Shown here one piece after another: positions 1 to 46,586 of a stretch of 46,586 nucleotides of DNA. Within the stretch, counting starts at the first letter, position 1. Each line of letters starts with the position of its first letter. Both the position numbers and the translations under genes were made by a program. The notes beneath the pieces were generated by a model. It saw only the letters and a program-made list of their open reading frames with translations, was not told where the DNA came from and did no database searches. Source of the DNA: a virus. Where the stretch lies: IMG/VR virus record IMGVR_UViG_3300018494_000026. One strand, 5' to 3'.

Positions 1-123
1 TGTTCTTGACGAAGACTCCAATATCATTCAGGTGTCGATTCCTGCGTCTACGGCAAACATTGATGTTTCGTACATGCGTATCGTGGCACATGAGTTCACC
101 AGTCAGTCTATTATCACGGTCAA
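1..123. repeat. Terminal direct repeat, left copy (identical to 46464..46586)
   Basis: Base-by-base comparison of 1-123 with 46464-46586 shows identity over all 123 nt. This fits a circular-assembly overlap or terminal redundancy, giving a unit length of 46,463 bp. Confidence 0.9.
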
Positions 124-148
124 CGAGGAAATCGTCATTGACGAGTAA
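2..148 (+). CDS. 3' end of the wrap-around BppU_N/metallophosphoesterase ORF (continuation of 44707..46586)
   Basis: The frame with codons at 2,5,8... is open from the window edge to TAA 146-148 (...VSYMRIVAHEFTSQSIITVNEEIVIDE*). It is the same frame as the ORF that runs off the right end once the 123-nt repeat is superimposed. Confidence 0.8.
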   Translation, partial: VLDEDSNIIQVSIPASTANIDVSYMRIVAHEFTSQSIITVNEEIVIDE

Positions 149-165
149 GAAAGGAATGATAGGTT

Positions 166-1041
166 ATGGCTATCAAGGAAATCAAGCGGGAATGGAGTCC
201 CTGTCAGCTTGACTATGTAAAGACCTTCCTGCTGCATAGTGAAGCGGATGTGAAGGACTTGCCGAAGTGCTGTATTGGCAGCAAGGCAACGGTGAGTGAA
301 ACGGACAATGAGTATTTCTGCACTGCTGACGGCTGGAAGCTGGGTAGTGAGTTGGGTGGTGGTCAGACCGTCATCCTGGAGGAGACGGAGATGATCACAG
401 TGGATGTTACGCCCGGTATAAGTGGCGCATATCTGCTGGACAAGCCCTTGGCAGCTCCACTTGTGGACGGCGCAACCTATGAAATCGTTTGGGGCGGTGA
501 GAAGTACACCAGTAAGACCGCAGACGCTACGGCTCTCGGAGGTGTGGGAGTTACCACGTACCTGTTAGGTAGAAGCCCTAATGAGGAAAATATGCCTTCC
601 CCCGGCCCGGATTGTCCGTTCATGCTGCTGATCTTCCCCGATGGTGTAGAAGACGCTGGAGTGATGCTTTACGGTCAGATAGATTCCACTGTTATCCCCG
701 ATCTGCCCACCATCTCCATCGTGGAGAAGGCCGGAACGGAAAGCGCAGGGGGCGGGGGTGGCTTCGTTGTCAAGGCAACCATCGTCGGAATGGACAGTAC
801 TGGCACGAATGCTGAACTGGCAGTAGACAAGACGTTTGTCGAAACGATGGAAGCAATTCAAGCCGGAAGGTATGTAGTCTGTCAACTTGATACTGACGGA
901 ACAATTAACCTTTTGCCTGCAATCTCCTACGAACCCGATGCAGCTATTGTATTCATGATTTATTCTGGTGTGGCAACCGTCATGGTGATTATGCAGGCAG
1001 ACGGATCTGCCTCGATGCAAATTCAGGCACCGGAACAGTAA
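166..1041 (+). CDS. Hypothetical protein, 291 aa, with Gly-rich linkers; possibly virion-associated
   Basis: ORF track. The ATG is preceded by AAAGGA. It follows the BppU_N-type ORF directly, and its N-terminus (MAIKEIK) resembles that of the fibre gene at 18596 (MAIKSVD). I recognise no family. Confidence 0.6.
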   Translation: MAIKEIKREWSPCQLDYVKTFLLHSEADVKDLPKCCIGSKATVSETDNEYFCTADGWKLGSELGGGQTVILEETEMITVDVTPGISGAYLLDKPLAAPLVDGATYEIVWGGEKYTSKTADATALGGVGVTTYLLGRSPNEENMPSPGPDCPFMLLIFPDGVEDAGVMLYGQIDSTVIPDLPTISIVEKAGTESAGGGGGFVVKATIVGMDSTGTNAELAVDKTFVETMEAIQAGRYVVCQLDTDGTINLLPAISYEPDAAIVFMIYSGVATVMVIMQADGSASMQIQAPEQ

Positions 1042-1056
1042 CCCCGAAAGGAGCAA

Positions 1057-1095
1057 CCGCCCATGCATATCATCAACATCACCGTGCATGGGCGG
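1057..1095 (+). promoter_or_regulatory. Perfect 11-bp stem-loop upstream of the portal gene
   Basis: ccgcccatgca (1057-1067) pairs with tgcatgggcgg (1085-1095) around a 17-nt loop. No T-run follows, so it is not a canonical terminator. Confidence 0.4.
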
Positions 1096-1125
1096 CTCCA
1101 TGAATGACGAAAGGAGGTGATCCCC

Positions 1126-2598
1126 ATGCTGACAACGGATCAAATCAAGGTCTTTATCGAAAATGACCGAACCAGTGCCAGGAAGATGGCGGCACAGCTT
1201 GGTCAGGATTACTACGAGGGCAAGCATGATATTCTTGACCGCATCATTGTCTATGTGGACGGCAATGGTGTGATGCAGGAGGACAATGTAAACAGCAACA
1301 TCAGGATTGCGCATCCTTTCTTCACGGAGATTGCAGACCAGTGCGTACAGTATGTTCTTTCCGGCAAGGATGGGTTCATCAAGTCTGACATTCCTGAATT
1401 GCAGGAGATTCTTGACGCACGGTATAACAACAATGACGATTTCATCAAGGCTTTGTACGAGGTGCTGACGGGCAGTTCTGTCAAGGGCTTTGAGTATTTC
1501 TACTGCTACAAGGATGAAGAGAACAAGAACCGCTGGGAGTGTGCTGACAGCCTTGGTGTGGTAGAAGTCAGGGCGAAGGAAACGGACGATCACTGCGAGT
1601 ATCTGATTCGCTGGTATGTGGACAGGGTTGATGCTGAGGGGCATCAGGTGAAGCGTATTGAGGTATGGGACGCACAACAGGTGACGTTCTATGACCAGAT
1701 TGATGATGGGGAACTGAATTTGGATGAGGACGAGGAAATCAATCCCCGTCCTCATACTCTTTACACCAAGGACGGGCAGTTGTTCCGGGGCAAGCAGACG
1801 GAGGGAAAGATTCCCTTTATCAAACTGCCGAACAACCGCAAAGAAGGCAGTGACCTTCTCCCTATCAAGGACATCATTGATGACTATGACCTGATGAATG
1901 TTGACCTGTCCAACACCTTGCAGGATACGAATACTTCCTTGTATGTCATCAAGGGATTTGACGGGGACAACCTGGACGAAACCATCCTAAACATCCGTGC
2001 AAAGAAGCATGTGGGTGTGCCGGAGGGCGGCGATTTGGATATTAAGACTGTCGATATTCCTGTGGAAGCCCGGAAGGCGAAGATGGATATTGACAAGGAG
2101 AATATCTACCGTTTCGGCATGGCTCTTGACCCTGACGGAAGGAAGGATACCAGCGCGAAAACCAGCATTGAGATCAAGTCCATGTACGCACGTCTTGACC
2201 TGAAGGCCAATAAGAAGGTTATCAACCTGAAGGCGTTCCTGCGTGAAGTGCTGAAGTTCGACCTGGAAGAGATCAACGCTCAGTCTGAAACGGCATACGC
2301 GATGAAGGATATTTACTTCGACTTTGACGAGAGGGAAGTGCCTTCTAATGCGCTTGAAAATGCTCAGATTGCCTTGACGGAAGCACAGACGCGCAACATG
2401 GAGGTCAACACCATCATGAGTGTGCAAACTGTGATTGACCAGGAAAGCATTGTGAAGAAGATTTGTGAGCAGTTTGACCTGGAATACGAGGAAATCAAGG
2501 ACAAGCTGTCGGAGGAAATGCCGGAAGTCACTGCTGACGCTGCCAAGACTGCGCTGAATAACGCACCTACTGAGCCGGATGTGATTGCCAATGAATAA
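1126..2598 (+). CDS. Portal protein (SPP1 gp6-like)
   Basis: ORF track 1117..2598. I prefer ATG 1126, which lies 8 nt after GGAGGTG. Size is about 490 aa, and the N-terminus (LTTDQIKVFIENDRTSARKMAAQLGQDYYEGKHDIL) is typical of gp6-type portals. It sits upstream of the MuF-like gene. Confidence 0.85.
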   Translation: MLTTDQIKVFIENDRTSARKMAAQLGQDYYEGKHDILDRIIVYVDGNGVMQEDNVNSNIRIAHPFFTEIADQCVQYVLSGKDGFIKSDIPELQEILDARYNNNDDFIKALYEVLTGSSVKGFEYFYCYKDEENKNRWECADSLGVVEVRAKETDDHCEYLIRWYVDRVDAEGHQVKRIEVWDAQQVTFYDQIDDGELNLDEDEEINPRPHTLYTKDGQLFRGKQTEGKIPFIKLPNNRKEGSDLLPIKDIIDDYDLMNVDLSNTLQDTNTSLYVIKGFDGDNLDETILNIRAKKHVGVPEGGDLDIKTVDIPVEARKAKMDIDKENIYRFGMALDPDGRKDTSAKTSIEIKSMYARLDLKANKKVINLKAFLREVLKFDLEEINAQSETAYAMKDIYFDFDEREVPSNALENAQIALTEAQTRNMEVNTIMSVQTVIDQESIVKKICEQFDLEYEEIKDKLSEEMPEVTADAAKTALNNAPTEPDVIANE

Positions 2599-3514
2599 GC
2601 GTGAAAAACTCGCCTATGCGCATCTACTGGACGTTGAGAAGGCTGTGCTGACGGCCCTTGAAAAGGTGTATCAGCGGGCATTGCGGGACATTAACGAGCG
2701 CATTAAGCTGTTGCAAGCGGACGAGCTACTGCAAAACAGAGTGTACCGCAAGCAGCAACAGGAAGCCCTCAAAGGACAGATAGAAGCAATCCTGGAACGC
2801 CTGCACACGCAGGAGTACGAAACGATTGAGGAATATCTGAAAGAGAGCTACACGGACGGCTTCCTTGTTACGATGTACAGCCTTCATCAGCAGGACTTGC
2901 CGCTTACCTTCCCGATTGCCCAGGATCAAGTTGTGAAGGCGCTTGTGACAAACAGTGCAATCAGCGAAGGCTTGTACAAGTCACTGGGCGTGGATACAAA
3001 GCATCTGCGCGATGTGATTGCCCAGGAAATCTCACGGGGCATTGCGGCGAATGCGTCCTTTTCTGAAATGGCGAGGAACGTTGCAAATCAGGCTGGCGTG
3101 ACCATGAAACGGGCGAGAACCATTGTGATAACGGAATCGCACCGAATTCAGGAGGAAGCATCGCAGGATGCGAGAACGGAAGCCAAGAAGCAGGGCTGCA
3201 ACATCGTGAAGCAGTGGGACGCGACGATGGATCATAAGACAAGAGATTCGCACAGGCGGCTTGATGGTCAGATTCGGGATGTCGATGAGCCTTTTGAGAT
3301 TGACGGAAAGACTGCCATGCATCCTGGCGGGTTTGGACGTGCAGAGGAAGATTGCAACTGCCGATGTGTTGCGTTGACCCGCGCGAAGTGGGCGCTGGAC
3401 GAAAAGGAACTGGAAACCTTGAAGGAACGCGCTGAACACTGGGGGCTGGACAAGACGGACAGCTTTGAGGAGTTCAAGCGCAAGTACCTTGATGTTACCA
3501 AGGAACAGCAATAA
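2591..3514 (+). CDS. Head morphogenesis protein (Phage Mu F / SPP1 gp7 family)
   Basis: ATG 2591 overlaps the portal stop (ATGAATAA). The MuF-like core is present (TESHRIQEEA...WDATMDHKTRDSHRRLDGQ...CNCRC). Confidence 0.85.
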   Translation: MNKREKLAYAHLLDVEKAVLTALEKVYQRALRDINERIKLLQADELLQNRVYRKQQQEALKGQIEAILERLHTQEYETIEEYLKESYTDGFLVTMYSLHQQDLPLTFPIAQDQVVKALVTNSAISEGLYKSLGVDTKHLRDVIAQEISRGIAANASFSEMARNVANQAGVTMKRARTIVITESHRIQEEASQDARTEAKKQGCNIVKQWDATMDHKTRDSHRRLDGQIRDVDEPFEIDGKTAMHPGGFGRAEEDCNCRCVALTRAKWALDEKELETLKERAEHWGLDKTDSFEEFKRKYLDVTKEQQ

Positions 3515-3523
3515 TCGGTAAAC

Positions 3524-3547
3524 AGGTCGCTGAATAGCGGCCTTTTT
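3524..3547 (+). terminator. Rho-independent terminator after the MuF-like gene
   Basis: aggtcgct/agcggcct forms an 8-bp stem (one G-U pair) with a GAAT loop, followed by TTTTT. Confidence 0.6.
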
Positions 3548-3585
3548 ACATACAAAAAAACGCAAACTTGATAAGGAGGTAGAAG

Positions 3586-3879
3586 ATGAAGGAAGATTTC
3601 GAAATCGATTGTAGGAAGTGTGACAACTGCGACATGGAGATTGGTTGTTGCAAGCTCTATGGGAACGATCCTGAGAAAGCGGTAAAGGCCTGTGCGGCAA
3701 ACTGTTTCGCTGGATACAAAGAAACTCCTCACACTGTTGCAGAAATCATGTGTTGGAAGTGTGGCGCACGTTGGATTGCAGCGTATCCGAGTGCAACTCT
3801 GCTAAAAGACCTGCAATGCCCCGGTTGCCACAATGCCGGCCATGCTTTCCTTACTGGACAGGATATTTCGGAAGAATGA
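3586..3879 (+). CDS. Cys-rich small protein (putative zinc ribbon)
   Basis: ORF track, with AAGGAGG 7 nt upstream. It contains several CxxC pairs (CRKCDNC, CWKCG, CPGC). It is the first gene of the unit that also holds holin and endolysin. Confidence 0.6.
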   Translation: MKEDFEIDCRKCDNCDMEIGCCKLYGNDPEKAVKACAANCFAGYKETPHTVAEIMCWKCGARWIAAYPSATLLKDLQCPGCHNAGHAFLTGQDISEE

Positions 3880-3910
3880 ATCAACCTGAAATCGATAAGG
3901 AGGTATCATC

Positions 3911-4264
3911 ATGTTTGACTTTACTCCCCTTGTGGAAGCCCTGATTGGTCTTGCGGTGACTGCAATCACGGTATTTTTGATTCCGTGGCTGCGTGAGCGT
4001 TACGGCAATGAAAGTCTCGCAAAGGCGCGAAGCTGGGTGCAGGTGGCCGTGCTTGCGGCTGAAAAGCTGTATGGTGCTGGCAATGGCGATCAGAAACTGG
4101 AATATGCAGAAGCATTCCTTGCGCAGCACAAGATCAAGCTTGATACGGCTGAACTGATTGCGCTGGTCAATGCTGAAATCAAGAAGATGGAACAGGCGGA
4201 AATTGCCGTTGAAGGTGAACTGCTGGAACAGCACATCCCGCCTGACACGGAAGGCGAAGAGTAA
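3911..4264 (+). CDS. Holin (LL-H-type: single N-terminal TM plus helical C-terminus)
   Basis: It has an N-terminal hydrophobic segment (LVEALIGLAVTAITVFLIPW). The C-terminal pattern (AVLAAEKLYGAGNGDQKLEYAEAFL...LIALVNAEIKK) resembles Holin_LLH. It lies immediately upstream of the amidase. Confidence 0.7.
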   Translation: MFDFTPLVEALIGLAVTAITVFLIPWLRERYGNESLAKARSWVQVAVLAAEKLYGAGNGDQKLEYAEAFLAQHKIKLDTAELIALVNAEIKKMEQAEIAVEGELLEQHIPPDTEGEE

Positions 4265-4293
4265 ACACAACAAGCAGAAGGAGGTGATGTGAC

Positions 4294-5187
4294 ATGGAAA
4301 TCATCCGTTACTATCAAACGAAGAATCCATGTTACATATCCGGACGCAAGATCAAGCCGACTGGCATTGTGGTGCATAGCACCGGGGCGAACAACCCCTA
4401 TCTGAAGCGCTATGTCGGCCCGGATGACGGCATTCTGGGCAAGAATGAGTACAACAACCACTGGAACAAGGCAAGCGCAAACAAATGCATGCATGCCTTT
4501 ATTGGCAAGGCAGCAGATGGAAGCGTGAAGGTGTACCAGACATTGCCGTGGGATCATCGCTGCTGGGGTGTGGGAAGCGGAAAAAAGGGAAGCTACAACG
4601 CTTCCCACATCCAGTTTGAAATTTGCGAGGATAACAAGAAGGACAAAGCCTACTATGAGGAAGCCTTTGCATTGTCACAACAGCTTTGTGCATATCTGTG
4701 CGAACTGTACGGCATCAAGCAGGAAAACATTGTAGGACACTACGAGGCACATGCTGCCGGGTATGGATCGAATCATTCAGATCCGAAACCGTGGCAGAAG
4801 AAACATGGCGGGAGCATGGCACAATACAGGGCGTTTGTCAATAGCCTCGTAAACGGCTCAGAAACGCCTTCTGACGCGGATGTGAAGGAAGGTGACCAAT
4901 CTGCCACGGACACGCAGAGCAAGGCTGAGAAGCCCGTTACAACGCCCACAAACACGACACAGACCGGAAACATGGTGAAAACGATGAACACTCTCCGAAA
5001 AGGCAGTCGAGGGACACAGGTAAAAGTCCTGCAATGGTTGCTGAGTCTGAACGGCTACAATGTCGGAACGGTAGACGGCATCTTTGGCAACAATACGCTG
5101 AAAGCCGTGAAAGCATATCAGACAGCAAAAGGTCTGGATGCTGATGGCATTGTCGGCAAGAATACCTGGAATCAACTCTTAGCATAA
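4294..5187 (+). CDS. Endolysin: N-acetylmuramoyl-L-alanine amidase (Amidase_2/PGRP) with a C-terminal PG_binding_1 domain
   Basis: Amidase_2 pattern is present (GIVVHSTGA, HAFI, IQFEICE, IVGHYEAH..SDP). The C-terminus (LRKGSRGTQVKVLQWLLSLNGYNVGTVDGIFGNNTLKAVKAYQ..GLDADGIVGKNTW) is a classic peptidoglycan-binding repeat. Confidence 0.9.
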   Translation: MEIIRYYQTKNPCYISGRKIKPTGIVVHSTGANNPYLKRYVGPDDGILGKNEYNNHWNKASANKCMHAFIGKAADGSVKVYQTLPWDHRCWGVGSGKKGSYNASHIQFEICEDNKKDKAYYEEAFALSQQLCAYLCELYGIKQENIVGHYEAHAAGYGSNHSDPKPWQKKHGGSMAQYRAFVNSLVNGSETPSDADVKEGDQSATDTQSKAEKPVTTPTNTTQTGNMVKTMNTLRKGSRGTQVKVLQWLLSLNGYNVGTVDGIFGNNTLKAVKAYQTAKGLDADGIVGKNTWNQLLA

Positions 5188-5217
5188 AGGCTCTGTCACA
5201 TCGTGGCAGGGCTTTTA
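5187..5217 (+). terminator. Rho-independent terminator after the endolysin gene
   Basis: aaggctctgtcac / gtggcagggctt forms a stem of about 11 bp (with G-U pairs), followed by TTTT. Confidence 0.55.
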
Positions 5218-5302
5218 TATATCCGTCCGGGGATGACGTTAAAAGCCCTCCAATCACGAGATGCGACCTCGTAAAAAGCGTAACGAAAGGATTTGAAAAA
5301 GC

Positions 5303-5953
5303 ATGAGTATTATCGAGATTTTGCAGCAGATTTTCTCCGCAACGGAGGAACAGACCAACTCTTTCTCTGATGCGCTGAAGAAGAACGGCATTTTCACCAC
5401 AAGTCATGAAAACATGGATGTTCGCTATCCAAAGCTGAAAAGCGAGTATGACTCGCTGAACAGCCAGTATGGCGAGGCGAACAAGCTGATTGAGGACATG
5501 AAGAAGTCCACCAAGGGCCAGGAAGCCCTTCAAGGCAAGATTACCGCATATGAAGGTCAGATTCAGCAGCTCCAGGCAGAGCTTCAGCAGGAGAAGATCA
5601 ACGCGGCAATCAAGGTTGGTCTGCTGTCTGAAAAGGCAAAGGATGTGGATTATCTGTCCTTCAAACTGAATGAAAAGCTGAAGGCAGATGGTGAAACCCT
5701 GTCGCTGGATGACAACGGCAATATCAAGGGCTGGGATACCAAACTGGAAGGCTTGAAGACTCAGTTCCCCAATCAGTTTGAATCTGCTGGTGACAACACT
5801 GATGGCTACCAGGTGTACAAGCCGAACACTCTGCGCAAGCCCGATGGTGACCAGACGATCACGAAGGAAGCCTTCAATAAGATGACTTATCAGGAGAAGG
5901 TTGACCTGTACGCAAAGAACCCGACGCTGTATAAGCAGCTTCGTGGCAACTAA
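5303..5953 (+). CDS. Scaffolding protein (GP20-like, coiled coil)
   Basis: The sequence is helical and rich in Q, E and K (QGKITAYEGQIQQLQAELQQEKINAAIK). It lies directly upstream of the capsid gene. Confidence 0.75.
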   Translation: MSIIEILQQIFSATEEQTNSFSDALKKNGIFTTSHENMDVRYPKLKSEYDSLNSQYGEANKLIEDMKKSTKGQEALQGKITAYEGQIQQLQAELQQEKINAAIKVGLLSEKAKDVDYLSFKLNEKLKADGETLSLDDNGNIKGWDTKLEGLKTQFPNQFESAGDNTDGYQVYKPNTLRKPDGDQTITKEAFNKMTYQEKVDLYAKNPTLYKQLRGN

Positions 5954-5979
5954 ACAACAATCGAAAGGATGAATGAATT

Positions 5980-7002
5980 ATGGCACGCAATGGCAAGTTT
6001 GGCGGTTTTGAGTTTGACCCCGTAGTTTTTACCGACATGATGGCTGAGGCCAATTATTGGTCTAACCCTATTATCGCTTCCGGCATTATCCATCAGGACA
6101 ATGCCATCATGAGCAAGATTGGCACTGAGGGCAATGTGGCTACTCTGCCTTTCTACGTTCCCCTGAATGTGTTTGACGCTGGCATGGCTGCGCTGAACAA
6201 TGACGGTCTGACTGACAACGTTCCTGTTGACATCGCTGGCAAGAAGCAGACCTGCATGCTGATTCAGCGTATGAAGGCTTTCAAGGCGCAGGACTTCACC
6301 AAGGAACTGACTGGCGCTGATCCTATGGGCCACATCCAGAAGCGCGTTGCCGACTATTACGGTCAGGTGTGGGAGAACGAGATGATGAACATCGCGGACG
6401 CTGCGATGGGTGTTACCGAGCTGGCTGACCATGTTCTTGACCTGTCTGCTAAGGAAGGCACTGTGGCCGATGCTAACCTGATTAACGAGACTACCCTGAT
6501 TGATGCTGAAGAGCAGGCTCTGGGTGATATGGCTGGCGGTCTGGGTCTGATCGTGATGCACTCCAAGGTGTTTGCGGCCTATCAGAAGATGCAGCTTGTT
6601 GAGTACATGAAGTTCAATACTGGCAATGCGCTCCAGGGCGAAGTGACCCTGCCTACCATTGGCGGCAAGGTTGTCCTGCGCACCAACTACTACACTGTTG
6701 ATGCTTCCGGCACTCTGCCTGTGTACAAGACCTACCTGTTCGGTGAGGGTGCTTTCCTGGGTGCGACCAAGAGCAACTACGAGAATCCCTACTATGTGGA
6801 TTACGATCCCGAATCCAAGGCTGGTATTGAGAAGCTGTACACCAAGCAGGGCTGTGTGCTGCATCCCAACGGTCTGTCCTTCGCGGCTGACAACGTTGTG
6901 AACGAGTCTCCGACCTTTGCGGAACTGGGCAACAAGGCCAACTGGGCGCTGAAGTTCAACCCCAAGAACATCAAGATGGGTCTGATTAAGACCAACGGCT
7001 AA
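5980..7002 (+). CDS. Major capsid protein
   Basis: A 340-aa ORF directly after the scaffold gene with a strong RBS context. It is followed by stabilising hairpins. The sub-family is not assigned. Confidence 0.8.
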   Translation: MARNGKFGGFEFDPVVFTDMMAEANYWSNPIIASGIIHQDNAIMSKIGTEGNVATLPFYVPLNVFDAGMAALNNDGLTDNVPVDIAGKKQTCMLIQRMKAFKAQDFTKELTGADPMGHIQKRVADYYGQVWENEMMNIADAAMGVTELADHVLDLSAKEGTVADANLINETTLIDAEEQALGDMAGGLGLIVMHSKVFAAYQKMQLVEYMKFNTGNALQGEVTLPTIGGKVVLRTNYYTVDASGTLPVYKTYLFGEGAFLGATKSNYENPYYVDYDPESKAGIEKLYTKQGCVLHPNGLSFAADNVVNESPTFAELGNKANWALKFNPKNIKMGLIKTNG

Positions 7003-7008
7003 AATGAG

Positions 7009-7080
7009 GTCGGCAAAGCCGACTAACGAGAGTCAACGCAAGCGTTGACCGAGTGTAGCCACCGCCCGACTTGTCGGGTG
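7009..7080 (+). promoter_or_regulatory. Three consecutive stem-loops after the capsid gene
   Basis: The stems are ggtcggc/gccgac(c) at 7009-7023, gtcaacg/cgttgac at 7032-7049 and cccga/tcggg at 7063-7080. None is followed by a T-run. Confidence 0.5.
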
Positions 7081-7105
7081 ATGGTCGATAAAAGGAGAGA
7101 AGACC

Positions 7106-7480
7106 ATGATGCGATTTGTAATTGCTGACGGTCTTCCTTACTTGCTCCATAACGGAAAAACCTATGCTTTCCGCGATGAGGGAAAGGGTTATACGGTGGG
7201 GGCGGAAGTCAAACTGGCTTCCGTTCCCACACAGACCCTTTCGTTGCTTTCTCTGAGGGCGAAGTATCCTCACTCGCTGGACAGCATCGGCAAGCAGGAA
7301 GAGCCTGTGAAGACGGAGCAGGAGGAAGAACCGTCCCAGGAAGAGCCTGTGAGGATTGACGGGCTGGAAGAAATGACGCTGAATGAGCTTAAAGCCACGG
7401 CAGAATCCGTTGGTATTAAGCTGGGCAATGCAAGAAAAAAGGCCGATATCATCAAGGCCATTAAGGACGTGCTGGCATGA
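7106..7480 (+). CDS. Hypothetical head-associated protein with a C-terminal Rho_N/HeH-like motif
   Basis: ORF track, RBS AAAGGAGAG. It has an acidic linker and a C-terminus (LNELKATAESVGIKLGNARKKADIIKAIKDVL) resembling the Rho N-terminal helix-extended-helix domain. Confidence 0.6.
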   Translation: MMRFVIADGLPYLLHNGKTYAFRDEGKGYTVGAEVKLASVPTQTLSLLSLRAKYPHSLDSIGKQEEPVKTEQEEEPSQEEPVRIDGLEEMTLNELKATAESVGIKLGNARKKADIIKAIKDVLA

Positions 7481-8025
7481 TTATGACGGTTGAGGAACTG
7501 AGAAAGTTTATCCAGACGGACGAAACGGATGAATGCCTGGAAGCCAAACTGGCAGGCATTGAACAGCAGATTCGCGGTTACACGCACAACAATTTCCAGG
7601 TGCGCGGCACGGGTATTGTGGCGGATGTGGTAGCTGGTGTTTTCATGTCGGAAGCACTCATTCCGTATGAGGCTGGAGATACCATCCAGATCAGCGGCAG
7701 CGCGAAGAATGATGGCCTGTACACGGTGCAGAAAGTCACGGATGACACTACCTTCATGGTGAATGAGAAGACCCGTGACGATATTGATTGCTACATTACG
7801 CTGGTTCGCTATCCGGCTGATGTGAAGATGGGTGTTGTCAACATGATGACGTGGGAGCTTGAAAACAGGACGAAGGCTGGTATCCAGTCTGAAACCATCT
7901 CCCGCCACACGGTCAACTACATCAACCTGGATGAATGGAATTCCGCGCTGGGTTATCCGGCATCGCTGGTGCAGTTCCTCAAACCGTATATGAAAGCCAG
8001 ATTCGGAGGGGGCATCGGCAAATGA
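7477..8025 (+). CDS. Head-tail connector (gp6-like)
   Basis: The start overlaps the previous stop (ATGA). The N-terminus (TVEELRKFIQTDETDECLEAKLAGIEQQIRGYT) is typical of gp6-like connectors, and the gene order fits. Confidence 0.65.
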   Translation: MIMTVEELRKFIQTDETDECLEAKLAGIEQQIRGYTHNNFQVRGTGIVADVVAGVFMSEALIPYEAGDTIQISGSAKNDGLYTVQKVTDDTTFMVNEKTRDDIDCYITLVRYPADVKMGVVNMMTWELENRTKAGIQSETISRHTVNYINLDEWNSALGYPASLVQFLKPYMKARFGGGIGK

Positions 8026-8366
8026 GAGGCATTTGTGGAAACATGAAGGCCATCATTCAGGTCAGCACCACCACTCGCAATGCCATTGGCGAACAGGTGC
8101 AGGAATGGGCAGACGTGCAGACCTTGCGCGGCTGGCTTGACCTTGCGGCTGGCAAGTCGAGCTATTCCAGCTTCCATGCCAAGATTCAGGAGTCAACCCA
8201 CATCTTCATTGGCGATTATGTACCGCTGGACAGTCGAATCACGGCTGAGAACAGCCGTATGGTTGTCAATGGGAAGGTGTATGACATCATGCTCCTGGAC
8301 AATCCAATGGAACTGGAAGAAGGCTCACAGTGGGAAATCTACCTGAAATACACCGGGGGGCGGTAA
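8022..8366 (+). CDS. Head closure / head-tail adaptor protein
   Basis: This is the frame of track ORF 7935..8366. ATG 8022 overlaps the upstream stop (ATGA), and ATG 8043 (MKAIIQV) is an alternative start. Size and position match SPP1 gp16-type proteins. Confidence 0.6.
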   Translation: MRGICGNMKAIIQVSTTTRNAIGEQVQEWADVQTLRGWLDLAAGKSSYSSFHAKIQESTHIFIGDYVPLDSRITAENSRMVVNGKVYDIMLLDNPMELEEGSQWEIYLKYTGGR

Positions 8367-8367
8367 T

Positions 8368-8886
8368 ATGGCTGTACAATTCATTGACAACAGCTATCAG
8401 GTCAAGGCAAAGCTGACGCAAGCTGCTATTCAAGGCTTGAAAGAAGCTGGTTTTGAGGTTGCTGCCCATGCGAACCGTCACGTTCAGTTGGATGGCGATG
8501 CAGGACAAGCCCTGCGAGGTTCCTACAAGAGCGAAGTAGACGAAGCGGCTGGCGTGTGCTACGTTGGCACGACAAAGGAAGAGGGATACTGGGAGGAATA
8601 CGGCACAGGTTCTCATGCAGATACACGCAAGAATGGCGGCAAGCAAGGCCGTCAGGATTGGTGGGTCTACAATGAGGGTGAACCGTATGATGGCCCGGAA
8701 AGCACTCATTACGCGACGGAAGCGGATGCGAAAAGCGCGGCTGCTTACATTCACGAAAGGTACGGCTCTAATGCCATTGCATCCAATGGTCGCGATCCTT
8801 CCTACACGCTGGAAAATGCGTTCATCCAAACCAAGCCGAGTGTGGTTGCGAATTTTGAAAGACTGCAAAGGGAGGGACTTGCCTGA
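8368..8886 (+). CDS. HK97 gp10-like tail component
   Basis: The N-terminus (MAVQFIDNSYQVKAKLTQAAIQGLKEAGFEVAAHANRHV) is typical of the gp10 family, and the gene order fits. Confidence 0.6.
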   Translation: MAVQFIDNSYQVKAKLTQAAIQGLKEAGFEVAAHANRHVQLDGDAGQALRGSYKSEVDEAAGVCYVGTTKEEGYWEEYGTGSHADTRKNGGKQGRQDWWVYNEGEPYDGPESTHYATEADAKSAAAYIHERYGSNAIASNGRDPSYTLENAFIQTKPSVVANFERLQREGLA

Positions 8887-9260
8887 TGAGGGCTGCAACG
8901 CTTGAATTTGTCAACAATCGAATTCTGAGCCTGGGCCTCCCTTATTCCTTCATGGAATGGGCAGAGTATCCGCCTGATGACTATTTCGTGGGGCAGTACA
9001 TCGAAAATCCATCCCCTACGCGGACGGAAAACGGGCATCAGAAAACCACGTTCATCCTGCGCGGCTATACAAGCGGCTCATGGTTGAACCTTGAAACCTA
9101 CAAAGAGAAAATCGAAAAAGGTATCTCTACAACGGCAATCCTTGACGATGGGACGGGGGTTGCCATTTTCTATGACTCTGCAATGGTCGTGCCTACGGGC
9201 GTTGCGGGTTGGAAATCCATCAAAATCAATCTGAATATTCAAGAATGGAAGGTGAATTGA
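8886..9260 (+). CDS. Putative tail terminator / tail completion protein
   Basis: A 124-aa ORF between the gp10-like gene and the major tail gene, with its start overlapping the previous stop. The call rests on position only. Confidence 0.5.
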   Translation: MRAATLEFVNNRILSLGLPYSFMEWAEYPPDDYFVGQYIENPSPTRTENGHQKTTFILRGYTSGSWLNLETYKEKIEKGISTTAILDDGTGVAIFYDSAMVVPTGVAGWKSIKINLNIQEWKVN

Positions 9261-9261
9261 G

Positions 9262-9846
9262 ATGTTGGAAGGCATGAACGGCGTTTCCGCCAAGACTCCT
9301 GAGCAGATTCCTCTTGGTGCTGGCACGATTCACAAGAATCTGAAGTACGAGAAGGATAAAGGCTGGAATCTCGCTGAATCTTGCATCGGCGCGACTTCCG
9401 GTGGCAACAAGTGGTCTGTTGTCCCCAAGTTGTACTATCCGCCTATTGACGGCGTGGGTACGAAGCTGAAGGAAACCGCCACCCAGATTGGCGAAGATGC
9501 CAAGATGGAAATCAACATGATTGAGATAACGAAGGATCTGATTCAGACTTCTACGCTGGGCAAGGCTGGCACTTCTGAGGACACCACCTATGATCTGATT
9601 GAGTCTGCTGGCGAAGTGCTGCCTGAACACTTCTGGGAGAACATTGCCTTTGTGGGCAAGACCCTGAAGGGCAAGAACATTATCATCATCATGGGCAATC
9701 CCCTGTGTTCCTCCGGCATGGAGAACGAGGGCAAGAACGAGGAAAGCGGCGTGAACAAGTACACCTTTGAATGCCATGCAAGCATCAATGACGTGAACCT
9801 GAACAAGCTGCCCTGGAAGATTTACTATCCGAAGGCTACGGCGTAA
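9262..9846 (+). CDS. Major tail (tube) protein
   Basis: A 194-aa ORF directly upstream of the chaperone pair and tape measure, followed by a hairpin. No sheath gene is present, so this is a siphovirus-type tail. Confidence 0.7.
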   Translation: MLEGMNGVSAKTPEQIPLGAGTIHKNLKYEKDKGWNLAESCIGATSGGNKWSVVPKLYYPPIDGVGTKLKETATQIGEDAKMEINMIEITKDLIQTSTLGKAGTSEDTTYDLIESAGEVLPEHFWENIAFVGKTLKGKNIIIIMGNPLCSSGMENEGKNEESGVNKYTFECHASINDVNLNKLPWKIYYPKATA

Positions 9847-9852
9847 CGAATC

Positions 9853-9884
9853 AAGGGCAGGGGATTTCTCCTGCCCTTTTCTTT
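9853..9884 (+). terminator. Terminator/attenuator after the major tail gene
   Basis: aagggcagg / cctgccctt forms a 9-bp stem with an 8-nt loop, followed by TTTTCTTT. Confidence 0.6.
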
Positions 9885-9904
9885 GAATAGGAGGGACAAA
9901 GAAG

Positions 9905-10300
9905 ATGAGTGAAGTTGAAAACAAGCGTACTCCCCGCCCTTTGAAGGGAACGGATATTTTCCTGATGACGAGCATCATTGGCAAGCTGGGTGTAAAGAAT
10001 CTGATGCGCTGCTGGGACGCGCCGGACGTGAAGGAAGCCCGCGAAAATACCAGTTCAGAGAATGCGGAAATGCTGGGTCAGCTCATTTTCCTTGGCGTGA
10101 TTGATGTGGTACTTGAACGGCTTGAATTCTGCGAGGGCAGTATTTGCAGACTGCTTTCCAAGCTGTACGACATGCCTGAAGAGGAGATCAAGGAAAAGGG
10201 CGCGGTTGAATATCTTGACATGTTCATGACTGTTGTCAAGGATGAGAATTTCGTGGATTTTTTCAAGCAGGCTTACGAATCTGTCAAGCGGATGATGTAA
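9905..10300 (+). CDS. Tail assembly chaperone (gpG-like)
   Basis: A 131-aa acidic ORF between the tube and tape-measure genes. It contains the slippery site listed next. Confidence 0.75.
   Translation: MSEVENKRTPRPLKGTDIFLMTSIIGKLGVKNLMRCWDAPDVKEARENTSSENAEMLGQLIFLGVIDVVLERLEFCEGSICRLLSKLYDMPEEEIKEKGAVEYLDMFMTVVKDENFVDFFKQAYESVKRMM
10258..10264 (+). promoter_or_regulatory. Candidate -1 programmed frameshift heptamer T_TTT_TTC
   Basis: In the 0 frame the codons read GAT TTT TTC. The -1 frame is open from 10246 and continues into ORF 10315..10644. This matches the conserved G/GT chaperone arrangement of long-tailed phages. Confidence 0.6.
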
Positions 10301-10314
10301 AGTTCTTTGACGTA

Positions 10315-10644
10315 TTGTATCAGCGGTATGCAAACCCAATGGAACTGCTGGACAATATGCTGATGACGGGTCAGCTTTACAGATTCGTGAGCGAGATTAT
10401 CAAGACGGTCAATGAGGAACTGGAAGAAAAAGCCCTGTGGGAATGGTGGTTACATAAGGATTGGGAACGATCCTGGAAAGAATTCCGCGAGTCCCTGAAT
10501 GATAAACAACATAATGCAGCACCAACGCGACAAGATACTCTGGACATTTTGAATGAGACGATGAATATCATGGCCTCTTTCCGTCCAGATGGCGGAGGTG
10601 AGCAGGATGAATCTATTTCGTCTGTTCGGGGAGATAGCGATTGA
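10315..10644 (+). CDS. Tail assembly chaperone extension (gpT-like), probably expressed as a frameshift fusion with 9905..10264
   Basis: It lies in the -1 frame relative to 9905..10300. That frame is open from 10246, and the track start is only a TTG. Confidence 0.65.
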   Translation: MYQRYANPMELLDNMLMTGQLYRFVSEIIKTVNEELEEKALWEWWLHKDWERSWKEFRESLNDKQHNAAPTRQDTLDILNETMNIMASFRPDGGGEQDESISSVRGDSD

Positions 10645-12343
10645 CGGGACGAGGGCGAACAGAACCCTTGATGACATTGCAAGAAGGGCTGGCATGACAA
10701 CGCAGGAAGTTGAATCGCATTTCAATAAGATAGGTACGGCGGCAGCGGGGATCATGCGGGGCATGGGCGTTGTCGGTGCGGCTATTGGTGGTGCGATGCT
10801 TGCTGTAACGGAAGGAACGAGGGAATACCGTGCGCAGATGGGCTTGCTTGACAGCGCGTTTCAATCCGCTGGGCATTCCTCTGCGGAGGCTAAAAGCACC
10901 TATTCAGAACTGAATGCGGTGCTGGGTGACACGGAGCAGGCTGTGGAAGCGGCACAGCACATTGCCCTGATTGCTGACAACGAAAAGGAAATGAACGAGC
11001 TGACGAAAATTGGCACAGGGATTTTCGCCAGTTACGGCGCAAGCCTTCCCCTTGAGGGGTTGTACGAGGCAATCGGGCACACAAGTGCCCTCGGAGAGGT
11101 GCAGGGCAGCCTCGCAGACGGATTGGAATGGGCTGGAATTTCCGTGGAGGATTTCAACAAAAAACTTGAAAAATGCTCCAATGAGGAAGAACGGCAAGAC
11201 CTCATCATGAAGACCTTGAAGGATACCTACGGGGAAGCGGCAACGCAATACCAGGCCACAAACAAGGACGTGATGGAGGCCCGAAAAGCCCAGGAGCGGC
11301 TCACGGATGCAATGGCTGAATTGGGCCGTGTTGGTGAACCCATCCTCACGGCAATCAAAAACAAGGTTGCGGGCATGGCGGAGGCGGCTATACCACACAT
11401 TCAGAATCTTGTCAACAAGGTCAAGGACATGAAGAAGTGGATAGCTGACAACAAGGATACCGTGGACAAATGGAAGGCGGCTATCATCGCTGTTACTGTC
11501 AGCACTGGGTCTTTTCTACTCATCATGAATTGGGGCAAGATCATGGCGGCTGCGAAAACAGCGATCATGGCAACCCGCGCGGCGGTGATCCTGTTCAATG
11601 CGGCTCTGAGGGCGAATCCGATTGGGCTTGTGATTTCCCTGTTGGCTGGACTGGTGGCAGGATTCATCTATTTGTGGAACAACAATAAGGGATTCAGACA
11701 GTTCTGGATTGATTTGTGGAACAAGCTCAAATCTGCCTGTTCAACTGCGATTACGGGCATTAAAAACAAGTTCAACGACCTGAAAGATGCTGCCGGGAAG
11801 GTGAAGAAGTGGTTTGAGGATATTCGCAAATCCATTTCGGACAAGATCGAATCGGCAGGGAAATCGGTGGGCAAAGTCGTGGACAAGATCAAGGGATTCT
11901 TCCCGCTGAAAATCGGCAAGATTTTCTCCAATCTGAAGATACCGAAGATTTCTGTCAGCGGCGGCAAAGCTCCTTACGGCATCGCTGGAAAAGGCAAAAT
12001 GCCTTCCTTTGACGTGAAGTGGAATGCTGAAGGCGCGATTTTCACAAAGCCCACCATCTTCAATACCCGGAATGGCTTGCAGGGCGTGGGTGAGGCTGGT
12101 GCAGAAGCGGTGCTTCCTGTGGCAAAGATGATGGACTATGTTTCTACTGCTGTGCGCAATGAGACAGGGAATATCGGGCAGATCATCATGGAGCAGAACA
12201 GGCTCTTGCTTGAATTCCTGCGGAGGAACATGCCGAAAATGGTTCAGCTTGATTCCGGGGCGATGGTGGGGGCGTTGCTTCCTGCTGTTGATACTGGGCT
12301 GGCTGACAGGTGGGAACATGTTAGAAGGGGCAATGTGAGGTAA
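10607..12343 (+). CDS. Tape measure protein, copy 1 (578 aa)
   Basis: Track ORF 10589..12343. I prefer ATG 10607, which lies 6 nt after GGAGGTG. It has a TMP-type N-terminus (MNLFRLFGEIAIDG), helical repeats, hydrophobic segments (IIAVTVSTGSFLLIMNW, GLVISLLAGLVAGFIYLW) and a TMP-type C-terminus (GVGEAGAEAVLPV). Confidence 0.8.
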   Translation: MNLFRLFGEIAIDGTRANRTLDDIARRAGMTTQEVESHFNKIGTAAAGIMRGMGVVGAAIGGAMLAVTEGTREYRAQMGLLDSAFQSAGHSSAEAKSTYSELNAVLGDTEQAVEAAQHIALIADNEKEMNELTKIGTGIFASYGASLPLEGLYEAIGHTSALGEVQGSLADGLEWAGISVEDFNKKLEKCSNEEERQDLIMKTLKDTYGEAATQYQATNKDVMEARKAQERLTDAMAELGRVGEPILTAIKNKVAGMAEAAIPHIQNLVNKVKDMKKWIADNKDTVDKWKAAIIAVTVSTGSFLLIMNWGKIMAAAKTAIMATRAAVILFNAALRANPIGLVISLLAGLVAGFIYLWNNNKGFRQFWIDLWNKLKSACSTAITGIKNKFNDLKDAAGKVKKWFEDIRKSISDKIESAGKSVGKVVDKIKGFFPLKIGKIFSNLKIPKISVSGGKAPYGIAGKGKMPSFDVKWNAEGAIFTKPTIFNTRNGLQGVGEAGAEAVLPVAKMMDYVSTAVRNETGNIGQIIMEQNRLLLEFLRRNMPKMVQLDSGAMVGALLPAVDTGLADRWEHVRRGNVR

Positions 12344-12345
12344 AG

Positions 12346-12374
12346 AAAAGGGACGGCAAATCGCCGTCCCTTTC
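12346..12374. terminator. Terminator between the convergent TMP1 and reverse-strand genes
   Basis: gggacggc / gccgtccc forms an 8-bp stem with an aaatc loop. It has an A-run on the left and only TTT on the right, so it should be stronger for the minus-strand gene and leaky for late (+) transcription. Confidence 0.7.
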
Positions 12375-12376
12375 AG

Positions 12377-12877
12377 TTAGAAACCTAAGCCCTTGTATGG
12401 TGCGAAAGTCATGCTGTCGTATTCAACGCAGACAACTTGATTGTTTTTTAGCGTTACTTTTCCAACCGAGCCACCGGAAAGCATATCGAAGTCGTGAACA
12501 AGTTTCCCGTTTGTGTAGATTTCCAAACTGCAATACCTCTGTCCTGCTGTGACGGTGTATGTTCCTGCCGGAATGTCTACACCGACAACGTATTCACCCA
12601 TGGGCACTACAACTTCACCTTGCACATTGCCACGGCTTCTAAGTTCTAACTGCATAATGGCAATGAGAACTTTTAGATAATTGTCGCTGTAACCAGAAAT
12701 AACTTCTGCGCTGGCCTGATGGCTAAAGACTGCGATTTCTTCTATTGTCATACCTTCAGCAAGGCAATTTTCGATAATTTGGGTGTATTCATCCATTGCC
12801 GATTCAGCCGATGCAACGCAATGGAAAACAAGCAGGAGAGTGAGAAGGAACGAAACAAAGGGACACAACTTTTTCAT
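12377..12877 (-). CDS. Secreted protein (Sec signal peptide), moron-like gene embedded between the two tape-measure genes
   Basis: ORF track. GGAGG lies 8 nt upstream. The signal peptide is MKKLCPFVSFLLTLLLVFHCVASA|ES (AXA site, no lipobox). The C-terminal part is beta-rich (GEYVVGVDIPAGTYTVTAG). It has its own promoter and terminator. Confidence 0.8.
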   Translation of the reverse strand: MKKLCPFVSFLLTLLLVFHCVASAESAMDEYTQIIENCLAEGMTIEEIAVFSHQASAEVISGYSDNYLKVLIAIMQLELRSRGNVQGEVVVPMGEYVVGVDIPAGTYTVTAGQRYCSLEIYTNGKLVHDFDMLSGGSVGKVTLKNNQVVCVEYDSMTFAPYKGLGF

Positions 12878-12906
12878 GTTGGCAACCTCCTATATCGTGA
12901 TACCTA

Positions 12907-12935
12907 TATGATGCATAAAAATCGGTTTTTGTCAA
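12907..12935 (-). promoter_or_regulatory. Sigma70-type promoter for the reverse-strand secreted-protein gene
   Basis: On the minus strand: TTGACA (12935-12930), a 17-nt spacer ending in TGc, then ATCATA (12912-12907). Confidence 0.6.
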
Positions 12936-12959
12936 GAGGGGAAGAAAGGCGGTGGGAAC

Positions 12960-14666
12960 ATGGATATATTTACGCTTGTTGGTAAAATCACGATTGAAAT
13001 TCAAGACGCATTGAACAACATCAATACCGTCATGACAGAAGTTCAAGAATTGGACGCGCTGTTGAATGGCACTCAAACTACAACTCAAACAACCGGGCAA
13101 GCAGTTGAAACGGCTACAAAGGATGCAACTGAAAAAGGCACCAGCACTTTGACCAAATGGAGCGTCATGATGGGCAACCTGGCAACACAGGCAGCAAACA
13201 AAGTGTATGACGCTGGCAAGAGCTTCTTGCAGACGGGCTACGAGTTCAACGCGAACATGGATTTGTGGCGAAACCAGTTGCAAAACATGCTGAGTCTCGA
13301 TTTCGCAGGGGCGGATGCATTTTTGAACAAATTACATCAGTTTGCTATTGACACGCCCTACTCTATGGATGAAGTTATGTCAAACGCAATTATGCTGATT
13401 GGCAATAAAAAGATAAGAGAATCAACAGATATTATTGATTTGCTTACGATCATCGGCAATGTGTCAAACGGCGAAAACGCAGCATTTGGCAGCATTGCAA
13501 AGGGCATCATGCAGGTTATGACGAAGGGAAAAGTCCAGGCGGAAGAAGCTAACCAACAGTTCGCAGAACGAGGAGTTGATGTTTGGCAGATTCTTGCTGA
13601 CTATTTTTCCTTTATCGACCGTGACGGTCAAGATGTATGGGAATCAGATGATGTATCGAGCTTGGGAACGATAAACCCTACCATCATGGCAACATCTGAG
13701 GAATTCATGGCGGCGATGAAACATGCTGCATTGCAAGATGGCGGCTTTTATTACGGCAGAATGGATGCCATGATGAATACTGCGACTGGTCAGGCACAGC
13801 GTATGCAGGACGCATACCAAAAGGCTGCTGGCGCATTTACAGGTGGCGTTTTTGAAACGTTTGCAACTCAAACGATTCCTGCAATCAGCGAGATCATGGA
13901 GAAGCTCGACAAGTGGGCAACAGAAAACCCGGAAGCCTTAAAGAATCTTGGTGAAGCATTTAGCAATTTTGCGACAGGCGGGTTGGATGTCTTTCTTGGC
14001 AGTTTGCAAGGGTTGCTTGGTTGGTGGAATGATAATCGTGCGGCATTCGACTCTTTGCTTGTACTACTTGGCGGCATCGCGCTGTATATCGGACATCCTG
14101 CGGCAGGCACGGCTTTGATTGCCACTGGTGCGTTTGATGCGTATACGGATGCAAAAAAGCAAATAGAAGAAGGTTCACCAGTAGGACAGTATGTGAATAA
14201 AGACCCGGAGATTAAAGAGGCTGTGAAAAATGGGACAACAGATGAACTTACTGGTACGGATTGGTTTACCTATCATGTAGGTGCACCTTTAGTTCAGTTT
14301 ATGCACGATTTGTTTCCAGGACTTAACGTAGACCCGTCTGTGATTGAAGATCCTGCCGAGGATGAAACCGACAATAAATATCAGACTCCCCTTTGGCAAC
14401 TGAACAACTTAGACACAGACGGAGTTGGTGGAAACAACGGAAGTATGTCCTTGTTTGGTTCGCTTCTGCAACAGCTTTCCACATTGAAAACTGATGTAAC
14501 GGCAGCGGCAAAAGAAGGTGTGTCTGAAGGCGTTGGTAATATCACCATCACCGGATATGTCACCACGGGTGATGTAAAACTGCAAGATGGTACGCTTGTC
14601 GGATCGCTGATGCCTCAGATTAACTTACAGCTTGGCTGGCAAAATGAGTTGAGTTCGAGGGGGTGA
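12960..14666 (+). CDS. Tape measure protein, copy 2 (568 aa, TP901-type core region)
   Basis: The N-terminus (MDIFTLVGKITIEI) parallels TMP1. The core pattern (FAIDTPYSMDEVMSNAIML...GSIAKGIMQVMTKGKVQAEEANQQFAERGVDVWQIL) resembles the TP901 tape-measure core. It also has a hydrophobic segment (LLVLLGGIALYIGHPAAG). Confidence 0.85.
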   Translation: MDIFTLVGKITIEIQDALNNINTVMTEVQELDALLNGTQTTTQTTGQAVETATKDATEKGTSTLTKWSVMMGNLATQAANKVYDAGKSFLQTGYEFNANMDLWRNQLQNMLSLDFAGADAFLNKLHQFAIDTPYSMDEVMSNAIMLIGNKKIRESTDIIDLLTIIGNVSNGENAAFGSIAKGIMQVMTKGKVQAEEANQQFAERGVDVWQILADYFSFIDRDGQDVWESDDVSSLGTINPTIMATSEEFMAAMKHAALQDGGFYYGRMDAMMNTATGQAQRMQDAYQKAAGAFTGGVFETFATQTIPAISEIMEKLDKWATENPEALKNLGEAFSNFATGGLDVFLGSLQGLLGWWNDNRAAFDSLLVLLGGIALYIGHPAAGTALIATGAFDAYTDAKKQIEEGSPVGQYVNKDPEIKEAVKNGTTDELTGTDWFTYHVGAPLVQFMHDLFPGLNVDPSVIEDPAEDETDNKYQTPLWQLNNLDTDGVGGNNGSMSLFGSLLQQLSTLKTDVTAAAKEGVSEGVGNITITGYVTTGDVKLQDGTLVGSLMPQINLQLGWQNELSSRG

Positions 14667-14670
14667 TTAG

Positions 14671-15093
14671 ATGCGAGGCATTACATTTGACAACAAGCAT
14701 TCCTATTGGGATTGGGGCTTGATGCTGACGAAACCTCCTGCAATCAGTACACCTGAACCGAAAACGCATTATGTGGACATTCCAGGAGCGCATGGTGCAA
14801 TGGATTTGACAGAGGCGCTGACAGGAAAGGTGCAGTACAAGAACAGGAAAATCGAATTGGAGTTCATCACAACGGCAGGCCGGGAAGACTGGTCTGCCGT
14901 TTATAGTGACATTCTTTCGGAATTGCACGGGCAGATGAAGGAAATCGCTCTTGACGATGACCCGATGCACTACTACAAAGGGCGAGTGACGGTTGGTGAT
15001 CCTGAGCGCGTCAATGATAAGACTGTCATGGTCAAGATGACGGCAGAGGTTGAGCCTTTCAAGAAAACCTATGAAGGGACGGCGATGCTGTAA
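14671..15093 (+). CDS. Distal tail protein (Dit), copy 1, short form (140 aa)
   Basis: The N-terminus (MRGITFDNKHSYWDWGL...YVDIPGAHGAMDLTE...LDDDPMHYYKGR...EPFK) is typical of the siphovirus Dit N-domain. It lies directly after a TMP. Confidence 0.75.
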   Translation: MRGITFDNKHSYWDWGLMLTKPPAISTPEPKTHYVDIPGAHGAMDLTEALTGKVQYKNRKIELEFITTAGREDWSAVYSDILSELHGQMKEIALDDDPMHYYKGRVTVGDPERVNDKTVMVKMTAEVEPFKKTYEGTAML

Positions 15094-16514
15094 TGTACAA
15101 AATGAAAGCGGATGGGGTCGTTTTTTACGACCCTTCCTCTGATGATATGGCACTGCATGTACTGTATCCCAAGGCAAAGTACGAGTTAAACAAGGCAGGA
15201 ACACTGACATTCACGATGCTTCCGGGTAACGTGATGTATGATGGTTTGCATAAACTAAAAACCGTTGTCACCATTGAACAGGATGATGAAGTGATTTTCC
15301 GTGGTCGTGTTCTGGAAACGGAGACAGACCTTTACAATCAGAAGAAGGTTCACTGCGAGGGCGAATTGGCCTATCTGCTGGACAGCATGCAGCGGCCTTA
15401 CAAGTACGATGGCAGCGCGAAAGAATACCTTCCCATGCTGATTGAAAACCACAATGCAGACGTGGAGGAAAGCAAACGATTCACGGTGGGGCTGATAACT
15501 GCGCTGACGGATGAGGATACTGTCAAGATTGAAAGCGAGAATTACGCAAATACGCTGGAAGAGATCAAGTCGCTTCTGCTGAATGAGTTCAACGGCTATC
15601 TGCGTGTGCGCTGGGAAGATGGTGTTCGCTATCTTGATTATGTGGACAAGTTCAATCAGACATGTTCACAGGAAATCAATTTCGGTGTGAATCTTGTGGA
15701 TATTGAAACCAATGTCAATGCAATGGATGTTTGTTCTGTACTGATTCCGCTGGGCAGATCGAAAAAAGGAAAATACACAAGCATTGCGAAGGCGAACGGC
15801 GGCAAGGATTACATCGAGGATGCTGCGCTGATAGCAAAGTATGGGCGAGTTGTCAAGACCTATACATGGGACGAAGTAGAAGACCCGGAAGAACTGCTTG
15901 AATTGGGTCAGAAACACATGGAACGGATGGCAGCAGAAACAACGCTGACCATCAAAGCGGTTGACCTCCACGCTGTTGGAGCGGATGTGGACGGCATCAG
16001 GCTTGGCGATACGGTGAAACTTGTTTCCGCCCCGCATAGGCTGGACAAGGAAGATGTATGTACGAAGATTGACCTGGACATTGAAAACCCGGAGAAGTCT
16101 GAGTACACCTTTGGCCTTCCTATGGAAACGCTGACGGACAGAAACGCGAGTGCAACAAGGAAGAACAAGTCAAGCATGGATCACATGCACAAGTGGCTGA
16201 CGGAGACGGACGATTCATTGCGAATCGTTGTAGATAAAGTGAATGGTCTTATCTTACTGCAAGCCGATTATGTGACGATTAAAGCATTAGAAACGGAAAT
16301 TGAAGGACTGCTGAAAGCGGAAAATCTGCAAGCGGCGATTGCAGATTTGGATAACGTTGCAGTTTCTTCATTGTCTGTTAGCGGCACTGCGCATTGCACA
16401 AACCTTGCAGTGCATGGCGCGGGAAGTGTGGACGGTGATTTGTCAGTCAGCGGTGCAATAAACGGCATTTACTTGGACGACCTTGAAGCGCGTGTTAGTG
16501 CGCTGGAGGGATAA
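15093..16514 (+). CDS. Tail-associated (Tal-like) minor structural protein, copy 1 (473 aa)
   Basis: TAATG overlap with Dit1. Tal N-domain pattern is present (ELNKAGTLTFTM..., FRGRVLETE, CEGELAYLLDSMQRPY), with a coiled-coil C-terminus. Confidence 0.75.
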   Translation: MYKMKADGVVFYDPSSDDMALHVLYPKAKYELNKAGTLTFTMLPGNVMYDGLHKLKTVVTIEQDDEVIFRGRVLETETDLYNQKKVHCEGELAYLLDSMQRPYKYDGSAKEYLPMLIENHNADVEESKRFTVGLITALTDEDTVKIESENYANTLEEIKSLLLNEFNGYLRVRWEDGVRYLDYVDKFNQTCSQEINFGVNLVDIETNVNAMDVCSVLIPLGRSKKGKYTSIAKANGGKDYIEDAALIAKYGRVVKTYTWDEVEDPEELLELGQKHMERMAAETTLTIKAVDLHAVGADVDGIRLGDTVKLVSAPHRLDKEDVCTKIDLDIENPEKSEYTFGLPMETLTDRNASATRKNKSSMDHMHKWLTETDDSLRIVVDKVNGLILLQADYVTIKALETEIEGLLKAENLQAAIADLDNVAVSSLSVSGTAHCTNLAVHGAGSVDGDLSVSGAINGIYLDDLEARVSALEG

Positions 16515-16516
16515 AT

Positions 16517-17155
16517 ATGAAGGGGGTTTCATTCCTTGGGTTTCACTCCTACCGTGACCTTCACATTCTGCTGACTGGAAAGGAGATCGGTTCGCCGGAA
16601 GTCAAGCGGCAAACCATCGACATTGAAGGGGCAGACGGTGAACTGGATTACACGGATTTCTTTGGTGAACCCAAATACACGAATGCGCAGCACCGATTTG
16701 ATTTTGAAAGCATTCAGCCCTGGAATGAACAACTCTCACAGTTTACGGACATCAAGAACAAGATACATGGGAAGAAGGGAAGGATTGTGCTGGACAACGA
16801 TCCTTCCTTCTTCTATGTGGGCAGGTGCTTTGTATCGGCCTACAAGAATGAAGTGACCATCGGCAGGATCAGCATTGAGTGCGACTGTGAACCGTACAAG
16901 TACAAGATGCAACCGACAATAATGTCGGTCACAATTGACGGCACTCAGACCATTATCTTGACAAATGCGCGGAAACGTGCTGTGCCGACCATCACCACCA
17001 CGTCGGACATGACAATTTCCTTCGGGGAAGGGATATGGACGAACCGGGCAGGGACATTCACTATTCCTGAATTGGAACTTGTGGAGGGTGAGAACCTTGT
17101 CACTGTTACAGGCACAGGAACGATCACGTTCACATGGCAGGAGGCGGTGCTATGA
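16517..17155 (+). CDS. Distal tail protein (Dit), copy 2, long form (212 aa)
   Basis: It is paralogous to 14671..15093 (MKGVSFLGFHSYRDL...IDIEGADGELDYTD...LDNDPSFFYVGR...EPYK) and carries an extra C-terminal beta domain. Confidence 0.75.
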   Translation: MKGVSFLGFHSYRDLHILLTGKEIGSPEVKRQTIDIEGADGELDYTDFFGEPKYTNAQHRFDFESIQPWNEQLSQFTDIKNKIHGKKGRIVLDNDPSFFYVGRCFVSAYKNEVTIGRISIECDCEPYKYKMQPTIMSVTIDGTQTIILTNARKRAVPTITTTSDMTISFGEGIWTNRAGTFTIPELELVEGENLVTVTGTGTITFTWQEAVL

Positions 17156-18573
17156 CGTACCGGGTGTATTGTGACAGCATGCTTCTGTATCACAGCAAAC
17201 TTGAAAACCTTGTGTTGTTCAATCCGTCTGTGGAATTGGAGGTCAACAAAACCGGGTCGTTCACATTCACAGTGCCTTCAAACCATCCGTATTATGGCCT
17301 GATTCACAAGATGAAAAGCATCATCACGGTATATCAGGACGATTACCTGCTGTTCCGTGGAAGGGTGCTTGACGATGAAATAGGCTGGCATAATGAGAAG
17401 GCTGTCACCTGTGAAGGGGAGATGGCCTTTTTGCTTGACAGTATCATGCGACCCTATGACTTTTCCGGCAGTATCCCGGAATACTTGGCTGTGCTGCTGG
17501 ACAGTCACAACAGTCAAGTGGATGCGGATAAGCGGTTTACGCTGGGCAAGGTGACGGTTGCAGACGCAAATGACTACATCGTGCGGTCAAACATCGACTA
17601 CACCGACACATGGACTGAAATGCAGGACAAGCTGGTCAAACTGCTTGGCGGGTATCTGCAAATCAGGCATGAAGGCGATGCGCATTACATTGACTATTTG
17701 CAAGACTTCACACTGCTTGCTCCGCAAAAAATCGAATTCGGCAAGAATCTGCTGGACTTGAAACGCATTCGGAAGGGCGCGGACATTGCAACAGCGGTCA
17801 TCCCACTGGGCGCGAAACTGAAGGATGCAGACGGTAAAGACACGGACGAACGCCTGACCATTGCAGAGGTCAATGCTGGGCTTGACTACATTGTGGATGA
17901 AGATGCGAAAGCACAATTCGGCCTGATTGTCAAGACGGTCATATTTGACGATGTGACCGATGCAAACAATCTGCTGACGAAAGGCAAAGCATACCTTGCA
18001 GGACTTGTCAAGTTGCCTGAAACCATTGAGTTGACGGCGGCTGATATGGCAACGCTGGGGCAGGACATTACGTCCTTTCACATTGGCACAAAGGTTCAAG
18101 TGAAAAGCAATCCCCACGGCATTGACCAACTTTTCACGGTCAGCAAGCTATCCATCAAATTGCTTGACCCGGCATCGAATCACTTGACGCTGGGCGGGGT
18201 GCTGGATACCTTCACGGCATCAACAAGCAAGATCACAGCCATCACCGGAAAGGATGGCAAGAACGGAGAGGATGCTGTCACCTTGCGGATTGATTCCAGC
18301 AGGGGGACTGTGTTCAAGAACAGCGAAGTTTCGACTGTTCTGAATGTTGTCATTTTCAAGGGAGGCAAAACGATCACGGATGCGGCCGCTATGAGGGCTG
18401 AGTTCGGGAGCAACGCCTATCTTGAATGGCAATGGCAGCGTATGGGGGAAGCGACCTTCGGGACGATATTGACAACGGACAGCAGAATATCGAACGAAGG
18501 ATTTGCTTTGTCGCTGGCACCGAGCGACGTAGACACAAAGGTTGTTTTCAAATGCCAACTTGTCTCGGAATGA
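17152..18573 (+). CDS. Tail-associated (Tal-like) minor structural protein, copy 2 (473 aa)
   Basis: Track ORF 17134..18573. ATG 17152 overlaps the Dit2 stop (ATGA) and lies 7 nt after GGAGG. It is paralogous to 15093..16514 (EVNKTGSFTFTV, FRGRVLDDE, CEGEMAFLLDSIMRPY). Confidence 0.75.
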   Translation: MTYRVYCDSMLLYHSKLENLVLFNPSVELEVNKTGSFTFTVPSNHPYYGLIHKMKSIITVYQDDYLLFRGRVLDDEIGWHNEKAVTCEGEMAFLLDSIMRPYDFSGSIPEYLAVLLDSHNSQVDADKRFTLGKVTVADANDYIVRSNIDYTDTWTEMQDKLVKLLGGYLQIRHEGDAHYIDYLQDFTLLAPQKIEFGKNLLDLKRIRKGADIATAVIPLGAKLKDADGKDTDERLTIAEVNAGLDYIVDEDAKAQFGLIVKTVIFDDVTDANNLLTKGKAYLAGLVKLPETIELTAADMATLGQDITSFHIGTKVQVKSNPHGIDQLFTVSKLSIKLLDPASNHLTLGGVLDTFTASTSKITAITGKDGKNGEDAVTLRIDSSRGTVFKNSEVSTVLNVVIFKGGKTITDAAAMRAEFGSNAYLEWQWQRMGEATFGTILTTDSRISNEGFALSLAPSDVDTKVVFKCQLVSE

Positions 18574-18595
18574 TAATGAAGAAAGGAGAGTTTCT

Positions 18596-19240
18596 ATGGC
18601 TATCAAGTCGGTTGACCAGATTTCTATCGTTGACGTAACGGATGCTTATTCCGTTATCCTGACCTCCGAAACCCATGCCTTCCCTGGTACGACCAATGCT
18701 GCCAAAGCTGGTGCGACCACGACTCAGATCATTGCCATGCAGGGTTCTTCACAGATCCCTTGCAGTGTGACGGTATCGGAAATCACGAAGCCTGCGGGTG
18801 TCACGGTTTCCTCTGACAGCAACACCACGTCCCCGACTCTCACTATTTCTGTCACTACATCCGTGACGAGTGGCGGTGTCATCAAGATTCCCGTCCATAT
18901 TGGGGACATCACTATCACGAAGGAATTCACATTCACGATTGCCTTCATGGGTGCGACTGGCGCAACTGGTGCAACGGGCAATCCCGGTGCGGATGCAATC
19001 ACGCTGACAATCACGTCCAGCAACGGCACGATTTTCAAGAACTCCGCCATTGAAACGGTGTTGACTGCCCATGTATACCGGGCTGGTGCAGAATTGACTG
19101 CGGCTCAGGTTACGGCTCTTGGCACAATCAAGTGGTACAAGGATGGTGGAGAAACGGCTGTCGGTACTGGTGCAACCCTTACTATTGATGCAGGAGATGT
19201 GAGCCACAGGGCAAGCTACGTTGCACAGTTGGAGGGATGA
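18596..19240 (+). CDS. Tail fibre protein with a short collagen-like motif
   Basis: Frame of track ORF 18542..19240. ATG 18596 follows AAAGGAGAG. It contains GATGATGATGNPGADA (G-X-Y x5), and its C-terminal domain (ITLTITSSNGTIFKNSAIETVL) repeats the C-terminus of Tal2 (VTLRIDSSRGTVFKNSEVSTVL). Confidence 0.7.
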   Translation: MAIKSVDQISIVDVTDAYSVILTSETHAFPGTTNAAKAGATTTQIIAMQGSSQIPCSVTVSEITKPAGVTVSSDSNTTSPTLTISVTTSVTSGGVIKIPVHIGDITITKEFTFTIAFMGATGATGATGNPGADAITLTITSSNGTIFKNSAIETVLTAHVYRAGAELTAAQVTALGTIKWYKDGGETAVGTGATLTIDAGDVSHRASYVAQLEG

Positions 19241-19243
19241 CAC

Positions 19244-20143
19244 ATGGCTGTTAAGGCAGCGGGGCAGATTACGCTATCAAGCGTTGTCGATGTGGCAGCA
19301 ACATATCGGTATTATCTGCTCCAATCTTCCACGGCGGCAATCCCTTCAAAGCCCACCACGTTTCCTCCTGCTAACACCTGGGACGATACAGAACCGGGAT
19401 ACACGGACGGCAGCACCACAAGCCTGTACACGGTAGACTGCACGGTCTTCAGTGACGGGACGTTCGTGTACTCACCTGTATCCCTGTCCAGCAGTTATGA
19501 GGCGGCAAAAGCGGCCTATAACAAGGCCACAAACGCCCTTCTGCACACGGTTGTACAGAGCGCAACAGCCCCGTCAGCAACAACCTATATGTGGCTGGAC
19601 ATCAGCGCAGAACCGCCTGTATTGAAGCGGTATGAGGCTGAAACGGCAACATGGGTGACGGTGAATGATGCAACCGAGATCGTGTACAACCTGGAACAAA
19701 ACATTGAATCGTCCCTTACAAAAAGCGCGGAGGACATCACGGCGAAGGTTGCGGAAAGCTACACGCTGAAAGAAGATGCGGAAGCCCTTGTGTCGGAAGT
19801 CAGCACACAACTGAGCCTGACAAAGGGCAGCTTCGACATCCAGTTTGAGCAGTTCAGCGCAGACATTGCGGCTGTTGCGGCTGGAACGGATGCGGAGTTT
19901 GAGGAAATCCGCAAGTACATCCGCTTTGTGGATGGGATGATCCTGCTGGGAGAAGTGGGGAATGAGTTGGAACTGCAAATCTCAAATAACCGCATTTCCT
20001 TCATGCAGGATGGCGCGGAGGTTGCCTATTTTAGTGACAGAAAGCTGCATGTCACCGATGCATCTTTCCTGCACAGTTTGCAGATAGGTAATTTCGCATA
20101 TATGCACCGAACGAACGGGAATCTCAGTTTCAAACACCTATAA
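19244..20143 (+). CDS. Tail fibre / host-specificity structural protein
   Basis: The N-terminus (MAVKAAGQITLSSVVDVAATYRYYLLQSS...PP.NTWDDTEP) is typical of Firmicutes prophage fibre proteins, with a coiled-coil middle region. Confidence 0.65.
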   Translation: MAVKAAGQITLSSVVDVAATYRYYLLQSSTAAIPSKPTTFPPANTWDDTEPGYTDGSTTSLYTVDCTVFSDGTFVYSPVSLSSSYEAAKAAYNKATNALLHTVVQSATAPSATTYMWLDISAEPPVLKRYEAETATWVTVNDATEIVYNLEQNIESSLTKSAEDITAKVAESYTLKEDAEALVSEVSTQLSLTKGSFDIQFEQFSADIAAVAAGTDAEFEEIRKYIRFVDGMILLGEVGNELELQISNNRISFMQDGAEVAYFSDRKLHVTDASFLHSLQIGNFAYMHRTNGNLSFKHL

Positions 20144-20183
20144 GGAATGATAGGCACTCTGACCCTTGAAAGGGGGTCAGTAC
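20144..20183 (+). promoter_or_regulatory. Intergenic cassette copy: GGAATGATAGG + CACTCTGACCC + SD-sequestering hairpin
   Basis: ggaatgatagg is at 20144-20154 and cactctgaccc at 20155-20165. The stem ctgaccc (20159-65) / gggtcag (20074+100, i.e. 20174-80) includes the GGGGG Shine-Dalgarno of ATG 20184. Confidence 0.6.
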
Positions 20184-22247
20184 ATGGCAGCATCAGGAAC
20201 GATACAGGAAGCAATTCGGACGGGCTATCGCTTGCAGATTGCATGGGCGGTAGACAGCCAGTCGGTGGCAAATAACACATCCACGGTAACGGCGAAGGTT
20301 CAGCTTGTGTCCACGGGGTCGAGCTACACCATCAACTCCAGCGCAAGCAAATCCGGCAGCCTGACCATCAATGGGACGAAATACAGTTTCACGTTTACAG
20401 CGGCATTGAGTGGTAGTCAGACGAAGGAAATCTTCAAAAAGACGGTCACGATTTCCCATGCTGCGGATGGCACGAAGACCTGTGCGTTCTCCGCAACGGC
20501 TGGCATCAATGTCACGCTATCCGGGACGTACTACGGCAATGTCACGGCCTCTGGCAACGGTGTATTCAACACCATTGCAAGGGCAAGCACCATTTCCAGT
20601 GTGACTTCCTCTGTGGCTGTCAATGGTACGAATACGGTCACGGTGAATATCACAAGGGCATCTTCCAGCTTCACGCACACGGTGGTTTTCTCGTTTGGTA
20701 CATACTCAAAGTCCACAACGGGAGTCGGTACGTCAACCAGCTACGCAATCCCGACCTCCTGGCTGAATGCAATCCCGTCAGCAACCAGCGGCACAGCGAA
20801 GGTTACTGTCACGACCTATTCCGGCTCAACGAAGATAGGTTCTGCGGTCAGCAAGAATTTCACTCTGACTGTGCCTTCAACCGTTGTTCCGTCCTTTTCC
20901 TCCGTTGCTGTGGCTGATACGACCACCTATCAGGCAACATTCGGGAACATGGTGCAGAACAAGTCAAAGGCGAAGTTCACCATCACGGCTGTTGGCAACC
21001 TGGGGTCTACCATCACGGCATACAAGACAGTCTTTGAGGGCAAGACCTACACAGGAGCAACACCTACCACTTCCACGATCACAAAGAGTGGTACGGCATC
21101 TGCTGTCATTACGATTACAGATAGTCGTGGCAGGACTGCGACATTCACAAAAACCTGGACGGTTGTTGCCTACTCCGCTCCGAAGATTGCCAATTTCACG
21201 GTTGCCCGTTGTTTGGCTGATGGAACGGAGAACTACGAAGGGACATTTGTCAAGGTTGCTTTCAACTACACGATTGCATCCGTCAACAGTAAGAATGCAA
21301 ACACCTACGTCATTGAATATAAGCCCCAAAGCGGCACGACATGGACGGCCTTGACAAATGGCACAGGATATGCAGTCAACACGTCCATCATCAGTACGAA
21401 TGGGGCTTTTGACGTGGACACAAGCTATGACTTGCGGCTATCCATCACGGACAGCTTCACCACGATTCGCGGCCAGACGGAGATTCCCACGGCCTTCACG
21501 TTGCTTGACTTCAATGCTTCCGGGCGTGGCGTAGCGTTCGGAAAGGTGTCTGAGTTGACAGAAGGCGTGGAATTTGCTTTGCCGACACAATTCAGCCATG
21601 CAGAAACGCCTTCTTCCCCGATATACCTTCAGAGCGGTCAGGACTTGAATGACCTTCTTGAGCCGGGCTATTATGCCATTCCAAATACGGCGGTCAGCAC
21701 CACTTTACTGAACAAACCTTGGTCAGCAAATGCAACTGGCGGTGTGTATGTGTTTGTCGAAGGTGACGGCATGGGCAAGGTTCAGATTGCTCACAGGCTG
21801 TCAAAGGATGACGGGGAAATCTACGAACGCAGCTATTATCAAAGCGCATGGGGCAACTGGTACAGGGTGCATGGTGGCAGAGGGAAAGTGCTTTGGTCTG
21901 GCGGGTATTACATGACGGCTACCCACACCATTGCCCTGTCTGAGAAGGTCAGTCAGCAGCCAAACGGGATCGTGCTTGTGTTCAGTCGCTATTCTGGTGG
22001 AGCAGCGCAGGATTATCATTGGAATGAGTTCTTTGTTTCCAAAGAGTGGGTCAGGCGGCATCCCGGCACAGGCCATTCGTTCATGATGACGAATGACGGC
22101 CTTTTCTCGCTCATGGCAACTAAATATCTGTACATTCACGATGATAAAATAGGCGGCAACGATGTGAACGGTCAATCCGGCACAGGAACAAGCGGGATTA
22201 TATACAACAATGCAGGGTTCGTCCTGCGATATGTCATCGGAGTATAA
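20184..22247 (+). CDS. Receptor-binding / host-specificity protein (DUF859-like N-terminal region, pyocin-knob-like C-terminus)
   Basis: Track ORF 20166 has a TTG start, so I prefer ATG 20184. The N-terminal pattern (SQSVANNTSTVTAKVQLVS...SGSLTINGTKYSF...ISHAADGTKTCAFSA...NTIARAS) resembles siphovirus DUF859. The C-terminus (GQDLNDLLEPGYYAIPN...LLNKPW...GGVYVFV...YERSYYQSAWGNWYRV) resembles a knob domain. Confidence 0.7.
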   Translation: MAASGTIQEAIRTGYRLQIAWAVDSQSVANNTSTVTAKVQLVSTGSSYTINSSASKSGSLTINGTKYSFTFTAALSGSQTKEIFKKTVTISHAADGTKTCAFSATAGINVTLSGTYYGNVTASGNGVFNTIARASTISSVTSSVAVNGTNTVTVNITRASSSFTHTVVFSFGTYSKSTTGVGTSTSYAIPTSWLNAIPSATSGTAKVTVTTYSGSTKIGSAVSKNFTLTVPSTVVPSFSSVAVADTTTYQATFGNMVQNKSKAKFTITAVGNLGSTITAYKTVFEGKTYTGATPTTSTITKSGTASAVITITDSRGRTATFTKTWTVVAYSAPKIANFTVARCLADGTENYEGTFVKVAFNYTIASVNSKNANTYVIEYKPQSGTTWTALTNGTGYAVNTSIISTNGAFDVDTSYDLRLSITDSFTTIRGQTEIPTAFTLLDFNASGRGVAFGKVSELTEGVEFALPTQFSHAETPSSPIYLQSGQDLNDLLEPGYYAIPNTAVSTTLLNKPWSANATGGVYVFVEGDGMGKVQIAHRLSKDDGEIYERSYYQSAWGNWYRVHGGRGKVLWSGGYYMTATHTIALSEKVSQQPNGIVLVFSRYSGGAAQDYHWNEFFVSKEWVRRHPGTGHSFMMTNDGLFSLMATKYLYIHDDKIGGNDVNGQSGTGTSGIIYNNAGFVLRYVIGV

Positions 22248-22272
22248 AACACGAAAAGAGGGCTTGATTCAT

Positions 22273-22581
22273 ATGCAGATCACTCTAACTTGGCAAACCA
22301 TCATCACGGCATCTACGGTCATTGGCGCGATTGTCGCGCTTGTTACATACTTCTCCAAAGTGGTTCGATGGGTTGACAAGCAAGGTAGACAGGACAAGGA
22401 TATTAAGGAAATCCGGCAGCACCACGAGGATGACATGGCAAGCATCAAGACGGAACAGAAGTTGCTTGTATATGGAGTTCTCGCCTGTTTGAAAGGTCTG
22501 AGTGAACAGGGGTGCAATGGCCCGGTAACGGAAGCCATTCACAAGATTGAGAAGTATCTGAATGAAGAAGCGCATAGCTAA
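22273..22581 (+). CDS. Small membrane-anchored protein (one N-terminal TM); possible second holin-like or accessory protein
   Basis: Frame of track ORF 22210..22581, starting at ATG 22273. TM segment is TIITASTVIGAIVALVTYF. It is the last rightward gene before the integrase and is followed by a terminator. Confidence 0.6.
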   Translation: MQITLTWQTIITASTVIGAIVALVTYFSKVVRWVDKQGRQDKDIKEIRQHHEDDMASIKTEQKLLVYGVLACLKGLSEQGCNGPVTEAIHKIEKYLNEEAHS

Positions 22582-22588
22582 TAGGAAA

Positions 22589-22619
22589 GCCGGGGGCATT
22601 ACGCCTCCGGCTCTTTTTT
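22589..22619 (+). terminator. Rho-independent terminator at the end of the late operon
   Basis: gccgggggc / gcctccggc forms a 9-bp stem (one G-U pair) with a 5-nt loop, followed by TCTTTTTT. Confidence 0.75.
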
Positions 22620-22634
22620 GTTGGTTTATTTATA

Positions 22635-22676
22635 TCCATCATTAATGAGCGGATGAATCGGCGCATACATGATGGA
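22635..22676. other. Candidate attP core (imperfect inverted repeat next to the integrase 3' end)
   Basis: TCCATCAT (22635-42) and ATGATGGA (22669-76) are perfect inverted repeats. The inner arms match at about 6 of 10 positions, for a total of about 42 bp. It lies between the late terminator and the integrase stop. No host sequence is available to test this. Confidence 0.3.
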
Positions 22677-22694
22677 AGTCAAAGGCCGAAAAAA

Positions 22695-24377
22695 TCAAAC
22701 CTTTAACTTCACATCAAGCTCGATGGGGGTTTGCGTCCAGTTGCCGCCTGTGTTCAATGGAGAGCGGTAGCGCGTCCTTTTCTGCACGGGATCATAATAC
22801 CGTTCTTGCTGGCTTTTTGTTCTGACTGACTTCTCACGGCTGTATGTCATGCGGTCAATGCATGCCTTTAGCAGCTTGTTTTTCTTTTCAACGGATGCGT
22901 CCGGGTCGGACAAGGCATCCAGGGCATCTTGGAAGCTGCGTTTCTTTTCCACATAGTCAACGGGTTCAGGCATGGATTCGTAAGCCTTGCAAAGAGCCTG
23001 TCTGACTTCTTCTTTTTCTTTCAAGAGTTTTGCGTTCAGGATTTGGAACACATGGTCAGGCATCCGCTTGGCTGGGTCAGGATCGGCTTGTGCTTCCCAT
23101 TGGGCAATTTCCTTTTCGTCCAGTTCTATGCGTTTGGCTTCAAGACGTTTGATCAGGTTGGCGTGCAGCTTGCGAGAATCCCCATCGTCATTCTGAATGC
23201 GGATTTCAAAGTCAGCGATGCATTGTCTCAACACGTCAGCGACTTTTTTCTCCATTTCCTCATACAGGCAGGAAGTGGTTTTGCAATAGTTCTGCCCATC
23301 ACACAGCAAACGTGGCGCGGAACGTTCTGCACCATTCTTCTTGTAGGTGCGGAGGGACATTGCTCTGCCACATTGACACCACAAAAGCCCTGCAAGCGGA
23401 TTGCGGATTTTTGTCTTTGCCTTTTTGCGCGGGTTGCGGCCTTTCTTTTCCTGCGCTGCCCGGAACAGTTCATCGGAGATAATCGCCTCATGTTTGCCGT
23501 CATAGACAAGGTATTCGCCTATCTTGGCCTTGGGTTGGGTCTTTCTGATTTCGCCATCCTCAACGATGGTAACGGTTTTGCGGTGATTCCATTTCACCTT
23601 GCCGATGTAATGTTCATTTTCAAGCATCTCTTTGATGGATGGCATAGACCACTTTTCGCCCTTGGGAGGCTTGATGCCAAGTTCATCAAGGCGGTATGCA
23701 ATGGTTGTGCAGCCGAGGTCTTGATTGACGTACATATCAAAGATCATGCGGACAACATCTGCCTCGTGTGGATTGATTTCAAGCGTTGGGCATTCCCGCT
23801 TGCCTTCCTTCACCTTGATTTTTTTGTATCCATACGGGGCAATAGAACCGATGTAGTTGCCCTGGCTGACAGACAGCAAACGTCCGTTGTTTTGAATCTT
23901 TTTGTAGTATTCCAGGTAGTCGTTACCCTTTTCCAATTCGCGCTTGAAATGCTCCCAGTCGCGTTCGTCTCGCATATCATAGATGCTTTCCCTGCCGTAC
24001 ACGTCCGGGATGATAACAAGGGTGTTGGTCAGTTTCAGCAGCTTCATCAAGCGGCCTATGTCCTCCATATCACCACGGGAAAGACGTTGAGGGTCTACGA
24101 CCTTCACGGCCTTGTACTTGGGTGATTCGACCATGCGGAGAAGGCGGTTGATTTCCGGGCGTTCTTTCAACGTTTCGCCGGAAACGACCTCGCGGAATTT
24201 GTTTTCCTCCGGGGATTTCCTGCCGAACATCTTAACTGTCCAGTTGTCGAGGATTTCTTCGTGCTTGGCAAGCACTTCCTCCACGGTGAGCAACGGGTCA
24301 TCCGACTGGGATTTTCGTAAATAGTCCAATATGTTTTCGGGCGTTAACCCTAACTCTGATAAACTGTGATAATACAT
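22695..24377 (-). CDS. int: Large serine recombinase (integrase)
   Basis: 560 aa. It has an N-terminal resolvase-type catalytic motif (LDYLRKSQSDD), a recombinase domain, a zinc-ribbon region (LLWCQCGRAM...LLCDGQNYCKTTSC) and a C-terminal coiled coil. Confidence 0.9.
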   Translation of the reverse strand: MYYHSLSELGLTPENILDYLRKSQSDDPLLTVEEVLAKHEEILDNWTVKMFGRKSPEENKFREVVSGETLKERPEINRLLRMVESPKYKAVKVVDPQRLSRGDMEDIGRLMKLLKLTNTLVIIPDVYGRESIYDMRDERDWEHFKRELEKGNDYLEYYKKIQNNGRLLSVSQGNYIGSIAPYGYKKIKVKEGKRECPTLEINPHEADVVRMIFDMYVNQDLGCTTIAYRLDELGIKPPKGEKWSMPSIKEMLENEHYIGKVKWNHRKTVTIVEDGEIRKTQPKAKIGEYLVYDGKHEAIISDELFRAAQEKKGRNPRKKAKTKIRNPLAGLLWCQCGRAMSLRTYKKNGAERSAPRLLCDGQNYCKTTSCLYEEMEKKVADVLRQCIADFEIRIQNDDGDSRKLHANLIKRLEAKRIELDEKEIAQWEAQADPDPAKRMPDHVFQILNAKLLKEKEEVRQALCKAYESMPEPVDYVEKKRSFQDALDALSDPDASVEKKNKLLKACIDRMTYSREKSVRTKSQQERYYDPVQKRTRYRSPLNTGGNWTQTPIELDVKLKV

Positions 24378-24394
24378 CTAAATTCCCCTTTTCA

Positions 24395-24886
24395 TTATGT
24401 GTTTTCCTGCTGGCGGAGGCATTGCTCCCGCAGAAAGGCGTTGTTGGCCTTCAACAGGTCAATCTGTTCTATATATTCGTTTCTGATCGTCTGCATGTCG
24501 TTGCGATGCAGTTCGGCAAGGGTCTGGAACTTCGCAAGCAGCGCGTTCCTTTCCTCAATCAATTCCTGGCGTTGCTTTTCCAGTTCCTCAATGTGGGCAA
24601 ATTCAGCATCCAACTTTTTCTGGCAAGGAAACTCGGCAGTGTGGCCTCCCATCAGCGCATGAAGGACACTGCGTATGGTGGAGTAACGAGGATCGTCTTC
24701 ACCTTTCCTGATTCGGTTGATTGTACCAACCGGGATACCGCTGTTGTCAGCCAACTCCTGATTCGTCCAGTCGAGAAGTGCCTGGCGTTTCTTCCACCAG
24801 TTCATAAGGTCAGGGAAGGACAGAGCCATCAGGTTCGGTACGCAGTCTTTTCCGAGACGTTCACAACCAATGCAACGATCAAACAT
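24395..24886 (-). CDS. HTH (XRE-like) protein with an N-terminal Cys cluster and a C-terminal coiled coil, co-oriented with the integrase
   Basis: CIGCERLGKDC is followed by an HTH (WTNQELADNSGIPVGTINRIRKGE) and a coiled coil (EELEKQRQELIEERNALLAKFQ). It lies 18 nt upstream of int. Confidence 0.75.
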   Translation of the reverse strand: MFDRCIGCERLGKDCVPNLMALSFPDLMNWWKKRQALLDWTNQELADNSGIPVGTINRIRKGEDDPRYSTIRSVLHALMGGHTAEFPCQKKLDAEFAHIEELEKQRQELIEERNALLAKFQTLAELHRNDMQTIRNEYIEQIDLLKANNAFLREQCLRQQENT

Positions 24887-25005
24887 ATAAATTTCCTCTC
24901 ACTATTACTTATGTTATCTAAAAATGATTCTATTCTTGCTACAAATGAAAATTATTCGCATATCTGTTTATTGTGCTAAAGTGTTGACAGCGATATGATG
25001 AAGAC

Positions 25006-25031
25006 GGGTCAGAGATGACCTATCATTCCGG
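25006..25031 (-). promoter_or_regulatory. Intergenic cassette copy on the minus strand (CCGGAATGATAGG...CTCTGACCC)
   Basis: The reverse complement of 25006-25031 reads ccggaatgataggtcatctctgaccc. The 11-mer ggaatgatagg is exact. Confidence 0.55.
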
Positions 25032-25101
25032 GACGGCAGGGGCGGTCGGGTGGTGCTGCATCGCTCCTGCTATTCTTTCAAACTTGTGGTAACACTTACC
25101 A

Positions 25102-25131
25102 TTGATTCTTGAAGCTGTCATACATTACAAT
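25102..25131 (+). promoter_or_regulatory. Candidate rightward promoter facing the 3' end of the repressor gene
   Basis: TTGATT (25102-07), an 18-nt spacer, then TACAAT (25126-31). Confidence 0.4.
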
Positions 25132-25188
25132 ATTTTCAGGCAATTGGAACATATGTTTGCCACAAAGATTGAAGGGAGTACGCAAGAC

Positions 25189-25344
25189 ATGACTAACGTT
25201 GACAAACTGATTACTTACATTCTCACTCTGACCCCTGAACAGGCCGACAAGGTTATTCGTCAGCTTCCACTATTGACTGAATTACTCGCAGAATCATTGC
25301 AGCCTTGTCTTCAGGAACAGTCTTTGCGAACTCAATCAGCTTAA
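25189..25344 (+). CDS. Possible 51-aa ORF on a transcript antisense to the repressor 3' end
   Basis: ATG 25189 lies 9 nt after GAAGGGAG. The last 30 codons or so are antisense to the repressor C-terminus, so coding status is uncertain. The unit has a promoter and an intrinsic terminator. Confidence 0.3.
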   Translation: MTNVDKLITYILTLTPEQADKVIRQLPLLTELLAESLQPCLQEQSLRTQSA

Positions 25345-25612
25345 TTTGACTCTCAGTCAGCCCGCCGTCAATGGCGGGTTTTTTTGTTGCCTCCACATCA
25401 AACCCCATGAGCCACTCAACAGATACATTGAAGTATTGGGCGATCATGATGATGGTTGGTTGCTTAGGAGATCGTACCCCAGTACGCCATGCACTTAGCG
25501 TTTGCTTTGAAACGTGTAACTCCTTTGCGAGTTCTGTATCGTTGCGGCGGCTTTTGTTGCACAGTGCGTTGAAACGTTCGTTGAAAGAAGATACCATTGC
25601 GCTGTCCTCCAC
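25253..25612 (-). CDS. CI-like repressor (XRE-family HTH)
   Basis: HTH is DTELAKELHVSKQTLSAWRTGVRSPKQPTIIMIAQYFNVSVEWLMG. The C-terminal helix pattern (LTESQIKLIEFAKTVPEDKAAMILRVI) is common in Firmicutes phage repressors. The start is GTG 25612 (9 nt after GGAGGTG) or ATG 25597. It is divergent from the cro-like gene. Confidence 0.85.
   Translation of the reverse strand: MEDSAMVSSFNERFNALCNKSRRNDTELAKELHVSKQTLSAWRTGVRSPKQPTIIMIAQYFNVSVEWLMGFDVEATKKPAIDGGLTESQIKLIEFAKTVPEDKAAMILRVIQSIVEADE
25361..25385 (+). terminator. Intrinsic terminator (+ orientation) embedded in the repressor coding sequence
   Basis: cccgcc / ggcggg forms a perfect 6-bp GC stem with a 6-nt loop, followed by seven T. 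It lies 17 nt after the stop of the + ORF at 25344. On the minus strand it has no U-tract. Confidence 0.6.
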
Positions 25613-25639
25613 GTCTTTTCACCTCCTATCTATGGCTAA

Positions 25640-25668
25640 ATTCTACCATACTTTGTCCACAATGTCAA
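25640..25668 (-). promoter_or_regulatory. Leftward promoter of the repressor gene
   Basis: On the minus strand: TTGACA (25668-63), a 17-nt spacer ending in TGg, then TAGAAT (25645-40). The spacer contains an operator half-site (gtccac, 25655-60). Confidence 0.7.
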
Positions 25669-25811
25669 CATTTTCCCCAAAATTGTCCACAAAAAAGAAC
25701 AAACAAACCGATGTTATAGTGTACAAAGTGTACAAACTTTCTAAAATGTCCACAAAGTGTATTGACTAAGACAAAATGTAGTGTTATCATGTACATGTCC
25801 ACAAAGTGGAC
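25655..25811. promoter_or_regulatory. Operator array: repeated TGTCCACAA(A) sites, including the full palindrome GTCCAC-AAA-GTGGAC
   Basis: gtccac starts at 25655, 25685, 25748 and 25797. The site at 25797-25811 is the perfect palindrome gtccacaaagtggac. The related direct repeat gtgtacaaa occurs twice at 25719-25736. The sites overlap both divergent promoters. Confidence 0.7.
25762..25790 (+). promoter_or_regulatory. Rightward early promoter (cro-like gene and early operon)
   Basis: TTGACT (25762-67), a 17-nt spacer ending in TGt, then TATCAT (25785-90). It is flanked by operator sites at 25748 and 25797. Confidence 0.7.
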
Positions 25812-25831
25812 GGATGAAAGGAGAGATGTAC

Positions 25832-26071
25832 ATGGAAGACATGATGCAGATGAATCTGCGGGGTGTTATCCTGAGCCGATACAAGAGTATCGCAGAATTT
25901 TCTCGCGAAATCGGCTGGGATCAGAAAAAGACTGGACAAATTGTGAATGGGACGCGACAGCCTACTGCTGATGATATGGTAGTGATTGCTAAGGCTGCAG
26001 GGTTTGCGAACGATTGCAACCTGTTTGTCCACTTTTTTTTCCCCAACCTGTCCACAAAGTGGACTAATTAA
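25832..26071 (+). CDS. Cro-like HTH regulator
   Basis: Frame of track ORF 25781..26071. ATG 25832 lies 8 nt after GGAG. The HTH is SIAEFSREIGWDQKKTGQIVNGTRQPTADDMVVIAKAAG. Confidence 0.8.
   Translation: MEDMMQMNLRGVILSRYKSIAEFSREIGWDQKKTGQIVNGTRQPTADDMVVIAKAAGFANDCNLFVHFFFPNLSTKWTN
26050..26064. promoter_or_regulatory. Distal copy of the perfect operator palindrome at the 3' end of the cro-like gene
   Basis: gtccacaaagtggac is identical to 25797-25811. It lies inside the last codons (STKWTN*), 253 bp downstream of the proximal site. Confidence 0.6.
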
Positions 26072-26128
26072 CACGGCAGCATGAGACAAGCCAGTTTCCT
26101 CATAAGTTGACAGAAAGGGGTGGTCAGA

Positions 26129-26296
26129 ATGAAGAAGCAGGATACATACGGAGAACCTACCGTGTTTGAATATCCCAACGCGATTGTCAGGGTGTACCGC
26201 CCGATTCTGAGCGATGAGGAACAGGCGCGGAGGATGAAACAGGTTTACAAGGCGGCTGAGGAGTTGCTGAAGGACGTACATAAGGGAGGGCGGTGA
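26129..26296 (+). CDS. Small hypothetical protein (55 aa, below the ORF-track cut-off)
   Basis: My own translation gives MKKQDTYGEPTVFEYPNAIVRVYRPILSDEEQARRMKQVYKAAEELLKDVHKGGR*. The RBS is AAAGGGGTGG. The stop overlaps the next ORF. Confidence 0.55.
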   Translation: MKKQDTYGEPTVFEYPNAIVRVYRPILSDEEQARRMKQVYKAAEELLKDVHKGGR

Positions 26297-26298
26297 GA

Positions 26299-26514
26299 GT
26301 GAGAAAGATGAGATTGCCGTCGTACACTGATGACCCTGCGCGAGACTGGGACTCCTACTGTGCTTGCCAGGATGCGCTGAATGACATGTATCCACGGTGC
26401 ATTGAGTGTGACGAAACCATTGACGAGTACGCCTTTGACCTTGGGGATGGCCCGATGTGCGAGGAGTGCATGATTAGGCTGTACAGGCACCCGGTTGAGG
26501 ATTGGATGGAGTGA
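26299..26514 (+). CDS. Cys-rich small protein (zinc-ribbon-like)
   Basis: Frame of track ORF 26293..26514. GTG 26299 lies 8 nt after GGAGGG, and ATG 26308 is an alternative start. Motifs are CIECDE...CEEC. Confidence 0.6.
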   Translation: MRKMRLPSYTDDPARDWDSYCACQDALNDMYPRCIECDETIDEYAFDLGDGPMCEECMIRLYRHPVEDWME

Positions 26515-26518
26515 TGAT

Positions 26519-27313
26519 ATGAAAGATTTGAGCCTATTCAGTGGCATTGGCGCGTTTGAAAAGGCGTTGGACAACCTTGGTGTTCCGTATGACCTTGTAG
26601 GTTATTGCGAAATTGACAAGTATGCGTCCAGGTCTTATGCGGCGATCCACGGTGTTGATGAAAGCATGAACCTGGGTGACATCACGAAGGTTGATGCAGC
26701 GAAGCTACCTAAGGGCATTGATTTGGTTACATACGGTTTCCCGTGCCAGGACATCAGCATCGCCGGGAAACAGAAGGGCTTGATTGACGAAAACGGCAAG
26801 CAAACCAGAAGCGGTCTGTTCTTTGAAGCTCTGAGAATCATTGTAGAAACCCATCCCCGTGTTGCCATAGCCGAGAATGTGAAGAACCTCACAGGCAAGC
26901 GGTTTGCGGAACAGTTCAAGATTGTACTGGATTCGCTGGAAGCGGCTGGCTACAACAACTACTGGAAAGTGCTGAATTTGAAAGACTTCGGCATCCCTCA
27001 GAACCGAGAGAGGGTGTTCATCGTCAGCATCCGCAAGGACGTTGATAATGGAACGTTCAATTTCCCAAAGGGTTTCCCGCTGGAGCTACGCTTGAAGGAC
27101 ATGCTGGACGATCGGGTGGACGAACGGTACTACATTGAAGGGAAATATGAAAAAGTAACAAAAGTGAACGAATGCTATTCGATGCTTGATGGAGGAATCA
27201 TTGGTAAGATGCACGATATTTCAAGACGCGCTTACAGTGCAGATTATGTTGCTCCGTCATTGCATACTTGCGGGGGTGGTAACTTGGAACCGAAAGTAAT
27301 CATTAATAAGTAA
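26519..27313 (+). CDS. DNA (cytosine-5) methyltransferase, N-terminal subunit (motifs I-VIII plus a TRD-like segment)
   Basis: ATG 26519 (MKDLSLFSGIGAFE is motif I). GFPCQDIS is motif IV, ENV is motif VI and QNRERVF is motif VIII. The ORF ends with RRAYSADYVAPSLHTCGGG and has no motifs IX or X. Confidence 0.85.
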   Translation: MKDLSLFSGIGAFEKALDNLGVPYDLVGYCEIDKYASRSYAAIHGVDESMNLGDITKVDAAKLPKGIDLVTYGFPCQDISIAGKQKGLIDENGKQTRSGLFFEALRIIVETHPRVAIAENVKNLTGKRFAEQFKIVLDSLEAAGYNNYWKVLNLKDFGIPQNRERVFIVSIRKDVDNGTFNFPKGFPLELRLKDMLDDRVDERYYIEGKYEKVTKVNECYSMLDGGIIGKMHDISRRAYSADYVAPSLHTCGGGNLEPKVIINK

Positions 27314-27318
27314 CCTAA

Positions 27319-27371
27319 CCGGAATGATAGGCGTTTTTGATCCCAATACAAACGGGAAGGGATTGAAAACG
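27319..27371 (+). promoter_or_regulatory. Intergenic cassette copy between the two methyltransferase halves
   Basis: ccggaatgatagg is at 27319-27331. It is followed by a 13-bp stem (27332-44 / 27359-71, two G-U pairs) that ends 1 nt before GTG 27373. Confidence 0.6.
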
Positions 27372-27372
27372 A

Positions 27373-27963
27373 GTGCCAGAGATACAGAGAATTGACATTC
27401 CGCAGCTTGTAAGAGTAAGAAAGTACGAAGTTGACTGTGAAGGGCTGAAGGAATTGTTGAGAACCCACAAGCGGATTTCCGGAAAGAGCATCAGGGCATT
27501 AGCGAAAGTGTTGGGAGTGCCAACCACAATGGTTGAGCATTGGTTCAGGATGGATTCGTATTTTGCAATTCCAGATGCTGAACTGTGGGAAAACATAAAG
27601 ACTGAATTAGGGATAACGTCAACAGAATTTGATGAAACCATAATAACCTTTGAAGAAAGGCCTGGCGTTTACGAGAAGTCCGAACGGTGCTATTTCGCGG
27701 ATGGTATTGCACCAACGCTGACAAGTGCCTCGGCAGGAAAAGAAAAAATCATAGTGGAGGGAGAAACGATGCAAGATGTACGAATCCGCAAGCTGACACC
27801 GAAGGAATGCTTTCGTCTGATGGGCTTTGACGATGCGGATTATGAGAAGGCGGCAGCTGTGAACAGCAACACCCAACTTTACAAACAGGCTGGCAACTCT
27901 ATCGGAGTTCCTGTTGTTGAACACATCATCGCTGCCCTGCTTGATTGTGGCGCGTTGACCTGA
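27373..27963 (+). CDS. DNA (cytosine-5) methyltransferase, C-terminal subunit (HTH-like region, second TRD-like segment, motifs IX-X)
   Basis: RKLTPKECFRLMGF is motif IX and YKQAGNSIGVPVV is motif X. They are preceded by ERCYFADGIAPTLTSASAG. It starts at GTG in a different frame from the N-terminal half. Confidence 0.8.
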   Translation: MPEIQRIDIPQLVRVRKYEVDCEGLKELLRTHKRISGKSIRALAKVLGVPTTMVEHWFRMDSYFAIPDAELWENIKTELGITSTEFDETIITFEERPGVYEKSERCYFADGIAPTLTSASAGKEKIIVEGETMQDVRIRKLTPKECFRLMGFDDADYEKAAAVNSNTQLYKQAGNSIGVPVVEHIIAALLDCGALT

Positions 27964-27964
27964 C

Positions 27965-28016
27965 CCGGAATGACGGTAAATCACTCTGACCCCACTTAAT
28001 AGAAGAAAGTAGGGTC
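27965..28016 (+). promoter_or_regulatory. Intergenic cassette copy (variant GGAATGACGG + CACTCTGACCCC)
   Basis: ccggaatgacgg is at 27965-76 and cactctgacccc at 27982-93. gaccc pairs with gggtc at 28012-16, just before ATG 28021. Confidence 0.5.
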
Positions 28017-28020
28017 GACC

Positions 28021-28545
28021 ATGAAAGAAGGTGAGAAATTGTTTCAACTCAAAGACCTGACAGGGCAACGGTTTGGCAGATTGACGGTCATTGAACAGGC
28101 CGGGCGGACAAAAAGCCGTTCCGTATTGTGGCTCTGTCACTGTGATTGCGGCAATACCACAACGGTTATTGGGTCTCACTTGATAAGGGGCAACACGAAA
28201 TCCTGCGGTTGCTTCATGAATGAAGCGCGAGTGATTAACAACACTACGCACGGTCTGTCTGAAACGAGGCTGTACAGAACATGGCGAGCAATGAAGGCAA
28301 GATGTACTATTCCTTCGCAAAAAGGCTATGAGAACTACGGCGGCAGAGGAATCAAGGTTTGTGATGAATGGATGCACAGCTTTGAAGCATTCGCTGAATG
28401 GGCGTATGCGAACGGATACCGTGATGACATTCCAAGCAACGATTGCACGATTGACCGTATTGACAACGATGGGAACTATGAACCTTCAAATTGTCGATGG
28501 GTAGACCGGAAGGTACAGGCTAATAATCGCCGCAAACGGGCGTAA
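28021..28545 (+). CDS. Zinc-ribbon / AP2-like (IDRIDN) DNA-binding protein, possibly related to homing endonucleases
   Basis: The pattern is GRLTVI...WLCHCDCGN...SCGC, then [11 protein letters not shown]...[12 protein letters not shown]...[23 protein letters not shown]. This family is widespread in phages. No catalytic HNH motif is evident. Confidence 0.6.
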
Positions 28546-28554
28546 CTCTCTATC

Positions 28555-28602
28555 CCGGAATGATAGTGGTCGTTTCTCGCCCCAATAAACGAAGGGGAGA
28601 AA
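28555..28602 (+). promoter_or_regulatory. Intergenic cassette copy (CCGGAATGATAGt) with a weak CCCC/GGGG hairpin
   Basis: ccggaatgatag is at 28555-66. cgcccc (28079+500, i.e. 28579-83 region) pairs with ggggag (28594-99), which is the SD for ATG 28608. Confidence 0.5.
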
Positions 28603-28607
28603 TGGGC

Positions 28608-29435
28608 ATGAAAGAGTACAAGAGTTTTTTCAAAACTGTTGGCGGAAATGAAGGGGATAAATGCAAGTACAGGACGCGCTTAGATTGTTATGGATGTGGA
28701 TGCGGACACGATTGCTCCTACTGCTACGCCAAGTCGCTGCTGAGTTTCAGAGGCTTGTGGGATGCAAAAGAACCGTCTGTGGCGGACATTGACAAGATCG
28801 AACGGCGGATTGCCAAGTTAGAGCCTGGGACAATCGTCCGGCTGGGTGGCATGACGGACTGCTTTCAGCCCATCGAAGAACAAATGGGGGTGACGCTGGA
28901 AACCATTCGGCTGCTGAACATGTACAACATCGGCTATCTGATTGTCACCAAGTCTGACCTGATTTGTGAATACATGAACATTCTGCGCAAGGATTTGGCT
29001 CACATTCAGATCAGCGTGACATGGATTCCGGTGGAGAAGGCTGTCAGCACAGAGCGCAGGATCAAGGCCATTGAGAAACTGTATGATGCAGGGTTCGATG
29101 TGGCTGTCAGGCTTTCGCCATATCTTCCCCAGTTCGTGGACTTTGACAGGCTGAACAGTATCCGGTGCAACAAGATCATCGTTGAGTTCCTGCGGGTGAA
29201 CCACTGGATCAAGAAGTGGCTTCCACTGGATTACTCATCATGGACGGTGCATCACGCCGGATATGACCATCTACCGTTGGAGAAGAAGATTGAAGCCCTG
29301 GCACGGATTACTGGATTTGATGAGGTGTCTGTCTGTGAGGATGTGTCAGAACATTACGACTATTGGCGTGAGTGTGTGAACCATAACAAAGAAGATTGTT
29401 GCAATCTTAAAGTAAACGGAGGAATGAAGAAATGA
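28608..29435 (+). CDS. Radical SAM protein (SplB / COG1533-like fold pattern)
   Basis: Frame of track ORF 28560..29435, starting at ATG 28608. The CX3CX2C cluster is CGHDCSYC. The downstream pattern (RLGGMTDCFQPIEE...YLIVTKSDLI...ISVTW...RLSPYLP) resembles spore-photoproduct-lyase-like radical SAM enzymes. Confidence 0.7.
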   Translation: MKEYKSFFKTVGGNEGDKCKYRTRLDCYGCGCGHDCSYCYAKSLLSFRGLWDAKEPSVADIDKIERRIAKLEPGTIVRLGGMTDCFQPIEEQMGVTLETIRLLNMYNIGYLIVTKSDLICEYMNILRKDLAHIQISVTWIPVEKAVSTERRIKAIEKLYDAGFDVAVRLSPYLPQFVDFDRLNSIRCNKIIVEFLRVNHWIKKWLPLDYSSWTVHHAGYDHLPLEKKIEALARITGFDEVSVCEDVSEHYDYWRECVNHNKEDCCNLKVNGGMKK

Positions 29436-29584
29436 AGAAGAGCGAGATTTACCACCATTTGCAGCTTGTTGCGATGAAAGATACAGACCTGACTTACGAT
29501 GAAACGCTGGAAGTCCTGCGTGAATTGATGGCCCAGGAAGACCTGGCGAAGTTCGCTGAGGAGCAGGAGGCGGAACAGGCATGA
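29432..29584 (+). CDS. Small acidic protein (50 aa, below the ORF-track cut-off)
   Basis: My own translation gives MKKSEIYHHLQLVAMKDTDLTYDETLEVLRELMAQEDLAKFAEEQEAEQA*. It has ATGA overlaps with both neighbouring genes. Confidence 0.55.
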   Translation: MKKSEIYHHLQLVAMKDTDLTYDETLEVLRELMAQEDLAKFAEEQEAEQA

Positions 29585-29805
29585 AATCTTTCCCAAGGGG
29601 CGTTTCCTACTACACATTCGCAACGGTGGAGGTCGGATTCCCCGAAGATGATGTGTGCTGTATGCGCTGTCAACTGATGGGGACGGAGTACAAGCCTGAC
29701 AGGGAATATTGCCGCCTGACTGGTGAATATCTCCCAGCACCAAAGGATACGGTGGGCTTCAAATGCCCGTTGAAGTTTGAGGGAAAGGAGGAGTCGAATG
29801 ATTGA
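29581..29805 (+). CDS. Hypothetical Cys-containing protein
   Basis: ORF track. It is translationally coupled on both sides. Confidence 0.6.
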   Translation: MKSFPRGVSYYTFATVEVGFPEDDVCCMRCQLMGTEYKPDREYCRLTGEYLPAPKDTVGFKCPLKFEGKEESND

Positions 29806-30283
29806 ATGGAAAGTCATTCCTGGCTTTGAACAGTTCTACCAGATCAGCAACGAGGGCGATGTGTTCAGCGAACGGTCAGGCCGGATAAGAAAACCTGTGC
29901 GCAACAAGAAAAACGGTTATCTTCAGGTTGTGCTATGCGGTGAGAAACACAAGAAAACCATGTATGTACATCGGCTTGTTGCAGAGGCGTTTGTAGATAA
30001 CCCGAACGGTTACAATTTCGTGAACCACAAGGACGAAAACAAACTAAACTGCAACGCTTCCAATCTGGAATGGTGTACGCAAGAGTATAACAACACCTAC
30101 AACGGCAAGACACAACGGTGTTGTAAGGGCGTTATCCAGGTTGACCCTAACACGGGCGAAGAAACACACTGGCATAGCGCACGGGAAGCGCATGAAACAG
30201 GGATCGCTCATTACAAGAATATTTCCGCCTGTTGCAGAGGACTGCGGTTTACTGCTGGCGGCTACATTTGGAGGTTTGAATAA
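29798..30283 (+). CDS. HNH homing endonuclease (NUMOD4 + HNH_3 + C-terminal DNA-binding module)
   Basis: ATG 29798 follows GGAGGAG. WKVIPGFEQFYQISNEGDVFS is the NUMOD4 region. HRLVAEAFVDNP...VNHKDENKLNCNASNLEWCT is the HNH_3 region. Confidence 0.85.
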   Translation: MIEWKVIPGFEQFYQISNEGDVFSERSGRIRKPVRNKKNGYLQVVLCGEKHKKTMYVHRLVAEAFVDNPNGYNFVNHKDENKLNCNASNLEWCTQEYNNTYNGKTQRCCKGVIQVDPNTGEETHWHSAREAHETGIAHYKNISACCRGLRFTAGGYIWRFE

Positions 30284-30931
30284 GTGGCTAACATCATCTG
30301 CATCATGGGTGAATCCGGCGCGGGTAAAACGACTTCCTGCCGGAATCTGAACCCAGCAACCACCTTCTACATCGACTGTGACAAGAAAGGCTTGTCCTGG
30401 AAGGGGTGGAGGAATCAGTACAACGCTGAAAACAAGAACTACTACAAGACCGATGACCAGCACAGCGTTCTGACCCTGCTGAAATCCATTGACAAGAAGC
30501 CTGAAACCAAGCACATCAAGACCGTCATTGTGGACACCCTCAACGGCTTGATGGTTGCTGACGAGATGCGGAGAAGCAAGGAAAAGGGCTTTGACAAGTG
30601 GCTTGACCTGGCCTGTGCGGTGTATGACATCATCGACTATGCGCTGACCATGCGAGATGACGTGACGGTTATCTTTGTGGCTCATACGCAGACCGACCAT
30701 GACGATAACGGCTACATGTTCACGCGAATCAAGACCAGCGGCAAGAAGCTGGACAAGATCACGCTTGAAAGCAAGTTCCCGGTTGTGCTTCATGCCAAGG
30801 TGATTGACGGCAAGCACGTTTTCGGCACGAAGGCCGACTTCTCAACCGCGAAAACGCCTCTCGGAGCATTCGAGGAAACCTATATTGATAACGACATTGC
30901 GGAAGTGCTGAAGGTACTCGCAGAATTTTAA
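30284..30931 (+). CDS. Sak4-like AAA ATPase (RecA-fold single-strand annealing/recombination protein)
   Basis: The start is GTG. Walker A is IMGESGAGKTT and Walker B-like is TVIVDTLN. It is adjacent to a DUF669-type gene. Confidence 0.75.
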   Translation: MANIICIMGESGAGKTTSCRNLNPATTFYIDCDKKGLSWKGWRNQYNAENKNYYKTDDQHSVLTLLKSIDKKPETKHIKTVIVDTLNGLMVADEMRRSKEKGFDKWLDLACAVYDIIDYALTMRDDVTVIFVAHTQTDHDDNGYMFTRIKTSGKKLDKITLESKFPVVLHAKVIDGKHVFGTKADFSTAKTPLGAFEETYIDNDIAEVLKVLAEF

Positions 30932-30945
30932 GGAGGAAAATAATT

Positions 30946-31521
30946 ATGATTCGTAAGCCTCAGAATTGGGAGAATGTTCAGGTGATGACCGACCGCGCCA
31001 AGCTGCCTGTTGGTGCGTATGTGTGTAAGGTGAAGCAGGTTGGCATTCAGCATAACGACTATGGCGATCAGCTTGCTATCTTGTTTGACATTGCAGAGGG
31101 CGAACACAAGGATTTCTACGCCCGTGATTTCCAGCAGAATCAGAATCCGAACAAGAAGTGGAAGGGCGTTATCCGCATTTGGCTTCCGAAGGATGATGGC
31201 TCTGACAAGGACGAAAAGACCAAGCGCATTTTCAAGGGCATGGTGACTTCCTTTGAGGAGAGCAATCCCGGCTACAAGTGGAATTGGGACGAATCTACTC
31301 TTGTGAACAAGGTGGTTGGTATTCTCTACCGCAATGAGGAATGGGAGTGGGAAGGAAGGACTGGTTGGAATGTGCGTCCTCTGCGCTGCATGTCTGCTGG
31401 CAAGGTTCGCAGCGGTGACTTCACCATCCCGGAGAACAAGCCCCTGCGCGGTGATGCGTATGACACTGGCTATTCTGCCCCGCAGATGATGGCTGTTGAA
31501 ACCCCGGATTTGCCGTTCTGA
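30946..31521 (+). CDS. DUF669-like ssDNA-binding protein with an SSB-type C-terminal tip
   Basis: The N-terminal pattern (LPVGAYVCKVKQVGIQ...LAILFDIAEGEHKDF) fits DUF669. The C-terminus ends in ...ETPDLPF, like the acidic D-[IL]-P-F tip of SSBs. Confidence 0.7.
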   Translation: MIRKPQNWENVQVMTDRAKLPVGAYVCKVKQVGIQHNDYGDQLAILFDIAEGEHKDFYARDFQQNQNPNKKWKGVIRIWLPKDDGSDKDEKTKRIFKGMVTSFEESNPGYKWNWDESTLVNKVVGILYRNEEWEWEGRTGWNVRPLRCMSAGKVRSGDFTIPENKPLRGDAYDTGYSAPQMMAVETPDLPF

Positions 31522-31555
31522 TTCAAAGTAAATTCCCCAAAGGTGGTGATCTCAA

Positions 31556-31900
31556 ATGGCTGTGAACAGCAAGCAGAAGGGTGCAAGATTTGAACGTCAG
31601 CTTGCCTCCCGCTTCCGGGAATACGGCTATGATGCGCGAAGGACAGCGCAGTATTGCGGAAACAGCGGCGATGCGGCAGACGTGATCGGCCTTCCTGGCA
31701 TCCATTGCGAGGCGAAACACCAGGAACGAATGCAGCTCTATGAATGGATGGCACAGGCCAAACGTGACGCGGCAGCGGGGGGCGGCAACGCCCTTCCCGC
31801 CGTGTTCCATAAGAAAAACAATGCTGAAATACTGGTCACGGTTGAACTTGACACGTTCATGCAACTGTACCGTGAATGGGAAGCTGGGCATGAGGAATGA
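31556..31900 (+). CDS. Holliday-junction resolvase-like PD-(D/E)XK nuclease
   Basis: The pattern is NSKQKGARFERQLASRFREYGYDARR...DVIGLPGIHCEAKH. Confidence 0.7.
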   Translation: MAVNSKQKGARFERQLASRFREYGYDARRTAQYCGNSGDAADVIGLPGIHCEAKHQERMQLYEWMAQAKRDAAAGGGNALPAVFHKKNNAEILVTVELDTFMQLYREWEAGHEE

Positions 31901-31903
31901 AAG

Positions 31904-32473
31904 ATGATTAAACGCAGATGCTCGTGGTGCGGGAAGTTTATGTACTTCAAACCCGGCGATAATCTCAAACTTTTCTGCTCAAAGCAGTGCCGGGACAAGG
32001 ACAGGGAAAGGAAATTCGCCAGTGAGGAAAGCGGCCCTCCGATGAAACCATTGACTGCGGAGAACATCACGGATGAAGGCTACATTGCCCTTGTAGAAGC
32101 GATTGTAAGCAGGGCAGGTGCGGACGTGAAGAACTTTAAGCCCGGTACGCAAATTCGGGTTAGTGCGGAGAAATTCTTTGAATCGGACTATTTTTCCGCA
32201 TTGACTGGACTGGACGGAGAAACAATCCTGCGGGACTTGCAGGAGCAACACAAAAACAAGAAACCTGATCCGCGTGGGAGAAAACCCCGTATGGCACGCA
32301 TCCGTCGATTGGTGCAGTGCATCGAAACGGGCGTGGTGTATAGCAGCCTCAAAGAAGCGGCTCAGGCGTACAACATCCATCCGTCCTGTATACAGTATGT
32401 GTGCAGCAAAATGCGGCACAGGGCAGCAGGGATGCATTGGCGATATGTGGAGGAAGAACATGCGACTGAATGA
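31904..32473 (+). CDS. Hypothetical protein with an N-terminal zinc ribbon and a C-terminal NUMOD1-like DNA-binding motif
   Basis: The N-terminus has CSWCGK...CSKQC. The C-terminus is VQCIETGVVYSSLKEAAQAYNIHPSCIQYVC...AAGMHWRY. Confidence 0.6.
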   Translation: MIKRRCSWCGKFMYFKPGDNLKLFCSKQCRDKDRERKFASEESGPPMKPLTAENITDEGYIALVEAIVSRAGADVKNFKPGTQIRVSAEKFFESDYFSALTGLDGETILRDLQEQHKNKKPDPRGRKPRMARIRRLVQCIETGVVYSSLKEAAQAYNIHPSCIQYVCSKMRHRAAGMHWRYVEEEHATE

Positions 32474-32792
32474 GTATCAGGTTTTAGCACAGCGGACGAT
32501 GAATCCAGATTTAACCCATGAGGAAACTTCCCGCCATGCCCTGCATGGCATGTGTGCGGAGGTAGGCGAGATTCACGGTCTGTACCAGAAGTTCTACCAG
32601 GGTCATGAGATGGACGCTGAACACGTCAAGAAAGAGGTTGGCGATCTCTTGTGGATGATTGCTGAGTTCTGCACGGTGAATGGCTGGAAGATGGGCGATG
32701 TGGCCCGGATGAACATTGACAAGCTGAAGGCCCGGTATCCTGGTGGATTTACGGCTGAAAAGAGCTTGAACAGGGCGGATGGTGATGTCTGA
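32460..32792 (+). CDS. mazG: MazG-like nucleotide pyrophosphohydrolase
   Basis: Frame of track ORF 32274..32792, starting at ATG 32460 after GGAGGAAG. The pattern is LNEYQVLAQRT...GMCAEVGEI...EVGDLLWMIAEF...NIDKLKARYP. Confidence 0.8.
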   Translation: MRLNEYQVLAQRTMNPDLTHEETSRHALHGMCAEVGEIHGLYQKFYQGHEMDAEHVKKEVGDLLWMIAEFCTVNGWKMGDVARMNIDKLKARYPGGFTAEKSLNRADGDV

Positions 32793-33016
32793 TGGACTTT
32801 GAAGAAATGATGAAGCAAGCCATGTTCAACATGGAGAACGACTTGTACGGAAGCCTGATTGCAAATGCCGTTGAGATTATGGGTGACAAGGTGGATGTGG
32901 AGGGCTACATGCTTTTTCAGTCCATTATCGCCGCTTTCAATAAGCGCGGTGTGTCTACCAGGATTCTGTTTGAAGTGATTATGGAAGTGTTCGGAAAGGG
33001 TGGTACGGATGAATAA
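32792..33016 (+). CDS. Hypothetical protein
   Basis: ORF track, with a TGATG overlap with mazG. Confidence 0.55.
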   Translation: MDFEEMMKQAMFNMENDLYGSLIANAVEIMGDKVDVEGYMLFQSIIAAFNKRGVSTRILFEVIMEVFGKGGTDE

Positions 33017-33620
33017 CGTTGTCCATAACTGGAAGGTCTTCGGCCTTGAAGACAGTGTGAGGGCAAGCAAGTATCCATATGCGGTTGACGTGGATGATGT
33101 GGCCTACGGCATCACGGACAATGTGCGGAAGCTGGCGAACGCTCCCAAGGGCAGCGGTCACGATCAGTTCCTTACGGGGATCATCGTGCAGTTTGACCTG
33201 ACCTTCTCCATCAAGGCATGGGTGGAGGCGGAACGGTATCACTTCCTTGACTTTGTGTCAAGTCAAAGCACGATGCACCGAATTGAGCGGTTTGAGCCGT
33301 TGATGCAGTGCAACGAGTATGTGACCCCTGCCACCATTCAGGAAATGATTCGGCTGCTGGATGTGTACAAGGCCGACCCTACGCCTGAAAACAGGCTGCG
33401 GCTGCTGTACAACATTCCTACTGGTTTCCGGCTGACTGCCCGAATGACAACGAACTACAGGCAGTTGAAGACAATTTACAGCCAGCGCAAGACGCACAGA
33501 CTGCCGGAATGGCGGGAGTTCTGCAAGTGGGTGGAGGGACTGCCCCATTCCTACTTCATCACGGGAGGTGACAACAATGTCGGAGAACAGCAATCCGAAA
33601 CAATGTCAGAGAGTTCTTGA
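33009..33620 (+). CDS. ThyX-like (flavin-dependent thymidylate synthase fold) protein lacking the canonical RHR motif
   Basis: ATG 33009. GSGHDQFLTGIIVQFDLTFSIKAWVEAERYHFLDFVSSQSTMH aligns by eye to the ThyX segment gH.tpfEh..ftF.v......r...RHR..S...S.RY. The later segment LLYNIPTGFRLTARMTTNYRQLKTIYSQR aligns to ARivLP....t....t.NaR.l.nf..lR. Confidence 0.55.
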   Translation: MNNVVHNWKVFGLEDSVRASKYPYAVDVDDVAYGITDNVRKLANAPKGSGHDQFLTGIIVQFDLTFSIKAWVEAERYHFLDFVSSQSTMHRIERFEPLMQCNEYVTPATIQEMIRLLDVYKADPTPENRLRLLYNIPTGFRLTARMTTNYRQLKTIYSQRKTHRLPEWREFCKWVEGLPHSYFITGGDNNVGEQQSETMSESS

Positions 33621-33813
33621 CTACATGCGCAAGCACGGGAGTATAACGCAGTTTGAAGCATCGGTACATTTGAGCGTTCAGCGGTTGCCCTCCCGAATAT
33701 TTGAAATCAGAAACCAGGGTTATACGGTAAAAAGTGAACGTGTAACTGTCATCAATCAGTTTGGCGAAAAGTGCCGTCCTGCACGGTATTGGCTGGAGGA
33801 TGAAAAGCAATGA
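33577..33813 (+). CDS. Winged-helix DNA-binding protein (HTH_39-like)
   Basis: ATG 33577 lies 8 nt after GGAGG. The pattern is NPKQCQRVLDYMRKHGSITQFEA...RLPSRIFEIRNQGY. Confidence 0.65.
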   Translation: MSENSNPKQCQRVLDYMRKHGSITQFEASVHLSVQRLPSRIFEIRNQGYTVKSERVTVINQFGEKCRPARYWLEDEKQ

Positions 33814-34178
33814 CCATGACAAGACAGCAACGCAGGAAACTGGAACGTGAACTGGTGAAGAAGGCTTCTGACCTGAACGCCTACCGCAAGGCAAATCCGA
33901 TGGCTGAGGCTGTCCATTATCAGGGCTATGAGGAGGGCTGGAAGGCCGCGTGTGACTTCTGCATGCGGGTATGCTACGCCGCTTCCACCCTTGCTCTGCA
34001 CGACCTGGAGGGCTACGGAACGAAGCGTAATACACGTTTCCTGCGGAAGATGGACTGGTACGTCACAAACACGTTGACCAGCGAGGAGATCATTGATGAG
34101 GCATTCGCCAAGGGCGGGGTGGCAATCAATTTCAAAGCACCATTTGACGAAGACAGAGTACAGGAGGCAGGGAAATGA
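33810..34178 (+). CDS. Hypothetical protein
   Basis: ORF track, with an ATGA overlap with the upstream gene. Confidence 0.6.
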   Translation: MTMTRQQRRKLERELVKKASDLNAYRKANPMAEAVHYQGYEEGWKAACDFCMRVCYAASTLALHDLEGYGTKRNTRFLRKMDWYVTNTLTSEEIIDEAFAKGGVAINFKAPFDEDRVQEAGK

Positions 34179-34456
34179 ACGTTGTGATTGCGCTGTGTCT
34201 GATTGCCCTGGGGATGTGCATTGATGCGTACTATCAGAGCAGAATCCGCATTGCCGAATGTGACGCATACGAAACCGGGTATCAGCAGGGCAAGAAGGAA
34301 GAAGATATCAGGATTGAAGTATGGACAAAGCTGGTCGGCGAGTACCTGCCTGTGGATGCGCCGAAGCCCCCGTCAATGGAAGCTCCTGTCAGTATGCCGG
34401 ACACGTTTGAAGAACGGATGCGGAAGCATGGACGGGCTGTCGTGAAGCTGAAGTGA
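34175..34456 (+). CDS. Small membrane protein (N-terminal TM)
   Basis: ORF track, with an ATGA overlap. The hydrophobic N-terminus is MNVVIALCLIALGMCI. Confidence 0.6.
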   Translation: MNVVIALCLIALGMCIDAYYQSRIRIAECDAYETGYQQGKKEEDIRIEVWTKLVGEYLPVDAPKPPSMEAPVSMPDTFEERMRKHGRAVVKLK

Positions 34457-34468
34457 GGGGGATACATA

Positions 34469-34783
34469 GTGCATAAGTGCGAAGGATGCAGATTCGTTGG
34501 TGAACATCAGGAAATGGGGTTTTGTGCTACAAAAGTTTGCACAAAGACTATGAATCTTGAGTACGCAGCAAAGGCGTATGCTGCGAAGAGATGCCCATTC
34601 AAGATCGTTACGCCTGCTGACAAGCTGAAGCAGGCGGTGGAGGACATCCGCATGCTGGGTCGCATGGGAGTAAATGTCTGCGCTGTGTGCGCTCATTACA
34701 ATCACGGCGCGGGTGATCCGAAGCATTGCCCCAAGGCTCTGAAAGAGAACTGCTTTGAATGGCGAGGCATAAAGGAGGGCTGA
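34469..34783 (+). CDS. Cys-rich protein with the MHKCExC..GEHQEMGF module (copy 1)
   Basis: GTG start 8 nt after GAGGGGG. The N-terminal module is shared with 35588..36052. Confidence 0.6.
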   Translation: MHKCEGCRFVGEHQEMGFCATKVCTKTMNLEYAAKAYAAKRCPFKIVTPADKLKQAVEDIRMLGRMGVNVCAVCAHYNHGAGDPKHCPKALKENCFEWRGIKEG

Positions 34784-34786
34784 CAG

Positions 34787-34969
34787 ATGGATCAGAGATG
34801 GTATGAAATGACTATCAGTAAGTTTGTTGACCAGGTGTTGAGTGGTGAAAAGACGCTTTTGCAGATTGAAAGGCACATGGCAAAGAACGGTTGGTCACAA
34901 AAGAACATTGATATGACCATGCAGCACGTTAGGGACGAGATTTCACGGAGGAAGAAGGGCAATGGCTAA
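34787..34969 (+). CDS. Hypothetical protein
   Basis: ORF track, with RBS GGAGGG. Confidence 0.5.
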   Translation: MDQRWYEMTISKFVDQVLSGEKTLLQIERHMAKNGWSQKNIDMTMQHVRDEISRRKKGNG

Positions 34970-35288
34970 CAAGTTCATTTTCAGCACGGAGATCATTCCG
35001 CAGAAGTTGCGCTTCCTGGCGGAAGAGTATCACCGTCACCACGGGGACGATCATATCCAGGCGGTGATGCTTTACCGGGTGTCTGACCGCAATGACGGCA
35101 GCGGTGGCATTGAATGGCTCTTGACCCGTTACCACGACAAGCAAGGTAAGGCGTACAGTTCTATCCTCATTGTAGAGCATGACGGCAGGGAGGAATATCT
35201 GCAAGAGATGTTCTTCAATGTGCGGAAGAAGGAAAAGGCCATGATTGAGGCATGGAAGGCGTTTGTGGAGGAAGAAGATGCAGAATGA
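34962..35288 (+). CDS. Hypothetical protein
   Basis: ORF track. The start overlaps the upstream stop. Confidence 0.55.
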   Translation: MANKFIFSTEIIPQKLRFLAEEYHRHHGDDHIQAVMLYRVSDRNDGSGGIEWLLTRYHDKQGKAYSSILIVEHDGREEYLQEMFFNVRKKEKAMIEAWKAFVEEEDAE

Positions 35289-35595
35289 CCTGATTAGCAG
35301 GAAGCCTCTTATTGACATGCTGCAATGCGTTGAGGATAACATTTTCGCAGAAGCAATGCGAGAGGTAAACCCGAATAAGGCTTTTGTTGCTGGTGTGGTG
35401 CAGGAGGTCAAGAACCAGGTGCTTGCCCTTCCTGGCGTGGACGCTGTGCCGGTGGTGCATGGGCGGTGGGTGTACGACAGACCGAATCACTACAAGTGCT
35501 CCGTGTGCGGGGCTATGTGGAGCGGCGTGGCGCGGTTTATGGGCTACTGCCCCAACTGCGGCGCGAAGATGGACGGAGGTGCGCCTGATGCATAA
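35278..35595 (+). CDS. Hypothetical protein with a C-terminal zinc ribbon
   Basis: Frame of track ORF 35245..35595, starting at ATG 35278 after GGAGGAAG. The C-terminus is YKCSVCG...YCPNCGAKM. Confidence 0.6.
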   Translation: MQNDLISRKPLIDMLQCVEDNIFAEAMREVNPNKAFVAGVVQEVKNQVLALPGVDAVPVVHGRWVYDRPNHYKCSVCGAMWSGVARFMGYCPNCGAKMDGGAPDA

Positions 35596-36052
35596 GTGCG
35601 AAACGTGCAAGTATTGTGGAGAACATCAAGAAATGGGTTTCAACCCGGTTGGTGTATGCCATATGGAACACAATCTGCATAGAGCGATCCTTGCCTACAA
35701 TGCCAAGGAATGCCCGTTTAAGGAAAAGACTGCGCCGAAACTGGAGTTTAACCGCAAGATTGGCAACATTGAGGTTCGCGCCTGTCCTGCTGGGCTGGGG
35801 AAGCCTTGCAAGGGCAAGCCCAACGACACCATTGACGTTGTGATGTGGAATGAGGATGCAGACGGCAAGCCTTGGCGTTTCTCCATCGCCTACTTTAAGC
35901 GCGGCAACGAAGGCTATTCCCTGCACTTCGTTGGAGCAAGGCCGTTTATGTACGTTGCGGAGGAGCGAGTGCCGGAACTGTGGGAAGCCTTGCATGAGGC
36001 ACAGAAGGTGCTTGATGGCTGGTTTTATGATACGGAGTGGATGAACGAATGA
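35588..36052 (+). CDS. Protein with the MHKCExC..GEHQEMGF module (copy 2) and a unique C-terminal domain
   Basis: Frame of track ORF 35384..36052. ATG 35588 overlaps the upstream stop (ATGCATAA). Confidence 0.6.
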   Translation: MHKCETCKYCGEHQEMGFNPVGVCHMEHNLHRAILAYNAKECPFKEKTAPKLEFNRKIGNIEVRACPAGLGKPCKGKPNDTIDVVMWNEDADGKPWRFSIAYFKRGNEGYSLHFVGARPFMYVAEERVPELWEALHEAQKVLDGWFYDTEWMNE

Positions 36053-36375
36053 ACGGAATAAAAATCCCTGCGCACAGCATTTTAATGTTGACCCGAATCA
36101 AACAGGCAATCCTGGATGATAACGTGTTGGCATCAAAAATTACTGGATGCGGAAGTATTGCGGCGGCGAATTACATTGATGAGTTGATCGCCAACGCAAG
36201 CAAGATGGAAACCCAGTATCACGATTACAAGCGCATGTATGAACTCAAGCATGAACAGGTGCAAGACTTTTTCGCCGTTCTTCATTGTGATCCTGACGAT
36301 TTGACGGATGAGCAGAAAGCTGAACTGGATGCGCTGGTTGCGAAGTGGGACAGGAGAATGGCGAACGATGATTGA
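36049..36375 (+). CDS. Hypothetical protein
   Basis: Frame of track ORF 36037..36375. ATG 36049 overlaps the upstream stop (ATGA). Confidence 0.55.
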   Translation: MNGIKIPAHSILMLTRIKQAILDDNVLASKITGCGSIAAANYIDELIANASKMETQYHDYKRMYELKHEQVQDFFAVLHCDPDDLTDEQKAELDALVAKWDRRMANDD

Positions 36376-36562
36376 AATCAAATGTAGCAAGCGGCAGAAA
36401 AAGATCATCCAAGCATCTCTCCTAAACCCGGAAGGGTGTTTGTGGCCACAAAAGCAACTGACGTGTATCTATGATCCCAACATGGATTGCAAGAAATGCT
36501 TTGAGAACAACATCAAGTGGATTCATCCAGAGAAAAGGAGGATTGTTCGTGAAAAGCGCTGA
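36368..36562 (+). CDS. Small Cys-containing protein
   Basis: Frame of track ORF 36308..36562. ATG 36368 overlaps the upstream stop. Confidence 0.5.
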   Translation: MIEIKCSKRQKKIIQASLLNPEGCLWPQKQLTCIYDPNMDCKKCFENNIKWIHPEKRRIVREKR

Positions 36563-37091
36563 CGAGATCAAGAAGGGAATTGATTGGGACGAGGTTGACA
36601 ATTCGTTGCAGAAAGTGCGTTTTGATGATGCTGGCGATGGCGATGTAAAGAAACCTAAGACCCCGGAAGAGATCAAGAAGGGGCTGGAGATCACGTCCAA
36701 CGATTGTTTGATGTGTGCATGCTGTATCACCGATTGCCCGTATGATTTAGAATGCCACCCCGGCAATGAAGAAACGAACACCAATGTGCCTAAAGCAATG
36801 TTGCGTGATGCCCTCGCCCTCATCCAGCAGCTTGAAGCAGAGTTGAGGGACACAAAGACTAATCACCAGCACACCATTGACATTGCTGAAAGGCAGAAAG
36901 GCCAAATTGACAAGCTAAAAAAGGTTATAGTCAGGCTGAATGCGGAACGGGATGCGGCGGTGAGGGATTGTGGATGTTTCCCATGCCAAACGTGCGAGGA
37001 ACGTGAAAACGGCGATTTGTGTTCCATGTGCGAGATCAATGGCGGATACCGTTCATTCCATCAATGGCGCGGCGTACAGAAGGAGGAATGA
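36549..37091 (+). CDS. Hypothetical coiled-coil / Cys-rich protein
   Basis: Frame of track ORF 36471..37091. GTG 36549 follows GGAGG. It has a coiled coil (LIQQLEAELRD...QIDKLKKVIVRLNAERD) and Cys clusters. Confidence 0.55.
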   Translation: MKSADEIKKGIDWDEVDNSLQKVRFDDAGDGDVKKPKTPEEIKKGLEITSNDCLMCACCITDCPYDLECHPGNEETNTNVPKAMLRDALALIQQLEAELRDTKTNHQHTIDIAERQKGQIDKLKKVIVRLNAERDAAVRDCGCFPCQTCEERENGDLCSMCEINGGYRSFHQWRGVQKEE

Positions 37092-37094
37092 CAA

Positions 37095-37451
37095 ATGGTC
37101 GGAATCAGGCACGGCGATGGCATGCTGTTTATACAGAAGAGTGACGGCGAACTTGAACCGTTGGGCGAGGTCGCTGAAAGCATGGTGTATGAGCCTGTTG
37201 TGGACGGTTACGGGGCGGAAATTCATCAGATCGCCACGGAAGCAGAAGCCACAATAACGTTGAATCTGACAAAACAGCAGATTGATAATTTCCTCATGGA
37301 AGTATACGGCATCAGGAAGATGGTGCTTGACATGGTGGGTGGCGGGATTGCACATCTGGGCCGTCACAGTCGCAAACGCAAGACACGCAAAAAGAATGTC
37401 CGAAGGGCAATTCGGATGCTGGAAAGGATGGCGGGACAATGTACTTGGTAA
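37095..37451 (+). CDS. Hypothetical protein with a basic C-terminus
   Basis: ORF track. Confidence 0.55.
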   Translation: MVGIRHGDGMLFIQKSDGELEPLGEVAESMVYEPVVDGYGAEIHQIATEAEATITLNLTKQQIDNFLMEVYGIRKMVLDMVGGGIAHLGRHSRKRKTRKKNVRRAIRMLERMAGQCTW

Positions 37452-37618
37452 AGATTCGCCTTGACAATGGCAGCGAGGTTCAGTATTCGGAATCTTCCAT
37501 CCTCCGGGCGGCTGCGAGGGTGGAGGACTACCGGGAACACATGGTGTTCTGTGATATACAACTGATAAAGGAGGATGGAAAGGATGGCGGAGGTAAAGTG
37601 GATCAAGATAACAACTGA
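37439..37618 (+). CDS. Possible small ORF (59 aa, below the ORF-track cut-off)
   Basis: My own translation gives MYLVKIRLDNGSEVQYSESSILRAAARVEDYREHMVFCDIQLIKEDG... It overlaps both neighbours. Confidence 0.35.
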   Translation: MYLVKIRLDNGSEVQYSESSILRAAARVEDYREHMVFCDIQLIKEDGKDGGGKVDQDNN

Positions 37619-38381
37619 CATTTTTGATGATGAGAAGATCCTTCTCATCGAAAGTCTGCCGGATGCATACGCAATCATTGTTGTCTGGTTTAAGCTGCTC
37701 TGCCTGGCTGGAAAGCAGAATAATAGCGGCGTGTTCATGATGAACAATCAGATTGCATATACAGACAAGATGCTTGCTACCATTTTTCGCATGAAGGAAA
37801 GCACTGTGCAGCTTGCGTTAACTACGTTTCAGCAATTCGGCATGGTAGAGATCATCGACGGTGTTATCACCATTCCCAACTGGGGCAAGCATCAAAACCT
37901 TGACCAACTGGAGAACAAAAAAGAGTACATGCGCAATTACATGCAGGAATACCGGGCAAAACAGAAGTTGCTTGCTGGTAAAACTGACTGTAAAACTAAC
38001 AGTAAAACTAATGTTAGCATAGCAGATAAAGATATAGAGTTAGAAGAAGAGAAAGAAAAAGAAGAAGATAAGAAGATTTATATAGATGTGGTTGCGTATC
38101 TCAACGAAAAAGCCGGGACGAAATATCGTGCATCAGCAGAGAAAACAAAGAAGCTGATTCATGCACGACTCGCAGAGGGTTTCACGCTGGAGGACTTCAA
38201 GACAGTTATTGATAACAAGTGTGCTGATTGGCTGAATACAGATTATGCGAAGTTTCTCCGGCCTGAGACGCTTTTCAGCCCTAAATTCGAGGGTTATCTA
38301 AATCAAAAGGGAGTTGGCAAACATGGACGATTTGAAAACACTGCTTCAGCAGTCGGAGGGTCTATCGGGACTTGGCTCTGA
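37584..38381 (+). CDS. Phage replisome organizer (DnaD-like N-terminal domain plus conserved phage C-terminal domain)
   Basis: ATG 37584 lies 9 nt after AAGGAGG. The N-terminus (VKWIKITTDIFDDEKILLIESLPDAYAIIVVWFKLLCLAGK) is typical of replisome organizers. The C-terminus (IDVVAYLNEKAGTKYRASAEKTKKLIHARLAEGFTLEDFKTVIDNK) is typical of the conserved phage C-terminal domain. Confidence 0.85.
   Translation: MAEVKWIKITTDIFDDEKILLIESLPDAYAIIVVWFKLLCLAGKQNNSGVFMMNNQIAYTDKMLATIFRMKESTVQLALTTFQQFGMVEIIDGVITIPNWGKHQNLDQLENKKEYMRNYMQEYRAKQKLLAGKTDCKTNSKTNVSIADKDIELEEEKEKEEDKKIYIDVVAYLNEKAGTKYRASAEKTKKLIHARLAEGFTLEDFKTVIDNKCADWLNTDYAKFLRPETLFSPKFEGYLNQKGVGKHGRFENTASAVGGSIGTWL
37978..38013 (+). repeat. 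Three tandem 12-bp iteron-like repeats (GTAAAACTnnnn) inside the replisome-organizer gene
   Basis: gtaaaact occurs at 37978, 37990 and 38002. A purine-rich, AT-rich tract follows at 38019-38090. Confidence 0.6.
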
Positions 38382-39195
38382 TGGATCTGAATTGACACAG
38401 CAGGAAAGGGAGCAGCTAAAGGCTGACTTCTACAATGCCTCTGAAGGGGATATGCACGAGACTGACGGCTATGACTGCCGAATCTGCAAGAATAAGGGTT
38501 ATATTTCCGTGGTTGTGCAGAATGCAATGTACGGCTATTTCTGCGAACAGCTAACCCCTTGCAAGTGCTGGAAGGTACGAAGTGCAATCAATAAGCTGGC
38601 CCGTTCTGGCTTGAAAAATGCAGTCAAGGCGTACACGTTCGACAAGTACGAAACGCCGGATGCATGGCAGAAGCACATCAAAGATACGGCATTGCGTTTC
38701 TGCCAGGATCAGCAGAACCACTGGTTCTATATTGGCGGTCAGAGTGGAGCAGGGAAAACCCACATTTGCACGGCGATTGCTGTACACTACATTCGGCAAG
38801 GCATGGAAGCCCGCTATATGCTCTGGCGTGATGAAATCGTCCGCATTAAGGCTCTTGTCAATGACCAGGCCGAATATACAAAGATCATGCAGGAATTGAA
38901 AACAGTTCCCGTGTTATACATAGATGACCTATTCAAAGTGGGAGAATCCCACGATAAGCAAGCCAGACCGACAACAGGCGATATTAACGCTGCTTTTGAG
39001 ATCATCAATCACAGGTACGCAAACCCTGGTTTGATAACGATTATTAGCAGCGAAAAGACATTGCCTGAGCTGCTGGAAATTGACGAAGCCACTGCCGGAC
39101 GAATTGCAGAACGTTCAAAAGCTGGCGGCTATTGCGTCAATCTGAAGAAGGACAGCAAGCGCAATTGGCGGTTGCGCGGTCTGGATGAGTTATGA
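38323..39195 (+). CDS. DnaC/IstB-like AAA+ helicase loader
   Basis: Frame of track ORF 38314..39195, starting at ATG 38323. Walker A is GGQSGAGKTH and Walker B is VLYIDDL. Confidence 0.85.
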   Translation: MDDLKTLLQQSEGLSGLGSDGSELTQQEREQLKADFYNASEGDMHETDGYDCRICKNKGYISVVVQNAMYGYFCEQLTPCKCWKVRSAINKLARSGLKNAVKAYTFDKYETPDAWQKHIKDTALRFCQDQQNHWFYIGGQSGAGKTHICTAIAVHYIRQGMEARYMLWRDEIVRIKALVNDQAEYTKIMQELKTVPVLYIDDLFKVGESHDKQARPTTGDINAAFEIINHRYANPGLITIISSEKTLPELLEIDEATAGRIAERSKAGGYCVNLKKDSKRNWRLRGLDEL

Positions 39196-39207
39196 GGGGG
39201 TGATGAT

Positions 39208-39684
39208 ATGGCAGAAACAGTACGCAAGGCGAAAGAATATCTTTGCAGGATAGGCCGTTGCGATGATCGGATAAACGCCATGTTGGAAGAGGTGGACAAC
39301 CTATACGACATGGTAACAAAGATCACCCCAACGCTAAAGCAGGACGTTGTAACAGGTGGAGGATCACAAGACAAAATCGGTGATGCTGTGTCGAAAATCG
39401 TAGACCTGAAAGACGAGATCAACCGCAGGATTGATTATTATATCGACCTGAAGAAAGAGGCAAATGCTTTGCTTGACCAGGTAGACAACCATTTGTATTA
39501 TATCATCCTATATCGGCGGTATATGCTGGGTGAATCGTTTGAGTATATCGCGGCTGAGATGAATTATACTTACAGATGGGTCTGTATTCTTCACGGAAGG
39601 GCCTTACAAGCCTTTGCGGAGGTAATGCCGGATAAATCCTCGTCCGAAGCTGGAACGGCTGAGAAGGGGCAAAATAGGGCTTAA
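39208..39684 (+). CDS. Sigma-70 region-4-like late transcription regulator (DUF1492/ArpU-like)
   Basis: The C-terminal HTH (YIILYRRYMLGESFEYIAAEMNYTYRWVCILHGRALQAF) resembles sigma region 4. It is the last gene of the early operon, ahead of the packaging genes. Confidence 0.6.
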   Translation: MAETVRKAKEYLCRIGRCDDRINAMLEEVDNLYDMVTKITPTLKQDVVTGGGSQDKIGDAVSKIVDLKDEINRRIDYYIDLKKEANALLDQVDNHLYYIILYRRYMLGESFEYIAAEMNYTYRWVCILHGRALQAFAEVMPDKSSSEAGTAEKGQNRA

Positions 39685-39732
39685 ATGGCATATAGCAAAA
39701 CGACGGCGAATAATGCCGGAAAGGGTTAAAAG

Positions 39733-40344
39733 ATGAACGGCAAGAAATACGAATTGACCACGGAAACAAAGGTTGTGTTTGGTCGGACGCTGTACAGGAT
39801 TCGCGCCTTGATTGCATTCAGCAATGTTGATGCTGGTGAGCTGGGCGGCTGGATTGAGAAGGAAAGCAACCTTGCACAAGACGGCAATGCGTGGGTATAC
39901 GGCGATGCGTGGGTATACGGCGATGCGCGGGTATACGGCGATGCGCGGGTATCCGGCAATGCGCGGGTATCCTGCAATGCGTGGGTATACGGCAATGCGT
40001 GGGTATCCGGCAATGCGTGGGTATACGGCAATGCGTGGGTATACGGCGATGCGTGGGTATACGGCAATGCGTTGGTATCCGGCAATGCGTGGGTATCCGG
40101 CGATGCGCGGGTAGTGAAACCTGTTCATTTGCTGACAATCGGGGCCATTGGATCACGCAATGGGTGTACAACCTTTTTCCGCACGAAAGATAAGCAAATC
40201 AAAGTTTCCTGCGGTTGCTTCCTGGGGACTATTGCAGAGTTTGCCGAAAAAGTCAAGCAGACCCACGGAGACAGCAAACACGCGAAAACGTATGCTATTG
40301 CCATTGAACTTGCAAAAGCACAAATTGAAGATGTGGAAGGGTAA
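39733..40344 (+). CDS. Hexapeptide-repeat (left-handed beta-helix-like) protein
   Basis: It contains 13 consecutive G[ND]A[WR]V[YS] hexapeptides. The flanking N-terminus (YELTTETKVVFGRTLYRIRALI...GELGGWIE) and C-terminus (CGCFLGTIAEFAEKV) belong to a family that recurs in Firmicutes phages. Confidence 0.8.
   Translation: MNGKKYELTTETKVVFGRTLYRIRALIAFSNVDAGELGGWIEKESNLAQDGNAWVYGDAWVYGDARVYGDARVSGNARVSCNAWVYGNAWVSGNAWVYGNAWVYGDAWVYGNALVSGNAWVSGDARVVKPVHLLTIGAIGSRNGCTTFFRTKDKQIKVSCGCFLGTIAEFAEKVKQTHGDSKHAKTYAIAIELAKAQIEDVEG
39883..40116 (+). repeat. 13 tandem copies of an 18-bp unit (consensus ggcaatgcgtgggtatac)
   Basis: I counted the units directly. They differ at only 1-4 positions. The array has no stop codon in any of the six frames. 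Confidence 0.9.
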
Positions 40345-40351
40345 CTACACG

Positions 40352-40381
40352 AAAAAAAGGCGGCTGTTTAGCCGTCTTTTT
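40352..40381. terminator. Bidirectional terminator between convergent genes
   Basis: An A7 run, then the stem ggcggct / agccgtc (7 bp, one G-U pair, GTTT loop), then a T5 run. Confidence 0.75.
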
Positions 40382-40382
40382 A

Positions 40383-40595
40383 TTATGCCGCCATCAGCAC
40401 AAACAGAACAAGCATCAGCGGAACACAGACCGCAAGCACGCACTGCGCGCCAAAACCTGCAAAGGGGTTGAAGGGTCTTTTAACATCCGCTTGCCATGTC
40501 CAATAGCGGCGCGGGGTCTGGGCGTATCTGCTCCAGGAAATATCATTCTTGCGCTTGATGTCTTGCATCAGGATCAGCTTTTCACGGGTGGTCAT
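40383..40595 (-). CDS. Leftward operon gene 6: small tail-anchored membrane protein (70 aa)
   Basis: Internal start of track ORF 40383..40682. The ATG overlaps the upstream stop (ATGA) and is preceded by GGAGGG. The C-terminal TM is FGAQCVLAVCVPLMLVLFVLMAA. Confidence 0.65.
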   Translation of the reverse strand: MTTREKLILMQDIKRKNDISWSRYAQTPRRYWTWQADVKRPFNPFAGFGAQCVLAVCVPLMLVLFVLMAA

Positions 40596-40825
40596 TTGCT
40601 TTCCCTCCTGTTTTCGCTGAAGAAGTAAAGATAAAGTGTTTTCAATTCCGCGCCGGAGATAATGCCCATTTGGCACAAGCATTCAAGAAATCCTCTTAAT
40701 TTGCCGGAGCTTTTCTCAAATTCCGCTTTCAGCGCATTTTCCCTTGCACGGTTGATAATGAAGGATAAAACCTTGCAGTATTCCAACTGTTTTTCGTTCA
40801 GCTTTGCAAGCGCGTTTTTTGTCAT
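40592..40825 (-). CDS. Leftward operon gene 5: helical 77-aa protein
   Basis: ORF track, with GGAG 8 nt upstream. Confidence 0.65.
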   Translation of the reverse strand: MTKNALAKLNEKQLEYCKVLSFIINRARENALKAEFEKSSGKLRGFLECLCQMGIISGAELKTLYLYFFSENRRESK

Positions 40826-40829
40826 GTTA

Positions 40830-41165
40830 TCAACTCCTTTTCACAACCAAACCGGACACGTCAATCATGCAGCTATATCCGGGAATATATCCTTGCATCA
40901 TGGCAAATTTGCAGTGTTTGAATTGGTGACAAAATATGAAATCCTTTCGGCGGGGGAGCTGCAATCCGTAGTTCTTTTTTGTGGCCTCTGTCAAGCGTGG
41001 GAAGTCGGGCGCGTCAATGTTTATCCGTTTTCCTGCCCAGTGCCCAAACAGCTTATACCATCCGGTTTTGGCGTTGTATTTGACTTGCAGAAGGTTTCTT
41101 TCCTGCTCATGGGGGATAGTCGCGTCAAGTTCGATATACTTTTCATATGTCAATGTGGGGTACAT
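40830..41165 (-). CDS. Leftward operon gene 4: 111-aa protein (Cys/His-containing)
   Basis: ORF track, with AAGGAGG 7 nt upstream. Confidence 0.65.
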   Translation of the reverse strand: MYPTLTYEKYIELDATIPHEQERNLLQVKYNAKTGWYKLFGHWAGKRINIDAPDFPRLTEATKKNYGLQLPRRKDFIFCHQFKHCKFAMMQGYIPGYSCMIDVSGLVVKRS

Positions 41166-41179
41166 TGCTTTTCCTCCTT

Positions 41180-41425
41180 TTATACTCTCGCGGCTATTCC
41201 GTGATTCTCGCGGATGATTCGCGCCTTGTAGCTTGAAAGATGGTCAAGGTAGCTTTGCTTTTCGTGGGGGATGTTGTGCACAAATCCGGTCATATCACAA
41301 GCGGCATTTACTGCGGCTGCTTTGCTCTTGTACTCCTGCCCAAATACTAGAATAGGCTTGAAACAGATTGAAAGAGATTGAATGTACCACTTGCCATTGA
41401 TTTTAACAGCCTCATAGGTTGTCAT
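41180..41425 (-). CDS. Leftward operon gene 3: 81-aa protein
   Basis: ORF track, with RBS GAAGGAA. It shares an NGKW motif with gene 2. Confidence 0.6.
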   Translation of the reverse strand: MTTYEAVKINGKWYIQSLSICFKPILVFGQEYKSKAAAVNAACDMTGFVHNIPHEKQSYLDHLSSYKARIIRENHGIAARV

Positions 41426-41452
41426 TGTTTCGTTCCTTCTATCAATATGTTT

Positions 41453-41689
41453 TCAATCCTCCTTCACAAGCTCAAGCAGTTCTGCAACGGTGAGGGGTTT
41501 TGCATATCCGTTGCGAGTCCAGTAGTTTTCCGCATCCTTGCGGGTTGCAAATACATCATTGTAGTGCTGGCCGTTAATGAATGCCCACTTGCCATTGCAA
41601 ACGGGGCGAACTGTTTTAACAGGAATCTCCCAGATATCACGCTTGCCAAGGTGGAAAACGGGAGCGTATACAATGCAAGTTTCCTTCAT
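41453..41689 (-). CDS. Leftward operon gene 2: 78-aa protein
   Basis: Internal ATG of track ORF 41453..41737, 9 nt after GGAGG (MKETCIVYAPV...). Confidence 0.6.
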   Translation of the reverse strand: MKETCIVYAPVFHLGKRDIWEIPVKTVRPVCNGKWAFINGQHYNDVFATRKDAENYWTRNGYAKPLTVAELLELVKED

Positions 41690-41783
41690 GGTTGTTATCC
41701 TCCATTCGTTTCTGTTGGCGTTGCTCTGCATTTTCACGGGGTTGCAACCGTCATTGCCTGCATTAACGCCTAAAGGCGGGTTG

Positions 41784-42029
41784 TTAGTGATTAGCTACTG
41801 TGTAAACTGTCTTAACTCCGTTATCATAGTTTACTGTGATGGACTGCGTGCCGTCGTAGTTGTTTGCGCGTTTAATGCTTGTAATGTACTTGCAAGCGTG
41901 AATCTTTTTGTTAATGAGGGCGATGGAAAGAGATTCGTAAACTTCTGCGGGGTTTGTGTTGCGGTAGGATTCTTCCCAGGTGCGGCCGGACTTGACGTAG
42001 TTAATCATGCTGATTTCGCGAGTAGTCAT
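41784..42029 (-). CDS. Leftward operon gene 1: 81-aa protein
   Basis: ORF track, with GGAGG 8 nt upstream. Confidence 0.65.
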   Translation of the reverse strand: MTTREISMINYVKSGRTWEESYRNTNPAEVYESLSIALINKKIHACKYITSIKRANNYDGTQSITVNYDNGVKTVYTVANH

Positions 42030-42115
42030 TTTGTAATCCTCCTATATTCTATGTCGTTTGGGTTTTGTAGTTGGTAGTTATCAGGGAGGTTTGCACCTCT
42101 CTTTTAACTGTCTTT

Positions 42116-42144
42116 ATTATACACTAATTCTCGTTCATAGTCAA
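42116..42144 (-). promoter_or_regulatory. Near-consensus sigma70 promoter of the leftward six-gene operon
   Basis: On the minus strand: TTGACT (42144-39), a 17-nt spacer, then TATAAT (42121-16). Confidence 0.7.
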
Positions 42145-42160
42145 TAGGAAATGCACTAAA

Positions 42161-42235
42161 ATTCGTGTTTATAGGGCTTTTTATGCTCCAAATTTCGTGC
42201 TGGTTTTTTGTGCATATTGTACACTTGAATTCGTG
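42161..42235. promoter_or_regulatory. Three direct repeats A(A/T)TTCGTG in the divergent promoter region
   Basis: aaaattcgtg ends at 42167, aaatttcgtg at 42199 and gaattcgtg at 42235. Spacing is about 32-36 bp. The third repeat overlaps the -35 of the rightward promoter. Confidence 0.5.
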
Positions 42236-42253
42236 CATATAATTTGATATAAT
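42225..42253 (+). promoter_or_regulatory. Rightward promoter of the small HTH gene
   Basis: TTGAAT (42225-30), a 17-nt spacer, then TATAAT (42248-53). Confidence 0.65.
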
Positions 42254-42281
42254 GAATTGAAAATATATGGAGGTGCTGCCC

Positions 42282-42503
42282 ATGCCGCTAATTTACAGAT
42301 TCCCTGTGCTTGATGCGCTTAAAAAAGCAGGATACACAACGTATAGATTGAGATCAGAAAAGCTATTAAGCGAATCAACATTGCAAAAATTCCGTAATGG
42401 GGAAATGGTTCACACGACGAATATTGAAACAATCTGCAAGTTGCTAAATTGTCAACCTGGCGATATACTGCGATATGATCAGGATGAAAGCAACGAATCA
42501 TGA
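42282..42503 (+). CDS. Small Cro/C1-type HTH regulator (73 aa)
   Basis: Frame of track ORF 42267..42503. ATG 42282 lies 8 nt after GGAGGTG. The HTH is SEKLLSESTLQKFRNGEMVHTTNIETICKLLNCQPGDIL. Confidence 0.75.
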   Translation: MPLIYRFPVLDALKKAGYTTYRLRSEKLLSESTLQKFRNGEMVHTTNIETICKLLNCQPGDILRYDQDESNES

Positions 42504-42519
42504 TCGGAAAATATAAAAC

Positions 42520-42539
42520 AGTTCCTATTAGTTCCTATT
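42520..42539 (+). repeat. Tandem direct repeat agttcctatt x2
   Basis: Read directly from the sequence, 17 nt after the stop of the HTH gene. Confidence 0.8.
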
Positions 42540-42595
42540 AATTCATCTGGCCTGTGTGTTATCCTTAAGGTGGAAACCTGGCCCACATAAAGAAA

Positions 42596-42646
42596 GTCTA
42601 TTGTATTTAGCTATTTAATTATAGCTATATAACAATAGGCTTTTTT
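42596..42646 (+). terminator. Strong intrinsic terminator after the small HTH gene
   Basis: The outer stem is gtctattgt / acaataggc and the inner stem is tagctat / atagcta. A T6 run follows (42641-46). Confidence 0.7.
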
Positions 42647-42654
42647 ATTTTTCT

Positions 42655-42749
42655 AATCCTTGTTATGAGCGAATAGCAAAGCTATTCGGGAAATAATAAG
42701 GATTTCCCTTTGTTTCCTTTGGTAGAGCAAACAGAGATATAATATCTCT
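42655..42749 (+). promoter_or_regulatory. Structured non-coding segment upstream of terS (nested stems plus a palindrome containing TATAAT)
   Basis: aatcctt (42655-61) pairs with aaggatt (42698-704), enclosing cgaatagc-aaa-gctattcg (42670-88). The palindrome agagatat-a-atatctct lies at 42733-49 and includes TATAAT (42738-43), with no good -35. Confidence 0.45.
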
Positions 42750-42859
42750 AATTCAGTAGGATTATGAGGGCAGCATAATTCTATTGTAGTATGTTTGCGG
42801 GGTTTATCCTCCTCATTGGCGGGAATGAGTTGGACAGCATGAAAGAAGGTGAATAGATC

Positions 42860-43270
42860 ATGTTGACAGAACAAAAACAGCAGTTCATTGAAGAGTATAT
42901 TAAACTCAAATGCAAGAACGCAACCAAAGCAGCAATTGCAGCAGGATATAGTGAGAAATCAGCAGCAGCACAAGCGAGTCAGCTTCTTAAAAACTGTGAA
43001 GTTGCGGAGTATTTGAAGAAGAGGAAAGCGGAATTAGCTCAGGATTTGAGAGATGAATTCATCTTTGACGCTTTAGAAGCTAAAAAAGAGATGTATAAGA
43101 TCATGACTGACCCAACAGCAGATAACAGGGACAAGATCACTATTGCAAGAGACTTCTTAGATAGAGCAGGATTCAAGCCGGGAGAAGAAGTCAAGCTATC
43201 TGGCAGTATTAATAACCCCTTTGCAGACCTCTCCACGGATGAACTAAAGGCGCTGATTAACAATGGATAG
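42860..43270 (+). CDS. terS: Terminase small subunit
   Basis: The N-terminal HTH pattern (QQFIEEYIKLKCKNATKAAIAAGYSEKSAAAQASQLLKN) is typical of Terminase_2/P27-type small subunits. It lies directly upstream of terL. Confidence 0.85.
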   Translation: MLTEQKQQFIEEYIKLKCKNATKAAIAAGYSEKSAAAQASQLLKNCEVAEYLKKRKAELAQDLRDEFIFDALEAKKEMYKIMTDPTADNRDKITIARDFLDRAGFKPGEEVKLSGSINNPFADLSTDELKALINNG

Positions 43271-44657
43271 ACTGCAATATATACGGTTAGAAGCACAGAA
43301 AGAGCTTTCCCGTCGTAGCTTCTGGGAATACTGCAAATTTCGTGCTCCTGACTTTTACAGGGAAGATAGACCGTTCCTGAAAGACTTGTCAGACCGCTTG
43401 CAATGGTTCATCCAGGAAGCATCAGAGCAAATCATGGTCGTTAATATCCCACCACGTCATGGAAAGAGTAGAACGGCTACAATGTTTGTAGACTGGCTCT
43501 TTGGTGTATATGGCAAGTCAATTCAAGTCATGACGGGATCATATAACGAGACGCTTTCAAGCACATTTGCAAAGCAGGTGCGCGATACAATAGCAGAGAA
43601 GCCTACACAGGGTGTCACGGTCTTTTCTGACATCTTCCCCGGTGTTAATATCAAGTATGGCGAAGCATCAGCGCAGAAATGGGCGTTGGAAGGTTCACAG
43701 CTTGCTAACTATCTTGCAACGTCTCCCAGTGGTACGGCAACGGGCTTTGGCTGTAATATCATGCTCATTGATGACCTGATAAAGAATGCAGAAGAGGCAT
43801 ATAACGAGAACCATCTGCAAAAGCTGGTTGATTGGTTCACAAATACCATGCTTTCCCGTTGTGAGAATGGTTTCAAAATCATTATCATCATGACGCGCTG
43901 GTCTACAGGAGACCTTGCCGGGTTTGTCCTGGATAACTATCCTAACGTTGTACACGTCAATTATAAGGCTGTGTTAGATGATGGTTCTATGCTATGTCCT
44001 GATATCCTCAGTGCAGAAGATTATGCATTGAAGATAAAGAACATGAACAAGGACATAGTAGCTGCTAACTATCAGCAAGAGCCTATCGACGTAAAAGGCC
44101 GTCTATATACGAGTATTAAAACCTATAGCGAGATACCCAAGGATGAAAAGGGTAACTCGCTTTTTTCGTATTTGCTCAATTATACAGATACGGCTGATAA
44201 AGGCAGTGACTATCTGTGTTCTATCTGTTATGGCATGTATGGCGACGAATATTACATCCTTGATGTGCTGTACAGCAAAGATGCAATGGAAGTAACAGAA
44301 CCAGCAACGGCCCAGATGCTAACCCGTAACAAGATAGGCTGTGCGATCATTGAAAGCAATAACGGCGGCAGAGGCTTTGCAAGGAATGTTGCCAGGATAT
44401 GCAAGGAGCAGGGTAACAAACATACCAATGTCAAGTGGTTTACGCAAAGCAAGAACAAAGAAGCAAGGATACTGTCTAACAGTGCGTCTGTGATGGCAAA
44501 TGTTTATTTCCCGGTCAACTGGCAAGACAAATGGCCGGAGTTTGCCGATGCATTGATCAGGTATCAAAGAGAAGGCAAGAACGCCCATGATGACGCGCCT
44601 GACGCGCTTACAGGCGTTTACGAGAATCCTAAACCACTTTCCCACTGGGTAACGTGA
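43263..44657 (+). CDS. terL: Terminase large subunit
   Basis: Walker A-like is PPRHGKS and Walker B is IMLIDDL. The C-terminal nuclease region is YTDTADKGSDY...IESNNGG...HDDAPDAL. Confidence 0.9.
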   Translation: MDRLQYIRLEAQKELSRRSFWEYCKFRAPDFYREDRPFLKDLSDRLQWFIQEASEQIMVVNIPPRHGKSRTATMFVDWLFGVYGKSIQVMTGSYNETLSSTFAKQVRDTIAEKPTQGVTVFSDIFPGVNIKYGEASAQKWALEGSQLANYLATSPSGTATGFGCNIMLIDDLIKNAEEAYNENHLQKLVDWFTNTMLSRCENGFKIIIIMTRWSTGDLAGFVLDNYPNVVHVNYKAVLDDGSMLCPDILSAEDYALKIKNMNKDIVAANYQQEPIDVKGRLYTSIKTYSEIPKDEKGNSLFSYLLNYTDTADKGSDYLCSICYGMYGDEYYILDVLYSKDAMEVTEPATAQMLTRNKIGCAIIESNNGGRGFARNVARICKEQGNKHTNVKWFTQSKNKEARILSNSASVMANVYFPVNWQDKWPEFADALIRYQREGKNAHDDAPDALTGVYENPKPLSHWVT

Positions 44658-44706
44658 GAGAGCTACAAAAGGCGTTTGAGAGCCTTAGAAAGGGAGTGAT
44701 AAAAGC

Positions 44707-46586
44707 ATGGGAGCAACCACACGAAACCACCCATACACGGTGGATTTTGACAAGCCATTAACCCGGCAGAGTTTCGGCGTGTTGGGTGAAGGTGACAGCA
44801 ACGGTGATGCATTCGTGTTTACGCTGATTCGCAATGGTGCTGCGCTTGCGCTGACAAGTGCCGTACTTGTTACAGGCTATTTTGTCCGGCCTGATGGGGA
44901 TACGGTTGTCCTGAAGGGCAGTGTTGCTAATGGGAAAGCGTCTGTCACGCTTCCTCAGTCCTGCTATGTATCAGAGGGCAGAGGTGCGCTGACGGTGAAA
45001 GCCACGATGGATGGCGATACCACAACCATTGCTATTCTTGATGGCTTTGTCAGGAAGACAACGACAGACACATTGGTTGACCCCGGTACGGTGATGCCTT
45101 CGATTGAAGAGATTCTAAGCGGGAATACAAACATTGCGGTTGTTCCGTCCTACTGGAAAGCACACATTGACAACCGGATTGTCAGCATCCGTGAAGCGAT
45201 GGCGGCGGCTGGCTGGAATCGAAGTGCTTTCCTGTGGTACAACGATGCGCATTGGTCGTATAACTACAAGAATTCCCCTGCGCTGCTGAAATACATGTAC
45301 CAGCATACGCCGATTAACAAGACCATTTTCGGCGGTGACATTGTTGACAATGAGGGTGATGCTTCTTCGGATATGGCTTATCTGTGGGAGTGGAGAGCGG
45401 CTGTACGTGGCCTGCCTAATCATCATAGCGTTGTTGGCAATCACGATGACAGCAATGAAATTGTTGATCGGTGGAGCAATGCGTATGTTTACAACTTCCT
45501 GCTGGCGGCGGAGGAATCATCCGATGTGATGCGCGGTGATGAGGGATTCTATTACTACATAGACGATCAGCCCGAAAAGACGCGCTATCTGTACCTTGAT
45601 ACAGCGTCTTATCACGGTAACCTTGAATACAACGCGAAGCAGCAAGCATGGCTGAAGCAGGCGCTTTTGTCCACTCCTGCGGGATGGCACATCGTGGCTG
45701 TGTCGCACATCTGGGTGAAGGTAGATTACACAGTGTGGCCTCCTGTTGTGACCGGGCTTGATTCTTCCGGCAAGGTTGCACTGGATATGTTCGATGCGTA
45801 TAACGCGCGGACAGGTGATTTCTCCGGTTGTACTGGCAAGGTGGAGTTCGCTATCGGTGGTCATAGCCATGTAGACGGTGATTTTACGAGCGATGGCGGC
45901 ATTCCTGTTATTGTGACGGAATGCGATTGCAGAGGCGTTCGCAGCGGTCTTGATTGCGTCAAGGGGACAATCTCAGAGCAATCTGTCAACGCGGTCATTG
46001 CGGACTACAGCAACGGCATTGTGACCATCGTTCGTGTTGGACGTGGCAACAGCCGGATTGTCAACCTTGACGGCAGCGGCAGTGCAGATATTCCCGATAA
46101 TGAACCTGATGTTCCAGAAGAGCCTGACGCACCGACTGACAACTTCACGAATCAGCTTCCTCTTGCTACGGATAAGGACGGAAACATCTACAACGGCATC
46201 GGCTATAAGACCGACACCCGTATTAGTACGTCAAGCGGATACGATCAAGACAGGGACGAAAGCGGCTGGTGTTCCTCTGGCTACATCCCAGTAAAAACGA
46301 ATGATGTTGTGCGATTCGCGAACTGTGTATTCAATAACACATATGCTATTGACGGCACGAATCGTCAGCAGATTCTCTACTTCGACAAGGATAAGAATCT
46401 GACGGGCTATTCTATGGCTGATGACATCGTAATGCAATCCACATCTTCTACAAGCTGGAATGCTGTTCTTGACGAAGACTCCAATATCATTCAGGTGTCG
46501 ATTCCTGCGTCTACGGCAAACATTGATGTTTCGTACATGCGTATCGTGGCACATGAGTTCACCAGTCAGTCTATTATCACGGTCAA
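44707..46586 (+). CDS. BppU_N-like / calcineurin-type metallophosphoesterase / C-terminal beta-sandwich protein (634 aa including the wrap-around part 2..148)
   Basis: It is absent from the ORF track because it has no stop inside the window. My own translation from ATG 44707 (RBS AAAGGGAG) found no stop. The N-terminus (YTVDFDKPL...GDSNGDAFVFTLIRNGAAL) resembles the BppU_N domain. The phosphoesterase motifs are DAH, GGDIVDN, GNHDD, SHIW and GGHSHVD. Confidence 0.75.
   Translation, partial: MGATTRNHPYTVDFDKPLTRQSFGVLGEGDSNGDAFVFTLIRNGAALALTSAVLVTGYFVRPDGDTVVLKGSVANGKASVTLPQSCYVSEGRGALTVKATMDGDTTTIAILDGFVRKTTTDTLVDPGTVMPSIEEILSGNTNIAVVPSYWKAHIDNRIVSIREAMAAAGWNRSAFLWYNDAHWSYNYKNSPALLKYMYQHTPINKTIFGGDIVDNEGDASSDMAYLWEWRAAVRGLPNHHSVVGNHDDSNEIVDRWSNAYVYNFLLAAEESSDVMRGDEGFYYYIDDQPEKTRYLYLDTASYHGNLEYNAKQQAWLKQALLSTPAGWHIVAVSHIWVKVDYTVWPPVVTGLDSSGKVALDMFDAYNARTGDFSGCTGKVEFAIGGHSHVDGDFTSDGGIPVIVTECDCRGVRSGLDCVKGTISEQSVNAVIADYSNGIVTIVRVGRGNSRIVNLDGSGSADIPDNEPDVPEEPDAPTDNFTNQLPLATDKDGNIYNGIGYKTDTRISTSSGYDQDRDESGWCSSGYIPVKTNDVVRFANCVFNNTYAIDGTNRQQILYFDKDKNLTGYSMADDIVMQSTSSTSWNAVLDEDSNIIQVSIPASTANIDVSYMRIVAHEFTSQSIITV
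46464..46586. repeat. Terminal direct repeat, right copy (identical to 1..123)
   Basis: See the left copy. Confidence 0.9.

Follow-up and report, generated by a model that had tools for sequence, protein, structure and literature searches.

A doubled tape-measure, Dit and Tal set in a siphovirus tail module may give two kinds of tail from one genome

In siphophage tail tips of known structure (SPP1, TP901-1, 80alpha and lambda), the C-terminus of the tape-measure protein (TMP) sits in the Dit/Tal hub, and the tape-measure rule relates TMP to tail length at 1.5 A per residue. Phages such as phi92, CBA120 and K1-5/SP6 carry several receptor-binding systems per genome, with spikes added to one baseplate, and none is known to have a duplicated TMP or hub. 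Alternative adsorption devices can also come from one genome through inversion of the Mu G-segment or P1 C-segment, or through the diversity-generating retroelement of BPP-1. Two diverged Dit or tube-fold genes, one a bare ring domain of ~120-140 aa, occur in Lactococcus phage Nocturne116, in which DTP1 (121 aa) and DTP2 form a 3+3 hetero-hexamer, and in T5 and DT57C, which have two rings in one tail; as described in the Nocturne116 paper, those tips have no second hub or TMP.

The stretch of DNA analysed here, which we call the window (46,586 nucleotides; IMG/VR record IMGVR_UViG_3300018494_000026), contains a module at 10607-18573 with two tape-measure genes and two Dit-Tal pairs. We read it as the probable tail module of a temperate siphovirus whose hosts are Clostridia of the gut or rumen, with two cognate tail-tip initiation sets. 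Each set matches the canonical TMP-Dit-Tal systems (SPP1, TP901-1, 80alpha and monocin) in its parts and in their order, but here there are two sets per genome with one tube protein and one G/GT pair, and one Dit lacks its C-terminal domain. The genome thus resembles phi92, CBA120 and K1-5/SP6 in encoding several receptor-binding systems. It resembles Nocturne116 and T5/DT57C in having two diverged Dit genes, one of them a bare ring domain, but hub and TMP are doubled as well and one set is exchangeable. The outcome we propose is like that of the Mu, P1 and BPP-1 systems. However, no invertible repeats or other invertible-segment signature were found in 9000-23000, both alternatives lie in one apparently co-transcribed block, and the whole initiator (TMP, Dit and Tal), not only a fibre tip, is doubled. 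Below, TMP1 is called TMP-a, TMP2 is TMP-b, Dit1/Tal1 are Dit-b/Tal-b and Dit2/Tal2 are Dit-a/Tal-a.

9262..9846, + strand: major tail (tube) protein (phrog_885 major tail protein, E 6.5e-44)
9905..10644, + strand: single G/GT tail-assembly chaperone pair, from sequence and translation; G at 9905-10300, -1 slippery heptamer U UUU UUC at 10258-10264, T part in the -1 frame open to 10644
10607..12343, + strand: TMP-a, 578 aa (12 PHROG tape-measure families, best E 1.4e-33)
12346..12374, - strand: intrinsic-terminator hairpin of the moron, a 12-bp stem then UUUUCUUU (-22.1 kcal/mol, z = -5.7)
12377..12877, - strand: moron; its 166-aa product carries a signal peptide
12960..14666, + strand: TMP-b, 568 aa (Pfam TMP_3, 42.8 bits against a gathering cut-off of 41; TIGR02675)
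14671..15093, + strand: Dit-b, 140 aa (phrog_33 Dit, E 6.7e-15)
15093..16514, + strand: Tal-b, 473 aa, gp27-like tail hub (PF06605, 87.9 bits, E 1e-24; phrog_3558, E 1.8e-116; TIGR01665)
16517..17155, + strand: Dit-a, 212 aa, canonical two-domain Dit (phrog_33 Dit, E 2.9e-14)
17152..18573, + strand: Tal-a, gp27-like tail hub (PF06605, 50.6 bits, E 3e-13; phrog_3558, E 3.2e-128)
18596-19240 and 19244-20143, + strand: fibre/receptor-binding genes after set a (PHROG tail or tail-fibre matches)
20184-22247, + strand: DUF859 protein of set a (PF05895, E 1.5e-46)

The ORF listing bears out the gene order of the original prediction: TMP1, a reverse ORF, TMP2, Dit1, Tal1, Dit2, Tal2. No second copy of the tube protein lies between 9000 and 22600, so the single copy is necessarily common to both TMP/Dit/Tal sets. 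Homologues of the G/GT chaperones occupy the equivalent position in relatives, and no chaperone-like gene precedes TMP-b, the gap between TMP-a and TMP-b being 15-79 nt in 34 loci. From TMP-b to Tal-a, neighbouring genes lie -21 to +4 nt apart and start codons overlap stop codons, so that co-expression is likely; neither set has a promoter or regulator of its own, as promoter- and terminator-like sites occur at the shuffled expectation. Tal-a likely starts at ATG 17152, overlapping the Dit-a stop; the ORF listing also allows 17134, and gene callers choose the 473-aa position on identical contigs. The fibre and DUF859 genes (18596..22247) are syntenic 3' of Tal-a in relatives.

The reverse-strand moron is outside the tail machinery. 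It has its own promoter-like site (12935-12908), and its terminator hairpin lies between two convergent stop codons, those of TMP-a and the moron itself. Homologues 34-40% identical occur at the same junction in three relatives (L001, L006 and L021), and the distribution of TMP-a/TMP-b gaps indicates that it is missing from many others. Its protein has no Pfam or PHROG match.

Both TMPs match tape-measure families, as had been proposed. By tblastn, TMP-a matched 379 deposited phage records, annotated TMPs among them, and TMP-b gave weak matches to Arthrobacter phage TMPs. Hydrophobic segments lie at residues 289-359 of TMP-a and 360-384 of TMP-b. BLASTP detects similarity between the two only over the last 30 residues (E 0.015), but hhalign matches one family to the other from end to end (99.7%, E 1e-26). 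The shared N-terminal pattern and TMP-type C-termini noted earlier are real, being conserved in both families across relatives. The divergence estimated by eye, 30-40% identity, holds for the Dits (31%) and Tals (35%) but not for the TMPs. The near-equal lengths had been taken to mean that both TMPs must fit one tube, an argument that fails among relatives: across 61 related loci, TMP-a (leaving out copies broken by contig ends) is 569-591 aa and TMP-b 467-1207 aa, reaching 1207 aa beside a 579-aa TMP-a in L021. The match of 578 and 568 aa in the window is therefore coincidental. No enzymatic Pfam domain accounts for the extra TMP-b length.

By the rule of 1.5 A per residue, TMP-a alone predicts a short tail of ~87 nm. 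This would fit two TMPs that are halves of one ruler, placed end to end or cooperating in a tail of normal length, as would their sum of 1146 aa, close to the 996 aa of the single TMP of NatCom_20922 (PV036430.1, Ca. Heliusvirales), a gut relative. We nonetheless regard a divided ruler as highly improbable. A TMP-type N-terminus, a hydrophobic region and a hub-type C-terminus are present in each of the two proteins, and the family profiles align head to head. The C-terminus of the NatCom_20922 TMP is homologous to that of TMP-a (31% identical to its C-terminal half) and not to TMP-b, though TMP-b adjoins a Dit. The two Dit-Tal pairs would also be left unexplained.

The phrog_33 and PF06605 matches support the earlier assignment of 14671 and 15093 as Dit and Tal, and BLASTP supports both homologous pairs: Dit1 and Dit2 are 31% identical (E 5e-21), and Tal1 and Tal2 35% identical across the first ~360 aa (E 4e-76). 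Structurally, both Dit models come closest to the tip of monocin, an F-type tailocin of Listeria; the fold matches comprise 2x8k, 4v96, 6v8i and 9j1k. For Dit-b (AF2 model, pLDDT 85.6), the top Foldseek matches were Dit proteins of the monocin tip, TP901-1, SPP1 and 80alpha; TM-scores were 0.63-0.78 relative to the query and only 0.31-0.43 relative to the targets. The low target scores mean that Dit-b covers only half of each target, and the model depicts it as the N-terminal ring domain of Dit only, with the C-terminal domain missing. Its homologues fall into 140 clusters, with full-length members of 139-141 aa. The Dit-a model (pLDDT 79), in which both Dit domains are present, aligned over its full length with the monocin, NF5, SPP1 and TP901-1 Dit proteins; its homologues form 1581 clusters. 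Tal-b, whose start overlaps the Dit-b stop, has a short C-terminal extension, and Pfam profiles found no lysin or peptidase domain in either Tal.

Profiles, BLASTP and hhalign thus agree with the prediction that a complete TMP/Dit/Tal initiation set is present twice. An assembly artefact had been argued against, rightly: in JGI, ENA and Logan samples, an identical Dit2 flanked by the same genes occurs on 24 contigs or more. Set a and set b have no DNA-level repeat between them, and the two copies are old paralogues. Relatives of TMP-a were found in 374 IMG/VR stretches, with 53-90% identity to the window across 80 loci. TMP-a is followed by TMP-b in 61 distinct related loci, and no locus with enough downstream DNA was without TMP-b. 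For 30 loci the sequence runs 7 kb or more beyond TMP-b, and 22 of these carry two Dits and two Tals. Four have two Dits and one Tal, probably because the available sequence ends there; two have an unrecognised cassette and then Dit-a; and one (L009) was a labelling miss with both Dit-Tal pairs present. Only L023 has one Dit and one Tal (Dit-b and Tal-b), and it keeps two TMPs. The double layout also occurs in MAG and Logan contigs, and, deep as the divergence is, the ORFs of both sets are intact in every locus. A frozen recombination intermediate, one of three explanations first offered, is excluded, as every locus with enough sequence keeps the layout, down to 53% TMP-a identity. Single-copy relatives do exist: NatCom_20922 has one 996-aa TMP, one Dit and one Tal (Dit 29-37% and Tal 37-45% identical to the window copies), and its homologous fibre and DUF859 genes follow the order seen in the window, but there is no nested cassette. 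The possibility raised at the outset that the arrangement is common and already described was half right: it is clade-wide, but we found no earlier description in the full-text literature and gut-phage lineage papers searched.

A nested layout describes the order better than gene-by-gene tandem duplication does: set b (TMP-b, Dit-b, Tal-b and extras) lies between TMP-a and Dit-a, and set a (TMP-a, Dit-a, Tal-a and the downstream fibre and DUF859 genes) is conserved around it. In eight fully compared loci, TMP-a is 54-90%, Dit-a 54-81% and Tal-a 63-85% identical, and TMP-b is 22-48%, Dit-b 42-73% and Tal-b 40-64%. Each pair type also occurs alone, Dit-b/Tal-b in L023 and a canonical-length Dit (220 aa) with a Tal nearer Tal-a in NatCom_20922. 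With set a unchanged, cassette b comes in several non-homologous types: a 140-aa Dit with a phrog_3558 Tal (type i), a 261-288-aa Dit with a phrog_538 hub (type ii), a Dit-a-like Dit and Tal-a-like Tal with their own DUF859 protein (type iii), and at least two further, unrecognised types. An N-terminal-motif HMM matched TMP-b in all but three listed loci. The C-terminal motif, common to TMP-a and to type i and type iii TMP-b, is kept by TMP-a in every locus examined, and is present in TMP-b in 23/23, 0/17 and 9/9 loci of types i, ii and iii; the TMP-b C-terminus is coupled to the cassette type. A natural recombinant pair (L091/L092) has TMP-a at 97% identity; its TMP-b proteins hardly differ over ~480 residues, after which the final ~90 residues, together with Dit-b and Tal-b, were swapped as one. 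The swappable cassette comprises this ~90-residue end of TMP-b, Dit-b, Tal-b and any receptor-binding genes. In a weak test, identities in the eight loci correlate between the TMP-a C-terminus and Dit-a with rho 0.63, and between TMP-b and Dit-b with about 0.14.

This exchange bears on whether both sets could be built into one tail, giving every virion both receptor-binding systems, with the Dits as a stacked or mixed 3+3 ring, the TMPs together in the lumen, and hubs and fibres in two tiers. The Nocturne116 hetero-hexamer, the two rings of T5 and DT57C and the bare ring domain of Dit-b, as in DTP1, favour such a tip, as do the apparent co-transcription and translational coupling of the genes and the presence of both TMPs in all 61 loci, the L023 subclade keeping both with only one Dit-Tal pair. 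However, the wholesale swap of cassette b for non-homologous Dits (140-aa, 221-aa or 288-aa) and a phrog_3558 or phrog_538 hub, with set a constant, fits poorly with two sets that meet at a fixed physical interface. The C-terminus of each TMP is hub-specific, and plugs in series would leave one TMP crossing a closed hub. TMP-b is sometimes shorter than TMP-a and sometimes up to twice as long, giving no consistent stacking order, and the literature searched described no tail with more than one gp27-like hub or TMP species. We consider a composite tip rather unlikely.

It is more doubtful still that a single set is infectious, the other making headless particles like F-type tailocins or serving as a conditional or recombination spare. 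Set b evolves much faster than set a and is horizontally exchanged, and the monocin match of both Dit models points the same way. But both sets stay intact in every locus, neither has a separate promoter or regulator, and both TMPs keep the N-terminal motif expected at the neck-proximal end, which should let either kind of tail join a head.

Of the three mechanisms first proposed, alternative tail tips fits best. We put at roughly 45% the probability that the two sets are autonomous initiation complexes that use a common tube protein and chaperone pair to make two kinds of tail. This reading draws on the identities, paralogy, clade conservation, cassette exchange and C-terminus coupling, from which we infer separate assembly. 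The N-terminal motif of both TMPs is the likely interface with the shared tube protein, G/GT pair and neck. If the C-terminus of each TMP plugged a Dit6-Tal3 hub of its own, an infected cell would form initiators of two kinds, the same tube protein would polymerise on both, and the burst would mix tip-a with tip-b virions. Several observations count against two tails. Losses would be expected if set b were an optional extra tip, and none were found; universal TMP-b retention and the L023 subclade could mean that the TMPs work together in one tail; and Nocturne116 and T5/DT57C offer precedent for two Dit-like proteins in one tail. The weak outcome of the identity-correlation test in the eight loci counts on the same side. 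TMPs and hubs may also cross-pair, because TMP-a and type i/iii TMP-b share a C-terminal motif. Under the two-tail reading, tip a would be the conserved device for receptor binding, with tip b as its rapidly exchangeable counterpart. If true, the phage population would hedge its host range, and one genome may reach two kinds of host.

The tail module of the window is a densely packed block of plus-strand genes, as judged by the ORF listing and translation, and contains two tape-measure proteins (TMPs) and two Dit-Tal pairs:

9262-9846, plus strand: tube protein (ORF listing and translation)
9905-10300, plus strand: chaperone G, with the -1 frame open to 10644 (G/GT, 9905-10644)
10607-12343, plus strand: TMP1, here TMP-a (578 aa)
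12377-12877, minus strand: reverse ORF between the two TMP genes
12960-14666, plus strand: TMP2, here TMP-b (568 aa)
14671-15093, plus strand: Dit1, here Dit-b (140 aa)
15093-16514, plus strand: Tal1, here Tal-b (473 aa)
16517-17155, plus strand: Dit2, here Dit-a (212 aa)
17152-18573, plus strand: Tal2, here Tal-a (ORF listing and translation)
ending at 22247, plus strand, after Tal-a: two fibre-like genes, then a DUF859 protein

We refer to TMP-a, Dit-a, Tal-a and the fibres as set a, and to TMP-b, Dit-b and Tal-b, which are nested between TMP-a and Dit-a, as set b. TMP-a lies directly 3' of G/GT, TMP-b follows it directly 5' of Dit-b, and both are served by one G/GT chaperone pair, whose -1 slippery heptamer, U UUU UUC, is at 10258-10264. 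Beginning 6 nt past this site is the first arm of a 22-nt imperfect inverted repeat (10271-10292/10371-10392, 86% complementary) that could be a frameshift-stimulating structure.

Genes for a portal, a MuF-like protein, a scaffold protein, the major head protein and adaptors are found 5' of the tail module, and a large serine recombinase and an HTH regulator are found 3' of it. The recombinase (560 aa, 22695-24377) has Resolvase and Recombinase domains and looks like an integrase. Given this head and tail gene set, the recombinase and regulator, and the lack of a sheath gene among the window proteins scanned, we conclude that the window is a temperate siphovirus genome. An amidase/endolysin-like gene (4294-5187; phrog_15001, E 1e-53) sits in the head-morphogenesis module between the MuF-like and scaffold genes, an amidase gene (Amidase_2 and PG_binding_1) occupies the equivalent position in the related locus L025, and a small holin-like membrane protein is encoded after the tail fibres (22210-22581); the lysis genes may therefore lie in separate parts of the genome. 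Just upstream of a 464-aa ORF (43263-44657) presumed, without a profile scan, to be the large terminase, G+C content falls to 36% (42001-43000); most of the window is at 46-54%.

Curated profiles confirm both TMPs, both Dits and both Tals, identities on which the original prediction had staked its case. A TMP occupies the tube lumen, and its length sets tail length. TMP-a matched 12 PHROG TMP families (best E 1.4e-33) and, by tblastn, 379 deposited phage records, annotated TMPs among them; TMP-b matched PF20155 TMP_3 (42.8 bits, against a cut-off of 41), TIGR02675 and, weakly, Arthrobacter phage TMPs. In known tails Dit assembles as a hexamer, its ring placed between tube and Tal trimer. Both Dits matched phrog_33 (Dit-b, E 6.7e-15; Dit-a, E 2.9e-14), and Foldseek paired both Dit models with the Dit proteins of SPP1, TP901-1, 80alpha and monocin at a probability of 1.00; sequence-only PDB searches with the Dit and Tal proteins returned nothing useful. 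The AlphaFold2 model of Dit-a (pLDDT 79) matches known Dit proteins along their entire two-domain length and has an all-beta C-terminal domain. The Dit-b model (pLDDT 85.6) covers only ~40% of the matched Dit chains, and this 140-aa protein is therefore a bare ring domain lacking the C-terminal galectin-like peripheral domain. Both Tals matched PF06605 Prophage_tail over a ~350-aa N-terminal hub region (Tal-b, 87.9 bits; Tal-a, 50.6 bits; cut-off 31.3) and phrog_3558 (E 1.8e-116 and 3.2e-128, respectively). Family profile searches found no peptidase, lysozyme or amidase family in either one; both are hubs in the structural sense only, and many Tal proteins have no lysin domain. The C-terminal ~100 residues of Tal-a recur, at ~32% identity, at the C terminus of the 18596-19240 product (window 18250-19240), which has a short collagen-like G-A-T repeat; the shared segment looks like a repeated fibre or Ig-like module.

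An identity of about 30-40% between the copies had been estimated by eye. This figure holds for the two Dits (31%, E 5e-21) and the two Tals (35% over a ~360-aa hub region, E 4e-76) and breaks down for the TMPs, for which BLASTP aligned the last 30 residues only (E 0.015). An N-terminal motif, M-x-[LIV]-F-x-L-x-G-x-I-x-I, is kept in both TMP families across the relatives, and a C-terminal motif, V-x-L-D-[TS]-G-x-[LM]-V-G-x-L-x-P...RG, is present in both, with most members keeping it. Alignments of the two families matched end to end in hhalign (99.7% probability, E 1e-26, residues 1-575 and 1-568), and hydrophobic windows lie at residues 289-359 of TMP-a and 360-384 of TMP-b. The shared termini and hydrophobic segments first read from the sequence are thus borne out and, together with the end-to-end alignment, lead us to conclude that the TMPs are old, complete paralogues. 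They are not one TMP gene split in two, as neither protein lacks a terminus and the two profiles match head to head. A recent tandem duplication was also rejected: no DNA-level repeat links any TMP, Dit or Tal pair, and Tal-a shares more identity with the Tal of a single-copy phage (45%) than with Tal-b (35%).

JGI, ENA and Logan samples gave at least 24 contigs that carry an identical Dit-a among identical neighbors, and the layout is common to 61 distinct relatives, upholding the earlier rejection of an assembly artefact. The same order is present on two further contigs of ~46-48 kb. Relatives came from a Tal-a-based scan of IMG/VR and a TMP-a-based scan of GTDB genomes, both of which gave loci in the same order. 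A TMP-a profile scan of IMG/VR yielded 374 related stretches, 80 of which were kept for analysis and searched with HMMs built from the first loci. TMP-a is followed by TMP-b in 61 unique loci. Thirty loci extend 7 kb or more beyond TMP-b, and in 22 of them two Dit and two Tal genes follow it. Four others have two Dits and one Tal, where the sequence probably ends; two (L048 and L089) have a cassette unrecognised by the HMMs, then Dit-a; one (L009) has both pairs, initially missed in labelling; and one (L023) has only Dit-b and Tal-b, then fibres.

The subclade of L023 (10001-21707) has both TMPs, with a TMP-a of 570-575 aa, and shows a single pair, Dit-b/Tal-b, with genes for collagen-like and tail-fibre proteins after it; in L023, neither Dit-a nor Tal-a lies within 4.6 kb. 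Three further loci (L054 and L095/L096) look like it, on contigs too short for certainty. Among loci with enough downstream DNA, TMP-b was never lost. This retention, and the two TMPs with one Dit-Tal pair in the L023 group, are the main arguments that the TMPs cooperate or that both sets build one composite tail tip, which we consider unlikely. Two Dit proteins in one tail also have precedent, with a 3+3 Dit ring in Nocturne116 and two rings in T5 and DT57C (PMC13595954). The Nocturne116 and T5 tips are reported to have two Dit-like genes and no second TMP or hub (PMC13595954), whereas the window doubles the TMP and hub too.

Searches of deposited phages with either Tal never found two sites in one record (144 and 103 records matched), and megablast of the region against them gave no match. 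Only one clade member, the unannotated metagenomic scaffold MT835521.1, is among the deposited phages, and no cultured lysogen was identified among NCBI-derived homologs, which are on contigs of viral size. One related locus, L021 (CALCHM010000201.1), a 35-kb contig with the phage layout, is binned in a MAG of 'uncultured Prevotella sp.', a placement that, for a contig of viral size, is probably a binning error. Further copies occur in Oscillospiraceae and Clostridia MAGs. The original prediction had raised the possibility of single-copy relatives, and one was found: NatCom_20922, a gut phage with a single TMP.

Across eight fully compared loci, identity in set a versus set b was 54-90% versus 22-48% for the TMPs, 54-81% versus 42-73% for the Dits, and 63-85% versus 40-64% for the Tals. 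By this measure, set a is conserved and set b evolves much faster. Among relatives set b occurs in non-homologous versions: type i, that of the window, has a 140-aa Dit and a phrog_3558 Tal; type ii has, besides extra structural genes, a 261-288-aa Dit and a phrog_538 hub; type iii has a Dit-a-like Dit, a Tal-a-like Tal and its own DUF859 protein; and at least two further types were not recognised. The C-terminal motif of TMP-b follows cassette type with no exception, being present with type i (23/23) and type iii (9/9) and absent from all 17 type ii loci. TMP-a keeps the motif in every locus examined. This exchange of set b for structurally different versions, with set a fixed, is the main argument against a composite tip.

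A natural chimera pair, L091 (11786-14157) and L092 (11755-14284), has TMP-a proteins that are 97% identical and TMP-b proteins that are near-identical for ~480 residues and then wholly divergent over the last ~90. The divergent end travels with Dit-b and Tal-b, which are of type iii in L091 and type ii in L092. Comparison with relatives, which the original prediction had proposed as a way to locate the duplication boundary, places a cassette breakpoint inside TMP-b, ~90 residues from its end. This position fits solved siphophage tips, in which the TMP C terminus lies inside the Dit/Tal hub. Because the motif tracks the cassette and the chimera's end moves with Dit-b and Tal-b, these comparisons show TMP-b to be their likely cognate. 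By elimination, TMP-a would be cognate to Dit-a and Tal-a, a pairing supported by NatCom_20922, whose TMP has a TMP-a-like C terminus and whose Tal is closest to Tal-a. In a Mantel-like identity correlation, a weak and only suggestive test given that eight loci are too few, TMP-a C-terminal identity correlated best with Dit-a (rho 0.63), in line with this pairing; we replaced the test with the motif-versus-cassette test and the L091/L092 comparison.

With three copies truncated at contig ends excluded, TMP-a is 569-591 aa long (median 579), and TMP-b ranges from 467 to 1207 aa across loci. In L021 the lengths are 1207 aa for TMP-b and 579 aa for TMP-a. The near-equal lengths in the window had been taken as a fit to one tube, but because TMP-b varies so widely among relatives, the 578/568 match is a coincidence. 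Enzymatic domains do not account for the extra length, as no enzymatic Pfam domain was found in the long TMP-b proteins. That TMP-b can be shorter or far longer than TMP-a also counts against a composite tip, as does the need, with serial hub plugs, for one TMP to pass through the other's hub.

The reverse-strand gene at 12377-12877 encodes a protein of unknown family with a signal peptide. It is flanked by a -35/-10-like site of its own (12935-12908) and, at 12346-12374, a strong terminator hairpin (-22 kcal/mol, z = -5.7). TMP-a and TMP-b lie 15-79 nt apart in 34 loci and 326-1316 nt apart in 27, and only some relatives have a reverse gene at this junction. We conclude that it is an autonomous moron at an insertion hot spot, outside the tail system; a role in superinfection exclusion for a secreted prophage protein encoded next to the TMP genes is speculation. 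An invertible switch around this gene was rejected, as there are no inverted repeats and the gene is autonomous and missing from many relatives. In the Mu G and P1 C segments, inverted repeats flank alternative tail genes and an invertase is present, whereas at 9000-23000 of the window the inverted matches are all short (20-27 nt) and imperfect (70-86% complementary). A host-range switch of this type was rejected on the inadequate repeats and the integrase-like recombinase.

The genes from TMP-b to Tal-a are spaced by -21 to +4 nt, and no internal promoter or terminator signal beyond chance was found in the tail block. Because of this tight spacing, and with no such signals and no invertible repeats, set a and set b should be made together. 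The most economical reading, to which we give a probability of about 45%, is that one cell produces two initiator complexes, leading to two tail types on one tube protein and hence dimorphic virions. The tube protein, the G/GT pair and the neck proteins would be shared, with the common TMP N-terminal motif as their plausible interface. The TMP C terminus, Dit, Tal and receptor-binding genes would be private, and each kind of tail would start from a tape measure, a Dit ring, a Tal hub and receptor-binding proteins of its own. Set b would be a horizontally exchangeable cassette with a recombination boundary in the TMP gene ~90 codons from its end, and in relatives with a long TMP-b the tail types would differ in length too. 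That dimorphic virions are made in this way throughout the clade of gut and rumen siphophages, with a shared tube, separate initiators, a swappable set b and a TMP-internal boundary, is a slightly more tentative proposal.

All parts of both sets belong to known families. Neither two TMPs nor two Dit-Tal pairs turned up in full-text literature searches; several mentions of 'two tape measure' mean the two chaperones, and an Oenococcus phage paper was irrelevant. The original prediction had allowed that the double arrangement might be common and already described: it is common among relatives, and an incomplete search of the literature found no description of the doubled, nested layout with its TMP-internal cassette boundary.

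In the textbook view, each siphovirus assembles its tail with a single tape measure and a single Dit-Tal initiator, a rule that all clade members examined break, and the clade is abundant in metagenomes (374 TMP-a-encoding IMG/VR stretches and 1581 Dit-a protein clusters). A tail combining both sets would be the first known to carry two tape measures and two hubs. If the sets assemble separately, the clade would hedge its host range in a new, hard-wired way that acts on the entire tail tip and needs neither DNA inversion nor mutagenesis, and host-range prediction for uncultured gut phages would change. Either way, the chimeras map a functional boundary in the TMP C terminus, the last ~90 residues moving with Dit and Tal, that is of direct use in tail-tip engineering.

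What the first reader, a model, noticed from the sequence alone, without database searches (positions are those of the whole stretch)
12346..12959. Autonomous reverse-strand secreted-protein gene wedged between the two tape-measure genes
ORF 12377..12877 is the only minus-strand gene in about 22 kb of late genes. It has its own near-consensus promoter (TTGACA-17-ATCATA with TGc), a good RBS and a terminator that is stronger in its own direction than for late transcription. The product has a Sec signal peptide (MKKLCPFVSFLLTLLLVFHCVASA|ES) and a beta-rich C-terminal domain. This is the architecture of a lysogen-expressed moron. Secreted or lipoprotein superinfection-exclusion factors that act on the incoming TMP or injection step are known (Ltp of S. 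thermophilus phage TP-J34, Sie2009). That makes the position between TMP genes intriguing, although the functional link is speculation.
Basis: partly seen in the sequence, partly recalled or inferred. Interest (0 to 1): 0.6.

Follow-up and report, generated by a model that had tools for sequence, protein, structure and literature searches.

The report
Secreted-protein moron between two tape-measure genes
A temperate phage of gut Clostridia carries a self-contained add-on gene for a small exported protein, placed backwards between its two tail tape-measure genes. Related phages leave this site empty or fill it with unrelated exported proteins, so it is a well-documented example of a known kind of prophage "moron", and its function (most likely blocking other phages at the cell surface) is untested.

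Summary
ORF 12377..12877 (-) is a real gene under purifying selection (dN/dS 0.09-0.29). It encodes a 166-aa protein with a Sec-type signal peptide, a short helical domain and a confident 8-strand beta-sandwich. It has its own promoter-like site, RBS and a hairpin terminator with the better U-tract on its own strand.

Comparison with relatives settles what it is. In phages sharing the upstream tape-measure gene (48-91% identity), this junction is one of three things:
- empty (35-55 nt);
- filled with this family;
- filled with other, apparently unrelated reverse-strand signal-peptide or membrane proteins (two tested by profile share only the signal peptide). These often sit behind the same promoter cassette and a similar terminator.

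More distant family members sit directly upstream of prophage integrases. One relative fuses the beta domain to Ltp repeats, the domain of a known exclusion lipoprotein that targets tape-measure proteins.

So this is a moron in a swap slot, the Gram-positive counterpart of the HK97 gene 15 slot. This scan has already reported similar slots beside tape-measure genes in E. coli phages. Superinfection exclusion is the leading guess (about 40%).

The parts
12930..12935 (-). -35 hexamer TTGACA of the moron promoter
   Evidence: 10 of 12 match. The same hexamer sits at the same offset from the downstream tape-measure start codon in L001, L002, L008, L040, L094, L095 and L099.
12908..12917 (-). -10 region: TATG then CATCAT (16-nt spacer), a TRTG-type extended -10 typical of Gram-positive promoters. 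The exact hexamer is ambiguous.
   Evidence: The TG at spacer positions 15-16 is kept in all 8 loci with the TTGACA cassette.
12886..12890 (-). Shine-Dalgarno GGAGG, 8 nt before the ATG
   Evidence: GGAGG or AGGAGG is present before most cargo genes in the slot that were examined.
12377..12877 (-). Coding sequence of the 166-aa exported protein (P0001). The predicted mature form is 142 aa, 15.5 kDa, pI 4.4.
   Evidence: 24 full-length homologues at 33-93% identity. dN/dS 0.09-0.29.
12806..12877 (-). Signal peptide, residues 1-24, with predicted cleavage after the A-S-A motif
   Evidence: AlphaFold2 gives a helix at residues 5-17 and a low-confidence linker at 21-26. There is no lipobox.
12629..12799 (-). 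Helical domain, residues about 27-83 (three helices)
   Evidence: Present only in the closer homologues. No structural or sequence match to anything known.
12380..12622 (-). Beta-sandwich domain, residues about 86-166. It has the invariant motif V-P-x-G-x-Y-x-x-G-x-D-I-P-x-G-x-Y and the C-terminal end Y-x-G-L-G-F.
   Evidence: Sub-threshold match to NCBIfam NF053833. 2671 representative clusters match the profile.
12346..12374 (.). Hairpin terminator in the 33-nt gap between the two convergent stop codons. The U-tract is stronger on the minus strand.
   Evidence: inverted repeat I2, 11 of 11 pairs. A similar GGGACGGC...GCCGTCCC hairpin is present in slots with other cargo.
10589..12343 (+). 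Upstream tape-measure gene (TMP-A), the conserved left border of the slot
   Evidence: 48-91% identical across the close relatives L001-L010, L040 and L094-L109.
12960..14666 (+). Downstream tape-measure gene (TMP-B), the variable right border of the slot. Its RBS and start codon lie 25 nt from the moron's -35 hexamer.
   Evidence: Pfam TMP_3. It is highly variable among relatives.

Best explanation
This is a moron: a self-contained transcription unit (promoter, RBS, one gene, terminator) sitting backwards in a cargo slot between the two paralogous tape-measure genes of a temperate siphovirus of gut Clostridia.

The gene encodes a Sec-exported, acidic protein of about 15.5 kDa. It consists of a small helical domain and a beta-sandwich binding-type domain that is widespread in secreted and surface proteins of Clostridia.

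Inferred mechanism:
1. In a lysogen, host RNA polymerase transcribes the gene from its own promoter and stops at the hairpin before running antisense into the upstream tape-measure gene.
2. The protein is exported and acts at the cell envelope. The most likely role is hindering adsorption or DNA entry of superinfecting phages.
3. During lytic growth, late transcription crosses the gene in antisense.

Related phages exchange the cargo by recombination between the conserved flanks.

What is shown: the gene is real and under selection; it has an export signal; the unit is modular; the slot can be empty or filled with different cargo; family members sit next to integrases.

What is inferred: expression during lysogeny, and the exclusion function (about 40%).
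For: - Real gene under purifying selection.
- Signal peptide kept in all homologues.
- Beta-sandwich predicted with high confidence.
- Promoter cassette and terminator are conserved across loci, including loci with unrelated cargo; every filled slot examined has a promoter-like site on reading the sequence.
- Slot empty in L096, L098/L106, L101/L102 and L107. Other reverse-strand signal-peptide or membrane proteins in L094, L097, L099, L104, L105 and L108. The two tested by profile comparison (L099, L105) share only the signal peptide with this family.
- The phage is temperate (serine recombinase plus HTH gene).
- Family members lie immediately upstream of serine recombinases or tyrosine integrases in 9 of 9 tested loci.
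- The beta domain is fused to two Ltp repeats in P0028 and in 2 of 41 long relatives.
- Precedents: the HK97 gene 15 moron lies beside the tape-measure gene and excludes phages (PMC3594210). Ltp repeats block infection by binding the tape-measure protein, and a soluble secreted form retains activity against most phages tested (PMC3952083).
Against: - There are no expression data.
- The protein has no lipid anchor, transmembrane segment or recognised wall-binding motif. In a single-membrane host it might simply diffuse away.
- It has no similarity to any characterised exclusion protein: Pfam, PADLOC and PDB searches found nothing.
- The Ltp fusion is rare. The same domain is also fused to adhesin-type modules (Big_2, BspA-type LRR, peptidoglycan-binding), which fits a general binding module.
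- Cargo type does not correlate with tape-measure type.
- The promoter match on its own is no better than chance frequency.
Confidence: 0.75

Rival explanations
1. It is a lysogenic-conversion factor that benefits the host for reasons unrelated to phages. A secreted or surface-associated binding protein (for carbohydrate, matrix or host ligand) would change adhesion, aggregation or nutrient capture in the gut.
For: - The weak structural neighbours are carbohydrate-binding modules and C1q-like or claudin-binding jelly rolls.
- The domain occurs in tandem in large surface proteins with Big_2, BspA-type LRR, Listeria-Bacteroides repeats and peptidoglycan-binding domains.
- It occurs in long runs of signal-peptide genes on serine-recombinase elements.
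- Lambda Lom and Bor are precedents for morons of this type (PMC3594210).
Against: - No structural match reaches E <= 0.001 in the PDB, so no ligand can be inferred.
- A site where related phages carry several dissimilar envelope proteins is more typical of phage-against-phage conflict.
Confidence: 0.3
2. It is a lytic-conversion protein in the manner of T5 Llp. It would be made early in infection, not in lysogeny, and would mask the receptor or the wall so that progeny are not lost on debris and the infected cell is not superinfected.
For: - The gene is embedded in the tail module on the opposite strand, as I recall for llp beside the T5 receptor-binding gene (my own knowledge, not checked here).
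- A sigma-A-type promoter would also be active early in infection.
Against: - Family members sit in lysogeny modules, co-oriented with and directly upstream of integrases. That placement points to prophage expression.
- Late antisense transcription would oppose its expression at the time progeny are released.
Confidence: 0.1
3. The position is functional. The product acts on this phage's own tape-measure proteins or tail assembly, for example by choosing between the two tape-measure and tail-tip sets.
For: The gene lies exactly between two complete tape-measure paralogues, and the arrangement is kept in more than 12 loci.
Against: - The protein is exported, whereas tails assemble in the cytoplasm.
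- Close relatives with both tape-measure genes have an empty slot or unrelated cargo.
- The family also occurs far from tail genes.
Confidence: 0.03
4. It is a chance ORF or a decaying remnant.
For: None beyond the lack of any database annotation.
Against: - dN/dS is 0.09-0.29 over dS up to 2.4.
- 24 intact full-length homologues and 576 representative clusters at E <= 1e-10.
- The fold is predicted with high confidence.
Confidence: 0.01

Closest known systems
HK97 gene 15 moron (gp15, a YebO-like superinfection-exclusion protein; Juhala et al. 2000, Cumby et al. 2012, reviewed in PMC3594210)
   Same: Both are autonomous add-on units with their own promoter and terminator, placed inside the tail operon immediately upstream of a tape-measure gene. 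Both are absent from some relatives and encode a small cell-envelope protein.
   Different: gp15 is an inner-membrane protein of a Gram-negative host with no sequence relation to this one. Here the product is a cleaved-signal exported protein with a beta-sandwich, and the slot lies between two tape-measure paralogues rather than between the chaperone and the tape-measure gene. The function here is untested.
Ltp of Streptococcus thermophilus phage TP-J34 (Pfam PF07553; Bebeacua et al. 2013; PMC3952083)
   Same: Both are prophage-encoded exported proteins of Gram-positive hosts. A relative (P0028) joins two Ltp repeats to three copies of this beta domain. A soluble secreted Ltp derivative retains activity against most phages tested, so a lipid anchor is not essential for exclusion.
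   Different: This protein has no lipobox and no Ltp repeat: no Pfam hit, and profile comparison aligns only the beta domain. ltp lies between the integrase and repressor genes, not in the tail module.
Lambda bor and lom; T5 llp; phi80/N15 cor
   Same: These are envelope-protein genes carried within or beside late or tail genes that alter the cell surface of the carrier.
   Different: They are outer-membrane proteins or lipoproteins of Gram-negative hosts and are unrelated in sequence. This comparison rests on my own knowledge except for Lom and Cor, which are mentioned in PMC3594210.
NCBIfam NF053833, Rv1352/Rv1906c domain (secreted mycobacterial proteins of unknown function)
   Same: They share the G-x-Y-x-V-G-x-D-I-x-P-G-x-Y motif region and an extracytoplasmic location. 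All six family members tested match at E from 1e-4 to 2e-2.
   Different: All scores (15-22.6 bits) are below the curated cut-off of 25 bits. The mycobacterial proteins have no known function, so the match gives no mechanism.

Membership tests
Moron (as defined by Juhala et al. 2000 and summarised in PMC3594210) | Own promoter upstream of the gene | tested here: met
   TTGACA-16-CATCAT, 10 of 12. The cassette is conserved in 8 loci across cargo types, and every filled slot examined has a promoter-like site on reading the sequence. Activity itself was not measured.
Moron (as defined by Juhala et al. 2000 and summarised in PMC3594210) | Own terminator downstream of the gene | tested here: met
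   Hairpin of -22.1 kcal/mol followed by UUUUCUUU. Equivalent hairpins are found in all filled slots.
Moron (as defined by Juhala et al. 2000 and summarised in PMC3594210) | Extra DNA that is absent from otherwise related phage genomes | tested here: met
   The slot is 35-55 nt and empty in L096, L098/L106, L101/L102 and L107.
Moron (as defined by Juhala et al. 2000 and summarised in PMC3594210) | Base composition different from the neighbouring genes | tested here: inconclusive
   GC is 43.9% against 52.3% for the upstream tape-measure gene, but 45.9% for the downstream one.
Moron (as defined by Juhala et al. 2000 and summarised in PMC3594210) | Expressed from the repressed prophage | not testable with these tools
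Ltp-type exclusion lipoprotein (Pfam PF07553) | Ltp repeat domain | tested here: not met
   No Pfam hit at E <= 1. hhalign against the Ltp-containing relative aligns only residues 86-164. A model of the helical domain finds nothing.
Ltp-type exclusion lipoprotein (Pfam PF07553) | Lipobox and lipid anchor | tested here: not met
   The residues before the conserved Cys (F-H-C, or F-P-C in relatives) do not fit a lipobox. An A-x-A signal-peptidase I site follows.
Ltp-type exclusion lipoprotein (Pfam PF07553) | Blocks DNA entry by binding the incoming tape-measure protein | not testable with these tools
   This needs plating and binding assays.
HK97 gp15 / YebO family | Sequence homology to YebO-like small inner-membrane proteins | tested here: not met
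   No Pfam family matches at E <= 1. The architecture also differs: a cleaved signal peptide followed by a 142-aa soluble part.
NCBIfam NF053833 (Rv1352/Rv1906c domain) | Score at or above the curated cut-off of 25 bits | tested here: not met
   21.5 bits, E = 2.2e-4. All six family members tested fall below the cut-off. It is a probable distant relative, not a member.
Sec (signal peptidase I) secretory protein | Positively charged start, hydrophobic core and A-x-A cleavage motif | tested here: met
   By inspection and a hydropathy window: 2 Lys in the first 8 residues, a mean Kyte-Doolittle value of 2.86 over 12 residues, and A-S-A before Glu25. The pattern is kept in 25 of 25 homologues. No dedicated predictor was available.

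The most novel reading that the evidence does not exclude
The beta-sandwich family, with about 2,700 representative clusters that are mostly 130-140-aa proteins matched over their C-terminal domain, may be a large unrecognised class of Gram-positive superinfection-exclusion or phage-decoy proteins that work outside the membrane. The junction upstream of the second tape-measure gene would then be a dedicated, pre-wired expression slot, with a shared promoter and terminator acting as landing pads, through which gut Clostridia phages exchange such envelope defences. It would be the counterpart of the HK97 gene 15 slot in enterobacterial phages.
Probability: 0.25. Interest if true: 0.65.

Novelty: new member of a known kind. 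Interest (0 to 1): 0.4.

Why it matters
Morons are how prophages change their hosts, and almost all studied examples come from enterobacterial phages. This locus is a clean, comparison-backed example from uncultured gut and rumen Clostridia. It is a fixed slot beside a tape-measure gene with conserved regulatory flanks and at least seven different exported or membrane cargoes.

It also points to a very large uncharacterised family of small secreted proteins that travels with prophages and serine-recombinase elements. If these proteins turn out to be exclusion factors, they would add a widespread layer of phage resistance in the gut microbiome and give a defined set of candidates to test. If they do not, the finding is still a tidy annotation of a known type of element.

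Tried and rejected
- **Phage and DNA database searches:** megablast of the region and tblastn of the protein against 50,697 phage records found nothing.
- **Family searches:** Pfam, PHROGs and PADLOC gave no usable family for the protein.
- **Solved structures:** a PDB sequence profile search gave only noise.
- **Fold search, whole model:** against the PDB, no hit reached E <= 0.001; only generic jelly-roll, carbohydrate-binding-module and C1q-like folds appeared. Against viral models, the best hit was an unnamed protein at 1e-5.
- **Helical domain alone:** the model had pLDDT 69 and found no structural neighbour. An Ltp-like three-helix repeat is therefore not supported, though the model is weak.
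- **Other slot cargoes:** profile comparison with the L099 and L105 cargoes matched only the signal peptide. Pfam on the other cargoes gave only MORN repeats and zinc ribbons.
- **Flanking direct repeat:** a perfect 12-nt direct repeat flanks the cassette at 12309 and 12951. It is absent from all 14 relatives checked, so it is probably chance and not an insertion scar.
- **Intron or intein idea:** I considered that the gene marks an intron or intein splitting a single tape-measure gene and rejected it. Both flanking genes start with the typical tape-measure N-terminal motif and have their own RBS, and relatives have both genes with nothing between them.
- **Tools unavailable:** the own-genome search failed because no genome is held.

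Full report
**1. The observation**

The minus-strand ORF 12377..12877 exists and gives a 166-residue protein. It lies between two plus-strand genes.
- The gene at 10589..12343 (584 aa) matches PHROG tape-measure families at up to 1e-34.
- The gene at 12960..14666 (568 aa) passes the Pfam TMP_3 threshold.

Both start with the usual tape-measure N-terminal pattern. They are two paralogous genes, not one split gene.

The window is a temperate siphovirus. It has portal, capsid, major tail, two Dit-like and two Tal-like genes on the plus strand, followed by a large serine recombinase and an HTH gene on the minus strand. The three longest minus-strand ORFs inside the late block have no PHROG match. 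Two of them overlap capsid and major-tail genes with strong matches and the third partly overlaps the portal gene. The claim that this is the only real minus-strand gene there holds.

**2. Regulatory signals**

- *Promoter:* the -35 hexamer TTGACA (12935-12930) is exact. The best -10 is CATCAT at 16 nt. Sites of this quality occur 9 times in the window against 5.5 expected, so the match alone proves little.
- *RBS:* GGAGG is 8 nt from the ATG.
- *Terminator:* the hairpin at 12346-12374 fills the 33-nt gap between the convergent stop codons. It folds at -22.1 kcal/mol (z = -5.7). It has seven U in the next eight bases on the minus strand, against three consecutive U on the plus strand.

**3. 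The gene is real**

- A search of 5.8 billion proteins gave 24 homologues at 33-93% identity.
- All have an N-terminal signal-peptide pattern, an invariant V-P-x-G-x-Y-x-x-G-x-D-I-P-x-G-x-Y motif and a conserved C-terminal Y-x-G-L-G-F.
- Pairwise dN/dS among six DNA copies is 0.09-0.29, with dS up to 2.4.
- AlphaFold2 (mean pLDDT 83) gives a signal helix, a floppy linker at the predicted cleavage site, three helices and an eight-strand beta-sandwich with block-mean pLDDT of 92-96 across residues 91-160.
- The predicted mature protein is 142 aa, 15.5 kDa, pI 4.4.

**4. What the neighbours say**

The same arrangement (conserved upstream tape-measure gene, reverse gene of this family, variable downstream tape-measure gene) recurs in L001-L006, L008-L010, L040 and L095. 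It also appears, judged from gene layout only, in the short contigs L112-L115.

I then searched with the upstream tape-measure protein itself. That search found relatives in which the junction differs.
- *Empty:* L096, L098/L106, L101/L102 and L107 have only 35-55 nt holding a hairpin and an RBS.
- *Other cargo, all on the reverse strand*:
  - L094: a signal-peptide protein of about 133 aa.
  - L097: a secreted MORN-repeat protein.
  - L099/L100: a 149-aa signal-peptide protein.
  - L105: a 157-aa signal-peptide protein.
  - L108: a 121-aa protein with an N-terminal hydrophobic segment.
  - L104: a zinc-ribbon membrane protein plus a multi-pass membrane protein.

Profile comparison shows the L099 and L105 cargoes share only the signal peptide with this family. 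Some slots hold two or three genes (L095, L115).

Different cargoes sit behind the same promoter cassette.
- TTGACA-N14-TG occurs in eight loci, three of them with unrelated cargo.
- A second cassette, TTGCCT-17-TAAAAT, is shared by L004 and L108.
- The remaining loci each have their own good promoter-like site.
- Most end at a similar GGGACGGC...GCCGTCCC hairpin.

The promoter and terminator therefore behave as conserved flanks between which cargo is exchanged.

**5. The family elsewhere**

More distant members (129-150 aa) lie directly upstream of, and co-oriented with, large serine recombinases or tyrosine integrases. All nine downstream genes tested were confirmed by Pfam. Other members lie at the end of the tail module, after a DUF859 gene (L013, L041).

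A profile search of 1.84 billion representatives finds 2671 clusters at E <= 0.001 and 576 at E <= 1e-10. Most are 130-140-aa proteins, and some are long proteins with up to 35 repeats. In the long proteins the domain accompanies Big_2, BspA-type LRR, peptidoglycan-binding, zinc-ribbon and, in 2 of 41, Ltp domains. One example, P0028 in L046, reads signal peptide, two Ltp repeats, then three copies of this domain ending in Y-Q-G-L-G-F.

All six members tested match NCBIfam NF053833 (Rv1352/Rv1906c domain) just below its cut-off.

Genome hits are almost all MAGs of gut and rumen Clostridia. One is labelled Prevotella, which is probably a binning error.

**6. Interpretation**

The unit meets the tested criteria of a moron: its own promoter and terminator, and absence from relatives. 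The composition criterion is equivocal and expression could not be tested.

The closest precedent is the HK97 gene 15 moron. It lies in the tail operon just before the tape-measure gene and encodes an exclusion protein (PMC3594210).

This scan has reported reverse-strand exported-protein morons in swap slots beside the tape-measure gene of several E. coli phages. I reached the HK97 comparison before reading those notes. They add that the pattern is recurrent.

Two observations suggest a simple reason for the position.
- The empty slots still carry a plus-strand terminator-like hairpin after the first tape-measure gene.
- The genes downstream are needed in few copies per virion.

A terminator is tolerated at such a point, so a cassette with a two-way hairpin does little harm there. 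I consider this likelier than a functional tie to tape-measure proteins. Cargo type does not follow the type of the downstream tape-measure gene.

**7. Function**

Function is inferred only. Superinfection exclusion at the envelope is my leading guess (about 40%), for four reasons.
- The slot collects several dissimilar envelope proteins.
- The family keeps company with integrases.
- The beta domain is occasionally fused to Ltp repeats, whose role in blocking tape-measure-mediated entry is established.
- A soluble Ltp derivative retains activity against most phages tested (PMC3952083).

Against this, there is no anchor, no similarity to any known exclusion protein, and the same domain is also used in adhesin-like proteins. 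A host-benefit binding protein is therefore a serious rival (about 30%).

**8. Limits**

- No host genome is held.
- No signal-peptide predictor was available.
- The exact -10 hexamer is unresolved.

Noticed in passing
window 10589-18573: The phage has two complete tape-measure paralogues and two Dit-like plus two Tal-like (Prophage_tail) genes in series. Relatives keep both tape-measure genes. The first is conserved (48-91% identity), while the second is highly variable in length (467-1207 aa) and sequence.
   Followed up: partly
L096:4084-4137, L098:2918-2972, L101:6747-6797, L107:7011-7045: In relatives with an empty slot, the first tape-measure gene is still followed by a GC-rich hairpin with a run of 5-6 T on the late strand. 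This looks like an attenuation point in the middle of the tail operon.
   Followed up: no
window 10589-14666: Third-position GC is 62.6% in the first tape-measure gene but 46.0% in the second and 43.7% in the moron. The slot therefore coincides with a mosaic boundary.
   Followed up: no
L053:3677-11249 and L046:2553-7625: Bacterial contigs carry runs of up to about ten consecutive signal-peptide genes, several of them from this family, plus a zinc-ribbon membrane protein like the L104 slot cargo. The runs lie next to a small HTH gene and a large serine recombinase and may be a mobile element loaded with secreted proteins. L046 includes the Ltp-beta-domain fusion.
   Followed up: partly
window 12309-12320 and 12951-12962: A perfect 12-nt direct repeat, GGTGGGAACATG, brackets the cassette. 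One copy is inside the end of the first tape-measure gene; the other is the RBS and start of the second. It was not found in 14 relatives, so it is probably chance.
   Followed up: yes
L095:2325-3444, L115:529-771, L112:1907-2172: Some slots hold extra material. L095 has three reverse genes, one with a membrane anchor and a Cys/His motif. L115 has an additional 80-aa gene of the same kind. L112 has about 266 nt more than the window.
   Followed up: no
window 4294-5187: The amidase endolysin (Amidase_2 plus PG_binding_1) lies inside the head module between the MuF-like and scaffold genes. The same placement is seen in L001-L003.
   Followed up: no
L040: A contig with the same slot architecture belongs to a MAG labelled Prevotella. 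All other genome hits are Clostridia or other Gram-positives, so this is probably a binning error.
   Followed up: no

Follow-up and report, generated by a model that had tools for sequence, protein, structure and literature searches.

A predicted antisense RNA and a recurrent family of hairpin cassettes at the start codons of a temperate gut siphophage

The window analysed here, a stretch of 46,586 nucleotides from IMG/VR record IMGVR_UViG_3300018494_000026, belongs to a temperate siphophage of the gut whose host is of a Gram-positive Clostridia/Oscillospiraceae lineage. A preliminary description of this DNA reported four exact occurrences of the 11-mer GGAATGATAGG and two near copies, and we recovered all of them: three exact copies on the plus strand and one on the minus strand (25019-25029), together with a plus-strand copy at 28557-28567 bearing one mismatch and the variant GGAATGACGG at 27967 (Table 1). 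With at most one mismatch to GGAATGATAGG allowed, the window contains five matches against 0.75 expected, a number reached in 0 of 100 shuffles. The longer consensus proposed for the repeat also stands, in the form motif-N(3-8)-CTCTGACCC. Its degenerate GGAATGA junctions fared less well: those at 29421 and 31894 are ordinary Shine-Dalgarno (SD) sequences with stop/start overlaps and lie outside the family, and the one at 18567 is at most a weak member, whose membership is uncertain.

Table 1. Coordinates of the motif copies, the cassettes and the elements of the predicted RNA locus in the window.
Feature	Coordinates	Strand	Details
Hairpin-less copy	153..168	+	motif 153-163, the ribosome-binding region of ORF 166-1041; ATG 2 nt downstream
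Putative weak or degenerate copy	18567..18576	+	GGAATGATAA, 9/10 match; ordinary SD, without hairpin; ATG 18596
Cassette 5' of DUF859 receptor-binding gene	20144..20186	+	motif 20144-20154; hairpin 20159-20180 (CUGACCCUU/GGGGGUCAG, SD in 3' arm), fold -14.0 kcal/mol, z -2.3; ATG 20184
Promoter-like site for Zn-ribbon/HTH_3 gene (24886-24395, Pfam)	24951..24979	-	TTAGCA-17-AATAAT; sequence scan
Putative promoter of antisense RNA	24971..24999	+	-35 TTGTGC (24971-24976), 17-nt spacer, -10 TATGAT (24994-24999)
Master locus, predicted antisense RNA	25006..25082 (3' end approximate)	+	fold, covariation, promoter signature
Master 5' hairpin	25006-25021	+	GGGUCA-GAGA-UGACCU
Master anti-motif	25019-25029	+	CCUAUCAUUCC; AUCAUUCC part single-stranded
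Master long hairpin	25036-25044/25062-25070	+	conserved loop GGGUGGUGCUGC
Master U/C-rich tail	25071-25079	+	
Cassette in 59-nt gap of split C5-methyltransferase	27321..27375	+	motif 27321-27331; hairpin 27332-27371, fold -15.6 kcal/mol, z -3.7; GTG 27373
Cassette 5' of AP2-like gene	27967..28023	+	motif variant GGAATGACGG 27967-27976; hairpin 27988-28016, fold -12.2 kcal/mol, z -1.1; ATG 28021
Cassette 5' of radical-SAM gene	28557..28610	+	motif GGAATGATAGT 28557-28567; hairpin 28566-28609, fold -18.4 kcal/mol, z -3.1 (-3.07); ATG 28608

The plus-strand copies lie directly 5' of start codons. Four of them precede a hairpin in which the SD is buried, and one has no hairpin and stands 2 nt from an ATG. 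The preliminary description had overlooked both that the hairpin sits flush between motif and start codon and that there are hairpin-less copies, with the ATG 2-3 nt past the motif. The general cassette consists of a single-stranded motif of 10-11 nt, GGAAUGAUAG[G], immediately 5' of a hairpin whose 5' arm reads (C)UCUGACCC, whose 3' arm contains the real SD, and whose end is flush with the start codon. Folding of the four cassettes bore out the earlier proposal that a G-rich SD forms the 3' arm of each stem, and compensatory changes in these hairpins are visible among relatives. Alignment with MAFFT and RNAalifold gave no consensus structure for the cassettes because the 3' arms misalign; support for the hairpins therefore comes from the per-sequence folds and the visible compensations. 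Scans for sigma-70-type promoters and for terminators called no site at 20144, 27321, 27967 or 28557, which, together with the variable spacing between motif and arm and the compensatory changes, agrees with the earlier view of an RNA-level translational element rather than a promoter.

The genes behind the cassettes are diverse. The C5-methyltransferase is split, with Pfam positions 1-238 in ORF 26495-27313 and positions 252-322 in ORF 27373-27963, and relative L001 has the same split and the same cassette. Translational bypass or frameshifting over this gap was considered and rejected: the stop codon lies 7 nt before the motif, and there are no matching take-off and landing codons. The cassette at 20144 is kept in more than 15 relatives, and the cassette at 27967 is 95.5% identical to the one that precedes the radical-SAM gene in L079. 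That the motif should recur at equivalent junctions in related phages, a check suggested beforehand, was confirmed: it is found 5' of tape-measure, Dit, DUF859 receptor-binding, holin, methyltransferase and radical-SAM genes, with 3-6 copies per genome against 0-2 for a reversed control pattern, and the hairpin-less arrangement (motif-N1-3-ATG) recurs in front of relatives' holin genes. In host metagenome-assembled genomes (MAGs) of 2.1-2.5 Mb, the motif clusters on prophage contigs apart from a few chance matches in coding sequence, and we therefore rejected a general host ribosome-binding site (RBS) or a REP-like element. A search of the INPHARED phage collection returned no cultured relative, the sole match being the unannotated MT835521.

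The minus-strand occurrence differs from all of these. The preliminary description had counted it as another cassette; it proves instead to be the 5' part of a predicted plus-strand RNA gene, which extends from 25006 to about 25082 and looks like the source of an antisense RNA that would pair with the cassettes. The lysogeny region houses this master locus, with the Zn-ribbon/HTH-integrase genes on one side and a CI-like repressor gene on the other. We infer that transcription starts at G25006. In 30 of 30 distinct master loci from relatives, a TAnnnT -10 box is found exactly 6 nt before GGGTCAG or AGGTCAG, and 18 of the first 25 loci also have the TGn of an extended -10 in front of it; the sequence around the promoter has diverged, and conservation begins exactly at the predicted +1. 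The promoter sequence thus argues for a predicted RNA gene with a promoter of its own. The -35 box of this promoter overlaps that of a minus-strand promoter-like site, which lies downstream of the element, so that the Zn-ribbon/HTH_3 mRNA need not contain it.

The predicted RNA begins with about 24 nt (GGGUCAGAGAUGACCUAUCAUUCC), after which comes a long hairpin whose loop is invariant. The plus strand folds at -35.2 kcal/mol (z -3.85), which none of 200 shuffles equalled, against -17.5 kcal/mol (z -0.79) for the minus strand. The 5' hairpin requires G·U pairs and has a GAGA or GAAA (GNRA) loop on the plus strand only. In the long hairpin, seven of eight pairs show double compensatory changes; 95% of cells are paired, compared with about 42% when the arms are slid, and there are 13 G·U cells versus 2 A·C cells. 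Rfam 15 gave no match at the locus, either at the gathering score over the whole window or at E<=10 over 24880-25200 on both strands, and if these predictions hold the master RNA would be a new, unannotated RNA family. On its 3' side the scan called no terminator, and the hairpin with its U/C-rich tail departs from the classical form of one, so that the element could instead be the leader at the 5' end of a small-ORF mRNA (25189-25344).

Several other identities for the locus or for the motif were tried and rejected. An attP site of the serine integrase does not fit hairpin arms that vary with compensation around an invariant loop, or strand-specific G·U pairs, which are RNA behaviour. A coding frame through GCAGCACCACC...GGAATGATAGG is not maintained across indels, and a 25-codon ORF in the plus-strand RNA (ATG 25015) loses its ATG in L001, L065, L069 and L071 and is frameshifted in L044 and L053. 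A K-turn or box C/D-like element (UGAU...CUGA with GG/CC) would have a C-stem of just 2 bp, and CUGA is absent at 27321, 28557 and 153; the Rfam snoRNA hits at the locus are weak, far below threshold and on the wrong strand. A self-cleaving ribozyme or a known riboswitch was discarded for want of an Rfam match.

What connects the master locus to the cassettes? The first ~24 nt of the RNA are complementary to the cassette motif and the 5' arm of the hairpin, and identity between master and cassettes is confined to these two parts; UCUGACCC is invariant in the master, where it has no 3' partner. When the first 30 nt were scanned for duplexes against both strands of the window, the four best non-self matches were the four hairpin cassettes, with energies of -38 to -44 against a mean of -18.4 (sd 4.1); the cassette at 20144 scores -39.5, and the doubtful site at 18567 ranks about ninth at -29.9. 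At 20144, 27321 and 27967 the first 24-27 nt pair with motif and arm, and cofolding predicts that the hairpin opens and the SD is freed, with ddG of -11 to -17 (-16.9 at 20144). At 28557 predicted pairing is limited to the motif and an upstream CCC and the hairpin is predicted to stay closed, and at the hairpin-less copy at 153 pairing would cover both the SD and the AUG of ORF 166-1041. Complementarity to the 5' arm of an SD-sequestering hairpin, as expected of a hairpin-opening small RNA (sRNA), is thus predicted at three cassettes, and at 28557 it involves the motif only. The spacer between motif and arm varies from 3 to 12 nt in the cassettes, a range that a duplex with an internal loop could accommodate but that would not suit a rigid protein site. 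In some cassettes (27967 in the window, L060_x) pairing with the genome's own master includes a C·A mismatch, and the differences between cassettes and their own masters over positions 1-10 show no clear wobble bias (7 wobble-compatible versus 4-6 incompatible).

Master and cassettes also vary together. There are four motif classes, GGAATGATAG, GGAATGACAG, GGGATGATAG and GGAAGATAG, and within a genome the class of the master is shared by all or most of the cassettes; a master 5' end of AGGUCAG is likewise coupled with the cassette arm CUGACCU. Over the first 10 nt, 43 of 50 cassettes match their own master, compared with 41% for foreign masters. Five related genomes without motif cassettes also lack the master. 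These four classes and one arm variant form the pattern expected of compensatory change between an RNA and its targets; however, as double-stranded DNA the master is an inverted copy of the cassette sequence, and a shared DNA-binding protein or gene conversion would be expected to give the same covariation. The motif class does not track the neighbouring repressor-like Zn-ribbon/HTH protein, which is 83% identical across motif classes and less than 30% identical within one class. Sister lineages contain recurrent cassettes of other flavours, AGTGCCAC and ACAAAAGATAMC (types B and C), for which a search found no antisense partner; the hairpin architecture is evidently possible without an antisense RNA.

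We propose, with a probability of about one half, that a trans-acting antisense RNA controls the translation of scattered phage genes through a toehold-switch-like regulon. The grounds are the promoter signature, the strand-specific RNA structure, the complementarity, and the covariation of master and cassettes within genomes; from these we infer production of the RNA, pairing in trans and the direction of the effect. Transcribed from its own extended -10-type promoter in the lysogeny region, the RNA would pair through its exposed AUCAUUCC with the motif as a toehold; its 5' end would then invade the 5' arm of the hairpin, and the opened hairpin would free the SD and activate translation. In copies without a hairpin the motif itself is the RBS; pairing there would cover it, and the same RNA would repress those genes. 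For the hairpin cassettes, we lean only slightly toward activation over uniform repression. The fuller picture of a natural multi-target toehold-switch regulon, in which an RNA of ~75 nt gates tail, lysis and DNA-modification genes and its seed and toehold are re-coded between phages into at least four specificities, is more tentative. Re-coding between such close phages would make the cassettes plug-in control modules, which newly acquired genes would either carry with them or take on.

Other readers of these sequences must be weighed against such an RNA. The least unlikely of them, and still not a probable one, is that the hairpins are cis-only attenuators that throttle low-copy proteins (TMP, Dit, RBP and accessory enzymes), the copies being alike through duplication or recombination and their resemblance to the master being without regulatory meaning; the exposed GGA motif would be an upstream SD or a standby site that the folded hairpin brings beside the AUG. 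Split ribosome-binding sites occur in T4 genes 38 and 25. The fixed geometry (motif 2-3 nt from the ATG, or motif, then a flush hairpin, then the ATG) would follow directly, the motif is the sole SD-like sequence in the hairpin-less copies, where GAAA precedes it, and the cassettes of the sister lineages do without a partner. This leaves unexplained, however, why a 24-nt master block is identical across phages whose flanks are unalignable, why that block is inverted and its conservation begins at the predicted transcription start, and why master and cassettes covary genome by genome; moreover, the motif is specific to the phages rather than a general host RBS form. We likewise judge it unlikely that a phage DNA-binding protein uses the site at +1 to +24 as an operator and the intergenic copies as roadblocks that silence downstream genes. 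The precedent is the stoperators of L5 gp71 and the cluster A mycobacteriophages, DNA sites of a monomeric repressor with a fixed length of 13 bp and more than 20 copies per genome (PMC9283540, PMC6550527). As with stoperators, short asymmetric repeats lie between genes, close to start and stop codons and in the direction of transcription, a single copy adjoins a promoter, and variants define lineages and differ between related phages like immunity specificities; the covariation is, as noted, equally expected. Here, by contrast, there are only 4-6 copies, bipartite with their conserved halves 3-12 variable bases apart, and coupled to an RNA hairpin. All stoperator sites, operators included, share one orientation relative to transcription (PMC9283540), whereas our cassettes are co-oriented with the genes and the promoter-proximal copy is inverted relative to its transcript. 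Nor does the motif variant track the adjacent repressor, a comparison that covers the neighbouring Zn-ribbon/HTH protein only, and a DNA site accounts neither for the constant position of the second half, in the 5' arm of a hairpin that buries the SD and ends flush at the start codon, nor for the strand-specific structure of the master transcript.

A protein acting on RNA is very unlikely. In phage Mu, the zinc-finger protein Com binds 5' of a hairpin that hides the mom SD and start codon, and its binding is thought to open the hairpin; our cassettes share this architecture, with a single-stranded recognition sequence directly 5' of the sequestering stem, and a Com-like protein that melts or stabilises the hairpin would suit a 10-mer far more conserved than the hairpin sequence. 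Com, however, is a protein reader of one gene, and the translational operator for a phage RNA-binding protein suggested in the preliminary description found no support: the few small ORFs scanned yielded no candidate, the master locus is left unexplained, and the motif is represented in the master transcript by its complement, which an RNA-binding protein that reads the cassettes cannot also read. An antisense RNA is the better fit. It is highly improbable that the cassettes are internal promoters whose transcripts start within the 5' arm and so escape the hairpin, the logic of the T4 late promoters at homing-endonuclease genes. The TGATAGGC within the motif does resemble the extended -10 of the master RNA in roughly half of the relatives (TGaTAGGCT), the master -10 is literally AATGATAGGCT in many of them, and a start ~7 nt downstream would land in the 5' arm. 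Yet the hexamer's essential final T is missing from most cassettes (TAGGCA/G/C, TAGGTC), the variants CAGG and ACGG have no T at -12, no promoter was called at any cassette, and where a hairpin-less copy stands 2 nt before the ATG, transcription would begin within the gene. Just as improbable is a cassette that serves primarily as a recombination linker for module exchange, in the manner of boundary sequences. The PeSL elements of T4-type phages, which combine a sigma-70 early promoter with a stem-loop, likewise are repeated intergenic stem-loop cassettes that flank variable genes and coincide with mosaic boundaries; the analogy drawn earlier fails on the defining early promoter, absent at 20144, 27321, 27967 and 28557, and here the hairpin sequesters the RBS, in a temperate siphophage. 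The idea of a recombination boundary survives to the extent that cassettes do sit at mosaic boundaries: compared with the nearest relative, the AP2-like gene together with a second cassette forms an insertion of 577 bp, bounded by cassettes and by duplicated ATGAARGA; the same cassette precedes different genes in L044, L060 and L062; and the master flanks are mosaic. As the main role it does not hold up, since 10-24 nt of homology is short for recombination, the AP2 family occurs elsewhere without the motif (80 loci of the AP2/HNH-like family have none associated, which also disposes of an element tied to that gene), and an invariant 10-mer beside arms that drift with compensation bespeaks sequence-specific function rather than mere homology. 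Recombination at the cassettes is probably a side effect of their shared sequence.

Returning to the antisense RNA that we favour, how does it compare with known regulators? Among phage RNAs, the CI RNA of the satellite phage P4 has repeated seqA/seqC targets, and between the heteroimmune phages P1 and P7 the c4 seed and its target change together. The master RNA resembles both c4 (P1/P7 immI) and CI RNA in being a small phage RNA from an immunity or lysogeny region with short seeds on RBS regions or repeated targets, and it resembles the P1/P7 pair in the joint change of seed and target between related phages. The c4 RNA of P1/P7 blocks icd-ant expression (PMC8198154). The known RNAs act on their own operon or transcript, whereas here the 4-6 cassettes are dispersed among late and accessory genes, 2-25 kb from the master and in other transcription units; the target combines a toehold with the arm of a hairpin that buries the SD, so that activation is predicted instead of c4-type repression; and the host is Gram-positive. 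Rfam 15 scans of window and locus found no homology to the C4 family in sequence or structure. The closer likeness is to the activating anti-antisense sRNAs, DsrA and RprA on rpoS and GlmZ on glmS (PMC2267818), and to synthetic toehold switches: an RNA acting in trans frees the SD by pairing with the 5' arm of the hairpin that inhibits translation, the single-stranded toehold lies directly 5' of the stem, and the RNA bears its seed at the 5' end. Natural sRNAs of this type regulate one target or a few that are unrelated to one another, whereas here near-identical cassettes have spread through one phage genome, the seed diversifies between lineages, and some targets lack a hairpin and would be repressed by the same RNA.

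Finally, what looks like a further copy of a repeat on the opposite strand can turn out to be the regulator, a lesson for the annotation of such elements, and phage annotation may gain a new RNA family here. If pairing occurs as predicted, one phage antisense RNA and a portable target module would coordinate dispersed genes post-transcriptionally, by a logic independently invented in synthetic biology as the toehold switch, and the seed classes would offer four naturally orthogonal trigger/switch pairs for use in Clostridia. Related phages in one cell would not cross-talk. Such a system would explain how these phages bring inserted genes, such as the AP2-like gene and the split methyltransferase half, under their control, and why a short sequence is shared at the mosaic junctions of this group of gut and rumen phages.

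How is the repeated element in this circular genome (~49% G+C), that of a temperate siphophage, built, and what might read it? A pattern search of the window located the motif GGAATGATAGG in exact form on both strands, together with a one-mismatch copy and the variant GGAATGACGG (see table). Matches with at most one mismatch number five where 0.75 are expected, and five or more were reached in 0 of 100 shuffles, which bears out the repeat claimed in the preliminary description; the GGAATGA junctions at 29421 and 31894, there taken for degenerate copies, are ordinary Shine-Dalgarno (SD) sequences with stop/start overlaps. With genes assigned by Pfam, copies precede the DUF859 receptor-binding gene (RBP), the AP2-like gene, the radical-SAM gene, and ORF 166-1041 (ORF166), and another lies within a 59-nt gap splitting a C5-methyltransferase whose halves cover profile positions 1–238 and 252–322.

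Four plus-strand copies are followed by a hairpin carrying the G-rich SD of the downstream gene in its 3′ arm (−12 to −18 kcal/mol; lowest z −3.7). In the window and in ~45 copies from relatives, nearly all of the space from the 10-mer to the start codon is hairpin, with typically 0–3 and occasionally up to 10 unpaired bases on the motif side and 0–4 on the start-codon side. The 10-mer is constant while the arms vary with compensatory changes (GACCCC/GGGGTC, GACCTC/GAGGTC, GACCAC/GTGGTC, and GATCCC/GGGATT). Hairpin-less copies, found at ORF166 and at holin genes in relatives, have only 1–3 nt between motif and ATG. The break in the methyltransferase falls after motif VIII/TRD and before motifs IX–X, and the cassette fills the gap; since the same split and cassette occur in the related contig L001 (4001–5810), this is not a sequencing error. 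When L079, the closest relative, is compared, the AP2-like gene and a second cassette are an insertion of 577 bp flanked by duplicated ATGAARGA. Members of the AP2-like family abound in viral contigs (>580 loci, identity ≤56%), the pattern one would expect for a mobile, homing-type gene.

Four scans of IMG/VR (one by pattern, three protein-anchored) and one genome scan gave ~30 related phage contigs and prophages, the prophages lying in an Oscillospiraceae MAG and in a Clostridia MAG from buffalo rectum. The human-gut record MT835521 was found in addition. Related genomes carry 3–6 motif copies versus 0–2 for the reversed control, and within host MAGs the motif is restricted to the prophage. 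Conservation at equivalent junctions, on which the earlier interpretation was to be judged, was found: the motif recurs upstream of the same gene types (tape-measure, Dit, RBP, holin, methyltransferase, and radical-SAM). That interpretation is supported in part, as to an RNA hairpin element at conserved junctions. Its likeness to PeSL elements is not, as neither a sigma-70-type promoter nor a terminator was found at the cassette sites scanned.

Every relative has one inverted motif copy, located in the lysogeny region and the best conserved of all copies. In the window this minus-strand copy, here called the master, had been counted as one more cassette; its motif is exact, but it has neither a 3′ arm nor a start codon. 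The master block comprises ~24 nearly invariant nucleotides (motif, spacer, and UCUGACCC) and adjoins a hairpin whose arms vary with compensation around an invariant 11-nt loop. In 30/30 distinct loci a TAnnnT hexamer, usually with TGn, lies exactly 6 nt upstream of the plus-strand block, despite surrounding sequence that is unalignable between subgroups. A promoter-like site for the neighboring Zn-ribbon/HTH gene lies on the minus strand downstream of the block, so the mRNA of that gene need not contain the block.

Coordinates of the motif copies, the master locus, and neighboring features in the window
Feature	Position	Strand	Remarks
Exact motif	153, 20144, 27321	+
Exact motif (master)	25019-25029	-
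One-mismatch copy	28557	+
Variant copy	27967	+
Master -35	24971-24976	+	TTGTGC
Master -10	24994-24999	+	TATGAT
Inferred transcription start	25006	+	G
Promoter-like site and small conserved-position ORF	25189-25385	+	TTGATT-18-TACAAT
Zn-ribbon (CxxC...C) and HTH_3 gene	24395-24886	-	beside integrase
CI-like repressor gene	25253-25612	-
C5-methyltransferase	26495-27963
AP2-like gene and second cassette	28030-28606
ATGAARGA duplicates	28021, 28608
Near copies of GCAGCACCACC	8062, 10516, 19410, 22416	+
Near copy of GCAGCACCACC	42269	-
GP20-b RNA (RF03003)	5224-5282	+	upstream of ORF 5303-5953

The master folds at −35.2 kcal/mol (z −3.85) on the plus strand and at −17.5 kcal/mol (z −0.79) on the minus strand. 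An alignment of 24 sequences yields a 5′ hairpin, GGGUCA-GNRA-UGRCCU, dependent on G·U pairs and therefore confined to the plus strand; AUCAUUCC, single-stranded; and a long hairpin in which 7/8 pairs show double compensatory changes. In the latter, 95% of cells are paired versus ~42% when slid, with 13 G·U versus 2 A·C cells. Neither strand of the locus matched an Rfam family. From these sequence features we conclude that the plus strand of the master locus is, in all probability, an RNA gene or an RNA leader. Elsewhere in the window, a match to GP20-b RNA exceeded the gathering score (45.8 bits, E 5e-07). Roughly half of the relatives (L046, L050, L052, L056, L061, L062, L067, L070, L324, L320, and others) have AATGATAGGCT, almost the motif itself, as the −10 region of the promoter of the RNA. 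Together with the anti-motif at +13 to +21 this stretch makes an inverted repeat of 9 bp, which may be an operator or a feedback site, or may reflect how the system originated. Downstream of the RNA come a second promoter-like site, a small ORF, and, within the 3′ end of the CI-like gene, a strong terminator; the RNA may be the leader of this convergent unit.

What would the RNA recognize? Its nucleotides 1 to ~24 are the reverse complement of the motif and 5′ arm. When its first 30 nt were scanned against both strands of the whole window, the best four non-self matches were the four hairpin cassettes, with duplexes scoring between −38 and −44 (background −18.4±4.1). Cofolding predicts that at the RBP, AP2, and methyltransferase C-terminal cassettes the RNA takes motif and arm, dissolving the hairpin and freeing the SD (ddG −11 to −17); that at the radical-SAM cassette it pairs at the motif only, the hairpin still closed; and that at ORF166 it covers SD and AUG. 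The sense form of the RNA loop, GCAGCACCACC, has 6 near copies (≤1 mismatch; 0.95 expected), all inside coding sequence in differing frames. In two related genomes (G003, G005), GCAGCACCAC directly upstream of the tape-measure cassette could pair with the loop.

Across lineages there are four motif classes (GGAATGATAG, GGAATGACAG, GGGATGATAG, and GGAAGATAG), and master and cassettes of the same genome share a class. The arm CUGACCU accompanies the RNA 5′-end change AGGUCAG, and 43/50 cassettes agree with the master of their own genome across 10 nt, versus 41% for foreign masters. Five related genomes without cassettes also have no master. Such within-genome covariation is compatible too with a DNA-binding reader of a shared site, or with gene conversion between master and cassettes; where cassettes deviate from their own master, no wobble preference stands out. 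The neighboring repressor-like protein does not track the classes, since it shares 83% identity between phages of different classes and <30% within one; the Zn-ribbon/HTH_3 gene, which is separate from the CI-like repressor gene, comes in at least four strongly divergent versions among phages with the same RNA. Stoperators (PMC9283540, PMC6550527) are alike in the distribution of their sites, but the element departs from them in orientation and in that the neighboring repressor does not track it.

The cassette hairpins can evidently exist purely in cis or alongside some other factor, as sister lineages have other flavors at the same junctions with no antisense partner found. Type B relatives (G009-G013; L215, L221, L222, L224, L227, L216-L223) are without the GGAATGATAG system and carry the 8-mer AGTGCCAC at two genes, one of them holin-like, 2–3 nt ahead of the ATG, and also 5′ of a flush hairpin preceding the radical-SAM gene; no antisense partner for it was found in them. 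Similarly, type C relatives (G019-G023; L388-L395) have a third flavor, ACAAAAGATAMC, whose cassette ACAAAAGATA(A/C)C...GGTTATC/GGTATCT-ATG recurs upstream of both Dit and radical-SAM genes, and no antisense copy of this cassette was found among them.

We consider a new antisense-RNA/target-cassette system the most likely reading of these sequences, at a probability of about one half. In the simplest account, a trans-acting antisense RNA would read a set of related target cassettes with the design of toehold switches. This account would explain the inverted orientation, the promoter, and conservation beginning at +1, as well as the invariant arm sequence at a locus without a partner arm, the variable spacer, and the covariation. 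From thermodynamics we infer the direction of regulation: the RNA would activate at hairpin cassettes and mask at hairpin-less copies. In mode of action the closest likenesses are anti-antisense sRNAs (GlmZ-glmS, PMC2267818) and synthetic toehold switches. The c4 RNA of P1/P7 (PMC8198154) and the P4 CI RNA are alike in phage context and in seed/target diversification; however, the phage RNA is not a member of either family. A purely repressive, immunity-like role in c4 style is still conceivable, and any transcript reading through from cI into the HTH-integrase genes would have in the RNA a perfect antisense. Finally, because the RNA lies to the left of the CI-like repressor gene and not at the main switch, its expression in lysogens is possible.

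Follow-up and report, generated by a model that had tools for sequence, protein, structure and literature searches.

Genes and features of the locus

The window, by which we mean the whole 46,586-nucleotide stretch of viral DNA that was analysed, carries a 123-bp terminal repeat, positions 1-123 being an exact copy of 46464-46586. The contig is circular or terminally redundant and has a unique length of 46,463 bp. Across its junction lies the interval between large terminase and portal. The upstream boundary of this interval is terL (43263..44657, plus strand; phrog_30251, E 4e-176, with a Pfam terminase RNaseH-like domain), flanked by terS (42860-43270), and an anti-defence cassette region 5' of terS adjoins the locus. 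The downstream boundary is an SPP1-type portal gene (1117..2598, plus strand; PF05133, E 6e-52), with MuF (2585-3514) on its 3' side. The holin and endolysin genes of this phage are embedded in its head module.

The open reading frame list and translation place the first gene of the interval at 44707 on the plus strand, from where it runs without a stop to 46586 (codons 1-626 plus two nucleotides). A preliminary description of this DNA had given it 634 codons across the circular junction, with a second segment at 2..148. Length and junction crossing are right, but because of the 123-bp end repeat the true continuation is 124..148 on the plus strand, which completes codon 627 with one base and adds codons 628-634 and the stop (NEEIVIDE*). 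Once the terminal repeat is collapsed, an identical protein (P0002) is called on 17 other contigs. The second gene, ORF 166..1041, encodes 291 amino acids (ORF291) and begins, as described earlier, just downstream, 17 nucleotides past the stop of the 634-aa gene.

Domain architecture of the 634-aa protein

The AlphaFold model of the 634-aa protein has a pLDDT of 89. Its first 120 residues (44707..45066, plus strand; pLDDT 85-98) form a beta-sandwich resembling the N-terminal domain of BppU. Foldseek matches of this domain to BppU, NF5 and 80alpha structures span E 4e-8 to 4e-5 and include the NF5 side-fibre anchor 9m8o_P (rmsd 2.2 Å, 121 columns, E 6e-8), the BppU chains of 4v96 (E 6e-6), the BppU N-domain 3uh8 (E 4e-5, TM(target) 0.59) and the 80alpha baseplate fibres 6v8i_AN/AM; many of the fold matches in BFVD are entries named 'BppU domain protein'. 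In NF5, an Ig-like domain of this fold is the fibre's anchor to the baseplate (PMC12917162). A Pfam scan of residues 1-160 alone, at E values up to 10, returned no BppU_N and only a sub-threshold DUF7734. Profile searches of the 634-aa protein itself recover its phosphoesterase domain (PF00149) but not its proposed anchor, which counts against the virion-anchored reading. The BppU_N profile PF10651 is matched by the homologue P0077 (E 9e-8) and by the tail protein of phage Sabazios (E 7e-15), and together with the fold matches these homologues uphold the BppU_N-like start that had been proposed.

A linker of low model confidence follows (residues 121-146; 45067..45144, plus strand), with pLDDT below 50 at residues 128-141. 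It is predicted to be disordered and leads into the enzyme, with no BppU-like helical trimerising linker and no C-domain holding receptor-binding trimers. The alignments of most relatives to the 634-aa protein begin only near residue 140.

Residues 147-465 (45145..46101, plus strand) are a calcineurin-type metallophosphoesterase, modelled as an alpha-beta-beta-alpha sandwich with pLDDT above 90 over most of its length. PF00149 (Metallophos) covers residues 176-389 with an E value of 4.6e-7 and 30.9 bits against a gathering cutoff of 21.5. All five motifs originally quoted for this region are present (DAH at residue 180, GGDIVDN at 209, GNHDD at 244, SHIW at 333 and GGHSHVD at 384), making the set DxH, GD, GNH[D/E], H and GHxH complete, with seven metal ligands and the catalytic His of GNH[D/E]. 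Inspection of the metal site found no inactive residues: D180, H182, D211, N245, H246, H334, H386 and H388 are all kept, and none is substituted in 63 homologues of 38-73% identity. The assignment of the centre of the protein to this family thus holds, both by the above-threshold profile score and by the invariant ligands. The active site is intact and predicts a catalytically competent two-metal phosphoesterase; that no catalytic or metal residue varies across 63 diverged sequences argues for catalysis. Foldseek compares the domain with Rv0805, purple acid phosphatase and UshA at a probability of 1.00, and places Mre11/SbcD and Dbr1 among its further neighbours. Sequence searches of the PDB with the single protein and with the family profile A1 gave no meaningful match. 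A GDPD catalytic domain is absent, as Pfam gives Metallophos only and the fold neighbours are all metallophosphoesterases.

The protein ends in a module of about 150 amino acids (residues 481-634; 46147..46586, ending at 145, plus strand) that the secondary structure of the model confidently identifies as a beta-sandwich, in agreement with the beta domain noted before. Its carbohydrate-binding role is putative and unconfirmed, since neither the profile A3 against the PDB nor the members against Pfam gave a match, and it falls into no known family. In relatives the module is mobile, occurring twice or on the N-terminal side of the enzyme, and it is 30-40% identical where the core is 50-74% identical. 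This combination of higher divergence with shuffling and duplication is the pattern expected of a binding tip.

We judge it reasonably probable that the 634-aa protein is a virion-anchored, fibre-like phosphodiesterase acting on a host wall glycopolymer. It counts against a polymer substrate that the enzymes nearest in fold (Rv0805, purple acid phosphatase and UshA) take small phosphoesters or nucleotides. A virion fibre that does not depolymerise wall polymers, serving instead as a receptor-binding scaffold or attacking extracellular DNA, RNA or nucleotides in biofilm or mucus, would suit the nucleotide and small-ester enzymes among the fold neighbours (Rv0805, the 5'-nucleotidase UshA, Mre11/SbcD, Dbr1). 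We regard it as rather improbable, as it sits poorly with the invariance of the catalytic and metal residues and with a fast-evolving binding module beside the enzyme, which suits a surface-polymer target; moreover, the virion phosphodiesterases with a literature record, the Ld17 baseplate enzyme and phi29 gp12, target host wall components.

Relatives and the family of predicted fibre-borne phosphoesterases

The combination of a BppU_N domain with a phosphoesterase had been thought unusual. It turns out to occur in a cultured phage and to belong to a family that forms about 421 clusters at 50% identity, mostly from phages of uncultured gut Clostridia. The cultured case is Sabazios, the sole INPHARED match, whose 'tail protein' carries BppU_N and Metallophos (E 2e-8) in one polypeptide and is encoded directly 3' of TMP-Dit-Tal. 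In the syntenic gut phage G001 the orthologue, whose core is 60% identical, is flanked by Dit140-Tal606 and Dit214-Tal472. A further locus, L013, encodes a 388-aa BppU_N protein immediately 5' of a 475-aa enzyme that has no N-domain, a pair whose sequences identify it as a split form of the fusion. Other relatives carry the enzyme after collagen, Phage_fiber_rpt, YadA_head, phi29 head-fibre stalk, DUF859 or CFSR modules, and in many loci Tal or tail-fibre proteins are the upstream neighbours of the enzyme gene. Elsewhere the gene follows the portal (L021), lies between MuF and scaffold (L008) or follows the major capsid protein (L036). By its sequence contexts, the calcineurin-type enzyme is common on predicted phage fibres in metagenomes.

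The 985-aa post-portal protein of L021 is not a MuF-enzyme fusion, and hence not an injected head protein of that kind; it contains no MuF domain and shows no similarity to the MuF of this phage. Capsid attachment was likewise rejected as a reading of the PF11133 match in the relative P0047: this match is confined to profile positions 198-262, within the helical stalk of phi29 head fibres, and includes no capsid-binding part. The hosts of the relatives are Clostridia except for the label of L028; this 'Bacteroidaceae' assignment comes from a metagenome-assembled genome, concerns a contig of 4.5 kb and probably reflects faulty binning.

Our literature search found no paper that pairs BppU with a phosphoesterase, and the Sabazios genome paper does not discuss its BppU_N-Metallophos tail protein. 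Metallophosphatases have been reported from phage K, P100-like and Enterococcus phages, but as non-structural proteins.

A recurrent cargo slot between terL and portal

The distance between terL and portal is about 2.9 kb here. Among 71 IMG/VR loci with a homologous portal its median is 107 bp, which bears out the earlier statement that this gap is normally empty. The location was also described as unusual. That is correct overall, with more than 1 kb in only 7 of the 71 junctions, but not within this lineage, where the junction is a recurrent cargo slot. Three gene families that join an anchor to a variable body occupy it, built on the BppU_N-like domain, on a conserved N-terminus called N60 and on a 130-aa module seen in relatives. 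A recent foreign insertion was considered and rejected on the grounds that the cassette has the GC content of the genome and neither a promoter nor a terminator of its own.

ORF291 (166..1041, plus strand) comprises N60, a Gly-rich linker, a beta-sandwich and a C-terminal alpha/beta domain, modelled as three domains with a pLDDT of 88.8. Searches of Pfam, PHROGs and, with the pLDDT-89 model, of the PDB by Foldseek gave no match below E 1e-3. N60 (166..345, plus strand) is a lineage-specific 60-aa N-terminus that is 69-95% identical in 50 relatives, its DNA differences falling mostly at third codon positions, and the bodies attached to it measure between 175 and 496 aa and include some with LRR_5. 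Directly 5' of the ORF291 ATG is the motif GGAATGATAGG (153..163, plus strand), which has four exact copies and one single-mismatch copy in the 46,586 nucleotides against 0.75 expected, and which is conserved 5' of the N60 gene in L002, L028 and L056.

The 291-aa protein had been called the partner of the enzyme. This does not hold as an obligate relationship, as members of the N60 family also fill the slot where the enzyme is absent (L054, L056); the same loci weaken the idea that the enzyme protein holds ORF291 as a BppL-like subunit. Since N60 proteins are found on their own in this way, ORF291 is probably a separately anchored adhesin.

The 634-aa gene does not follow Dit/Tal in the tail module, in contrast to the G001 orthologue and Sabazios. 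Its place outside the tail module counts against a structural role, and position alone does not prove such a role in a phage with lysis genes in its head module. At equal portal divergence (about 54%), the N-domains of slot copies are 41-48% identical to that of the 634-aa protein, compared with 27% for the tail-located G001 copy, whereas the enzyme cores of slot and G001 copies alike are 59-60% identical. This divergence of the N-domain by location hints at different docking sites.

An appendage on the neck or capsid, with the enzyme and the ORF291 adhesin borne on slot-encoded fibres of the head or collar, would account for such a pattern. The slot genes adjoin the portal, the relatives in L021, L008 and L036 lie near portal, MuF/scaffold and capsid genes, and the N-domain fold also resembles the connector-associated chains 9mt4_G and 8gtd_M in the PDB and a lactococcal neck passage structure in BFVD. 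We nevertheless consider a neck or capsid position unlikely: the best fold matches of the N-domain are baseplate anchors, the homologues with a clear context (Sabazios and G001) lie in the baseplate gene block, the PF11133 match of P0047 concerns a fibre stalk only, and gene position is a weak guide where holin and endolysin also reside in the head module. A broader form of the idea, in which the slot would specify, in addition to the two tail-tip gene sets and apart from them, a third device for host contact made up of neck- or head-borne appendages with interchangeable anchor modules, seems to us equally doubtful.

Far less credible is a moron-type enzyme outside the virion, cytoplasmic or accessory to lysis, which might for instance weaken signalling-based defence as a cyclic-nucleotide phosphodiesterase or aid progeny release as a wall-polymer hydrolase. 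Rv0805, the best fold match, is a cyclic-nucleotide phosphodiesterase, and the slot lies beside the anti-defence cassette region, with the lysis genes in the same head module. A cytoplasmic enzyme would have no use for a BppU_N-like anchor, for the stalks and Dit/Tal positions of its relatives or for a binding module; the 634-aa protein has no signal peptide or membrane segment; and its gene is co-oriented and tightly packed within the late structural operon.

A model for the slot-encoded proteins

We return to the virion-anchored wall phosphodiesterase as the preferred reading, for which we infer virion incorporation as well as docking site, oligomeric state and substrate. Both slot genes would be read within the late operon, in a slot that is hypervariable. 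The BppU_N-like beta-sandwich would dock the 634-aa protein to the virion, most likely at a Dit/Tal-based tail tip, and the flexible linker would hold out the two-metal phosphoesterase and the C-terminal beta-sandwich binding module. On contact with a Gram-positive-type host, presumably one of the gut Clostridia (Oscillospirales or Christensenellales), the binding module would attach to a cell-wall glycopolymer and the enzyme would hydrolyse its phosphodiester links, either of the teichoic-acid type or between phosphate-bridged repeat units of a wall polysaccharide. Such cleavage could either open the way for the tail tip or eliminate the receptor. ORF291 would be a second appendage, anchored independently via N60 and displaying a variable binding body.

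The characterised phage enzymes that cut wall phosphodiesters have GDPD or beta-helix folds, and the calcineurin-type enzyme described here points to a large, little-explored family of fibre-tip phosphoesterases with about 421 clusters. Should its members cleave teichoic-acid-like or phosphate-bridged wall polysaccharides, they would constitute a new class of phage depolymerase, offer probes for the wall chemistry of Oscillospirales and Christensenellales and be candidate host-range determinants. Were the slot instead to encode a third host-contact device, this would be the first calcineurin-type enzyme shown on a virion, possibly the first displayed from neck or capsid. The terL-portal cargo slot is also a compact natural system for the exchange of accessory adhesins between phages.

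Comparison with known systems

The closest parallel is the Sabazios protein (AYH91850.1; MH809528, Coetzeevirus), from a Lactobacillus phage. It likewise has BppU_N followed by Metallophos in a siphophage of a Gram-positive host; with 556 aa it is 22% identical to the 634-aa protein, lacks the C-terminal module and is encoded at the canonical tail position. BppU (TP901-1 ORF48, Tuc2009) and NF5 gp19 have an Ig-like N-domain of the same fold, which anchors peripheral host-recognition proteins to the Dit ring. In BppU this domain is followed by a helical linker and a C-domain holding BppL receptor-binding trimers, in the 634-aa protein by a disordered linker, the enzyme and the binding module. 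The latter further differs from BppU in having no Pfam BppU_N match and a gene outside the tail module.

The proposed role is that of the Ld17 baseplate glycerophosphodiesterase, the GDPD domains of enterococcal and staphylococcal tail lysins and phi29 gp12, namely a tail-tip enzyme cutting phosphodiester-linked anionic wall polymers of Gram-positive hosts, an activity that we infer for the 634-aa protein. The Ld17 enzyme (Cornelissen et al. 2016) and the degradation of wall teichoic acid by phi29 gp12 are precedents for it, both from works that PMC6116005 cites. The folds are unrelated, being a GDPD TIM barrel or a beta-helix as against the calcineurin-type two-metal alpha-beta-beta-alpha sandwich.

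The nearest solved folds of the enzyme domain are Rv0805, GpdQ-type enzymes and plant purple acid phosphatase (Foldseek E 6e-9 to 1e-7), which share the DxH / GD / GNH[D/E] / H / GHxH metal site at 10-20% identity. Rv0805, a class III cyclic-nucleotide phosphodiesterase and the best fold match, is 19-20% identical without being a PDB sequence match. All of these are cellular enzymes that stand alone, with neither fibre nor binding domains attached.

PhoD of B. subtilis has a metallophosphoesterase-type fold. This secreted enzyme of the bacterial response to phosphate starvation belongs to another family (PhoD-like), with no direct similarity to the 634-aa protein detected. As an endo-acting, metal-dependent phosphodiesterase, it cleaves glycosylated wall teichoic acid internally (PMC7086022), so metal-dependent phosphodiesterases of this kind can use such polymers.

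Position of the enzyme gene in the phage genome

The contig carries a direct terminal redundancy of 123 bp, positions 1-123 being an exact copy of 46464-46586, and represents a complete phage of 46,463 bp unique length in a circular or terminally redundant assembly. Because of this repeat, the metallophosphoesterase ORF starting at 44707 continues at position 124 and closes with the stop codon at 146-148, yielding a 634-aa product identical to a protein (P0002) called on 17 other contigs. The preliminary description had continued the ORF through 2-148 and thereby counted the repeat twice; such an uncorrected reading keeps the frame, since 123 is a multiple of three, and would double 41 residues. 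On the collapsed sequence the length of 634 aa and all five phosphoesterase motifs quoted there are right.

Upstream of the gene lie terS (42860-43270) and terL (43263-44657), downstream follow the gene for a 291-aa protein, ORF291 (166-1041), an SPP1-type portal (1117-2598) and MuF (2585-3514). The remaining genes are those of a temperate siphophage: scaffold, major capsid and major tail proteins, a serine integrase and a DUF859 tail protein. Tape-measure genes and Dit-Tal pairs number two each (10589-18573; L003, 1-10400). A holin (Phage_holin_6_1; 3911-4264) and an endolysin (amidase and PG_binding_1; 4294-5187) are encoded between MuF and the scaffold gene. They thus lie within the head module, as they do in the loci L001 and L054-L056; in this lineage, then, the head operon contains the lysis cassette. 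A small endonuclease VII/HNH-like ORF (phrog_3281; 7106-7480) separates the major capsid and head-tail adaptor genes. Just upstream of terS, relatives encode ArdA, AcrIC5-like and ArdC-N-like proteins (L001, 505-2479; L056, 1841-2149), in keeping with an anti-defence slot at this place.

Domain architecture

Modelling with AlphaFold from 63 homologues (mean pLDDT 89.3) reveals three domains joined by low-confidence linkers: a β-sandwich (residues 1-120), an α/β enzyme (147-465) and a second β-sandwich (481-634). The proposed central metallophosphoesterase is borne out by a Pfam Metallophos match above the curated threshold (residues 176-389) and by a complete metal site; in PHROGs the sole match is the unnamed family phrog_7158. 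Foldseek places Rv0805, purple acid phosphatase and UshA nearest to the enzyme domain in the PDB. Residues D180, H182, D211, N245, H246, H334, H386 and H388, which constitute the full metal site and the catalytic histidine, are invariant in the 63-sequence alignment (38-73% identity), which makes it almost certain that the enzyme is active.

For the N-terminal domain, Foldseek identified the side fibre of the NF5 baseplate (9m8o_P, rmsd 2.2 Å over 121 columns), the 80alpha baseplate fibres (6v8i) and TP901-1 BppU, both within the baseplate (4v96) and as its isolated N-domain (3uh8). According to the NF5 paper, it is through this Ig-like domain that the fibre is anchored to the baseplate (PMC12917162). 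A Pfam scan did not find BppU_N in the protein itself, so the BppU likeness suggested earlier holds at the level of the fold; two of its homologues pass the Pfam threshold. Pfam and PDB sequence searches gave no relative of the C-terminal module. It is conserved at 30-40%, compared with 50-74% for the enzyme core, is duplicated in tandem in L018 (9171-10088) and has a copy N-terminal to the enzyme in four further loci (L010, L030, L038 and L046). This lower conservation, duplication and relocation suggest the behaviour of an exchangeable, putative binding module.

Relatives of the enzyme

The family is large: a word-seeded search returned more than 639 members, and in an exhaustive HMMER scan the representatives of 421 clusters at 50% identity scored E <= 1e-30 and those of 3008 scored E <= 1e-10. 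What is conserved is the enzyme, alone or together with the C-terminal module, usually placed C-terminally in proteins of 440 to 2200 aa. In relatives it is preceded by building blocks of fibres: BppU_N, collagen triple helix, phage tail-fibre repeats, YadA-head repeats, the phi29 head-fibre helical stalk, DUF859 or collagen-flanked surface repeats. A non-structural role, as an anti-defence nucleotide phosphodiesterase or a lysis helper, is unlikely, since such anchor and fibre modules speak against it.

Gene context also links the family to fibres and baseplates. The cultured Lactiplantibacillus plantarum phage Sabazios encodes, directly 3' of its tape measure, Dit and Tal genes, a 556-aa "tail protein" that combines BppU_N (E 7e-15) with Metallophos (E 2e-8), a combination that goes unmentioned in the genome paper. 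In G001, an IMG/VR gut phage of 44.6 kb with tail genes syntenic to those of the window, the enzyme orthologue (core 60% identical) lies exactly between Dit140-Tal606 and Dit214-Tal472. In several further loci the gene upstream encodes a Tal-like or tail-fibre protein, and L015 (4939-9380) has two phosphoesterase genes in tandem, 24% identical. Locus L013 places a separate 388-aa BppU_N protein directly ahead of a 475-aa enzyme lacking the N-domain, which represents the fusion in split form.

Nearly all MAG contigs with relatives are labelled as gut Clostridia (Oscillospiraceae, Acutalibacteraceae, Christensenellales). One 4.5-kb contig (L028, CAAGGT010000314.1), with a terL 94% identical to that of the window, comes from a 'Bacteroidaceae' bin, unlike the other, Clostridia-labelled relatives; this label is probably a binning error and not a host signal.

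The terL-portal slot

As the preliminary description had assumed, the junction between terL and portal is normally empty. In 71 IMG/VR loci where the portal is homologous (48-84% identity) and terL can be identified, the median distance is 107 bp, with 38 loci at <=150 bp, 26 at 150-1000 bp and only seven above 1 kb; the enzyme is absent from the junction in all 71. In the lineage of the window, cargo is found repeatedly at this junction, and next to two unrelated terminase families. Enzyme and a protein sharing the ~60-aa N-terminal module of ORF291 (N60) occupy it in the window, L001, L028 and L055. L002 carries the enzyme, an N60-LRR protein and a 437-aa protein; L056 an N60-LRR protein and a 508-aa protein without the enzyme; and G001, whose enzyme is in the tail module, a collagen-repeat protein of the 437/508-aa type. 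In L054 a 218-aa protein directly after terL (2442-3098) has the BppU_N-like N-domain (34-35% identical over ~115 aa) without the enzyme; the slot of this locus also has an N60 protein and a 289-aa protein. This shows that anchor and cargo are exchanged separately.

The slot thus accommodates as many as three gene families, in each of which the N-terminal module is conserved and the body varies, as is usual for adhesins attached to the virion. The third, without a member in the window (L002, 9264-10577; L054, 3708-4577; L056, 6274-7800; L058, 6100-7762, minus strand), comprises proteins with ~130 conserved N-terminal residues (52-79% identical) and variable bodies (289-554 aa); collagen repeats occur in one of them, and some have a domain in common with the central part of ORF291. 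In L013 (767-9371), terL is followed by a series of fibre-like genes, which encode 280-aa and 712-aa proteins, a phrog_372 tail-protein fragment, the BppU_N protein and the enzyme, with no recognisable portal within 9 kb; this series may represent the same slot in a much enlarged form.

Beside the baseplate links of the relatives, this location raises the main alternative, namely attachment at the neck or head. The enzyme gene adjoins the portal, genes of relatives follow the portal, lie between MuF and scaffold or follow the capsid gene, and the N-domain fold is also present on connector proteins. Moreover, slot-located N-domains form their own group (41-64% mutual identity versus 20-33% to the tail-located G001 copy), although the enzyme cores are equally conserved.

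ORF291 as a probable co-resident adhesin

N60, the first 57-62 residues of ORF291, is 69-95% identical in 50 relatives, where it is joined to bodies that span 175-496 aa and in several cases contain LRR_5 repeats. DNA differences in this region fall mostly on third codon positions, so conservation appears to act at the protein level. A glycine-rich linker, a β-sandwich (34-38% identical to a domain of the 437/508-aa family) and a C-terminal α/β domain, also found at the end of LRR versions, follow. Searches of Pfam, PHROGs and the PDB (Foldseek) matched ORF291 to no known family or fold. Calling it a partner of the enzyme was too strong: N60 proteins occur in loci without the enzyme, so the docking site of N60 is most likely a conserved component of the virion and not the enzyme, and "co-resident adhesin" fits better.

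The 11-mer GGAATGATAGG occurs in the window in four exact copies plus one with a single mismatch (153-163, 20144-20154, 27321-27331 and 28557-28567 on the plus strand; 25019-25029 on the minus strand), against 0.75 expected. One copy provides the ribosome-binding context for ORF291, and a second immediately precedes the DUF859 tail-protein gene. If it acts by antisense RNA, these two adhesin-type genes would be co-regulated.

Proposed role and known systems

The protein combines a three-domain architecture and an intact catalytic site with relatives in fibre and baseplate contexts. The best-supported reading is a virion-anchored fibre with a wall-polymer phosphodiesterase, for which we infer virion incorporation, docking site, oligomeric state and substrate. 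The distal end of the anchored fibre would bind a wall glycopolymer, whose phosphodiester links the enzyme would then hydrolyse. PhoD is an endo-acting phosphodiesterase able to cleave glycosylated wall teichoic acid (PMC7086022).

Enzymatic accessory fibres of Gram-positive siphophages are a known kind. Database entries of the present family are unnamed "metallophosphatase domain" or "tail" proteins, our literature search returned no paper linking BppU-type anchors with phosphoesterases, and no member has been characterised so far. The baseplate glycerophosphodiesterase of Ld17 and gp12 of phi29 are functional analogues of the proposed role, but both differ from the 634-aa enzyme in catalytic fold.
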